The notes below the pieces were generated by a model that worked only from the letters and a program-made list of their open reading frames with translations, was not told where the DNA came from and searched no databases. DNA of 55,931 bases, filler included, from Jimgerdemannia flammicorona (Eukaryota), in NCBI GenBank assembly GCA_003990765.1. It is 3 parts of 3 records of this genome, joined end to end, with 100 filler letters (N's around TTAATTAATTAA, not from the genome) between each part and the next. Parts side by side here need not be neighbours in the genome. Positions count along the whole stretch, not along the records: positions 18,680 to 37,257 come from RBNJ01002174.1; 2 more parts are not named here. One strand, written 5' to 3'. Of this stretch, positions 1 through 55,931 are shown in pieces; the stretch's first letter is position 1, and every line of letters begins with the position of its first letter. The translations under genes and the position numbers were made by a program.

Positions 1-3000
1 GACTATATCTTTGATGTCATCATTGATACTGGTGCTGGAGGATGTCTCATGAGCAAGAAGGCAATTGACTGCCTAGGTTGGGACATTGAAGAGTCCACCA
101 AGATGGTCTATGTCACAGCAGATGGTATATGAGCTACCCCCCTTGGCAAAATCCGAGAAGTCCCCATCAAGATAGGAGGAGCTACCATCCCAGTAGACGT
201 GATTGTTACAAGCGCCACCAACTATGATATCCTCATTGGCAATCAATGGCTTCACAAGGCCAAGGCCATCATTGACCTCAATGCCCAGAAGATGCAGATC
301 AACTACAGAGGGAGAAAGGTACGAGTTTCTATCAATGTCCACAAAGGAGTCCTGCCAGACATAGAGGAAGGAGATGAAGAAGACACAGAGGTCTTCATGC
401 ACTTGGTGAACAAGAACAAGAACACGACACCCAAGCTCACAGATGAGCAGTGGTACAACAAGATCATCGACGGCTATGCCCCTCAAGGAAGATGCCCCTA
501 TGGTACTAGGATGTACTGCTCCGAACACCTGAATGACTGCTGGTCCTGTATCAGCGAAGTCAGGAAAATCCACCAACAGAAATATGAACAAGAAGCTGCT
601 GAAGCAAAAAGGAAAGCCAAAGAAGATGACCAGCCCCAGAGCTTCAAGCTGACAGTGACGATGAGGAGGAACAAGAACCAGACATCACTCTCAAGGTCAA
701 GAAGTTTCACCCTGAAGCCAAGATCCCAGAATACAAGACTGAAGGAGCCATAGGAATGGACCTTGCCAGCATCCAAGATGCTACTCTCGAACCACAGACC
801 ACCACCCTACTTGGCACTGGAATTGGAGTCAAGCTGCCAGAAAACCATGCCAGAATTATCAAGACCAGGAGTAGTCTGGCCAAAAGTGAAATCTCAGTTG
901 AAGGAGGAGTAATTGACCCTGATTACACTGGTGAGATTTTTCTCATAGTCTGAAATCACAACCACACCACTCTCTTCGAAGTCAAGAAGCATGACAGGAT
1001 TGGCCAGATGCTGATCCACGAAATCAAGAAGCCCAAGATCATAGAGGCCACTGAACTTATCAAGACAAAGAGAGGAGAACAAGGCTTTGGATATACTGAA
1101 AGAGGAGCCTATGCTGCCACCAAGATTACCAAACTTGAGCATAAGAAAGACAAGGACCAGAACAAGCACACATATACCATTGGAGAAAAATTTCCCCTGG
1201 AGGAACAACTTCTCAAGATCCTGTACCAGAATGAAGAAGTACTTGCTACAGACTTTAGAGATATCCACAATCAAGAACCCAAGTACCACCACGAAGTTGA
1301 CACTAGTGATACCAAGCCTATCTATCAGAAAGCCAGACCCATACCACCTGCCTACAGAGAGTGGCTGCGAGCCAAACTCAAGGAAATGGAAGAAGCCAGA
1401 ATCATCAAGCAAGCTATCAGTCCCTGGGCCTCACCCATTGTCCTTGCCCCGAAGAAAGGAAGCAAGCCTGGAGAGTTTGCACCAAGACTCTGCATTGACT
1501 ACAGGAAACTCAATGCCATCACCAAGAAGGATAGGCAGCCCTTGCCGAATATTCAAGAAATCCTTACCACCCTTAGAAGTGAAGCCAAATACTACACCAC
1601 CTTGGATCTGTTCTCAGACTTCCATCAGATCGGTCTCACTCAAGATGCCAGTGAGAAATCAGCCTTCATCACACCTGATGCCACCTATATCTATCTGCGA
1701 ATGCCATTTGGAATATGCAATGCCCCAGCAAGTTTCCAGCGAATAATGAACAGAGTCTTCAGCAACAAGATTGGAAAATGGCTCTTTAACTATGTTGATG
1801 ATGTGATCATCTTCAGCAACACTGCACAGGAATATATCAATCACATACAGCTAGCCCTCAAGAGGCTCAAGGAGCATGGCCTCTACATCAAGCCCAAGAA
1901 ATGTAAGTTTGCAGCTCAAGAAATCACCTACCTAGGACACCTCATCAACCAGACTGGAATCCACACAGACCCCATGAAGATTGAGGCTGTTGCAGCCTAC
2001 CCAAGACCCAGAACAACCACAGAAGTCCATGCCTTCCTTGGACTGGCCAGCTACTACAGGAGATTCATCAAAAGATACTCCAATATTACAGCACCTATCT
2101 ATGAGCTACTGAAGAAGGAGACCAAATTTGAATGGACCAAGGAGCACCAAGAAACCTTCAATGAACTCAAGACCAGGTTGACCCAAGTGCCCATTCTCAG
2201 AAGACCAGACTGGAACCTAGAATTCATCCTGCAGACAGATGCGAGTGCTATAGGACTTGGAGCGGTCCTAGCTCAGAAGAAAGATGGACATGAATATGTC
2301 ATCTCCTATGCAAGCTGAGGTACCCGCGGAGCAGAACAGAACTACAAGTCATGCAAGCTTGAATGCTTAGCAGTAGTTTGGGCAGTAGATAAGTTCCACT
2401 ACTACCTAGCTAGAAAACACTTCACCATTCAGACAGACCATTCCACTCTTGCCTGGCTATTCCACACCCTGAACCCCAAAGGAATATATGCCAGATGGAT
2501 CTACAGACTGCAAGAATATGACTGTACTGTCAAGCACTGCTCAGGAAAGACCAATACCAATACCGATGCACTCTCAAGGACACCCCGAAACATCTCCATC
2601 AAGACTATTCAACATGAATAAGGAGCTATACTATGGATTAATCAGCTACCTTGGGCAGCAGAGATGCCCAACCATCTTGAACCCTGGACAATTACCATCA
2701 TCAACCGAACTTGGAAACAGTTTGAATTAGACAACACTATACTCAGAAAAGAAGGAAAGCTAGTAATACCTGAACACAAGAAGTATCAAGTAATGAAGGA
2801 AGTACACGAGCAAGGACACTTAGAAGGAACCAACACATACGACAAGGTAAGAAGAACCATGTGGTAGCCCAAGATGGAAGAAGACCTGCGCCAATTTGTC
2901 AAAGGGTGTGACAAGTGCCAAAAACAGAAACAAGATCAGCAAGACCAGGCACCCGGATCATCAAGAATTGAGCCTATCCCCTTCCACCACATCGCAATGG

Positions 3001-3860
3001 ATATCATTGAACCACTACCAGTAACACTATCAGGAAACCGCTATATTATAGTTATTGTAGACCTCTTCACCAAATGGATAGAGGCAGGAGCATTACAAGA
3101 AGCCAATGCCCTCTCTATAGCCGATTTCTTACACCAAGAAATCATCTGCTGCTACAAGACACCAAAGCAAATCACAACAGACCGCGGCACAGAATTTGTC
3201 AATGGATTCTATGAGATAATGTACCAGAAATACAAGATCCAGCACATCAAGACCACTGCATACAACCCTCAAGGAAATGGACAGACAGAAAGAACCAACA
3301 AGACCCTCAAGAACATCCTAGCGAAGATCTCAGAGACATATGAGAATTGGGATAACTATCTCCCAACCGCCCTCTCTGTCCTACGAGACATACAGTCACA
3401 GAGCACACATTTTACCCCAAGAGAGCTGCTCTTCGGAGAAGAAGATTCTGATGGAACCTCAGCCACAAATCTAGACCTAACTTAGAGACGAGTTGATGCA
3501 GAGATCCGGAGACTACACCAAATCAGGAAGAAGGCTGAAGATTACATCACCAAGTCACAAGCACTAATAAGGAAGAATGCAGAAAAGAATCACAAGGCCC
3601 TAGAACCCATCTGAATTGGAGAAAAGGTTCTACTGTATCAAAATATGGTGGAAGCCTCATGGTCACGAAAACTGGAGCCCAAATGGGAAGGACCCTTCTA
3701 CGTGCAAGATATCAAGGGAACTACCTTTTGGCTTAGAAAAATCTCAGGGACCATACTGCCTACCACGGTACATAGGAACAGACTCAAGAAGTACCACAAA
3801 CCTATAAAAGAGAAGCAAAACATGATGACCACCTGCGAGGTTCTAGTCCGCAAATTGTAA
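1..3860 (+). mobile_element. pol: Ty3/Gypsy LTR-retrotransposon pol (protease - Cys/His linker - dUTPase - RT - RNase H - integrase), inactivated, 5' end cut by contig start
   Basis: Frame 1 reads VIIDTGAGGCL (aspartic protease) and YDILIGNQWL. RT motifs SPWASPIVLAPKK, RLCIDYRKLN, MPFGICNAPASFQR, YVDD. RNase H LQTDAS. Integrase IAMD..., TDRGTEF, YNPQGNGQTER, then KWEGPF. Domain order RT-RH-INT is Gypsy type. Several stops (e.g. TGA at 130 and 951) and frameshifts. Confidence 0.96.
690..1107 (+). pseudogene. dut: dUTPase domain inside Gypsy pol, between protease and RT
   Basis: All five dUTPase motifs are recognisable: GAIGMDL, RSSLAK, GGVIDPDYTGEI, RIGQML, RGEQGFGYT. One internal TGA at 951-953. 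In frame with RT. Confidence 0.92.
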
Positions 3861-4416
3861 CAGCATGTCCCGTGACCAGCAAGCTATCTGTCTGGACCAT
3901 TCTCTAAGGGATATGGCACTGGCAACTACTCATCCATGAAGACTTTCGCAGTCAGAGGAGTTCGAACCATCAACTGATTGGTCAAGATCAGAATCAGGCC
4001 CTTGCTCTATATGAAGGGAGCGACCCTTCACCATCACACCAAAATACAAAGAGAAGACGCCAGCCCTTAAACACCAGTTTTTGACCCCTTGCCAGAGGTT
4101 ATGGGATCAGCAAATTTTTCAGGACTGGACCAATGAATAAGGATGCTCAGGAAGATCCTTATTCAGGAGGAAGATGTAATGGTGACCCCAGAATGATGAC
4201 ATCAGCACAGGAGACAGCCTTTCTTTACAAGCCACCAGATCAGAGTACAAGAAGATCATACGGTATATGAGATGAGCAACAATGACCAACTGTGAGTCAT
4301 TGTGACCACAGTACAAGCATCCTGAAGAATATAAAAGAAGGATCAAGGAACTGCAGTAGCAGCAACCAACAAGAACCCCCAATCCCAAAATAGCTCAAAG
4401 ACTTACCACAAACAAA

Positions 4417-5150
4417 ATGTCTGCTGCTCGTCAAACCTCAAGGTCAAGGAATCATCAAGGTATCTCGGTCGAGAAAAGGATGTTCCAAGACATCAGAAGA
4501 GCCATGAGGACCCACTCAAGAAGGACTCCTAGCATCAACCTGGGTACTGCAGACCCTTATCACTTTATCCTCTACCGCTGTAAAATGGAAACAAGGATCA
4601 CCATTGCCACCAAATACCTCCAAATGTGGTAGGAGTACGAAATAGGAAATCTTCTCTGTCAGGAGTTCCCACAGGCCAGCCCTCAAGAGCTACAAGATGC
4701 CACCCCCATGGACCTACGTGAGGCAAGGACAGCAAAGAAGCTTCATCAGATCTTCAGGCATGCACAATGGTCGATCCCCAACTTGGAGTATGTTAGAGTC
4801 TCAGACTTCAGAGACCTGTCATCCCGCCATATCAATGCACTAGAAGCCAGGGTAGCCACAGAAGCCCAGTCCACCATCACCCTCAACAGCGAAGAAGTAG
4901 AAGACTTCTGGCACCCTATCCTTCAGGACAACCCAGACCAATTCCTGCAAGGATTGATCTCAGTATTCCAAGGCCCAAGTATCCAGGTTAGATCTCCCCA
5001 AGACCCCACATTTGTCCCCTATTTTGTGGAAGAGAACCTCATAGACTGGAGAGCTCCAGACCTTGTTCCAGATTTTCCTGCCACACCCGAATGTGAGACG
5101 TCATCGATGACGTCATCCCACGTGATATTGAAGCACGTGAAAATGATGAT
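4417..5150 (+). pseudogene. Accessory ORF 3' of Gypsy pol, 5' part (unknown function), interrupted by the Ngaro insertion
   Basis: ATG in caaaATG context. ORFs 4417-4632 and 4708-on are in the same frame across one TAG. A diverged homolog lies at 45410-46990 (-). Confidence 0.75.
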
Positions 5151-5899
5151 CAATGTTTTTGCCATAATGTCGATCTACGCTAGGGAGGCGTAACTATACT
5201 ACGTTTTGCATAATGTCAACTACGCTATGCTCACGTGATGTCAATCTTCATGATAAAACACCAATAACCCCGTGTCACCGAAATGACCATGCATCACCCC
5301 GAAATCCTAGGAAAGAAACCTCAAATAAATGATCGATTGTTCTGTATTTGGGTGGAAACACACGGTATAAAAGACTGGCCCAACCACTATGTATATATAT
5401 GTAGGGTGAGGTGGGTGGTAATGAAATGCATACGAATGTATGGAAGCGCAAAAGCGTAAGTGTAAAGCGCGTACAAAGTAATGTTGGGTGAATGGTAGAA
5501 TTACATATAGAAGTAATGTGCCTACCATGCTAGTACCAAAAAAGGAAAGACTATGCCTGATTTAGACATACCTTAGACAAACAATGGCGTTGAAACATTT
5601 TGGGCACTATATGCCCAAGACCTTCCTGCATTCATTGACCTGTGGTCTCAAGCGAGCCCCCTCATTCAATGTTTTTGCCGTAATGTCAATCTATGCTAGG
5701 GAGGCATAACTATACTATGTTTTGCATAATGTCAACTACGCTATGCTCACATGATGTCAATCTTCGTGATAAAACACCAATAACCCCATGTCACCGAAAT
5801 GACCATGCATCACCCCGATATCCTAGGAAAGAAACCTCAAATAAATTATCGATTGTTCTGTATTTGGGTGGAAACACATGGTATAAAAGACCAGCCCAA
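5150..5899 (-). repeat. Ngaro 3' terminal B1-A2-B2 split direct repeats
   Basis: 5150-5383 matches 5666-5899 (B, ~233 bp). 5418-5665 matches 10593-10840 (A, ~248 bp). Most differences are at CpG sites. Confidence 0.93.
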
Positions 5900-6080
5900 A
5901 TGTTATATGTAAAATGTGTGGGATGATGATGTGTAGCAGTGTGAGTTGGCGGTGCCGAAAGAAAGAACTTGGCCCAAATGAAGTAAAAAGGGGGTTATGG
6001 ATGTGGAAATGTGAGCGGAGTAGATGATAGAAAGGCACCGAAGGCTTAATAGAAAGGCTGTGCCCAATGTCGATGATATG

Positions 6081-6445
6081 GCTGGTGTCGCGAGCCACGC
6101 GGTTAAAACCGAGGGCAGGTGTCGCGAATCATGCGACAGCCAAGAAGCTGATTTAACGAGCCCAGTGATCGAGGGATAGAACTGGTGGCGCGAGTTGTGC
6201 AGGGGTCCGAGTAGGCTGGTGTCACGAGCTGCGTGATAACAAAAAGAAGGAGAGCTGGTGTCGCGAGCCACGCAATGTTGGAAAAGGTTGGTATCGCGAA
6301 CTACACGGTGGCAAGAGGCTGAGGTAGGTGGATTAAAGGCTGGTGTTGTGAGCTACGTGGTGATGTAAGGCCGATGAGGAGAGGTAAAGGCTGGTGTCGC
6401 GCGCTGCACGGGACCCGGAATAAGCTGGTGTCGTAGGCTACGCAG
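6081..6445. repeat. Array of ~9-10 degenerate ~22-bp motifs (GCTGGTGTCGCGAGCYACGC) separated by dissimilar spacers, in the Ngaro 3' UTR
   Basis: Copies start near 6081, 6115, (6145), 6181, 6214, 6253, 6286, 6338, 6389 and 6423. Spacing is mostly 33-39 bp, twice ~51 bp. Confidence 0.8.
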
Positions 6446-6469
6446 TAGAAAAAAAGGAACGGGAAATTG

Positions 6470-7477
6470 TTAACTGCAAGTAATATGAGTAACAGAACAA
6501 GTATTACGAGTTAACGAAGCCCGAAGGTGGAGAATACGAGAAATAGGCATGTGAATATAGCCTTTAAATACCACGCTCTCCCACTGACCCAACATCTGAA
6601 TCTCGTAATCGGATAAACCGGCCGCCATGGCATCGGATGTTGCACCAATCCGAAAACTATGTCTGGCATAAAGAAGCGGATTCAGACCAATCCATGGAAG
6701 TAACACACGAAGACGACAAACGAGATAGGCCCGAGAGAACGATCGATTCGTGGAATGCCGGAACAGAGGGGTGTCGGGTGGGGCTGGGTGTGCCAGGTAA
6801 AGAAGGCAAAGTAAGGATACAACGCATGGTGCGGCGGGATCTGTTTTGGCGATAAAAAGTGTTGCACCCTGGCGAAACGGGTCTGTTTTAGAGGCCGGCA
6901 GGGTGAGCATAATATGGGTGGGGTCAGAAATGCTAGGTTGAAAAACCACAGAGCTGCGGGACAGCTGGGAAATGGGATCGAAAGACCTGTCCCACGTAAA
7001 TTCGCCAGAGCGAAGAAAGCCGATGTATGCAAGTGACATCGTGGTCGCAAGATGCAGATCGTCATAATCAGATAGCCGAAGCAAACTGATAAGACTGTGA
7101 AGAATACCGAGCATGATAGGAAGCCGAGGTCGAGTTGGGCATATGCCTAGCCACCGCTTCATGCCACGCATCACTTGGGGAAGTTGGTAAAGACCGATGA
7201 ATGGATTGGCAAAACCGGAGTCGATGTGTAGAGAACGAACGACTGAGAGGTAACGTTTGATTGTGGATGGTTGAAGCTGTCGCAAGGCCAAGCTACAGAC
7301 CCACCGCATTAGCACCAGTTCGGATGTGGGCAAAGGCCCGCCAGAGGCATGATTACCACTGTGGAGATTGCAGAATTGGAGGAAGCTGCATTGTCCCGAA
7401 GAGTATGAGCGGCGCATTGATTTTGCCAGTCCGAACCACAAAAAGAAGGCAACGACGAGTGGAAGCACGAAATGCAA
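6470..7477 (-). CDS. Ngaro tyrosine recombinase (YR)
   Basis: N-terminal STIKRYLSVVRSLH, catalytic FLRSGEF, SKTDPFRQG, HSFRIGA, GQWES (from GRW) and GYI. Confidence 0.9.
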   Translation of the reverse strand: MHFVLPLVVAFFLWFGLAKSMRRSYSSGQCSFLQFCNLHSGNHASGGPLPTSELVLMRWVCSLALRQLQPSTIKRYLSVVRSLHIDSGFANPFIGLYQLPQVMRGMKRWLGICPTRPRLPIMLGILHSLISLLRLSDYDDLHLATTMSLAYIGFLRSGEFTWDRSFDPISQLSRSSVVFQPSISDPTHIMLTLPASKTDPFRQGATLFIAKTDPAAPCVVSLLCLLYLAHPAPPDTPLFRHSTNRSFSRAYLVCRLRVLLPWIGLNPLLYARHSFRIGATSDAMAAGLSDYEIQMLGQWESVVFKGYIHMPISRILHLRASLTRNTCSVTHITCS

Positions 7478-7499
7478 ACAATACCAATCGCGCTCGGGA

Positions 7500-9174
7500 G
7501 TGTCTGAGCATAAGGGGCAAGATGACGGAAACGAGGAAGATCAGTGCGGGATAAAGCATCAGCAATACCGTTATCGGACGTCGAGATGAATATGGCGCAA
7601 AGTTGAAAAGCGTGATGCGCCATTTGAAAATAGAGCTGGCGGGGAAGTTCCAGCAGAAGAGGGTTGCGTGAAGAGCCCGAGTTGATAATAGCGATGACCG
7701 CCTGATTATCAGAATGAAGCAATATATGGTGAAAACGCCATTGAGCGCCCCAGGTAGCAGCAGCAGCGACCACGGCGTAAAGTTCCTTGAACTGAATGTC
7801 GTGTGAGGCTATATCGGGAGGCCAGGGAGCGGAAAACTATTTGCTATTGAAATGTGCACCAAAGCCTTGGATCCCGCTGGTGTCTATCCATAATTGTGCA
7901 TCAGGCTTGTAGAACCATGCCACCGGATGTATAATGGAAATACCATTCCAGTGGGGTAGGAATTCGAGCCACTAATGAATGTTGGCGTAGAATTCCTCAT
8001 TCAGTGAGATATGGAATGAGGCGTTGCCGGAAAGAAGGTCGATAAACCGCCGCAGGAATGGGTGGCCCGGTGGAATGATTTTACAGGCAAATGCCAAGGA
8101 ACCAATAAGAGACTGCAGTTGAGGGCGTATACATAATGTGTGCGATAGCCACTGCTGAAGGGTGGCGAGCAACGTGTCAAGCTTACCAAGAGGCAGGCAG
8201 GCTTCCATAGCCATTGTATCCAATTTGATGCCCAGAAAGATGAGTGACATTGTTGGGCCTTCGACCTTGCGCTCTTGAATCGACTAGCCAAGATGACGAC
8301 AGATGGCAAGAAGTAAACATAGGTCGGAGAGGGCAGACAGCTGGAGCGGCAGCGAAACGAGGAGAAAATCGTTGACATAGTGGATGAGCGCGCATATGTC
8401 GTGACGGTGGGTGATCCATGCAAGAAGTTCCGCGAAAAGGTTGAAAAGAAATAGTGACGAGGATGCGCCAAAAGGAGTGAACCGATTGAAATAAAACTGC
8501 CCCGACCACTCGAAACCCAGCAACTTCCAATCCATAGGATGGATGAGAATATGACGATATGCATCGGCAAGGTCGACCTTCGATAGAAGACATCCCTGGC
8601 CAAAACGATGAACCAAGTCCAAAGCCTCATCAAACTTAATGTAAGAGAGCCGGAAGGCGTCGGTATCTATGCCAGCATTCACCAAATCGCCGTGACGGGG
8701 CCAAGAAAGGTCGTGAATACAACGCCATGCGCTATTAGAATTCTTCTTCGCAATGGCGCCAAGAGGAGATGAGCGAAAGCATTCGAATGGAGGAGATGAG
8801 AATGGGCCACAAATTCTACCGGCGGCGACTTCCCGCTCAATGTCAGACATGATCACTTCTGGGTGGTCGAGAGCGGAGCGATGATTATAGGACAGTAGGC
8901 GCTGATGAGGCCCATCAAAGCCGAGAAGAGCACCTTGATTAATAGCGGCGATGGCAGCCTGAGCTACCCGCGGGGCAGGATACCACTGGAGCTCACGCGC
9001 CCACGCGACAGGGCGAAGAGCAGAAGAAGGAGAATGTCTTGAGCAGCTACGTTGAGAGGAGCGGTAAATGGGCGACGGAGTAGGGTATTTGGAGCGGCCG
9101 GGGGTATGTGTAAAGAATAAATGGGGGCAAGTTCCTAGGGGCGAGACGATGGATTGTGGGAGCATCGATACCAC
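7500..9174 (-). pseudogene. Ngaro reverse transcriptase / RNase H
   Basis: SPLGAIAKK, WRCIHDLSWP, KVDLADAYR, TPFG, HYVNDF (YVDD with G>A), FLGI, LQSLIGSLAFAC. RNase H HSDNQAV and NGIADALSR. Stops and frameshifts present. Confidence 0.9.
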
Positions 9175-10587
9175 GGATGATCACCATTGCAGCGAGAACA
9201 GGAATGCACATAAGGGCATCCTTTTCTATTGCACCCAGGATCCTTCATGGGTGATCCATCGAATAGAATGCCGTTGTATGCCCGACAAGTAGACCGTTGA
9301 GAGGCTTTCTCGGTAGATGGAGTGGAGGAGCCATCAGTAAGACGTAGCCCCCGTTGTACGTTGCGAGACTTGAAGGGCTTAAGTGAATTAGATGTAGAGG
9401 TTGGAGTTCGTGGACGTTGATGTAGACTAAGGATCATAAAGAGGTCGGGGTCGCGCTGGGCCCAGTACTCGCACCATACCAAAGAAACACCGTTGTTCGC
9501 GATCTCCGCCAGTCATTTTGTATGAAAGGAGACATGATAATCGAGAAGCGCGGACCAATATGATGACATTGATAGTAAAATAAAATCCGCGGTGTATGAA
9601 AAGAATGGAGTAGGATCAGTGAGGCCCGGGTACGTGTCATGAAGAACGCTGAAATACATAAGCAGGGCGGTGAGGAAAGCAGGGACGTCCGGAAGATCTT
9701 TGATAAGAGATGGTGGCTTTCGAAGAATGATCTGGGTACCCGATTCATCAAACGTTTCGATGAATTGAGCATCAGGAAGACCACTGATAGAAACGATGTT
9801 TCGCTCCAAGAAACGGCCGAGTGACACGGCGGTGAACGAATTGTCAATGACTGTGGCCAACAGCCATTGATTAACATGGGCGTATTTTAAAGAGAGATTG
9901 ATGCCTCGGACAACAGTATGGGCAGAGACAACAGAGGGAGGTATAGGGATAGACTCACCCTGGGGATTACCAGCAGGGCCGTGAATGCCAGTGGACCGAA
10001 CTGAAGGGATAGTCGGTAAGGGCTGGGATGAGGATAGAGATGCGAGAACCGCCGAAAGAGAAGCAGTAGCGTGATCAATAAAGGCTTGATCGATGATGGG
10101 AGATGCGTCCTGACCAGAAACAGCAGGAACTGTACTAGCCGGTGCCGCCGAAGATACGATGTCGGGGCGAGAGTGTAAGAGCTGAAAAAGTTCATCGAAC
10201 TGATGGTCTTGCACGGATACATGCTCTTGGAGCTAAGCAACGCTGGTTTCGATGGAAACATCAGAGGCCGGTGTGCTGAAAAAAGCTGGTCCGGCTGCCA
10301 TAGCACTAGCAGGAGCCTTGGATACGGCACGCGCCGATAGATGCGTGATTCGGCGGGGTGTGGAAGTAGAGTGATCAGGGAGGGTGGCAAGATAATCCAC
10401 GAGGATAGCAACATCGGGGTTCTCGCTATCAGATTCCAGGTCGTCTTGCAGAAAACGGAGCACACACTTGATGAAATTAACGTCCAAGCGGAAAGGGCAG
10501 GTGGTGGAGCCCAGGTCATGTTGGCCCTTCGATGTATGGGAAGGGTCGTATCGACACAAAAGGCAGGAATTTGCGGAGAGGACCATG
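9135..10587 (-). pseudogene. Ngaro ORF1 (gag-like) with Cys/His zinc-finger motifs
   Basis: ORF pieces 10233-10703, 9513-10214 and 9135-9482. C-terminal CRAYN...GCNRKGCPYVHSCSRCNGDHPWYRC is typical of fungal DIRS/Ngaro gag. It overlaps the RT start. Confidence 0.8.
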
Positions 10588-10592
10588 GTAAT

Positions 10593-10840
10593 GTAATGAA
10601 ATGCGTACAAATGTACGGAAGTGCAAAAGCATAAGTGTAAAGTGCGTACAAAGTAATTTTGGGTGAATGGTAGAATTACATATAGAAGTAATGCGCCTAC
10701 CATGCTAGTACCAAAAAAGGAAAGACTATGCCTGATTTAGACACGCCTTAGACAAACAATGGCGTTGAAATATTTTGGGTACTATACACCCAAGACCTTC
10801 CTGCATTCATTGACCTGTGGTCTCGAGCGAGCCCCCTCAT
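10593..10840 (-). repeat. Ngaro 5' terminal A1 repeat
   Basis: Direct repeat of 5418-5665; both end in gcgagccccctcat on the + strand. Confidence 0.93.
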
Positions 10841-10949
10841 AGTATGTGAGACGCGCGACCTACATAATGAATTCGCGGACCTCATCTCCTTCAGTGATAA
10901 TGATGATAATGATGATGAAGCTCCCATAATCCTGAACTTTCTGCTCTAA
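10841..10949 (+). pseudogene. Accessory ORF 3' of Gypsy pol, 3' part (resumes after Ngaro)
   Basis: Joining 5150 to 10841 restores the frame: ...VKMMIVCETRDLHIEFADLISFSDNDDNDDEAPIILNFLL*. The homolog at ~45430 (-) ends similarly (DLARLSKENEDNIISVILNF). Confidence 0.65.
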
Positions 10950-10955
10950 GTTCTT

Positions 10956-11264
10956 TGTTACACTGGATAATGCCAGCACCGGTATTCTCATATAACACTG
11001 GATAATGCCAGTACTGGTATTCTGAGGTGATGCAAAATTGTTCCAGCACCGGTATTTTGATGTGGTACTAAATAATGCCAGCCCTGGAACTTAGTAGTTT
11101 TAGTTATTGGAATTTATATTTAGCTTTATATCTTAGCAACCATTGAATTATATTTTGTATAAATACCTCTCTTATTTCCTCTGAAATAAAGTCAGTCAAT
11201 TCAATGCAGTCAGTTTTCTCAGTGCAATACACACACTTCCTTGCAAGCAATCTAAGAGATAACA
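10956..11264 (+). repeat. Putative LTR-like sequence with internal ~35-bp tandem repeat
   Basis: TGTTA...TAACA termini, GTATAAATA and AATAAA, and repeated acactggataatgccagcaccggtattct. No convincing TSD. Confidence 0.4.
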
Positions 11265-11399
11265 AGACAGTTAAAGATAAGAAGTTTGAGGACTATAAGA
11301 CCTTGGGAAGGTACTCCAATAAGAACTTGTTTATAACAACTTGAGTTAGTCTAAGAGATATACCATAAAGAGAATCTGGCATATTTGAAGAACTCAGTG

Positions 11400-14300
11400 A
11401 CTACTACATGACAATACATAGTAGTCTGAATCTTGAAATTTACCTGTATTGAGTAAGCATATTATAATACTAATAAATATTTCTGATTTATATTTAATTA
11501 ACAATTAGTCTTATCACTATTACTCTCTAAGAATTACAGCTTAACAATATTTTAGTATGGTCTAATTATACAAATATTAAGTCTTATATATATTTAGTTA
11601 CCTTTTATCTTTAATAATATTACTTAATAAGATTAATAACTTTATTTTTAGTATTATTAACTTTACTTTATCAAATAATTGCTATTGAAATATTACTGAT
11701 AATAATTTTTTTTTATCTCTATTTATTAGTTTTATAGTAAGAACTATCATATTATAGCTTAGTTTAACTTATACAATATTATTATAGATCAGAGTAAATA
11801 AATATCTGTTTAATTTATTAATAAAATACAAAAGATTCTAAGAAAATAAAAGATGGCAGAGAATAAAATAACTACTTTGAGCTATGAATAATTAGAGTTT
11901 GAGATGATAAATTTATCTTTCTATATATAAATTTAAGATTAAAAAATATAAACAAATAGAATTTTATAAAATAATTATTAAGAATAATCTTTAAATAATA
12001 TAAATAATTTATTAATTTTCATATTTAGAATAATGTTTAAATAATTAATTATATAACTAATAATATAATATTAATATATTACAATTCAGAATAAATCAAA
12101 TAATATAAAATAATAAATTAAGTTAGAGAATAGATATATAGATAAAAGAGTATAAATTAAGATTATAATATACCAGCTCAATGAAGACAAATTTCAAGAT
12201 TGGAACTACTATATAGTTTGGCTTCAGCCTCTAGTTACTTTGTTAAAAAGTAATAAAATATTTTATAATTTCTGATATCCTTAGTATTTAGCAATATAAT
12301 AGATAAATCTAGATATCTAAGTGAGTTTTTCTAATTATATAGTAGATAATTTGTATAATTTTCTAATTAGAATAGCTCTTTGGTATATTGATAATTTATA
12401 TAGTATAAGTGAGTTCTTTATATAATTTCTGTTATAAGTAGATTTCTTTATATGTATATATATATAATTTCTGCATAATGATCTTAATTTAGTATTATAT
12501 GAATAATTTGGCAGACTTTCTTATTAAGTAGCAGATTATTTACAAATGGCAGATGATGTGAATTCCTTCTGAATCAGTAGACTTCTCAAATAGTGATAAA
12601 GTTCTTTACTTAAACTTAGTGACTTTATATCAGAAAGTAGACTAGAGTGAGAATAAGACAAAATATATAACTTCTTAGCTATGGCTCATTAGTAGACATA
12701 TCTTCTAAGTAGTATAATTTTTTTTCTTTTTAGGATTAAGTAGCTCTTGGTAGGTATTTCTCCTAAATATAATAAATAATTGGCTTTTGCTTTTGAATTT
12801 TTGGACTAAGGTTTATTCAATCTTATCTCTGAGGTATTTTATATAGTTGTGGTTACTATCTGATTACTATGTGGCTAATTATAAACTATATAGTAATACT
12901 GTTTTGGAAATAGAGTAACTAGATATATCTACTAGATATAGATATATCTAGTAGATATAGGTGTATCTGATAGATATAGGTATATCTGATAAACAAAACT
13001 ATATTCTTAGAATACAGATTAATAAACCTAATTTAGTATTTTTAACTAATTATAAATAGTGATATATGTAGGTAACTATAAGAGAATTACTTCGTTAGAG
13101 AACTGTTACATAGTTCTGGAAGAGTTTTCTGGAAGTTTTGGATATTCTGGAAGATTATTTTCTTAAGAGTGATTTGTAGTTTATTAAATAGATTTATTCA
13201 CTATTTATGATATTGCTATACTAGAAGTAATGTATGAAGGGATATTTGTATAAGAAAGTATTCTTGACTTATTTATCTCTATTTATATCTATTTGTATCT
13301 AAGTTTCTGAGGTTTGGAGGAGTGGATATTCATACTAATAAGAGATTATCTGAACTATACTAAATATAAGTATAGTATTTAGTACTTTGGTAAGTCAGAA
13401 TACAGTCACATAGTATAAGTGTGAACTGAAATATCAAGAGATTGTCTGACTGATGAGTCAGTATATAGTTATATAATATAAGACCAATATAACTATACTA
13501 ATAACTGCTAAGCTATCTATAGATTTAGATACTATCTGGGTATTCTTCAATAAGGTCACTATTAATGATATTATCTCTGATAAAGTAATTATCTAAGAAG
13601 AGTGATTCTTGGATTACATCTCTCTGTTCATTTATATAGTAATATATAAGAACCATATCACCATCCTATAGGATGGTATCATCTGTCTCATATACTGGGT
13701 AGGGTGTCAGTAGATAGGGAAGGGATGCATCATCTTTGCTTTCATTGGATTTACTATTAGTATATCTTTGATAGTTTATCATACTATATATTATAGAGTT
13801 ATAGTATACTGATGGCTGTAGTTTATTTCATTTACACTTGGGAGGTGGAGTTGTTGGTTTGATCTCAGGAATTGTTGATTTGATTTCAAGAGTTGTCTGG
13901 AGATATATATTATGTTCTCTAGTCTCTTTATTATAGTTGAAGTAATCAGGCATAAATGCTAATTAGTATATATACCAGTAGTCATTATCCCAATAGGTCT
14001 CATAGATAGTTATAAACTGTTATAAATTTATCAGTAGAGTTAACAGAGTGATCAGAGTTGATAGAGATTCTTGGCTAGAGATTATGTCAGTATTAGTCTT
14101 CTGCTTTATCATTATCAAACTAGATTACATCATAGATATCCTTTATGGTATATAAAAATAGGAATATTTGCAGAATTTGATCATCAGAATATGAGAAGGG
14201 TCTGTCTGTAGTTTGAGTATACTTAATATACTTGTAGTTGAGTTCTTGTATCATATTATTAATTTGGTCATAGGATAGAGTAGCAACTATTTCAGTATCT

Positions 14301-14400
14301 TTCACCAGTAATATTCAGGTGACACAAGGCTCAGACAACACATTTTGCAACATTTTTGGTGATTGATAACTATCAACATAGATAGCAATGATTGTACTGA
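11400..14400. other. Extremely AT-rich, essentially CpG-free degraded repeat relics
   Basis: No credible ORFs, TA-rich, and contains a decayed copy of the LTR-like repeat at 37566-38138. Confidence 0.7.
13104..13600 (-). repeat. Heavily C>T/G>A mutated copy of the LTR-like repeat at 37566-38138
   Basis: 13162-13590 is collinear with 37608-38030, e.g. catgatattgctatactag, cagtcac(g/a)tagta, ctgctaagctat. Boundaries approximate. Confidence 0.8.
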
Positions 14401-14429
14401 TGAGTGTACTGGCCAAGGGAGTGGTGGTG

Positions 14430-17400
14430 CCTCGGCTGGTAATAAGTAGAGAGGAGGGGAGATGGTTTGAGGATGCCAGGGGCCTCTATGGCTAGCCAAG
14501 GTACTGGTAGTGGAGGGAGGGGTGGCCTGAGACAGTGAGGAGGGGAGAGGTTGACCTTTGCTGATAAGGTCAAGATGGAGAGAATGGCCTCTGGTCTGGA
14601 TAGTTGGCTGGGTCTGGGGAAGGCATTAACAGCTGCTGCTGGGAGACAGGAAGGAGTGCCCAGGGGAGTATCTGGCAGTAGGGGAGGGGGGGGAGTAGGG
14701 GCTGGAGATGTGACTATTGATGGGGCTGTGACTGAGGATCTGGAGAAAAATCCAGATATGATGGTGGTTAATAGTTCAGGACAGGGGGTGGGCACAAGGC
14801 CCAGGAACCTAGTGGATGGGGTGATTGGCATAGTGTTGGCACCATTACTCAAGAAATCAAGGTCAGAATTTGCTGTCATATTGTGCTTCAGGGGCTTGGT
14901 AGTGACTGCAAGAATGATCTTGAGACTGGTAGTACAGGAGGTAAAAGGGGCAGCTTCAGTGAAGTTCTTGAAGGAGAAAGAAGGGGTCGAGGTGGGGTTT
15001 GAGGAAGAGGAAGCACTGCTGGCTGCTATGGAGAAGGGGGTAACAATGGGTGGGGTTGTGGTCCCTATGGCCAGGTACATGTGCTGAGACCTCTGAGTGG
15101 TACAGTTGATGGTGTTGGATCTTCCTATAGTGTCAAGAGAGAGGACCAGAGAGTTGATTGTGGGGGGGGTCAAGAAGTATGGAGAGATTGTAGACATTGG
15201 GTTCAAGGTCTGGAAGGGTATGGAGCTCCGGACTAGTGATGTCAATGTCTAAATAAGACTGGCTAGAAAGGAGAACATGGGGAAGATGAGGGATTGGCTG
15301 GTAACTCTGAAGTGGGGACAGGTGGAGTATAAGATCATATGGATAAAGGGGACTCAGGAAGAGGAGGAAGATTTGCTAGAGGCTCTGGAGGATCTGGCAG
15401 GTATGTTCAAGAGGAGGAGGTTGGCTTGGAAGAAGTATGAAGCCAAGACAGTAGTGGAAGTAGTTGATGGGAAGAGGGTCAGGATGGATTGGGGGACCTG
15501 GAAGAAGATGCAGAGGAGGAGAATCCAGAAGGAGCTGCTGGCAAAGTTGGACTGTGGGGGGGCTGGCAGTGGCACAGGAGATGGGAGAGTGGAATTGTGT
15601 GGGAGTACCTGGGTGGGGAAACATGGGTGGCCCATGATAGAGCCCAAGATGGATCAAGGGAGGAGAGGGAGGGTGGTGTGGAGGTAGATGCAGAAATGAG
15701 AGAAGGGGTTCACCCTCAGTATAGTGTCCTGGAGGGGGCAGGAGGTGAGGAAGAGTTACTGGATATACTAGATGAGGAGTGGGATGAGTCTGTGAGGAGA
15801 AGCACTTTGGTGGACCCTGAGGTAGAGGGTGTTTGGGTTGCCCAGGGTATGGTGGAGGCAGTGGATGAGGAGAAGTAGCTGTGGAAGACTCTAAAAGGGG
15901 TGGCAGTGGAGGAGCTGGGGGGAGAGGACTTCTGGGTTATAGAAGAGTAACATTGAGAGGAAATCCTTTATAGTGAAGAGGTACCGAAGAAGGTGAGGAA
16001 TGAGATCCTGGTGTTCCTCTTAGAATCAGTAGAATACCAAGTCAATGATCAGAGAGAGGAGGAACTTAGAGAGATTGTGAATGATTAGGCAGCTTACTTG
16101 TGGGGCTTGAGGAAGGGATTGGAGAAGTGGAGAGCAGCCTGCACAGACTATCAGTCAGAGATAGAGATGGTGGATGGGGTGGAATGTCAAGAAATCTTAG
16201 AGATATTGGATGCTCAGGCTGTTACAGAGGATGACTTGGAAGTAGAGCAGTATGTGGATTTGGTGGGGGATGAGATGAGCATGGAATACTAGGTGGGGGT
16301 CTCAAATCCAAATATTATTCAATATGAACAGTATAACTAGAATACTCTCTTTGAATGTGAATGGGTTACAGGGGATAGTTAGGAGGAAGTACATATTTGG
16401 ATAGCAAAAGGGACTGGATGCAGATCTCTTTTTACTGTAGGATGTCTGTTATGAGATAGATGTAGACTTACAGAATTGGACCAAGAAATGGGGGGGGGCT
16501 GTAGTGTGGATAGGGAGAGTGGGTATCCTAGTTCAAAAAGGGATGGGGGACATTGGGGACATTGGACATTGGGGGACTCAGTTGGTGTGGGGAGTATGGA
16601 AGAGGCCTGGATGGAGCCCATTGACAGTTGGGTCATATTACTGCCGAGTGGAGAGGGGGGAATTGGTGAATTAGATTAGAAGTTTGAAAGAGGCCAGTGT
16701 CTTGGGTGAGGTTGGGTTTGACTGCCTGGGGGGTAACTTTAACATAGTGTGGGATAAGGGGCTGGACAGGACAGATAGCAGGAGTGGAATGAGGAGCAGG
16801 AGTGGAGGGCTGGATGATTGGTTGGAGATAGAGATTGAGTTCTTTGATTGATTCAGGGAGATAGTTTTGGGATGATCATCAAATTTATACTCACTGGGTG
16901 ATAGGGCTGGGCTCAAGAATTAACTAGATATTGATGACAGAATACTGGGGAGTAGATGTCTGGACTTTGCTGGAGGTGGTTTGGTGTCTATGGTCAGATC
17001 ACTGGGGTCTGTTAGGAGGGGGGAGGTTTGGGGGAAGGGGGGATGGATCTGGACATTGGCAATTAAATTCTTCTTTGTTGGAGGATGGGGCTTTATGGGC
17101 AGACTGGGGGAAGGAGATTAATGAGTATATTGGGAGGTGGCAGGAGCAGGGCCTGGTGATTGGGGACTGCTGGAGGAGACTGAAAGTGAGTGCTCAGGGG
17201 TACTGGAGGGAAGCAGAGAAAGGAAGGTGTGCTCAGTGGTGGCAGAGGGTACTATGGACCTCACAGCAATTGGTGGCACTCATGGAAAGATGGGCAAGGG
17301 TGCTAGAAGACTGGGAGGTAGCCGACTAGCATATTGTGAGAATCCAGAAGGAAGTTGAGGAGCTTAAGGAAGTGTTATGAAGGGAGGAAAAGGTTAGGCT

Positions 17401-18050
17401 GAAGGGGATAGTGGCCTGGCTGAGGTGGCAGGGGCTTGAGGAGGGAGAGAGACCCACTAGGTTTTATCATAGATATTACAAGTATGGAGAACTAAGCAGT
17501 GGTAGGATGGAGTTCTGGATGTAGATGGGGGGATGGTGGTGGGGACTCCAGCAATTCTGGGTTTGCTGAGGACCTATTGGGAGGATTTGTGGAGTGAGGA
17601 GAAAGGGGGGGAGGATGCTTTGAACATTGAGAGGCAGCTGAAGGATTGGCATCTGGACCCTGCAATGGGCCTGAAGACACTGGGGGATCCAGTGAGGAGC
17701 AAAGGTCTTGGGCATGACAAGTAAGGGGATGACTCCAGGGGAGGATGAACTTCCCTGAAATTTTTGGAAGAAGATGGCTGGGGTGGCAGAGGTATTGGAG
17801 AAAATTATGGAAATTTATGGAGAGGTTCTTCAGTCTGGAACTTGGATTGGAGGCCAGCACCTAGGGCTGGTCTCCTTGCTCTACAAAGATAAGGGGAGGC
17901 AGGAAGATTGGAAGAACTGGTGGCCAATCATGCTACTCAATAGGACCACAAACTAGTGACAAAGATATTGGTGTTAAGGCTGCAGGGAATCATGCAGCAG
18001 ATACTTGGTGTGGAGCAATGAGGATTTGTCAGTGGCCAGTTGATCTGAGA
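14430..18050 (+). mobile_element. Non-LTR retrotransposon (L1/Tx1-like LINE) relic: ORF1, APE endonuclease, RT N-terminal part
   Basis: ORF1 remnants (VEVGFEEEEALLAA, KYGEIVDI). Endonuclease RILSLNVNGL, GGNFNIV, SDH. Linker GSGHWQLNSSLLED. RT-proximal LLYKDKG..DWKNWWPIMLLN. Many stops, almost no CpG. Confidence 0.85.
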
Positions 18051-18054
18051 TGGG

Positions 18055-18579
18055 ATGGCAGGAGGAGGACTTGTTGGAGGCACTGGAGGAGTTGGGTGGA
18101 GCTGTGGAGAGGAGGACAAAAGCCTGGAAGATATTTGAGGAGTCGACGCATCTGGAGATTGTGAATGGGAGGCGTGTGCGCACTGATAAGAAGCTGTGGG
18201 AGAGGGCCCAGGGCCGCAAGAGGCAGAGGGAGCTCTTGGTGAATATGTCAGGAAGGGAGAAGAGGAAGGTGGATGGGGTTGAGGAGTCTGGTGGCGTCAA
18301 GGCCAGTGTATGGGCTGGCGAAGGAGGAAAGGAGGCAGTGGTGACAGAGGAATGGGCTGCGAAGGTGCTGGGCCAAGATCCCTATGCCGATGGTACGTTC
18401 GAAGTTTGGGAGGAGGAGTCTGATGGCTCTCCCCCCCCTCTAGTCAGGAGGGGCCCGGTGGGGAGGAGAGTGGTGGCAGAGGATGTGCAGATGCAGGGGG
18501 CCCAGCATGTTACCTTTGGGGTCCCAGATGTGGCGAAAGGAGGCCAGGTGGTGGCAGTTGGAGAAGATGAGCTGGTGGA
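18055..18579 (+). mobile_element. Fragment of a second, paralogous LINE ORF1 C-terminal region
   Basis: QEEDLLEALEELGGAVERRTKAWKIFEESTHLEIVNGRRVR aligns by eye with 15355-15550 QEEEEDLLEALEDLAGMFKRRRLAWKKYEAKTVVEVVDGKRVR. Confidence 0.75.
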
Positions 18580-18679
18580 NNNNNNNNNNNNNNNNNNNNN
18601 NNNNNNNNNNNNNNNNNNNNNNNTTAATTAATTAANNNNNNNNNNNNNNNNNNNNNNNNNNNNNNNNNNNNNNNNNNNN
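18580..18679. other. Artificial contig linker (N44-TTAATTAATTAA-N44)
   Basis: Exactly 100 bp with a six-frame stop cassette, identical to 37258-37357. Confidence 0.97.
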
Positions 18680-18715
<36 letters not shown>

Positions 18716-20031
18716 AGACTATGGTATGGAGGTTGCGTTATAGCAACACGTCAAAGGGAAGACGACCGCCAAAAACTTCTTGAAGAAACCCACTCGGACG
18801 ACTCACGCATGCGATTAAGAAACCCCGTCAACTGGAGCATATGCTCCGTTCGCGATCCAAGTCCGTCGCGCGCTCTAATAACAACGAAAACGAATCTGCC
18901 CAAAAAGGCAACACGAGGAATCCGACGTTCGAAGGCAAGGAAATTGCCTCAGCCACAATCTTAATTCTCGTCATCACCGCGACAACGATCATATAATGAA
19001 CAATGCTCGCAAGGTCATAGAACGCAACATATGCACATGGGAGCTACGGATGGGGGTACAGATGGAGGTACGGATGGGAGATACAGATGAAAGCGAGGTT
19101 GAAAATATGGACAATTAATTCTCGATTACTGTAACATATGACTTATAGAATATTTATTTGAATAGCTGTTTGCATATTTCATAAAACTTTAGGTAATGCA
19201 GAAAAAATTGAGGTACCAGACATGGTACCGTAAAGGGGTGACAGTTATTGAACTGAAGACATTATAGTAGAATACGATGAGATGTACGACATGGCAACCG
19301 CTATGGACCGTTACGAAATAAATAGAGGTTCCTGGGTGATAATCTAAATGTGAACAATTGGCAGAGATAGAGGAGGCTCCAGGCTCTGGGGCGTGCTGTC
19401 GTACGACATGTGGTGAGATTTCCCCACAGATCTACGTCATCATAAATGAGTGGATGTACATTCTCGGTGTCAACACCAAGTGTGTGTGGTTTCGAGGCCT
19501 GCATTTATCGTTTTGGAGGTTACAGGAAATCAGTTGGGACTGGACCCCAGTTGCTTTTGCTAGTTTCTGTGCGAAACGATTGTGAATGATCGCTAGAGCG
19601 GTGATCATTTCTCCATAGAAGCGACTGGTAATGCATCACGATGTTCGTTAATTCCCTTTGTCGGATTCGGAAAAATCGGGCCTTCTTGCGGTTCTTGGTG
19701 CGTAAAACGCGTGCTGACCCGTCATTCAATCGATTGGAGTATATGTTTGGATGGCGCAGTATTTATTACTTTGACCACGTCGATGGCGGAGGCAGGTCAC
19801 TTGACTTAAAATTTAAATAATACGTTAAATAATGGCAAAACAGGGTCATGAGCGCGTGATGATGGCCACGCTTAAATCTGCTTTTTAATACAATATACTG
19901 GAAAATCATTGTTTACAGTGTAAATATAAATATAAATTGCATGCTCAACAAAGCCTAAAGAGAAAGAGACCGATGATTGAGGTAATTATCAACGGAATTA
20001 ACATTATTTCTATAACTATATTTGGGGCCTT

Positions 20032-21643
20032 CTAAATGTCTAAGTTTGGCACCTTATTATTATTGTATTCACTCGCCATTTGATCGATCGCGTGACCTAC
20101 CTCCTCTACATGCATAGTGGCGTTGGCATTTTCCTTCATGTCCCTCAACTTCTCACGGAAAATGACAATTTTCTTTCTATACAACCTGGAGTCTTCTATC
20201 GCGCGCTGTACCTTCTTTTGCTTACGTTCCCTATTGTTCTCGAAGGGTTTCAGTTTAATCCCGATCTTGTTGAACCGCTCCTCCTCTATCAGCTCTCCGG
20301 CAAAGGAATTCCAACTTAACCTGTCCTCCTTATTCTGGGCATTCTCTTCTTCGGTGTAGGGTATGGTAATGCGCTCGGTAGCGGAGACGTTGGAGGACAA
20401 GTGCTTGGTGTTTTGGATCTTACTGGGGTTAGACTATTTGTGGAAGAAATTCCTGAGTTAACGCGAATGACGGAATATAGTATATTGGTCATAATACTGT
20501 GAGATAAGTAATATGGATTACACACATGTCTCGAGTTCTTTCAATGTCATGTTAACTTGTGTTTGCCCCAGATTTTTTAGGTCCAATGCCTGTAGATTGT
20601 TCAGAGTATGTCTGTTGTAGTGAATTAAGTATGCCAGGCTCATGGCTATTTTGTCGTCGAAAAAATCAATGGCGTCATCACGTAGTCGATATCTTCCAAA
20701 GGCAACCACCACAATATTTGCAACTTGAATGGTTGTTCGTTAGGTCCTCCGGGAGTCATTCTCGAGATCGTCTTGGCGATCTCCCCCGGAGCCGACGACC
20801 TTCACGGCTTCGGTGAAATTTTGGAGAATTGGACGTCGCTGGGGAGCTTGGCTTTGATATTTTTTAGACAGGCCGTATCAGGAGCGCTGATCCTTGGCAA
20901 GCAGCCGGGAAAGTTGTGTATAAGGTAGAGTGCGTGGGGTAAAACGAATGTAGTGATGAAGACGGCCAGAAGTCCTGCAACAAGTGCAGCCAAAACTACG
21001 CGGCACATGGCGGCGGCAATTTCTGAAGGAGAACGAACGAGTAGATCGGGTGCAGCTTTTCACGGACATCGTTGTGCATTTATCAATATGCTGCTGCGCG
21101 CCACGTTGCAATTTCCGGGGCTGGGATGACGACCGCCGTTTTGGGTTAGGATTGTGGTAGAACCATTGAATGCTCTTAAGTCCTCGTTTGCTCGGCTTGC
21201 ATTCTAGTTTGGCTGTTTTCTACGAAACATTAGGTCTACCTACCCTTCGTCGTCATGTGAAAAATAAAGCCATAGCCATAATAGCTGGCGCCATAGCCAC
21301 CACTGCGTTTGACCTTCTTGTTGATAACGTTGAAACAGTTAAGCTTGCTGTCCAGCGTCGTTGTTGGCGCAGTCGGTGTCACAATCCCTGCAAATGTTGC
21401 AGGCTACGTGTTCACAGTTCTTGTATGTCACGTTTTGGCAACACTGGTCGGCGTTGTTACACACCGTATAGATAGCCGAAACCTTCGTGAGGGATAACCA
21501 TTCACGCCGTTCAGGCCGCGAACGTCGAGGGTGCGTTTCTGACCTGCGGCGCTGGCGTTGGGGATGGGTTTGGCGGTGCTGAAGCGGGAGAGGAGAGCCT
21601 GGGCGGCGAGGGTGAGGAGGAGGGCGGTGAATTGGTTGACCAT
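20032..21643 (-). pseudogene. Probable frameshifted gene for a signal-peptide, Cys-rich, single-pass membrane protein
   Basis: Signal peptide MVNQFTALLLTLAAQALLS. A shifted frame gives VCNNADQCCQNVTYKNCEHVACNICRDCDTDC. TM-like VVLAALVAGLLAVFITTFVL and a charged C-terminal ORF 20400-20032. The pieces lie in different frames. Confidence 0.45.
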
Positions 21644-22731
21644 TTTTATTGCGGTTGTGGAGTGTATTTGCTTATACTTGAGTGAGGTATAGTTGTTGGA
21701 TCGCGGATGTTATTTTAATTGCTTTGCTTGCTTCTTCGTTGTGAGAGTGAACTTAAGGTTGAGAGATGTATGTGTTATCTTTTATATGTTTTCTCAAACC
21801 ACCAAGACTATTGACATTGAGCCCAAATGCAAACTAGGTACAATTTTCGCATCACCTTCATCAATGATGTCCACGGGGCATCTTCAAACATGCGGAGCGA
21901 CGTTGGCTCTCTAGACTTCATTGAGAATCAACTTTGGCGTATATCAAGACAATCGTTTGATTCTCCTTCAATTTACTGCTTCGACCTCGACACTCTTTCT
22001 TTCATTCGATATCCACCAAATACAATTTGATTACTTGTAAACCGAACTAGGCCATTCTGTTAATTAATAGCTATTGGTGTCGATGCGCACTATCGGTGCA
22101 TCATTTCACTCTCCGCCATCCAGACATTTGAAGCGAAGTTTATTAAAAAGTATATACCTTAAGGCCTATCTAGATTGGTATATACCTTTTTGATAAATTG
22201 GGATACAACGGAAATCAAGTCACTTATCAGGAAAACTGGCCAAATCCGCAAGTGCGAATGGACATGCTTGCCTGTACAAATATTGTGGTTGTAAGGATAC
22301 CACGTAGATATGGCACAATGAAAACAGCCGTCACTCTATATGCTGTATCTTCCTCACACTTTTCCATATTGTTTATCTTTTGCAAATATCTTGATTTTTG
22401 CCATGCGGTCTACCTAGCAGTAGGCTGTTGTATTTATTAGACGGAAGCGTCTCTTTTTTTTTTTTTTTTCAAATGAATTTCGTGTGGATAGTGGAAAATT
22501 ATAGAATCTCACTTATAGGCTGCCTGCAATCACCACTATAGGCGTGGTCGCTACAATGCTACAGTGCTACTAGCAAGATGGCGACGCTGCGCCACTACAT
22601 ATCGTCAGTTTACAAGGACTGTTTAACCTCAGATTTGCGGGAAAACCAGATAAGGTCAGTCGAACTTTTCCTTAACCTTCTCTTTTTCTCACCTGACTGT
22701 CAATAAATTCGTTTGACACCCCTCCAGAAGA

Positions 22732-25083
22732 ATGCTCTTGCAACCGATCGCCCGGATATTCATCTTCCTGGGCGCCCTGACAACAAGAACCCAGGTCAAT
22801 GCCGTGAACCCGCGCGCGGGCGCCCGTGCGCTCTTGCTGGGAAAAACCATCTGGGTGTATGGCGGTTTCTCCACCAGCTCGACGAGCACGCTGAACACCG
22901 CCGCTACACTCGACGTCTCTGTACCCTGGAGCGTGGCCAATCCGGCGTGGACGGAGAGGGCAGACGACCTTTCCGTGGCTCCTTTCTCGCAGTTAGGGAC
23001 TATGTTTCCGACTGTTAATCAGACAGGTTTCTACCTGTCGGACCAGTCCGGCGGCTTTAACAAAACGTATGGGATGGCGAAATTTGATGCCGTTAATTAC
23101 AAATGGACAACACTACCAGTTGCGACTTTCTCAACGATTCCGCCAAGGTCAGACCTTTTTCTATTTCTTCATTCTCTCTCATATCAGGAGAGAAATATTA
23201 TACATACACTGAGCAAAACCCCCACCCCCACCCCCTCCTGTTGAAATGTGTATGTGCGGATTTTTTTTTTCTCTTTTTTCTTTTTTTTTTTTTTTTCATG
23301 CGCTTTCACATTGCACAATCATTAGTGGTCATGCAGGTTGGGACAACTCCGGAAACGCGTGGGTCTGGATGGGGTTTCTTTCCTCCTTAGTCACCAATGA
23401 TACGCAAATTGAAAGTCTTGGTCTGTACAATATCTTGTGCGCAAGCGCTTAATCCGTTCCCGGATTCTCAGCTGTGATCCGCCACTCATATGCCTTTTCA
23501 CCGCGACCTAGATGTCTTCAAGTTTAGCCAGTCTACCCAATCATGGACCCTCATCCCAAATCAGCTGCCGAATGTTCTTTTCCGCCGTCTGCATCGAATC
23601 GTCTGGCTTTCGTATGTTGAGACTGTCCGTGGTTTCATTTTAATAATTCCGTCTGTTTATTCGATCCTACAATGAGGGACTTAGGCTTGGCACCTGAAAC
23701 GGGATGTTAAATCCGCCAACTTCTTTTTTTTCCTTACTCCGCGCAGTTCCGGACTTCTCATCCCCATCGGCGGAGCGAGCTCCTTCAGTCCGAATATATT
23801 CGCCCCAATGAGCGACGTGATAACATACAAGTACGTTTCTTACGCTTGCTTTACGATCAGAGGTCGGATTTTCTTTTATGGTTATCATTGTTCATATTGC
23901 ATGTGTTGATCATATCTGAATGGCGTCTTTCCATACAGCACAATAACTGGTAAATGGCTGGCGGTTACCGCAACGGGGGCAATTCCAGCGGCACGACAAA
24001 GTCACAGTGCCACCCTCGGTAATTATGGTGTCTTTGCCTTAGATATTGAAGCTGGGCGAATGGGCGTCTATTCAGATTCCTGAAAGTTGGAAGAGGACGA
24101 CAGGTAACTCTATTTCTCATAGATCCACAGTGCCGTAGCTAATTCCTTCCAAATCCACCAACAGCTCCGGATGGCTACTCAATCATCCTCTACGCTGGTC
24201 AGGATGAGGTGGGGAACGTGCTTGGGGACGTTGCCGTTCTTGATACACGTACGTTCGTTTGGTCGAACCCCAACATTTCCGGCATGGCCCCGAGGCCACG
24301 AGTTAAGCACACTGCGGTGTTGGTTGGGGATGCGTTGATTATAATGGGAGGTGGGTAATTGTTTGATATTGTTGTGAAGTGAAACATAGTTGATGTTGAG
24401 ACGTGTGTAAATATGGGAAAGTTGGGAAACGAGTGAATTATCCATTGAGCGAGTTATGAAATATGTATGATTCTCAGTCTTTTGTACAATCTGACACATG
24501 AATCCTCTTCTCATTTTCAATACACAAAGGCGGACTCGACCCCAACCTCACCATTTCCTCCAACATCATCTCTGAGACAATTGTTCTGAACACCACCACC
24601 TGGTCCTGGCTCACGACCTATACCCCACCCAATATCTGGTCAAGTGTCACCACTTCCGGCAACTCGTCACCCGTGGCTGCGACTTCAATAGCGACTGCCA
24701 CCGTAATCCCAACTTCCTCCGACGGCCTCGGTGTGGGCGTCACCGCGGGCATCGCGGTAACCGCCGTGATCGCTGTCGTCGCTATCTTAATCCTGCTCCT
24801 GTTTCTTCGGCGGCGCAAGAGGAGGCTCATGAAAAAAGAGGGAGAGGAAGCGGGCGATGTGTTTGGTGGGGGGCGGGGGCCCGCGAAGTGGAAGCCGGAT
24901 GAGGAGGGGCCGAAAAACCTGAAGCTGGATGATCTTGCTCCTGAGGTTGAGGTTGAGGCTGCGGTGACGATTGATGAAGGTGCCAAAAAACAGGTTATTG
25001 TTGAAGAGGATATTACAAATGCGAGAAATTATGGATATCGGGAACAAATGGATTTATTGGATATTTTATCTCAGAGGACATAG
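22732..25083 (+). CDS. Kelch-repeat beta-propeller single-pass membrane protein (~7 exons)
   Basis: Signal-like N-terminus, Kelch motifs IWVYGGF, LIPIGG, PAARQSHSATL, PRPRVKHTAVLVGDALIIMGG, NTTTWSW, Ser/Thr stalk, TM GIAVTAVIAVVAILILLLFL followed by RRRKRR. GT-AG introns near 23148, 23421, 23612, 23831, 24019 and 24351. Confidence 0.88.
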
Positions 25084-26169
25084 AGTAATTTTCCTGTTTT
25101 TGTTATTTCTTGCTACAAATATATTATCCATATTTGTTTATCAATATTTCGCCGGCATATTTACAGACTAACGGTTAAAGTCTAATCATTACATTCGTGT
25201 ATTTACCATGGCCAAGGTCGGTTATATTTATATGCAATTCGACACACCGGAAGGACACAGCGGTTCGCGCGACAAGATTTGCAAATTTTCTGTTTGCCAG
25301 TAAAGGGGCTGTAAACTTTACGTGAGCGGCGATAACTTTGACGGTACCGACTGTGCCTCGCATATCACACTTTACATCCCCGACGGCACTCGTCGACCTG
25401 GAAGTCTGTCTTCGCTGATACTACCAAAACCTCCCGCTCCATCCTTAATTTCTTACGCATTAGTGCGTCCTTGCGTACGAGAATGCTGATCTTGTGGTAT
25501 GTGCAACCTTTTTTTTTTTTTTCTTAATCCAACACGTAACACAGTAGCGTTAAACAACACTGAAACCTTCAGGTCCAAGTTTGGTAACAGGACTAAATAA
25601 AAAATAAAATAAAATAAAAAATGGAAAAATAAGTAACTCTACTAGGCATTTGTTTCAATATCTTGTTTTGGTACTGAATTCCTGAAATTGTGCGCCTTCG
25701 TGACACTGGAAAGTAACAATTCAGTCGGAGCCGCGATCCACTTCAGATACGCTATTGTTGACGGAAAACAGTGGCATAACCCGTCGAAAGACATGCCGCG
25801 GTGATTTTGAACTTTTTTTTTTTTTTTTCAAAACCTTCTTAGGGTTAAATGGTTTGTATTGAATAAATCAGCCTACTATATATATATTGGCCAAAGCACT
25901 CAAGAGCGATTCACAAGATATGGAGACCGTCTTGTGACATTACTCACTATAAGGACGACAGGCCCTAAGACGACAAGTGACACGTGGGAATTGAGTTTCG
26001 ATTCGGCGCCGCCGATCAGCCGCTAAGCCGCTAGCCACTTTCCGCCAAAGACTGCAGTTATTGGGTCTCGAGTTTTAGTACTTGGTTCCCACCGCTCCGG
26101 AAAAGATTTTAGCGTCACAGACCACGATCCCTCTCCTTCTTCCCATCAATTGAAAATAAGTTCCAATCG

Positions 26170-29100
26170 ATGCGTGCCGTTGCCCTCGTTACGGCCCTGA
26201 GCCTGGCAAGCGCACCCTTCGCCAGCGCGCAGACAACTCCTCGCCCCATCGACAACGTCGGCAATAACCCCACCGATGTCTACGCCGGTACTCCGAATCA
26301 GCAGCTCTTGCGCCTGGACGTCTCGAGCACCTACTTCGCCAACGCTTCGGGTGCCCTCTTCCCCGGCTCGCTCCCGCCCGCCACCGTTGCTACCAACACC
26401 ACTACCTACCCCGCCTTCCAATGCCTCGTCGCCCCGCCGGTGCCTCCCACGCAGCCGTACCCGCGTTGCGTGAGCGATCTTGTAAACGGGTATACAAACT
26501 CGCCTCTGGGGCTGCAGGTAGCGGACGCTGGGGTGCGGTCGGTGCGAAAAGTATCACATTTGGAGAGCTTCTGGGCTCAATGGTTATCGTATGACCTATT
26601 GGATATCGGAGTGAATCCCGCCGAGCAGGTCAACATCGGGCTCCCCACAGACGATGTGGCGATCAACACGGGGTCGAGTGGTGTGTCAGCCGCAGTGATA
26701 ATCAATTCGAATAATAGTCTCGAATTCTACAGAGCATTGTACATTGTCGATCCAGCCACTCAGCAGCCGAATCACACGGGAATCAACTCCGCGACGGGAT
26801 TCTTGGACGCTTCGCCTATTTATGGTTCGTCGCCCCGTGTCTATCAATGTGACGTTGCTTTATCCTATACATGTTTTTTTTTTTTTAAAACCTCAAAAGC
26901 AATTCTCATTCACGTTTTCGTTTCCAATTGGTTACTCCTTGCTTCCCTACACAGGCTCCACCGACGCCGTCCTCCGGACCCTTCGCGATGACCAAGAAAC
27001 CCACGGCAAGATGAAGCTCTTAGCTCAGAACCTCACATCTGGCGGTGAGCTAGGTCCTCTTCCGCCACTCGGTCCGGACGGCCGCTTCCTCTTGGGTAAC
27101 AACCCGGCGCGCTCTGCTAACATCTACTCGGACGCGCTGACCATTATCTTGCTGCGCGAGCACAACCGGCAGTGCGACCGTCTATACCAGCTTTATACGA
27201 CCACCTGGAATGACACCCAGTACTTCCAAGAGGCGCGCAAGTGGGTCATTGCGTTCGTTCAAAAGATTACAACCACAGAGTACCTTGGAGTTCTCCTTGG
27301 GCGCCCGTTGCCGCCGTACACGGGGTATCGGCAGGACGTCAAGCCTGGTATTGAGGCCTTTTTCGCCATGGCATCGTTCCGTTACGGACACTCAGTGTTG
27401 TCGGACGAGTACCGCATGGTCGACACGGATGCGCAGCTTATAGAGTCATTCAGCCTGAAGGGCATGTTGAACTCGGCATCCCTGATTCGCAACAAGTACG
27501 ACATCGCCACCATCCTGCGGTCGGTTAGTCTGCAAGTCCAGGAAGAGGTGGACGTATATTACGCCGACATGATGCGTAACTACGCCAGCGTGCTCAATAC
27601 CACCTTCGATACCGCCAGCTCTGACCATCTCCGCTCGCGCGATCAAGGTCTCCCACTCTACAACGACGCCCGCCAGGCCTTCGGACTCCCGCGCAAGAAT
27701 TCGTTTGCCGACATTACCAAAGACACCAAGGTTCAGAAGCGCCTGGCGCAAACGTACCAGAGCGTAGACCAGGTGGAATCGCTGGTGGGCGGTCTGGCAG
27801 AGGACCACGTGGCCGGGGCGAACGTCGGCGAGCTCTTCAACGCCAGCCTGTGGAAGCAATTCATGCGGCTTCGTGATTCCGACCGGTTCTGGTACGAGAA
27901 CCCCGGCATGTTCACCGCGGCGGAGCTGGATGTTATTCAGCACACCTCCCTACGCGACATCATTATCCGCAACCTCGCCGACCCTGCTACGGGGAATCTC
28001 CAAACTGTTCCGGCCACTCAAACCTACACTGCTAGTCTGAACGACACGTCCCAGCCGAACCCGCTCTCCTCTCTCCTCCCGGATAACCTCTGGTTCGTGC
28101 AACCAATTGGCTCACAATCTCGTAAAACTGTCGGTAACGCGCCCTCCAACTCCTTGGTGGACCCGAATGCCTATCCGAACTATTACCAATTCACCTCGCA
28201 GTATATGATCCAATGGAACACCGACCTGTCCGCAAAGCGCGTCAACATTGCCCTCACCCTCCAATCTTCTCAAGGGTGGTTCGGCATCGGGCTTAACCCA
28301 TCTGGCGCCCTCTCAATGGCAGGCGCAGATTTCATCATCGCTTCCGCGTCGCCGACAAACGGGGTGAAGCTGAATCTGTATCGATCGCAAGGGAACGCGC
28401 AGGCGCCGGTGAACGACACGGGCGCGTACGTACTGAGCAATGTGAACGCAACAATTGTGGAAGGGGTGGCTGTTCTCGTGACATTCACGCGGGCGATGGA
28501 TACGGGTGTGGCAGGAAAGGCGGTGTTTAGCAATTCAGAAATGAACCTGATCTGGGCGTACAACCCGCAGGAGTCGAATCCAACGTATCATGGCGGAAAC
28601 CGTGGGGGAATACAGATCAATTTCTTGTCGGGGATGATTGCAGAGGTAAACGCCGGGTCGAAACGGACAACGCAGTTGGTGCATGGCGTGTTCATGTTCG
28701 GTGTGTGGGCGCTGTTGTTTCCGGTATCGATTTACATTATGAGGTCGGTAGGATGATAAAAAAAATCATTTCTTGTCCCATATGTATTGAACGTATGCTT
28801 TTTCGCAGATTATTTTCTATCTAACACACATCATTCATACCCCAACCCGGCTTCAAAACAGGTTTGCTAAACACTGGGAGATGTATCTTACAATCCACCG
28901 CGTTCTCCAGCTCATCGGCGGTGTTTCCGTTGGTGCTGTCGGCGCCGCCGCCATCACGGCCATCGACCCGTCTGTCCGCACCGTACACTCGACCGTTGGT
29001 TTGATCCTATATTGCCTCATTTTTGTGCAAATCGGCATGGGCCTGATTTCGAACTACAGCATGGAGTGGGTCGAATCCGTAAACACCGGCATTATCCTCG

Positions 29101-31340
29101 TCATCAAGAAGACGCACAAATATTTTGGTGCCACATTGCTAATCGGCTCCCTCGCCAACATCTATCTCGGCATTATCACCTTCGACCCCACTACAATTAT
29201 GGCGGACGTTTACTTGGGTTGGCTGGGCATACTCGTGGCCGTCTTCGTGATCAAGCAAGTCTCGTTCTCGTGGCAAGCTATGCGGAACCGGAAGAAGGGA
29301 CTGGAAGCCAAGGCGGGCGAAGACAGGCTAGGCATGAGAGAATTCATTAATGATGAAGTGATAGAGAAGCTCACGCTCATCACCTGGAAAGATTTCAACG
29401 AACGCGTAGCAAGCGGCGCCGTTCTAGTCATGGTGGATGACTTTGTCTTCGACATTATGGGCTGGGTGGGCTCCCACCCTGGAGGATCGATGATTCTGAA
29501 GCGTGCCAATGGGACAGACATCTCCAACGACCTTTTGGGACTTCGCCGCGATACCGACGGCATGTCGACGAAGAAACAGCCACTGCGTCGCCAGGGCTCG
29601 GGACTCGGTCCACAAGACAGGATCTCCTCGAGACTCGAAAAGTACCTGGCGCCTACGGACAAGGAAAGATTGAAGCGAGCCAGCACCCAAGTTTCCGGTG
29701 TAACTTCCAAAAGAGGCGGCGAGGACTTCTTCACCCGCATGCTCCCCGGGGGCTCGGTTGCCTCTACGATGGATTATATCAATTCTAATTTCTTCCAGCC
29801 AGGCGAGATGGCACGTCACGCGCATTCCAACTACGCCAAACGCAAACTCGCCTCTATGGTCACCGCCCGTATTGACAACTCGGACGACGGCAACGCGATG
29901 GGCCTCCCAAGCCCCGACATGGTAGGCCGTCACAACGGACCGGGATCGACCCCAGGGTCACCCACGGGCACGGTTGTGTCTCCGAGTCCGGCGCCAGGCG
30001 CGGTATTCCCAAAGCCGATCATGCCGTTCTTGCTTCGGGCCCCTGCCACACGACATCAGTTCCGCCGATACGTCCTTATTGACAAGGTAAACATTGCGCT
30101 TGGCAAGCAACCGGTGGTGGCGTTCACGTTCTCGCCGGTACATACGATCAGGAACGATTTGGATTTACCTCTACTACCGGGACAGTATGTGGAGTTAATG
30201 TCACAGGTTCGGCAGGAGGTGGTTAAGCGGCCGTACAACGTTGTGCACGGCTCGGTGAGGACGGAGTTCACCATCTACGTCAAAATCTATACGAATGGTA
30301 AGATGTCCAGTCACCTCAATCTGGAGCGCCAGGTTAAGACGGAGATCAGCGTTCGCGGGCCCTTCGATATGACAAACCGCGTCGAAGCCGCGGATATCAT
30401 CTGGCGACGACCCAAGGGCGTTGATCCTAACCTTGCTCCTCGACAAGACTCGATCATGTTGAATCCGAAACGTGCCGATGGACGGTGGCAACATGTGTAC
30501 GCTATCGTCGGAGGCACTGGAATCACGCCAATTCTCCAACTGATTCAATACTACCAGTACGTTCTGGAGGAAGAGCACAAAAGGCACGTCAAATTAGCGT
30601 ATTCTGCACCCGACTCCCCACAGGACCCGCCGATCGTTACGTGGATCAACATCCTTTTCGCCAATCACACCGTCCTGGACGTTTTCGAAAGCGGACAGCT
30701 CGAATCCCTTGCGACAAACACGGGGAACCCGCACCTGCGGATTACGATTAGCTATGTGTTCTCTGAGCCGCCAGACAACTGGCAAGGTCTGAGTGGTCTT
30801 TTGGATCGGGAAAAGATGGAGGATTGGGTACGAAGTTGCCAAGAGCAATCGACGACCGAACATCAGAACAGCGCGCCGGAGCCGCCCGTACACGGAAGGT
30901 TGTCCGATGAGCAATTGAAAACCCGTGGCGCCATCCACAAAAGCCACACAATCCGCGAAATCACGCAAAGGCCTTCCCTAGCTGTATGGTCGCCGCCTGG
31001 CACGGGTCAGCATCATTTGCACCCACGGCAGCAGCGGCAACAATCGGGGGCGCAGGGGCTCGAGGTGCCAACAATATCTGTAACTTTTGCGGACGAGGAG
31101 GTAGGGTCCAATAACAGCGGGCATCCGGACAATGTTGAAGATATCTCGATGCTACCACTGTCGAGGTCGCCAACGGCAGTTGGAATCGACGAGATTACCG
31201 GAATCCTCGAGGACGAGATTCGGCAGAATGTAGTGTTCATCTGCGGCCCGGACAAGATGATGGAGAGCGTGAAAACCATCCTGACGCAGATAGAGATAGA
31301 GGAGATTAAGGAGAACAGCTGGGTTCTCACACTGTTCTGA
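26170..31340 (+). CDS. Multidomain heme peroxidase - DOMON - cytochrome b561 - cytochrome b5 - FAD/NAD(P)H oxidoreductase, join(26170..26824,26955..28743,28862..31340), 1640 aa
   Basis: Two GT-AG introns join three ORFs in frame (4923 nt). Signal peptide. Peroxidase motifs WAQWLSYD, NSATGFLDASPIYGS, LLREHNR, FRYGHS, RSRDQGLP, QFMRLRDSDRFWYEN. DOMON GWFGIG..SMAGAD..YHGGNRG. b561 with four His. b5 HPGG and HS. RPYN, GKMS, GGTGITP, CGP and terminal Phe. Confidence 0.92.
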
Positions 31341-32166
31341 AAGTGCTGCGTCAAACCAATACTCCTCTCTTGCACCTTCCAATCCGTTTGTAAAAAAAAT
31401 CTTAATAGCCGTCTGTCAGTTTCCATTATCTATACTACTATAGTTATGAACCAGCGCAATAAACATTTAATAAGTATCATCTGCGACAAGCAGATCTCCT
31501 TGTCCGACCTTCCTATGGAGCAAAAGTCTGAGTAAGCGATCTGGGCCAACCAGAAACATCCTATTCGGACACTCCGACGCAGGAGTAATTGGCGATGAGA
31601 GCAGAGTCCACCAAAGCAATATCGCCTGCCTTGCCTCAGTCTCAAATGGCATCGCCCTCCCCACCCCCCCCCCCCCCCCCCCCCCCCTCCCTCATTCCCC
31701 AAGATTCAGGGGCGGGGGGCAGAGCGACCAAAACGAGATTGTTGAACACGTTCCACAATTTCCGACGTGCTTACATATACCCATTTGCTACGATTTACTA
31801 TTTCGCTTGACACGTACAACATTGATTCTTTTGACGTTTTTTTATTTATTTATTTCTTTCAAGGATAGCAGGGTTTACCTTCCACTTGGTGCATTCGCAA
31901 CTAGATACATTATCAGTGTGCGAGACGTCACGTTTCTTTCATGCAGCTCGTTGTTTACCACACTGACTAGTTTACATGCTGAAGGATCAGTGATAATATA
32001 TATATATATACAATGCAGTGAGTTTAAATTACAAAAGAATTATACAGAAGCCAATGGTTTCGACGTTCAAACAAAAACCTACACAAAAAAAACCCCCCCA
32101 AACAAACTCTACACGTAACCCTCCTTTACTCTATATCGCTGCAACCCGTTCTCCCGTCCTTCCACT

Positions 32167-32906
32167 TCACCCCGTAGTCTCGCCCTGCGGCGCCCAGGCC
32201 GGGTCGCTGGCAACGACTTCGTTTGTCACGCCGGTCTCCGGCCCAGTGATCCCCCGAGTCGACTGGTTTATACCGAGTATATGGCGCATTATCCGACACC
32301 TGTGTTCGAGTAAGGCGAGGCACTGCTCCGATTGCTGGCGGGACATGCATGTCATCAAAGATTTGAACTTCGTATCGTCGGCGATGCCAGTCAGCGAAGG
32401 TGAGGAAGGCGGCGGTAGAGGCGGGGAGTTGAGGAGGTCAGTCGTGGTGGGAAATGAGGTGATGGCCTGGGTTGGCAGTGTGCCAGGTGGTGAATAGACA
32501 ATGATGACTGGGATGAAAGGAACGAGAGCGGACACGGGGGCGGACACGGGGACGAGCACGGGGGCGGTTTGCTCCTCTGTACAGGAGCAGTTGCTCGCCT
32601 TTTCGTTTTGGATGCGATCCTCGAAAGCGGCGCATTTATTGTAGACTCTTCCCGAAAAGCTGTCGTGTGGTGAGTGGCGAATCGGCGCGGACATCATGAT
32701 CGGCGGCTCTGAGTGCCCCTTCGCGGGACCGACGTCGGGACATTCATTCACAAATCGAAAATATGTAGCGTGACCGTAGCTGTAAGGGATACCGGCATGC
32801 GCGCAGTGGCCGTATTGATGGTCGCACTCAATGTTTTGCTCCCTGTAATTTGTGCACTGGAGGGCGGAGGGGCGGAGAAGAAAGCGTTAGAAGAAAGCAT
32901 GGCATA
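32167..32906 (-). CDS. Hypothetical Pro/Ser-rich protein (possibly 2 exons)
   Basis: ORF 32167-32751 (194 aa) plus an upstream ORF with a possible GT donor. GC-rich like neighbouring genes. No recognisable domain. Confidence 0.35.
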
Positions 32907-33084
32907 ATGAAAACGGTTCAACAGCGCTCTTATATCAACAAATTCGATGCTTACAGACAACATGAAACGCGAACTTTGTGGCCTCGGCTCTCCGAGTCTA
33001 TGTTGGTTGTCAAGATTCACCTGACAGTCATTTTCGTCATCTTCCGGTCAATGCGCAATTATGAACGATTGTGGAGAAAGGGAG

Positions 33085-33870
33085 TTACACGACAGAGGCT
33101 AGAGGCAATAAAATCCATGGTCCCACGAGTTTACACCGCTGGTTCTTACCATTCATTATTTCTGTATAGCGGCTAAAGTCGTCCTCCTCGGATTGAGCGT
33201 CATTCACCCCTGTAATCCAAGAAGGTACACTCGGTAAAGCCTCAGGCGACATCCCTGGTATGAACATCTCGTTGCCCATGCTGCCAGTAAAAGGACTACT
33301 GGGAATGCTACTATTATTACTCGAACTGGGCACGCTACTGTAACCTGGACTGCCCATGTTGAAGTTTCCCGAGTTGCTCGCGCTCTCGTTCCAACCGCCA
33401 ATCGTGCCGCCGTTCAGGTTTGGAAAGAGCCACGGAGCGTCCTCGCTCGCCATCGCCACCGGAGTGTCTCCGCGGCCTGCAACCTTAACATCGTCAGTGT
33501 CGTCGAGCGCATCCGTGTCGATGTCCATAGCTCCCGTACTGGCGATCGAGCGGGCGGTACCTCCCGACGGTGGACACGATTCGCACACTTTCCCAGCCTT
33601 CTCGCATCGCCGGCAGGGGAAGCCTGGACAGGCCCTCTTTTTAGCCTTACAGCGCACACACACCTTTCCAGGCTTTGTGCGGTTCGTCGGAGGCCGGATG
33701 CGGTGGGAGCGGCAGCGCTTTTTGAGGCGTGTGCAATCGTTGCAGTCCTTGTACTTCCAGGACACTGGTATGGGAGCAGTGGGTGGTGGGGATGGCAGCA
33801 AACGCTGTGGTTTCTTGGGGATGACAGGGATTTCAGGGGTCGGCGCCGAGAGAGAAAGAGAGGCATCCAT
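33085..33870 (-). CDS. Small Zn(II)2Cys6-like transcription factor
   Basis: CVRCKAKKRACPGFPCRRCEKAGKVC = C-x2-C-x6-C-x4-C-x2-C-x6-C, followed by an acidic/Ser-rich tail. The 3' end may be spliced. Confidence 0.75.
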   Translation of the reverse strand: MDASLSLSAPTPEIPVIPKKPQRLLPSPPPTAPIPVSWKYKDCNDCTRLKKRCRSHRIRPPTNRTKPGKVCVRCKAKKRACPGFPCRRCEKAGKVCESCPPSGGTARSIASTGAMDIDTDALDDTDDVKVAGRGDTPVAMASEDAPWLFPNLNGGTIGGWNESASNSGNFNMGSPGYSSVPSSSNNSSIPSSPFTGSMGNEMFIPGMSPEALPSVPSWITGVNDAQSEEDDFSRYTEIMNGKNQRCKLVGPWILLPLASVV

Positions 33871-34102
33871 GGCTGAGGAGAAAAACGCGTCCCTGAGGAG
33901 CTTTTATAGCCATCATGAGGCACTATCACGTGTTCATTCGGTCCCGCAACATCTATTTTTGGCAGGTTGCGGCACCACTATCGGCTCCGCGGTGGCGCAC
34001 TTCATGGCCGAATGGACAGTGGTAGTTCTGACGAAGTTATTTTTTTTTTTTTTAAAAAAAAAAAATATTTTATTTGTGTGAGTCTTTTTATTTTTTTATC
34101 TT

Positions 34103-34138
<36 letters not shown>

Positions 34139-35020
34139 GCAGGCTGCGAATATATATATATTTCAAATAACATGTGAATTTCTCATAAGCCCTTATCGGA
34201 AGTCGCTCCCGACGCGAAAATTCACCAAATTTGGAGCTTTGAAATTTCTGTGCACGAATTCCAGCCGACAAGTCAGGGGGGAATGGTGAGTGTTTGCAGT
34301 GAATGAGGCCCAGATAGCCTTGTGGTAGCACGCCAGCAAGCACGCCAGAAAGTTGAGGGCTCGACTGCGTAGTCAGCGTTGATATGAAAAATCATGTCCT
34401 GTTGTGAGGGCCTATTATATAGGGTTACGTGTTCAACATTCATTGTGGCTGACATAAGAAGCAGAGCCGAAACGTGGCGCCTTTTTATATTTCTCACGTT
34501 CCGTTGGGGCATCTAATTAATTTTGGGGGGTAAACCTGCAGCATACTGGAAGTCTGATAAGAAACGAGATACTTTCTTTCCGCATGCATTGTTTTAGCGC
34601 AACGAACCCAAGAAAGTCGCTGACCAAACGCATGAATCTTGGTTTCAGTACAGTGTTTGGGTGTAGACGACGTCCTTCTGTTTGAATAATAACTACTACG
34701 GTCGTGATTATCTTGTATGATCTTGGCCATGGTGTCTGGCGAGAACAGTGGTATTTCACAACTTCTAGGAGTCTCTGCCTCGTAAGCTACGGTACTTCTC
34801 GTTTGTTTATGCAAAACGAGGGGATATTTATAATAAGAGATACGCGCGACGGATCCAGGGCGGATCGGAAATACAGGTTGATGGATGATTGGCAAACTCG
34901 TTATTACATATTTATAATATTTAGCGACTACAATGTTCTTTCGACACGTCCCTGCTCAGAATTGCCATCACCAACAAACAAGTTGGCGCATCGTCGCTTA
35001 TATTTCCAAGTATGAACCAC

Positions 35021-36260
35021 CTAACTGTTTTCACTCGATCTCATTTGCCTGAGTTCGTTATACGAATAAAATTGACTGCTCGAGCGCGAAACTCCGTCGG
35101 AGTTCTCGGCACGATTGTCATGGGCTTCTCTTCGCCTGGCGATGAATTCCCGCGTTTCTCTTGATATGGGCATCGAGCGCATAGCTTTGAACGCCCGTGT
35201 CGCTCGACTGCTTACTTGAAACGGTATTGGTCGGTTGATGGGATTTCTGTTCCAACAATCATGAATCAGATCGGCCAATGGTTTAGGCATACCAGGCACC
35301 GGCTCTTCCCGTAGGCCATCTTTGTCGGCGTACCCGTTTGGTGGAACGCCTGTCACAATCTGCCACATTAGCGTACCGAGGCAATAGACTTCGGAATACT
35401 CATTGTAAGGTTTGCTTTCGTAAACCTCCGGTGGCAGATACTCACGACGGCCGTAGACACCCCTTTGTGATTTTTGGCCTCTGATTTTGCTGAGGTTGGT
35501 GTCGATGAAAACGGGATCCCCGTCATTCATGAACACGACATTGCCAGGGTGTAGATCTTGATGGATTACACCATGCTTGTGAATCTGGTATAGCCGTCTG
35601 GCTAGTATCTGGCATGCCTGTGCCATAGCGCCCCAGGTGCCGTCCGTGCCGAATCTCTTGTCGTCAAGACTCTGTTCTCCGCACCGTGTCACCATGATGT
35701 ACTTGCCGCTCTGACTGTTGTAAGAAATTCCAAAAATGTATGCTGTTGGCACAAGCTCCCTGGCCTTTTGAGAGGAAAGGTGAACGTTCAATGGCACCTA
35801 GTATCAAATCCATTGAAAATAAATCAATCATAAAAGGCAGTTGAATAACGGAAACGTAAGATTCAAATGGCTCGGTCGTATTCACAATAACCTATTGAAA
35901 ACAAAATTGTCAACCTACCTCTTTGCACAAGATTTTCTCGTCAACCTCTTTAAGGGCGAAGCTCAGTCCCTCCTTTCCCCATCGAAGGCCACTCCTCTTA
36001 GGCGAAAGGTCGGCGCGATAAACCTTTGCGAATGCGCCCTCACCTATTAAGCGGATGTTGTTGAAGTCCTCGTAGGGAATCCAGACGAGGCACGGTTTAG
36101 CCTTTTTGAAAAGCTTGAGATGCTTCATATGTAGGTGAAGGTTTTTCTCTTGGTCTGCAAACATGGCCTTGCAATTGATCCAGTCATCGAACGGCCTTCG
36201 ATGACTACTGGTGACAATCAGGCGATTCACTTCTCGATCTTCGTTATTGGCGTCAGCCAT
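35021..36260 (-). CDS. Protein kinase (TKL-like), join(36260..35919,35797..35021), ~372 aa
   Basis: WIPYEDF, IGEGAFAKVY, FALKE, alphaC Glu at the splice, VIHQDLHPGN, YLPPE, LMWQIVTGVPP, CWNRNPINRP. GT-AG intron 35918-35798. Start codon uncertain. Confidence 0.88.
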
Positions 36261-37257
36261 GAAGGTTTTCAGCAAGTGGGAAGAATTCGGAATTCGGAGC
36301 TTTTAACAACTGGGAAGAATTCTTCATATATATACTTCTTTCATGGCTCCCACGGTTCACTGTCCGAAACTAAGAACAGTAAATTTTCCGAGGCGGCGTG
36401 ACTTTTTGTTGTTTGATGACGCATATTACTACTGTGGCGGAGGCGGTGAGGCGTTGGATATGGTGTCAAGCCAGCATCGTCGTTTCCTTGACTCTATGAA
36501 AAGATATAGCCTCGATTCGGGCGAGATGAACCTTTGCAATCGCCGTACTTGGGAACATGTATATTTGAAAAGAAAAAGAAAAAAAAAAAAAAAAAAATTC
36601 ACCAGAGGGGATTCATTTTGCAAAGACGGAAACGCGGCGCTTTGTTGATATCTAAACCTCGTCTAAACAATACTTCCCGTAAATCATTTCTAATTGTAGT
36701 TAACACGTTTCTAATTCCTTAAAATGAGACTCGGTATTGAAAGACTTGCCAGAAGATACGATTGTTATTACACGAGAAGGTGGATATGAGGAAAGAACTC
36801 GGGTATATCCTTTATTAAGGTCATTCGAAGCCATGTACTAATTCATAACATGGTTTATATAGCAAGTAGAGAGAGCGTTTGTAATTATTATAAATAGATT
36901 TGGCTAGTTAAGCCACACTCCGCCGCACACGCCGCCGCCACAGTTGCACACCGCCACAAGCCACACACTATCATGTGCGCCTCCGATAAAAAAATATCGT
37001 AACCTGCTGACATCTGCCACTCTTTATAGCTGACCCCGCTAAATATCACGTGATTGTCGTCTTTAGGTTGGCTGCGTAACATAACGTTCCAAACGTTCGG
37101 CTAGATCTTGAGCGAAACCACACATGGTCAAGGTGGGATTCCACGAACCAGCCGTCGGAAAGAGTGCACCACCAGTCACGTACTTTACATATTCGAAAAA
37201 AAAAAAAAAAAAAAAAAAACAAAAAAATTTAGATTTTTTTTTTTTTTTTTTTTTTTT

Positions 37258-37357
37258 NNNNNNNNNNNNNNNNNNNNNNNNNNNNNNNNNNNNNNNNNNN
37301 NTTAATTAATTAANNNNNNNNNNNNNNNNNNNNNNNNNNNNNNNNNNNNNNNNNNNN
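37258..37357. other. Artificial contig linker (N44-TTAATTAATTAA-N44)
   Basis: Identical to 18580-18679. Confidence 0.97.
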
Positions 37358-37565
37358 ACCGTTTTCTTATGGTCAAGATCAATTTCGTATGGAGTACGTC
37401 CTCTACGCTTATTGATTTCAAGATCGGGTTGACGTCTCAACCAAAGTCCTTTTCCGGACTAGTTCTGGATGTTCAGGATTTTCCATATTTCAGGAAGTTC
37501 AAGAAACTAAGACCAGCTTAGTTGAATCGGCATATCGCTGCAGACAATACCCAATTAGGAAATTT

Positions 37566-38138
37566 CGTGACAGGGTTAGGAGTAGGACCTAACAGGGAGC
37601 GGATTTACTTAAGAGTGGTTTGTGGGTTATGGAATAGGTTTATTTGCTATTCATGATATTGCTATACTAGGAGTAGTTGTGTGAAGAGATATTGTGGGGA
37701 AGTGCTCAGGAGTTGTATTCGGATTGTTCAAGTTTGTTCGAGTCTGAGATTCTGAGGTCTGGGGGAGGGGGTATTTATACTAGTAAAGGGCTATCTGGAC
37801 TAGGCTAGATATGGGTGTAGCACTAAGTGCTTTGCTGAGTTGGAATGCAGTCACGTAGTACAAGTGTGATCTGACATGTCAAGAGATCGTCTGACTGCTG
37901 AGTCAGTTCACAGTCATGTTGTATAAGGTTAATCTATCTATACTATGACTGCTAAGCTATTTATAGGTTTAGGCACTGTCTGGTTAGTCTTTGATGACAT
38001 CACTATTGATGACATCATCACTGGCAAAGTCTGAGCAGTTTTCTGACTTCTGACATCATCAGTTTTCAAGATGTCATCACTTCTATCTCTTGTAAGATTA
38101 AGACTGTCCTTGGTGGCGGTGGTTGTACAAGGATAACA
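37566..38138 (-). repeat. LTR-like repeat (probable 3' LTR of a minus-strand retrotransposon)
   Basis: On the minus strand: purine-rich tract, TGTTA start, GTATAAATA, AATAAA, ending ...CTGTCA(C). A second copy is at 13104-13600. Boundaries approximate. Confidence 0.55.
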
Positions 38139-38769
38139 GGTCTTGGTTCTCTTTTTTTTTTGGTCTGCTGGCACATTTGCGAGGACTGGCCATTCTTGTC
38201 TAGGGCGAGGGCTCCCAATGTCGCGGCTGGGGGTTCGAACCTCTCGGAAATGATATTTTCTGTAATCCGAGGCAATTTCTAGTAGTAATATCTGTCACAT
38301 GGATGGCTTGAGATTGGTTTCGACATTGTCAGCTTTCTTGAGTTCAGATGAAGTGTCCGTCACTCTCCAATGGAGGTGATACAGATAAAGCAAACAGAGT
38401 TGTTCAAATGCATTTTGCTTCTGCTAAGTAATGAGGTCTTGTATAGTTGCGGTATATCTTGGTCTTGAGTTGATAAGTGCAGTTCATGAACCTTTTGATG
38501 GGTGAGATAGGGTTCTTCTTGTCTTGATTTGAGTTTGGTACTTTCGGTTTCTTTTGTAATAGTACAGTACACCAAACTAGCTATAGCAGTTCAGAGTCAG
38601 TCTTATGGTTGTAGTACTTCTTTTAGTATTCTTGTATCTTGGCAGTAGGTTCTCGTGCTTGCTGGCATATTTGTGTAACCAGATGATCTCTTGTTTTGTA
38701 GTCTCGCATATAGTTTCCAAATTAGTTCTGAGGATACCATGTGATTTTGGTGGCTTGGAGGTTGTGCGC

Positions 38770-41765
38770 TTACAGTGAGTCTGATTTGGTGGAATACTGA
38801 GTATAGATCCAAGGTGCTGTAGTACTGTGCTTCATCTTCCAGAGTTATAAAGATGTCATTGATGAGGGGCAGTGATTGGCAATCCTTCTTGATAACCACA
38901 TCGAGCTTTCTGTAGTCAACACAGAGTCTTGGGGCAAATTCTCCAGGCTTGCTTCTCTTTTTTAGCACTAGTACAACTGGTGAAGACCAGGGGCTGGTGG
39001 CTTCTTTGATGATACCAGCTTCTTCCATCTGCTTGATTTCTTCTCTGAGCCATTCTCAATAGACTGGCAGGACAGGCCTTGCCTTCTGGTAAATTGGTTC
39101 AGTGTCTCCAGTATCTACCTCATGATAGTAGTGTGGGATCTTTCCTTTGATATTCTTGAAATCTGTGGTAAGGATATCCTCGAATTCACAGAGTATTTTC
39201 TTGAGTTCCTCCTTGAGTGGGAATTCATTTCTGATGGTATAGCTGTACTTGTTTGTGGTTTCCTCCTTTCTATACTCTAGTTCAGTGATCTTAGTGCTGG
39301 TAAATACTCCTCTTCCAGTGGATCCAAATCCTTTCCTTCCTCTTTTTGTTTTCTCCAGCTTTTTAACTTCTATGATTTTTGGTTGTAAAATCAGAAAGAT
39401 CAGCATCTGTGCCAATCAGTTCTTCTTCTTAATTGGGAATGGGATTGTAGGATTGTGATTCCTGACAATGAGTAGGATTTCTCCAGTATAGTCTGAGTTG
39501 ATGACTCCTCCTTTGATGGTAATTTCACTTTTAGCCAGGCTACTTCTTGTCTTGAGGATTCTGATATGGTCTTTTGGTATAGTTATTTCCAAACCAGTTG
39601 TGAGTAAGGTAGTTGTCTGGGGCTCCAGTACAGTTTCTTTTACTGTAGTAATGTCCATTCTAGCTGCATTTTCTGACTTATATTCTGATAGAACTGCATC
39701 CAGGTAGATCTTCCAAATTTTGACCTTGATTTCTTCTTCATCATCACTATCCTCCAAGAGGACTAGTGGTTCATTATCTTCCTTCTCCATTTTTTCCTCT
39801 TTAGCCTATTTCTTGAGGGCCTTCTGTCTTCTTTGGTAGTCAATCTCTTTGATTTTACCAGTATACTGATAGCATTCATTGATATACTCCATACAGTACA
39901 TCTTGATCCTGTGGGGGCAGACTCCTTATGGTGCATATCCTTCTGTGATCTTCTTGTACCATTCTTCTTCACTCATCCATCCAACTTTCTTCTTCTTTTT
40001 CTGAGTGATTACCATGTAAGCTTCCTCTTATTCACTCTCTTATTTCTCTATATTAGGCAGGACTTCTTTGTTGATATTGATGAAAATTCATATTTTCTGT
40101 CCTTAGTAGATGATCTGTATCTTCTATACATTGAGGTTGATTATTGCTCTGGCTTTGTGAAGTCATTGATTGCTGATGAGGATGTCATAGTTGGTTGTAT
40201 TGGTTACAATTATATTCACTGAGATGGTTGCTTCTTCAACTTCCCAACCTAGGTGGTCTGCTGTCTTTTGCTGAGGAGGCATCCTTCTACTCCAGTATCA
40301 ATAATGGCCTTAAAGACTCTATCTTTGATTTGACAGGTTGCATAGGCAGAGGTCTTGTGATTATCTTCACTTTCTTCTCCTGAGTCCTCTTGAACATTAT
40401 TGGCCTCAGTTATCTTCCATTCTTATTCCTTAGTTGTTTTGATAAGTCCAAACCTCATTTGCTGTCTGAATGTTGGGATTTCTATAAGCTGACCAAAGGT
40501 TGCATTGACCTTTTGTTGGCTGAGGTCTTTAAAAATATCATACTTGAAGATCTTGGTCTTGCAAAGCTTCTTTTCTTTTTCTCCCTCACTAGCTAGAGTG
40601 GTTTCTCAGATGATATCTTGAACTGCTTGTTCCAGTTCCATATCTTGGTCTATTTCTTTAACTTGGCTCTCTGTAGCAGTTTCTATTTGTTTTTCCACTG
40701 AGTTCTTCTTAGGTCTTCCTGGCAGTCTCTTGTAGGGTTCTTTGTAGACATCTTTCTTAGTGGTCTGGGCAGGATATGCCTTCCATTCCTCTTCATCAGA
40801 CTCTCCAATTTCTTTGAAGGTAATTGTATTGGCCTGCTCCTTATTTTGTTTGGCATTACTTAATTGAGCTTTGTGCTTAGTTTCACTCATGCACTTGTAG
40901 GAGTAGTGGCCTTCTTCTCCACAGGTATAGCAGGTACCTTTCTTCTTATCTGGAGTAGCAGCAAACTTCTGAACTGAGCAGCAGTCTCTTCCTCTGATTT
41001 CCTTCACTACATCTTCTAAGTGGGAAGTCATTTCAGTGAACTGTTTGACAAGCTCCTCCATAGGGTCACAGTTTCTCTACTGTTTTGTAGCTCTTGGCTG
41101 AGGTGTGTTTTGATTGATCATTATGGTAGAGATCATGCTGGTTGCCTTGGGTGCTTTGATTCTAACTCCAGTGACTCTTTCTATTATATGGTCTTATGGG
41201 TGTCTGGCTATCCAATATTGCTGAGTATAGGTGATCTTCTGTAGCAGATCCAGAACTACTGGTGATGAGTAAATGGCTATAGCTATCTCTGGGTGGACTC
41301 CTTTCATGAAGGTTGCTTTGACTACTTAATCTTAGATACATAGCATCAGCATAATCTATAAGAATTATCTGATATTAGATTCTGGTATAGAATGTGTTTG
41401 GATTCTTACTCATTCCTTGGCATATTATGTTATGCTGGTCCTTCAGAGCTTACTTGATCTCATCTGTATAATAGGTGTTTCAGAGCCAGGTCTTCTGTAC
41501 TGTCAGTATGGCATCAGAATTATTTTCTGCATAGGTTGTGGCTGTGAATGCTGCTCTGGCAGGACCTCATAGGCTGAAGAGCATGAGGGCTATTTGCTGT
41601 ACTGCTGTCAGGGTCCTTACAGTAGCATATTGCTCGAAATTATCAATGAAGGTGATGATTGATTCATCTGAGGTATATCTGTAGAATACTGGTGGTCTTA
41701 TATCTATTTTATCTAGATATCTTGACTCAGTTTGTATGGTTGTTCAAGTGGTGGCAGTTGTTCAT
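38770..41765 (-). mobile_element. Second dUTPase-bearing Ty3/Gypsy relic: gag (zinc knuckle), protease, dUTPase, RT 5' part; rest of pol deleted
   Basis: Gag IRPPVFY..FIDNFEQYA and CYTCGEEGHYSYKC. IIDTG protease with an internal deletion. dUTPase LEPQTTTLL..RSSLAKSEITIKGGVINSDYTGEI..RGRKGFGSTG. RT SPWSSPVVLV..PGEFAPRLCVDYRKL. Truncated after TLDLYSVFHQI. Confidence 0.92.
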
Positions 41766-41799
41766 TGTTTAGCTTAAAAGTGAGGGATTTGTCTTAAAT

Positions 41800-44700
41800 T
41801 ACCAGCTAATGGGCACTAAGTTATAATATAGTGGATACTTAACCTTTGAAGTATGTTGGATTTCTGTATTTTGAAACTTGACTTGTTCTGACTCTCACAG
41901 AGTCCTCAGGATTACAGGGGTGGGTGAGTTCAAAGTATATCTGCCTACAGGCTTACTAGTTCCTTTACTTTCTCTTTTGCTTTGAACTATTTCGATCTGA
42001 GGTTTATTCACTCTAAGATGCTGAGTTATTTGCTAGCTTATGAGATGGCTAAGTTATGAGTCATTTTGCAAGTATTGAATCTTTTAATATCTACTAGGAT
42101 TGCACTGATTGTAGACATTCTAATATCTTCTAAATCTTTGCAAATTTTAAAGTTTCTACACTTCACAGAATATAACTGCTATTTATAAGACTAAGCTATT
42201 TTGGAAATTAGATTCAGATACCATGATCAAATGTCTAATTTCCCTGTTTCATATTACTAATTTGGATCAACTATCACAATATATATTACTACTTTATTAT
42301 ATAGCTACTATTAGAAATAATAGATATTATCAGTATAGATATTTTTATAAAAAACAATATTGACAATATTGTTAAAGATATATCTGAAGTATTTGTAGTA
42401 TATATCTATTTATATGTACTATAGTAGCTAATATAACTAAGAGAGCTATAATATAACTTACTAATACTAGATATATGATGTGAGTTATAGTAACTAATAG
42501 TGATATAAAAATATTGAACCTGATTTGAGATATATAAGGTCTTCTATCTGAAAAATCTCTAATATAAAACTAATGAGATCCAGAATACCTAATTAAATAT
42601 CTTAAGAAAAAAGTAGTTTTTAATTATTACTATCAACTCTATAGTACTATCTTGGTTATTGATATTAACTTTGTGAAATTATATATATTCTTAAGAAAAG
42701 TATTTTATAAATAGTTCTAGTAAGTTATTAGCTTTAACTTTAGTAATTAAGACTTTCATATTTATAATTAATATAGTGACTATACTAATAGATATCAACA
42801 ATAATCTTAAGATATTTTTCTGTTATAAATATAAGCTCTGTTCTTCAAGATCAATATTAGTTTTAGTAACTTGAAATCTGAAGATATTCTAAAAGTTATA
42901 GAATAGATCAAAAATGATAAGCTACTATTGATAATCTATGTAATCTTATAATCAAAAGATAGGAACATCAAAACTGTGAATTTTGATATTGAGATATTTT
43001 ACTATCTGTGAACTATTATATATAAGAATAAAATCTAAAACTACTATAGCTAATAGCTTTGAAGAATCAAAAGTAGTCAATATTACTAATTTATCTATCT
43101 CTGGTAAACTCAGTAATATGTATACTAAGTAAAATTAATATTGAGGAGATAGACTCAGAGAGCTTTGAAAATAACAAAGACAATTTACTAGTATCTGATA
43201 TAATTAACTTATCTAGTCTAGATATTAATAGAGATATTAAGATTGAGGGTATATCCTTTCTCTACTATCTTACTAATTATAAGGTTTAGTAGAAAATCTT
43301 CTGAGTCTACTTTCTATAACTTATATCCTCTCTATCTTAGGTTAGTTTGCTATATCTATTGCAGGGAAGGCAATAGTGATGAGTTACCTCTTTATTAGTA
43401 TCAGATTAGTATTTTCTCTACTTTTTTATAATTTCTGATATCTTCAGCTATATCTGGAATATACTTGTTTTGGTATAGTACTTTCTTCCTTTTTCTATCA
43501 CCAATAAGATGTCATCTGATATATCATGAGCTGTATATAGAGTTGGCCAACCTTAGGTATCAAGTACTAGTGTAGATTATCTATAGATCTCTAATATCTA
43601 TGGTGGGGTCTGAGCTTTGGCAAGCTTCCTGACAATTACAGTTCTAGTCTAAATAACTGCTTTTGAATAGAGTCAGATTGGGAGAGAAGATGGCTATTAT
43701 AGATTGGAGAAAGGACAATAATAGTGAACTAGTAGAGTACTAGACTAGGAGTGGTTACATATTGGAATTAGTGTGGGCATTATCTCAGTGAGGCCTTTTG
43801 ATTGACTGACAGGAGGTAGGGTGGTATAGAAGACAGTATCCTGACTGTATCCAACTAGAACTGAGAGCTGATATAGTAATACAATCAAGACCCACAAGCT
43901 TGGGAAGTGAGATCTCCCTTATTTGGTAGTACCCAACTAGAACTAAGAGCTAATATAATAATGTAATTGAGGTCTACAGGCTTGGGAAGTAGGAGTGGGA
44001 CTTTTCTAAACCTTGGTCTATGTATTAGTTCTTTTGAGGGAGTTCTGCATATAAGTTCTTTACTTATCTACTCTGAATCTATTCTATTTTCTTTAACTGG
44101 TGGGGAGTTTTTATTTGCCTTAGATCTTTATTTGAGATTTGGAGGACTATTCCATATTCAGTCCTAGCATTACTAGATCCAATATATAGGTATGCTCTCA
44201 TATATGGTCATAATGATCTAGCCCTAGTAAATAAATAAGTCTAGTCTATATATTGGGAGTTGATATATCTGATATACATATATAGTAGAAATAGTGAGAC
44301 TATAGGACAATTTAGTAGTCTAGATTAATGGAAGAGTAATGTCTGGTGGGTGGTAGGGGAGGGTTTTGGCCTATATAGTCTAGGTTCTCTTTTAATAAAA
44401 TCTATGAGATATTGAGTCTGTTAAAAAAAAAAAAAAAAAAAAAAAAGGTCTCTGGTCTATCTGATCCAGCATACTTGTTAAATTGCTTATTGATCACTAT
44501 ATTACTATTACTCTTTCTTTAAAAACTGTGTTAAAAGTATTGTCAGAAGTTTGTATAATATAAATGATATCAGAGAAAGATATTGTAGTATATGATTTAT
44601 ATATATATATTTTGATTACTACTATATATAACTTAATATACCACTGGATATCTGTATGCTATTATCTCTTTATCTACTAATAATATTCTGGCTCAATGTT

Positions 44701-45390
44701 CACTTTAACTACTGTTTGATTTGTTATATTAAAGTTTATATATTTCAAGTTATTGATCATATAACTGAATATTTAGAATGGCAAAAAAGAATTCATTATA
44801 TTATACATTATTCTTGAGTTTTTAGATAAGTTGACAGTTATTCTCTATATTTCTTAGCTGAGTTTCCTGGGTCTTATATCTAATTTCTGAAGTTTGTAGT
44901 AGGTTTCCAGAGATCTTATACATATCTAATTTTCATAGTGATGATCTTAACTAACTTATATCAATTGACTCATTCATATATTGTTCTTGAGTTTCTTATA
45001 AGTTGGTGATTATTCTGATATTCTAGGCTAAGTTTCATAGTGATTTTAACTAACTGACTTATAATTTGAGTTTTGTGATGATTTTCTATAGTCTTGTATC
45101 TAATTTCATAGTAATAGCAAGAGTATTACTTCAGCTCTTGGAGTCTTTTCTATTATCTTTCAAAACTAATTGACTGAGGTTTGTTCACAACAGATCAGGA
45201 GATATTTATACAACTTTCAAGCTATATATAAGGCTAGGTAATTAGTTGTAACTCATAATTACCTGAAGATACTATTTAGCATACTTTTGGAATTTAAATA
45301 ACTAACTAACTAGATAAGACTAATTTTATGTTTATAATAAATTTAGCTAGTTAATATATAGTTACTATTTGTACAACTAACTAACTTACT
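41800..45390. other. AT-rich, CpG-free degraded repeat relics
   Basis: No credible ORFs. Contains short degenerate duplications (43851-43908 vs 43934-43990; ~44812 vs ~44985). Confidence 0.6.
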
Positions 45391-45409
45391 CTATTTAACT
45401 AATAGAGCT

Positions 45410-46990
45410 GTTCTCATATATCTTAAAATTCAATATGACTGAGATTATATTATCCTCATTTTCTTTGGAGAGTCTGGCCAAATCATTTTCTGCATCTCTC
45501 ACAATTGTACTGAGATCAGTAGTGGGCTCTGAGAGTGAGAAAAGGAAGTTATTGATGTTATCTTTCAATAAAATAAGTGGGTTATCATTATTCTCCAAGT
45601 TGTCTAAGGGGGTGATACATATATCAAAGGATGAAAGGTCATTCTGCTCTTGAGGTCTTCAATTAATGATGAGATTATCTACAAAGTAGAGAACATCTGT
45701 AGAATTCTGGAGATAGTAGACTCTCAGAAGAGAGCCTTGAAATAGTACAATTAGACTATGAATACATTGGTCTGAATTGTTCTTTAGGATAGGGTTCCAA
45801 AGGTCTTAAACCTCATCATTCTTGACTGTGATAGTAGATTGAACTTCTTTTGCAACCATTTCCTCAAGATGGTCTGCATGATGGCTTATCACTTCTTAAA
45901 TATCAGACTTTGATATATTCTAGATTGGAAATGGCTCAGAGTGTATGTCTGAAGATCTGATAGACTCTTTTGATCAATTGTTATTTATGCTCATTTATAT
46001 ATATAGTATCTGCAATTTCTTGAGAGCTGGCTTGAGTGAATTCTTAGTGAAGATGATATTCCATCTTATATTATTGCCACATCCAAAGATACTCAGCAGC
46101 AGTAGTAATTCTTGTCTCCATTTCTTGACAGTTGAGAGTATAGTAGTAGAGGTCTCTTATATAGAGGTTCAGACTAGAGGTCCTTCTTATATGCAATTTC
46201 ATGACTCTCTTATAGTACTCTGAATGAGTCAATTTAATCTGAATTGGATTCAGATTGAATTCAGATTGAATCCCATTTGGATTGATTTGAATCAACCATT
46301 GTTTTGATTTCCAAATTAGACAATTAAATATTAATATCAATAACTTAATAAATAATTATCCAATTTTGATAATCTTGGTATTATATGAAAGCCCTTAATA
46401 AGGCCTTTCAAATGATACTAATAATATTGAAATTGGATTATACATTGCCAAACTATTAACAAAAATGGTCTTTTGAAGAAATTTTCAAAATTGGCAGGTC
46501 AAATAATTTCCAAAATTAGTGAGTCAGATGTTTTTCTTTATAACTCAGCAATATATGATCTGATTTCAATATACTTAGTATCATTAGAAAGGCCTTATTA
46601 ATGGCTTTCAATTGACATTAAGATCATCAAAATTAGATAATTATTTATCAAATTATTGATGTAAATATTTAATTATCTAATTTGGAAATCAAAATAATAG
46701 TTAATTCAAATTAATCTAGATGAAATTCAAATTCCATCTGAGTTGATCCAGATAGGATTCTAATCTGATCCAGATCAGCTTGTTCAGAGCACTACTCTCT
46801 TGATATTAATGAATATCTGTTCTTAAACTAATAGACCTAGGTGACTCCTTGATCTTATTGTTTGGAGGATAATAGGTATTTTATTTTATAGTAAGTCTCT
46901 TATTTGTGGTTGATGTTTTGTACTTCTTCTCTTGATACTTCTTTTAAATCTTAAGAGTCTTCTCCTTTAGTCCAGAGAGTAGTATCACCT
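45410..46990 (-). pseudogene. Diverged homolog of the Gypsy accessory ORF (4417-10949), interrupted by a MITE
   Basis: MKLHIRRTSSLNL..METRITTAAEYLWMW, YQIFRH..ISNLEY, VQSTITV..DLWNPILKNNSDQ..LFQG align with MRTHSRRTPSINL..METRITIATKYLQMW, HQIFRH..IPNLEY, AQSTITL..DFWHPILQDNPDQ..VFQG. Confidence 0.8.
46213..46794. mobile_element. 582-bp foldback MITE, hAT-type (8-bp TSD)
   Basis: Long imperfect TIRs (~240 bp arms), termini TAGT(A/G)CTCTGAA...TTCAGAGCACTA, flanked by ctctctta (46205-46212) and ctctcttg (46795-46802). Confidence 0.88.
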
Positions 46991-48165
46991 GACTAGTAGT
47001 AGTATACTGTTAAAGTTATTATGAGTTATTATGAGTTCAGATATAGGTCATCTTATGATCATAATGAGTCATAATTGAGTCATGATTTGTAACTAGTAAC
47101 TTATGATATCAAGGCAGTCTTCTGAATTCTGATATCATTAGTTTCAAAGATATCATCACAATATATATTACTAGTTAGATATAATAATAAAGCATTACCT
47201 ATCTATTTAGCTAGAATTTAATATTCTCCTATTGTAAGTAAGATCAGCAACTCTGATGAGACTCATTTACAATATAATATAGTATCAGAAATAAATAAGA
47301 AATTAGATAACTTACTATTTAAAGGGTTGGAACATTACACAGATGAAGATACTGATAGGGTTGACTATAGTATAAGTAAGAGTACTGCTAAAGAGACAAA
47401 AACAGCTAAAAGGAAACTGCTGATAATAAACCAGATGGTAGGGCTGAAGAGAGAGTGATGTTGATATCTATAGATATTGCAGCTATAACTGAAGATCTAT
47501 GAAGATGTGTAATAAGTACTAGAAGTAGTCATTAAATCAGTGTATTGATACTTTATGACTATCAGAAAGTAGTGCTTGGACTAGTACTATAGGTTTGGCA
47601 ATTGGAGAATTAGGGCAAAGTCAATTGATATTAAGATATATAACCAGAATGACCTTTTGAGTATCCCTAAGGAGGTTATATTTACAGCAAAGTATGATAA
47701 GCTAGTCTTTATATAATATACATAGGTCAGATAAGTTGGGAATTAATGAAGATACATATGGAGCACCAGGTGTAGAGACTGAAAGACCAGGAGGTAGGCC
47801 TTGAGACTAATAGATAGATGGTATGATATATCTGGAAAAAGTGTATGAAATTGATTGATATGAATTACTAATGATAATTACTAGGGTATTTTGAATACTA
47901 CAGAATACTAAGAGGGAAATATACTATATATATGGCTACTATATAGCTGAAATTTGGACTAACTAAGATAGGATACAGAGAGTGATTAAAACTAACTAAG
48001 CTAAGATAGTAGATTGCAAGATTGTATTGTATGAATGTTTGAGAAATAAATATTAAGTATATAAATATTAGGTATAATGGCCACTTTGCTGCAGTTTGAA
48101 CTGTATTTACAACTATATTATTATTTATAGATACTTATACTTGTCAATAATATTTAAAAAATAGA

Positions 48166-48978
48166 GTGGAGAAAGAAGGCTCAGTAGGAGTCAGGAGAGT
48201 GAACTCAGAACTATGGTCAAAGTGAATAAAAAGTAGCATATATAAGAGAGATGACAAAGAATATAACCAAATATGCATCAGCTGTTTATTGATATGCAAA
48301 AGTATAGTTCTTATATATAAAATATGAGATCCTAAAAGGAAAAATGTGCCAAAATATAGGAGTAATCAAATTAGAAACTACATAACTACTAGAGATAAGC
48401 AGAGATAAGAAAGAGCCAATCCCAGTTGCAGAATAAAAATCACAAATAAACACAAACAAAAAAAATCTAAATTAAGATTAAAAAACATCTGCAGACCCTA
48501 GAGGGGTCTTGCACTCACTCTGGGATCTTGGCCTTTACTCTGCTCCTCTCTATTATCTTCAGGCCCTTGCTTTGCTCAGGCTTGCTATAGCTTACTCTAT
48601 TTTGGCCTTATCCCTTGCTCATGCTCACCCCTCTGGGGCCTGCAGATGTTTTTTAATCTCAATTTCGATTTGTTTTATTTGTATTTGTTTGTGATTTTTA
48701 TTCTGTAACTGGGATTGACTCTTTCTTTATCTCTACTTATCTCTGGTGGTCATATGGTTCCTAATTTGGTTATTCCTATATTGTGACATATCTTCTCTTT
48801 TGGGATCTCATATTTTGTATATAGAGACTGTACTTTTGCATAGTAATAAATAGCTGATGCAATTTGGTTATGTTCTTTGTTTATTTCCCTTATATATACC
48901 TTTCTGCATATCTTCTGTTTACTTTGACCATGGTTCTGAGTTCACTTCTCTGGCTCCTGCTGGGCCATCTTTCTTCAC
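48166..48978. repeat. Long inverted repeat (~340-bp arms 48166-48506 / 48627-48978) at the PLE 5' end
   Basis: For example gattaaaaaacatctgcag vs ctgcagatgttttttaatc, and taaccaaatatgcatcagctg vs agctgatgcaatttggtta. Confidence 0.9.
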
Positions 48979-51900
48979 TGCTATTCCACCTGCCCTTGGA
49001 GCCTCTGTCTCTATTGACAAGATTATGGACAAGATTTCACCTCCTCCTCCTCTCTCTGCTTTTGTCTCCACTACTGTCTTATTTGAGACTTATATCTCAT
49101 CTGCTGTTCTCTCCCTCTCTCTGGACCTTCATCCCTCTGGTTGTCTGCTTCTCTCTCAGTTTCAGTTGGTTCTTACTCCCTCCACTAAGAAGGCTTATCT
49201 CTGCTGGGACATCAATGTCATCACTCCATCTGCCATTCACTACTCTGTCCTCTCTGAGGCTCACCATCAAGTTCTCTCTGAGAAAATATATGCCACCTTT
49301 GTTGCCACCAAGGCTGTTACTACTGATACTACTGCTATAGCTACCACTGCTGCCTCTGCTTTCTTTCACTGTATCTGTACCTTCTTTGTAGCCCTTGCCT
49401 TCTCTCATCTTCTGGATGCCACCTTCTTCCATGGCTTTGATGTCTATGATATTCCCTCTACTACTGCTGATATCGATACTGTCCATCACTTCCTCCTTAC
49501 TGGAATCTCTTTTGTCACTTATCTTTACAAGCAGAAAATATCACATGCTACTGCTACTGCTTGTACTGCTGCTAGTGCTCCCACCTCTGTCTCTCCTGAG
49601 ATTTTGATCTCTAAGGCCATTCATTAAGGCCTGTGCTACTGCTTATGCTGAGGTTCATTCCTTTACTACTGCCACCACCAAGGCCCCTGCCAAGCCCAAA
49701 TAAGACTTCATCAGTCTCTTCTCAGTCACTCTCCCCCACCAAGGTCTCCTCCTCTGTTTCCCCTGCCCCCAAGCATGGCTGTACTCTTGGCTCTCACTCT
49801 GTTGGGGCTTGGCCTTATGCCATCTGCTCTGGTCACCTCCACTGTATCTACTGGCACCTGGCTAAGTCTATCTGTCCTCATGGTAGTGTTTCTCATCCTG
49901 TGACTTTCTCTGCTGCTTGCTCCCCCTCTGTCTCCTTTGCTAGTTATATTTCTCTGCTGCATACACTACCAAACCCCTCAGCACTTGGGTGGCAACCATC
50001 ATCTTATCTCTATACTCCAGATGCAGACTCTATTCTAGTCCCTCTCTTCTCCAATTCCTGCCACCTGCCAGCTACTAGGCCATATATCCTGTTTCATCTC
50101 TCTCTGGTACTCTACTCCATCATCAATATCAAAGTCTATAAGAGGGGCACTCCCCAGCAATACTCAATCCCATCTCTATATTGCCAGGTCCCATGGTACT
50201 TCTCCTTCATCTCTCTGTTAGTAAATTTCAATGCAGTGCTCCTTTGCCAGTTTCTCCTCCACTTCCTCCACCTATGCCTCTAAATACAAGAGCTGTATGA
50301 AAGCCTATAACTGTAAGATCTGATACTCTAACAGAGTGTACTTCTGTTTATTGGACTTGCTGTCTTTAAAAAAAATCAGTGGGAAGGAGAAGATCTCTTA
50401 CTCTTAAACTTCCCTCTGGTATGGTTCTCTCCTAGTGTTTCTGTCTCTTCTCAGATCTCATCATCACTTCTGATATGCTCTGAGTGGTTTCTCATACTGT
50501 CCTCCCTTTATCTTTCTCATTCTGGAGTACTTTTGTCTTCTTCTTTTTCTTCAGCTGACTGCTCCCTTTCTCCCCTCAAGTCTTTGCTCTATTCTTAGAT
50601 CCTCACTTTGTTTTTCCTATAACTCCCTCCCAATTCTCCTTTACTGATCTGGCTTGTTTTATACATTTTTGTCATACTCTTGACCTTGCTATCTTCTTTG
50701 AAGATTATGGTGAGATGACCTCTTGCTACTATGTCTCCAGTGATTGAGTCTCCCCTCCCAATGTCTCTTTACACTGCATATTCCTTGATATGGCTTGCTT
50801 GCTATCTATTTCTAGACATGCTCACTCTTACTTGGTTTTGGGCCATACCATATATACTATACTTAAATCAATCAAGCAATTACCTTTACATTTGCTCACA
50901 GTTGCTGATAAGAATTAGGGTTTTGCACTTATTCCTAAGTCACTCTACCTTAATGGCCTTTCTGCCCTCCTTTAAGCTATAGCTTACAAGTCTAGTGCCC
51001 TTGGATTAGATGAGGTTCTTACTCTTCTTTGGGTTTCTTTAGCTCAATCCAGATCACTTTCAGACTCTCTATTCATAAACTCTATTTTTAACTTCTTCCA
51101 GGACTCTTTGTCCTTTCTGAACATTTGTCTTCTGGTTTTCTATACTCTTCCTAAAGTTTACAAGCCTACTTTGACTTAGCATCTCATTATGACTACTTTT
51201 GGTTCACTTATTACTGAGATTTCAAAGTGGTTATTTTACTTCTTTCTCTGTTGGATGGCACTTCTTCAGCACTATCTTGGATCTGAGTATACTATTCTTT
51301 ATGATACTCAGGAGCTTGCTCTTCTTTGTTCTACCATTGTACCTATTCATTGTTTTTCCCACTTGGCCTCTAGTGACTTCTCTTCTTTCTATACTACTAT
51401 TTATTTTGATAAGATCAATGATTGTCTTTGCTTCTTAAGTTCCATTGTTTTTTCTTTAGATTTCCTGGTTTCACTAGCTTCTATCATTGAGCTTATGCTC
51501 CTCATCTGCAGCTCTAATTATTTTGGGTTAGCCCTTGGCTCTTTTCACCAGACTTCTGATATCACTATGAGAATGAATTATATCCCCACTCTCACCAATC
51601 TCATTGGCCTGGCCCATGAACTTTATATAATATGTGATCTTTCTTCATCTCTTTCTATTATATTCTCAGCTGGAGATACCTTCTTTTACCAATATATCAA
51701 TAAATTTATCATCCTTACTATTGCTGATATTAATATTTCTAATGTGTTTTGTAGTATCTACCCTCACTATCATTCTATTACTTGAGTGTATACTATGATC
51801 AATATTCTCTTCTTGAATCTTTCCATTTCTCTTTCCCCCTTCTGAACTGTTATTTATTCTTATTTCTCTCATTTCCAACAGTTCTCTAACTTCTATTCCA

Positions 51901-52389
51901 ATCATCCTCATTATATTCTTCTTGAATATACTTGTGGTGAGATTCATCATCTTGCACTTTACTGCTCTCATTATTCTGACTAGATATCTGCTGTTCAGGT
52001 TCTTAGCAATTTTTTGATATATTGCTATGCTTATCCTATTTCTATTGTTTATAATCTACTTGCTTCTGTCAAATGGTCTATTGTTCACTCCTCTCTTCTC
52101 TCTCCCCTTTACCCCCTCTCTCTTCTCTCTCTCCTTCCTTATCTACTCCATACTCTCTCTTTCTATTTTTATTATACTATTTGATTATGCTTTCTGGGTC
52201 ACACAATGTTCTGATATTGTTCTGTGCTCTTCTCTTTTATACCACAGACTTTTGTCTCTTTCCCAATACCCTCTAATTGTCATATTACATCTTTCTTCTA
52301 TTTCTCTTTAATCCATCACTCTTGTTTTGCATTCTTGTCACCTTCTTGTGCCTCTGGTTCTTCCAGAGAGGATTAAAAAACATTCTTGC

Positions 52390-52870
52390 CCCCTCCAGAG
52401 TCTCATGTGCTAGGGTCTCAGCCTTCACTCTGCTCTCCTCTGCTGCCTTTGGCCCCTTGCTTTACTTGGGCTCACTGTAGCTCACTTTATTTCAGCCTCA
52501 CCCCTCACTCACACTCATCTCTCTAAGGTCTGTGGATGTTTTTTAATCTCAATTTGGATTTGTTTTGTTTATGTTTGTTTGTGATTTTTATCCTACAACT
52601 GGAATTGGCTCTTTCTTTATCTCTGCTTATCTCCAGTGGTCATGTGGTTCCTAATTTAGTTACCCCCATGTTGTGGTGCATCTTTCCTTTTGGGATCTTG
52701 TATTTTGTATATAAGGACCATGCTTTTGCATGGCAATAAACAGCTGATGCATATTTGGTTATGTTCTTTATTCATTCTCCTTATACATGCCTTTACACAT
52801 GTCTTCTGTTCACTTTGACCATGGTTCTGGGTTTGCTTCCCTGGCTCCCACTGGGCCTTATTCCTCCACA
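52390..52870 (+). repeat. 3' pseudo-LTR, direct repeat of ~48500-48978
   Basis: Collinear over ~480 bp (gatgttttttaatctcaattt, ttcctaattt, ctttgaccatggttctg), differing mainly by transitions. Confidence 0.9.
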
Positions 52871-53876
52871 GATACTCAATTTCGACTACTCGGTCCGTTC
52901 CTATACTAATCAGGAAAGTCCACATTTATCCTCAACGAATTCCCACCACGAATATCGTTTTCGAAACGCAAGGAGCAGCTTCATAATTTAAACCGTATTG
53001 TGAGGCGCATGGCGGCTCACGGGAGTGACTCTTTTGACATTATCCTTGTCCGCGTGGTGGCGCTATTGAAGGACATACCCATATGCTTCTACATTGGTTG
53101 AATCGACTAAACATAATGTATTCTGTAACATAATAATATAGGCGTATATCAAACTATAATAGGCGTTTCTTTATCTTTACTCGTGGCACGACCCCGGCCC
53201 GCCAGAATTGCCCCACCACGCTCTATTGACTCAAAACAACCCAAGTGTATGGCAAAAACAAGCGGTTGCTCGTTTATCGAAAAAGAGACTCGGATAGCTT
53301 CTATCACTTCGCCATTTTCTGGCACAGTTACGGGACTTCTCTCTACATTGCCGCCTGCGCGCGTCACAAACACCCTTTATCATACAACTGTACCCCTCCC
53401 ACGGCTCGATCCCGAAAGGCCTAAAATTTAAATTCAACACGCTTGCCGTAATATCAACGGACGGTGCGCGCGGACACTCTCTCCCTTTCTATGTGTGCTA
53501 TCATGAGCCGTGCCCTCTCTTGGTTTCCTTCATGCTTGACGTAGCACCCGTTGGCAACATATATAAATATAAATATCTCTCTATAGAGGCTATCGTTTTG
53601 TTTCCATCCCAAACGCGCTACGCGAAAAGATGTCACCATGGTCACGAGCCATTGTTTATGGCGTGAAAGGCTCTAATTCATTGTATTACAAATAATTGAT
53701 ATCTTAGGATTAAAAAAAAAAAAAAAAAAAAAAAAATGAATAGCATAGAAAGCATAATTACAAATGTAAAAGTGTATGCTTATGGCATAAAATACAGAAA
53801 GTGGGTTTGAACATCTGCCAAACTGTAGGTTTACTTGCATTCCAGATTAACGCTTTGTATTCTTATACAGAGAAAT

Positions 53877-53918
<42 letters not shown>

Positions 53919-53950
53919 CGTAGGCACGTAAAATTATATGCCCCACGCAC

Positions 53951-55596
53951 TCAAAATCGCAATGGCTTCTGGCCAAAAAAGTAAGGAGCCTTAACCCAAG
54001 TCTTGTTCTGCTTAAACTGTCCGAACTCAATCCGAACTCTTTGCTCAAATTCGTCAAAACTAATTCCCAGCAGTGGTAAAATCTTCGGCGCCATCCCCAT
54101 CCATGCCATGTGCGCATTCTTGGCCACAAGATCACCAACCCGTCCGCCCCAGCCCAGGGGCATGGAAATATAGTCCTCCGCTATTGTATGTTCGGCAAAT
54201 CCGTTGTCCGAAAGCAGGCGTCCCAATTCGTGGATATATTTAATGTCTACGTTGTGCAATTTAAACACGGAGAGGACTGGGTTGTGGAGAAAGACGTAAT
54301 GAAAAATACATAAAAAAATCAATAAAACCGGGAGGAAGAGGCGCAAGTAATAAATCCATGCGCACACGCCGGAGTTATGTACGCACTTGCATTCCAGATT
54401 TTCTGGTCTCCCGGAGGCCGCTGTAGTTCAAAGTCATATTCTAACAATTCAAGCCAACCGCTGGCCCAAATGTACATATTTATAATTACAACAGATTATT
54501 TTCGATTTATGGAACAGGCATAAGCACAATATTTATGTCCAGCCGACCCTAACGAGCTTACGACCCTACATACCCAGGCTTCACCAAGCGCGCCAACTCT
54601 TTAATCGCGACTTTCCAATCCCCAGGGGATAAATCAAAAATCAAAAATCTTTGAAAAACGTAATCAAATTTGCCATCTTCAAATGGCAGGCCTTCCAAGA
54701 TGTTGGCCTTTAAAAATCTCACGTTGGGTGGAAGGTCGCCAGTTTTAGGATACATGTCCGCGATATCGATGCCTACAAACGTGGAATTTGGATAATCCTC
54801 GGCCATTTCTATGGTCCATATACCTACAATCACATTAATGCTAAAATTTACAAGTAGCTCAAAATCAGGATTACATATAAGTGGAAATTTCATTTTGCTC
54901 ACCTGATCCACAACCAGCATCGAGAACTTTAATGCCGGTCTCGAGATCCTCTTCAACCGGGGCGTTGAAGTTGCCATGCACTATCTGCCTGTATATATAA
55001 GCAAGAAAAAGGGCCCACAAGACAAGAAAGATGACGACCGTTAACCTTTCATGGAACGATTAGAAGCGCGTAGGTCGCACATATTGACTTCGATCTCAAG
55101 TCCCGCGAAGCACTCAAATGGCCGATCAACGCTTTCTCCGCAAGGACAGTACAATATGCAGCTGTTTATGTTTAGTACCGAGAACCGCAGCGCTGCCGGT
55201 GGTTTCATAGCCGAAACCGAATCGCACGTACCGCGTAGAGTAATGCTGAATATGCAACCTGTCGATCTCGGCGTCGCTTGGCGGCAACAGATACGATTTT
55301 TTGCTTGTGGTTTTATGATCTATGTGGAGCTTAAACCCTTCTGGAAGGTATTCGGACGGGGGCAGCACGAAGTTAGGATCTTTGTGTTGTCGGTCCATAC
55401 TCCTCCGGTTGTGTTTGCTGGTGAGAAGAGCGCTTCTAGAAGCGGATTCAGATTCTGGAAATGGATATATAGTAGTCCCATGAGTGCCCGCGCCAGGTCC
55501 CGTGCCTTGTTGCGCGTGATTTGGTTCTGCCTGACCACCCGACCGGGTCTGAAATATTTTAAGTCCGATATGCATCGGAATGTTGTGCCTTATCAT
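53951..55596 (-). CDS. Class I SAM-dependent methyltransferase (LaeA-like fungal family), 5 exons
   Basis: YLLPPSDAEIDRLHIQH, GNFNAPV, VLDAGCGSGIW, FVGIDI, LPFEDGKFDYVFQR, ELARLVKPGGWLEL, PLGWGGRVG. GT-AG introns join the exons. Start codon uncertain. Confidence 0.92.
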
Positions 55597-55931
55597 TAAA
55601 GCGCGTGATGTTGTGATAGGATTCCGTTTGGAGATCGGAATAATATCACCCCCCCCCCTAAAAAAAAAAAATGTTTACACTACTTTGAAGCGTATTGACC
55701 ACAAAATAAAAGGTCTTGGAATTCCGTATTCAAGCTCTCTTTTAGGTCGATCGCGATGTGAAATGTTCTCAAATGATGCAAAGCACAAAATAAATAAAGC
55801 GACTGATTACATGAAAAGAAATTTGGCACGGTAGTATTTAAGCAAATAGAGCGAGTACAAAGGGACCTTTCTATTCCAAATCATATCAGGCTCGAGATGG
55901 CGTGCAAAAATGTATCTTTTTTTTTTTTTTT

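Follow-up and report, generated by a model that had tools for sequence, protein, structure and literature searches.

Cytochrome b5 occurs fused to NADH-cytochrome b5 reductase domains in the b5-FAD-NADH tail of nitrate reductase and in Ncb5or. Among the CYBDOM proteins, which combine a DOMON domain with a b561 membrane core, HYP1 has been characterised. HYP1 has a signal peptide, an apoplastic DOMON domain that holds heme by Met and His (M90 and H174), and five helices with apical and cytoplasmic pairs of histidines; it carries electrons across the membrane from cytosolic ascorbate, for whose site specific residues have been named, and its DOMON reduces ferric and cupric substrates (PMC10784544).

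We analysed a gene of Jimgerdemannia flammicorona that lies in a window of 55,931 nucleotides (the whole stretch of DNA under study, filler included). The initial annotation had proposed that its product is a DUOX analogue that moves electrons from cytosolic NAD(P)H through up to five hemes to the cell surface, there making or using H2O2 or reducing metals or quinones. This interpretation is partly supported. The best overall explanation, to which we give a probability of about 0.6, is a CYBDOM-type wire, self-sufficient and supplied by NAD(P)H, that would end in a non-canonical extracellular heme.

Gene structure and domain order

Transcript contigs confirm that the locus is one spliced gene (Table 1). 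It runs from an ATG at 26170 to a stop codon at 31338..31340, and the spliced coding sequence of 4923 nt encodes 1640 amino acids, as the initial annotation had it. That annotation had also called for RNA reads across both introns. Contig 8 of run X2 (5044 nt) maps to 26192-26823, 26954-28741, and 28860-31456; it covers all three exons, lacks both introns at GT..AG, and extends into the 3' UTR, to 31456. Both introns are also absent from contig 1 of run X1 (2743 nt). Contig 21 of run X4, which comes from a relative (9 + 16 mismatches), lacks intron 2. The junction at intron 1 reads PIYGSTDAV and agrees with the homologues' motif D-x-S-x-I/V-Y-G. Once intron 2 is removed, the second b561 histidine lies as far from FP as it does in a chytrid homologue (P0005). 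Near-identical fragments are present in two root metatranscriptome runs.

Could a secreted peroxidase-DOMON gene and an adjacent b561-b5-reductase gene have been read as one? If intron 2 is retained, the frame ends at a TGA (28754..28756), and several Jimgerdemannia models in the databases are split or truncated at this intron (P0001 and P0002). Also, a contig that spans two genes does not by itself prove that there is a single transcript. But intron 2 is spliced, in frame, in contigs from three runs, and the fused order recurs in 70 fetched homologues, transcriptome-derived ones included. Intron 2 also splits the b561 domain: exon 2 carries the first helix with its histidine, and exon 3 carries the remaining four. 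Exons 2 and 3 are therefore not separate genes. We consider an artefact of the gene model to be highly improbable.

Table 1. Coordinates of the gene, its exons and introns, and the regions of its product
Feature	Positions	Strand	Details
Whole gene	26170..31340	+	three exons, GT..AG introns
Exon 1	26170..26824	+	aa 1-218 and one base of codon 219; N-terminus (signal-like), N-terminal third of peroxidase-like domain; sequence, junction in X1 and X2 contigs
Intron 1	26825..26954	+	130 nt, GTTCGT..ACAG, phase 1; spliced (contig 1 of X1, contig 8 of X2)
Exon 2	26955..28743	+	remaining peroxidase-like domain, DOMON, first b561 helix; Pfam
Intron 2	28744..28861	+	118 nt, GTCGGT..ACAG, phase 2; spliced in X1, X2, and X4 contigs
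Exon 3	28862..31340	+	b561 helices 2-5, cytochrome b5, FAD-binding, NAD-binding, stop; Pfam
Signal-peptide-like N-terminus	26170..26229	+	MRAVALVTALSLASAPFASA; read from translation
Peroxidase-cyclooxygenase-type domain	26239..28069	+	aa 24-590, spans intron 1; Pfam, alignments
DOMON domain	28172..28645	+	aa 625-782; Pfam
Cytochrome b561 core	28661..29282	+	aa 788-955, spans intron 2; hydropathy, Pfam, column tallies
Cytochrome b5 domain	29370..29873	+	aa 985-1152; Pfam
Cytochrome-b5-reductase-type module	30030..31337	+	FAD-binding aa 1205-1316 (RPYN), NAD-binding aa 1355-1640 (GGTGITP, CGP); Pfam

Along the protein, Pfam identifies An_peroxidase, DOMON, Cytochrom_B561, Cyt-b5, FAD_binding_6, and NAD_binding_1. 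This is the order of modules given by the initial annotation, and it is conserved in homologues. Every motif quoted there is present in the translation (RPYN, GGTGITP, CGP, HPGG/HS, LVHG, TIHR, TVHS, KTHK, SMAGAD, and YHGG). The domain matches are far beyond chance: E = 3.9e-79 (267.1 bits) for An_peroxidase on exon 2, 2.2e-12 (47.7 bits) for DOMON, 2.7e-06 for Cytochrom_B561 (profile positions 35-130; its 28.1 bits exceed the cut-off of 23), 5.7e-07 for Cyt-b5, 2.9e-11 for FAD_binding_6, and 5e-10 for NAD_binding_1. The match of An_peroxidase to exon 1 (20.9 bits, profile positions 60-160) is by itself under the 25-bit cut-off; it continues the profile match of exon 2.

The family and its redox modules

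An architecture search was another of the checks proposed at the outset. Of the 254 sequences that we fetched, 70 have the full architecture, which makes 71 with this protein. They come from Glomeromycotina, Mortierella, Endogonales, chytrids, Blastocladiomycota, Tribonema, and Cyanophora; the members from Tribonema gayanum and Cyanophora paradoxa are derived from transcriptomes. Another 36 sequences have the DOMON-b561-b5-reductase core without the peroxidase domain. When we checked 10 relatives with Pfam, 7 had the full architecture and the other 3 were peroxidase-less cores. The architecture is widespread in early-diverging fungi, with a few protists, and is not unique to this protein. The 71 full and 36 peroxidase-less sequences show that CYBDOM-type cores with their own reductase form a family, contrary to the initial description of CYBDOM proteins as lacking one. 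A full-text literature search found no functional study of this architecture, in line with the initial annotation, which knew of none.

The signal-like N-terminus has a maximum 9-mer hydropathy of 2.43, and the hydropathy profile shows five hydrophobic segments and no more, between aa 791 and 952. In the translation, a Lys/Arg-rich stretch follows helix 5. The predicted ectodomain (769 aa) contains 11 N-x-S/T sequons, and the predicted cytosolic part (685 aa) contains 3. Hydropathy and the likeness to the layout of HYP1 (PMC10784544) suggest that the peroxidase-like and DOMON domains lie outside the cell and that b5 and the reductase lie in the cytosol. This is the topology that had been proposed initially.

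The presumed heme ligands named in the initial annotation for DOMON, b561, and b5 are all present, and their columns are conserved. The presumed ligands of the DOMON are Met673 (28316..28318; Met in 109/115 rows) and His764 (28589..28591; His in 101/115 rows). In the b561 core, the presumed ligands lie at helix ends, with His795/His857 as the outer pair and His827/His900 as the inner pair; among filled rows, the four columns have His in 124/124, 124/140, 145/145, and 140/141. The presumed ligands of b5 are His1020 in SHPGG (148/148 rows) and His1136 in HAHS (111/111 filled rows). Between these two histidines is an atypical insertion of about 90 residues, which is why Pfam covers just positions 1-54 of the 74 in the Cyt-b5 profile.

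In the reductase, we take R-x-Y-T/S to be the FAD motif, G-x-G-x-x-P the NAD motif, and C-G-P the motif near the C-terminus. The FAD motif is RPYN here versus R-x-Y-T in most relatives. The NAD-binding domain has a low-complexity insertion at about aa 1476-1600, where identity is only 11-15%. Among solved structures, NADH-cytochrome b5 reductases and nitrate reductase come closest (weak E-values, from 6.6e-05 to 5e-03). Judged by these similarities, the reductase is of the NADH-cytochrome-b5-reductase or nitrate-reductase kind; we write its nucleotide as NAD(P)H.

The peroxidase-like head and the end of the proposed chain

The head domain keeps the proximal side of a peroxidase heme pocket. 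His364 (27389..27391, in SFRYGHS) aligns with the proximal His of TPO and peroxidasin, and this His is kept in 68 of the 72 filled family rows. Asp442 aligns with the hydrogen-bond partner of this His (kept in 64/76 filled rows). The motif T-x-F-x-D-x-S (T209/F211/D213/S215) and the Asp after the distal-His column (Asp142) are retained; together, these are presumably the peroxidase Ca2+ site.

The distal side is altered. Tyr141 (26590..26592, in WAQWLSYDL) occupies the distal-His column, a point absent from the initial annotation. Ser140 is at the column of the heme-ester Asp, and Ala273 is at that of the heme-ester Glu (by MAFFT); this Glu is missing in both the MAFFT and HMMER alignments. 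The distal-Arg region reads GNNPARSAN, with a one-residue insertion; the distal-Arg column holds Ala270 by MAFFT or Pro269 by HMMER, and Arg271 is 1-2 residues away. Across the family, the distal-His column has His in 11/62 filled rows and other residues in 51/62 (F in 19, M in 15, Y in 5, Q in 4, and others). Because this column varies, no single alternative chemistry is indicated. In a peroxidase without the distal His and Arg, compound I forms more slowly by orders of magnitude. The initial annotation's "using H2O2" is doubtful if it means classical peroxidase turnover: the distal His and other pocket residues are altered (Tyr141, Ser140, Ala273, and Ala270 beside Arg271), and since it lacks the distal His, the heme-ester residues, and apparently an aligned distal Arg, the head is probably not a classical peroxidase.

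We propose that the protein is a type-I, five-helix flavocytochrome of the plasma membrane, made from one gene. Cytosolic NAD(P)H would reduce the FAD of the cytochrome-b5-reductase-type module. Electrons would move on to the heme of the fused b5, through the inner (His827/His900) and then the outer (His795/His857) heme of b561, and out to the extracellular DOMON heme (Met673/His764). From there they would reach a final, His364-ligated heme in the peroxidase-fold head, a step that presupposes contact between DOMON and head. Since b5 and a reductase are fused to this protein, its donor is probably not ascorbate; the built-in NAD(P)H reductase would take the place of cytosolic ascorbate in a CYBDOM chain, and the peroxidase-like domain would be an added terminal station. 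A trans-membrane electron wire as such is likely. The data establish the gene model, its transcript, the order of the domains, the conservation of the ligands, and the spread of the family; we infer cofactor binding, topology, which way the electrons flow, and the reaction at the end of the chain. As the terminal reaction, our preferred guess, and a tentative one, is that the reduced, five-coordinate head heme passes electrons to O2 at the cell surface, which would give superoxide or H2O2, an output like that of NOX or DUOX.

The head heme might instead react with H2O2 or an organic peroxide, and two successive one-electron transfers from the wire would then re-reduce it, as happens in cytochrome c peroxidase. 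The protein would then be an NAD(P)H-driven extracellular peroxide reductase, and cytosolic reducing power would detoxify peroxide at the surface, such as host-derived reactive oxygen species around a root symbiont; the root metatranscriptome fragments fit this. Nine of the 11 rows with the distal His also have the distal Arg. For instance, the proteins from Powellomyces (P0044) and Cyanophora (P0208) keep the canonical pocket and score 457 and 436 bits against An_peroxidase. These rows neighbour canonical peroxidases in the tree, which suggests that peroxide chemistry may be ancestral. However, this protein belongs to a 45-row clade of Mucoromycota without the distal His and has no Arg at the distal-Arg column, and the slow formation of compound I expected from such a pocket also argues against this role, which we view as unlikely.

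Electrons might also exit through a DOMON heme exposed to solvent, the route taken in CYBDOM ferric/cupric reductases and in the cytochrome of cellobiose dehydrogenase, and reduce a metal, a quinone, or a partner protein. In that case the peroxidase-like domain would be non-catalytic, play a regulatory part, or bind the wall, in keeping with its degenerate distal residues. The head may not be the terminal acceptor because the DOMON suffices as the exit for ferric and cupric reduction in HYP1 (PMC10784544), and because 36 relatives lack the peroxidase domain, which suggests that the core works alone. But the head retains the proximal His and the Ca-site motif, and it persists in several fungal subphyla and in protists. 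It is also 36-43% identical to homologues from Glomeromycotina and Mortierella, as compared to 28-34% for the DOMON and 33-43% for b561. Conservation at least as good as the DOMON's argues for a heme-dependent role, and we find an exit at the DOMON rather unlikely. Finally, the head might bind no heme and be a pseudo-enzyme, like the peroxidase-homology domain of human DUOX, so that a four-heme wire carries a structural cap. This protein has other residues in place of the distal His and both ester-link residues, and in the distal-Arg column, and a DUOX-like protist protein (P0087) is comparably degenerate in the shared alignment. P0087, however, has Tyr at the proximal-His column, whereas this family keeps the His (F-R-Y-G-H-S) and mostly its Asp partner, which makes a heme-free head quite improbable.

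Comparison with known systems

Like this protein, DUOX is a single chain that combines an extracellular peroxidase-homology domain with degenerate catalytic residues, a heme-bearing membrane domain, and an FAD/NAD(P)H module on the cytosolic side, and the ectodomain of DUOX1 is a recognisable sequence relative of the head (E = 1.8e-29). But the six-helix ferric-reductase domain (PF01794), FAD_binding_8, NAD_binding_6, and EF-hands were not found by Pfam in the three exon products (E <= 0.01), while precomputed Pfam results for P0087 include a PF01794-type domain and the other three. In place of NOX-type modules, this protein uses b561, b5, DOMON, and FAD_binding_6/NAD_binding_1. It also retains the proximal His that P0087 has lost. 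We rejected membership in the DUOX family because the membrane, flavin, and nucleotide modules differ; the protein is an analogue of DUOX, as initially proposed, and not a relative.

The best sequence matches for the head are short peroxidases: 8s6c (E = 3.8e-48), a 528-aa peroxidase deposited as 'Lactoperoxidase' and presumably bacterial; 6erc (3.7e-47), the Dictyostelium peroxinectin A; and multidomain peroxidases of Planctomycetes. In the PDB search, both structures scored better than DUOX1. The match to bacterial proteins covers about 55% of the exon 2 product at about 40% identity. The short peroxidases are soluble or secreted with canonical distal His and Arg, whereas this head carries Tyr141 and is anchored to the proposed electron chain in the membrane.

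The fusions of b5 with its reductase likewise place a b5 domain in series with FAD_binding_6 and NAD_binding_1. Here, in contrast, b5 precedes the reductase and follows a membrane b561, and b5 and the NAD domain have long, poorly conserved insertions. Cellobiose dehydrogenase also relays electrons from a flavin through a DOMON-type heme to an external acceptor, and homologues of our protein have weak CDH-cyt matches in Pfam. But cellobiose dehydrogenase is secreted, fuelled by sugar, and has one heme, while this protein spans the membrane and has an NAD(P)H-type reductase and up to five predicted hemes.

With the CYBDOM proteins (for example Arabidopsis HYP1/CRR) it shares the signal peptide (putative here), the extracellular Met/His DOMON, the five-helix b561, and the outer and inner pairs of histidines. 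Trans-plasma-membrane electron transport has been shown for HYP1 (PMC10784544) and is proposed here. Where HYP1 is described as drawing on cytosolic ascorbate (PMC10784544), this protein has a fused b5 and FAD/NAD reductase, and it adds a peroxidase-like domain ahead of the DOMON.

Gene model, transcripts, and surroundings

The wire protein (named for its proposed role as an electron wire), which joins a peroxidase-like head, a DOMON domain, a cytochrome b561 domain, a cytochrome b5 domain, and an FAD/NAD reductase in one polypeptide, is encoded by three open frames on the + strand within 26113-31340, which join as a single coding sequence. The spliced sequence is 4923 nt, and translating it reproduced the 1640 aa of the initial annotation.

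Positions of features in the window
Feature	Position	Strand	Detail
RVP_2 protease	133-750	+	pol fragment
dUTPase remnant, RVT_1, RNase H	954-2315	+	pol fragment
Integrase	2868-3482	+	pol fragment
Degraded retroelement	8287-9180	-
Low-GC region	12000-14000		25% GC
Skewed region	14000-18000		GC skew ~ +0.5
Exon 1	26170..26824	+
Intron 1	26825..26954	+	130 nt, GTTCGT..ACAG
Exon 2	26955..28743	+
Intron 2	28744..28861	+	118 nt, GTCGGT..ACAG
Exon 3	28862..31340	+
Kinase ORF	35024-35797	-	Pkinase, 8.7e-16
Degraded retroelement	38606-39055	-
Degraded retroelement	40609-41076	-
Low-GC region	42000-48000		28-30% GC

For transcript evidence, four public runs were matched and their contigs were compared with 26000..31600. 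A 5044-nt contig from run X2 aligned to 26192-26823, 26954-28741, and 28860-31456; both introns are absent, with GT..AG ends. Both are also spliced out of a 2743-nt contig from run X1. In a contig from run X4 (a root metatranscriptome), intron 2 is spliced out, and because of its 9 + 16 mismatches to the window, we attribute this contig to a relative. X1 and X2 are labelled only "RNA?" and contigs cannot reveal transcript ends; these contigs are cDNA-like, since they are without introns that are present in the genomic window. Transcripts ending at the stop codon at 28756 would have pointed to two genes. That the contigs cross both introns favors one gene, and two genes are hard to reconcile with the reading frame, with the splice phases, or with a b561 domain that flanks intron 2 on both sides. 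An alternative intron 2 (28748..28808, 61 nt, phase 0) was ruled out: the contigs splice the intron as tabulated, and the spacing in P0005, a chytrid homolog, disagrees with the alternative.

The contigs also contain minor variants. A single low-depth X1 contig skips 79 nt inside intron 2 (28766..28846) with non-canonical ends. Within the b5 insertion, 105 nt (35 codons; 29551..29657) are skipped in a single X1 contig of low depth that has 15 mismatches and probably derives from a paralog or an allele. Both X1 and X2 have an in-frame GAA insertion at 30894 relative to the window, inside a low-complexity insertion in the NAD-binding domain. It resembles a polymorphism between strains or alleles.

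The gene lies in a transposon-rich region. The pol fragments at 133-3482 are of the Ty3/gypsy type and span several frames, and RVT_1 is matched weakly in the degraded retroelement pieces, which also include a zf-CCHC knuckle. The kinase ORF is probably one exon of a neighboring gene. In the skewed region, the + strand is purine-rich and there are long ORFs with no match to a Pfam family. A scan of the whole window found no tandem repeats with a score of 200 or above. The window contains 176 N.

Domains, predicted topology, and putative heme ligands

We ran Pfam separately on the three exon products. An_peroxidase matched exon 1 (E 1.5e-04, 20.9 bits, profile 60-160) and exon 2 (E 3.9e-79, 267.1 bits, profile 163-521), and DOMON matched exon 2 (E 2.2e-12, 47.7 bits). 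In exon 3, there were hits to Cytochrom_B561 (E 2.7e-06, 28.1 bits, profile 35-130), Cyt-b5 (E 5.7e-07, profile 1-54 of 74), FAD_binding_6 (E 2.9e-11, 44 bits), and NAD_binding_1 (E 5e-10, 40.4 bits). The first helix of b561, including its His (LVHG), is encoded by exon 2. The reductase has the motifs RPYN, GGTGITP, and CGP.

Among solved structures, the best relatives of the head domain by sequence were a 528-aa peroxidase (8s6c, 3.8e-48) and peroxinectin A from Dictyostelium (6erc, 3.7e-47), followed by mammalian LPO, MPO, and EPO (1e-35 to 1e-29) and then DUOX1 (1.8e-29). The best relatives of the reductase were NADH-cytochrome b5 reductases and a nitrate reductase, with weak E values (6.6e-05 to 5e-03). 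The exon 1 product had no match to a solved structure at E <= 1.

In the translation, the N-terminus (MRAVALVTALSLASAPFASA) is signal-peptide-like. Hydropathy identified five membrane-length segments at aa 791-952 and none of comparable strength elsewhere in the protein. A cleaved signal and five helices would place the peroxidase-like and DOMON domains outside the cell and the b5 and reductase domains in the cytosol. Lys and Arg are abundant in the presumed cytosolic loops and in the stretch that follows helix 5 (QAMRNRKKGLEAK..., from the translation), and there are 11 N-x-S/T sequons in the 769-aa ectodomain and 3 in the 685-aa cytosolic part. Helices 1 and 3 would carry His795 and His857 at their outer ends, and helices 2 and 4 would carry His827 and His900 at their inner ends. 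A crude hydropathy count across 71 sequences with the full architecture scattered from 3 to 13 helices and was uninformative, so for the helices we used the count for the wire protein and the full-length b561 profile matches in the family.

We tallied the ligand columns in alignments to the family HMMs. Two insertions are poorly conserved: one of ~90 residues between the two His of the b5 domain (9-22% identity) and one of ~125 residues in the NAD domain (11-15% identity).

Conservation of putative heme ligands in the family
Ligand	Rows	Expected residue	Other	Gaps
DOMON Met673	115	109 Met	3	3
DOMON His764	115	101 His	7	7
b561 His795	151	124 His	0	27
b561 His827	151	124 His	16 Lys	11
b561 His857	151	145 His	0	6
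b561 His900	151	140 His	1 Gln	10
b5 His1020	148	148 His	0	0
b5 His1136	148	111 His	0	37

Distribution of the family

With exon 3 as the query, the near-length matches were four models from Jimgerdemannia flammicorona (Endogonales; 58-80% identity) and one chytrid protein. From these matches, we assign the window to an Endogonales-like fungus. The word-index search with this query found no longer relatives, which is a limit of the index, since the exon 2 query recovers them. The matching Jimgerdemannia models are truncated or mis-joined; a protein from the chytrid Thoreauomyces (1408 aa) has the complete domain order within a single model. When exon 3 was searched exhaustively with HMMER against 1.84 billion representatives, 435 matches reached E <= 0.001, and 23 of these reached E <= 1e-30.

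With exon 2 as the query, 107 proteins among the longer targets matched at E <= 0.001. According to precomputed Pfam results, 45 of these have a peroxidase domain together with DOMON, b5, or reductase domains. Their database names are "heme peroxidase" or "hypothetical protein," and they derive from Mortierella/Podila, Jimgerdemannia, chytrids, and Glomeromycotina (Rhizophagus, Funneliformis, Gigaspora, Diversispora, Paraglomus, Acaulospora, Entrophospora, Dentiscutata, and Cetraspora, with several per species). The other 62 are bacterial multidomain peroxidases (~40% identity across about half of the query), animal peroxidases and peroxidasins, and one DUOX-like protein from a protist. Two Rhizophagus clarus homologs (P0010 and P0013) have consecutive locus tags on one contig (RclHR1_07570008 and RclHR1_07570007), which suggests a tandem duplication.

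To count architectures, we compared five domain HMMs from the family alignment to 255 sequences (254 fetched, plus the wire protein). The full peroxidase-DOMON-b561-b5-reductase order was found in 71, including the wire protein; 36 had DOMON-b561-b5-reductase, 29 had b561-b5-reductase, 24 had b5-reductase, 62 had the peroxidase only, and 33 had other, partial combinations. Pfam agreed with these assignments for the ten representatives that we checked.

We took taxon names for 20 representatives. Besides the fungi already mentioned, the full architecture is present in Hyaloraphidium, Paraphysoderma, Blastocladiella, Sorochytrium, Spizellomyces, and Nowakowskiella, and, among protists, in the stramenopile Tribonema gayanum (from a transcriptome) and the glaucophyte Cyanophora paradoxa. 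The peroxidase-less core is found in chytrids (Gorgonomyces, Rhizophlyctis, Globomyces, Geranomyces, Terramyces, Phlyctochytrium, and Gaertneriomyces) and in the stramenopiles Tribonema minus and a bicosoecid. None of the named homologs, which are not a census, were from Ascomycota or Basidiomycota. In three chytrid members (P0005, P0056, and P0145), an SH3 domain is inserted within the NAD-binding domain, possibly as a regulated docking site for a cytosolic partner.

The peroxidase-less DOMON-b561-b5-reductase proteins of chytrids and stramenopiles (P0143, P0148, P0155, P0133, and others) are all annotated as "hypothetical." In effect, this form is a self-sufficient CYBDOM, that is, a DOMON plus cytochrome b561 protein with its own reductase. 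The initial annotation described CYBDOMs as lacking their own reductase: this holds for HYP1, the characterized example from Arabidopsis, but not for the 36 + 71 sequences found here.

The head domain, the proposed electron path, and known systems

We aligned the head domain with thyroid peroxidase, peroxidasin, and further references. Where the references have WGQ(Y/F)(I/L)DHD(I/V), the wire protein has WAQWLSYDL, with Ser140 and Tyr141 in the columns of the heme-ester Asp of mammalian enzymes and the distal His, respectively. At G-D-x-R-x-x-E, it has GNNPARSAN, with one residue extra. MAFFT places Ala270 in the Arg column and Ala273 in the Glu column, while HMMER places Pro269 in the Arg column; Arg271 is one or two positions off the distal-Arg column, depending on the alignment. 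The heme-ester Glu is thus absent in both alignments and the distal Arg is uncertain, and the head departs from the canonical peroxidase pattern. The Ca-site motif is retained, as are the proximal His364 (SFRYGHS) and, in the position of its hydrogen-bond partner, Asp442.

Across the 84 peroxidase-bearing rows of the family, which include truncated models, the proximal column is His in 68 of 72 filled rows. The 62 filled rows of the distal column contain 11 His, 19 Phe, 15 Met, 5 Tyr, 4 Gln, 2 Leu, and 6 other residues, and 9 of the 11 distal-His rows also have the distal Arg. In a FastTree of 129 peroxidase domains, the wire protein is in a 45-row clade (support 100) with rows from Glomeromycotina and Mortierella, nested in a 57-row group. 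Eight distal-His rows are in a separate 11-row group (Powellomyces, Cyanophora, and others) that adjoins the canonical peroxidases, and these rows have much higher Pfam scores (436-457 bits). A single origin for all of the wire peroxidase domains is neither shown nor excluded by the tree (branch support 10), whose deep placements are unsafe because several long branches meet. The head domain is 36-43% identical between subphyla. Because this is on par with the other domains, we conclude that the head is constrained rather than decaying.

In b5-reductase-type modules, NAD(P)H passes a hydride to FAD, and b5 is then reduced by single electrons. In b561 proteins, electrons move between the inner and the outer heme, and the DOMON of CYBDOMs holds a third heme, which donates electrons to outside acceptors (available part of PMC10784544). 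In the wire protein, electrons would flow from NAD(P)H to FAD, b5, the inner b561 heme, the outer b561 heme, DOMON, and possibly the head heme. Given the domain order and the topology, we estimate a probability of roughly 70% that the modules act in series as a trans-membrane wire. This model is weakest at its last step and in the terminal chemistry.

For the terminal reaction we tentatively favor, at somewhat worse than even odds, O2 reduction at the head: a five-coordinate heme, reduced by DOMON, would react with O2 to form superoxide or H2O2. We favor such a heme because the proximal His is conserved and the acid-base His/Arg pair is not. A fixed sixth ligand is hard to reconcile with the variation of the distal column among Phe, Met, and Tyr. 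Electrons might instead exit via DOMON, as they do in CYBDOMs, and the protein would then be a surface reductase, which we consider unlikely. Peroxide reduction at the surface seems less likely again, and is more plausible for the clade that keeps His/Arg. The least likely reading, which we consider quite improbable, is that the head is a heme-free cap.

A broader reading is more doubtful still. In early-diverging fungi and some protists, the family would be a third independently assembled means of exporting cytosolic reducing power, in addition to NOX/DUOX and the b561 proteins that draw on ascorbate: one polypeptide with FAD and five hemes would carry electrons from NAD(P)H through the plasma membrane to a peroxidase-fold heme. 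In the Mucoromycota clade (to which mycorrhizal Endogonales and Glomeromycotina belong, with several paralogs per genome), the distal pocket would have been rebuilt from His/Arg to Tyr, Phe, or Met for new surface chemistry. This could be the conversion of O2 to superoxide or H2O2, or a different reductive heme reaction, for example one that deals with NO or peroxide where fungus and plant meet.

Should the wire work as proposed, few known single-chain electron conduits of eukaryotes would be as rich in cofactors, and the wire would give a NOX-independent surface redox route to lineages that include arbuscular and Endogonales mycorrhizal fungi. It links CYBDOMs, b5/b5-reductase, and animal-type peroxidases in a testable way (heme stoichiometry, NAD(P)H-driven currents, and the exit heme). 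The small clade with the canonical His/Arg and the large remodelled clade offer a natural experiment on a peroxidase fold that is fed electrons, not substrates, which parallels the unresolved role of the peroxidase-homology domain of DUOX. Members in transformable species, such as Spizellomyces punctatus, would permit genetic tests.

The wire architecture is uncharacterized, widely conserved, and assembled from known modules. Family members are already in public databases under automatic names. In the openly accessible full texts that we searched, we found no description or assay of it: the available part of PMC10629195 only notes "animal-type heme peroxidases" in Mucoromycota, and the available parts of PMC6411640 and PMC4029949 do not mention it.

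HYP1 has the layout that we predict for the wire protein: a signal peptide, an apoplastic DOMON with M90/H174, five helices, and two His pairs, H211-H278 (apical) and H245-H314 (cytoplasmic). Measurements on HYP1 showed trans-membrane currents that depend on ascorbate (available part of PMC10784544). The wire protein has all of the CYBDOM sequence features that we tested, and it adds its own reductase and an extra head domain. The proposal of a DUOX analog is borne out: the ectodomain of DUOX is homologous to the head domain, but Pfam found none of the NOX/DUOX membrane or dehydrogenase families in the exon products, so the wire protein is not a member of the DUOX family.
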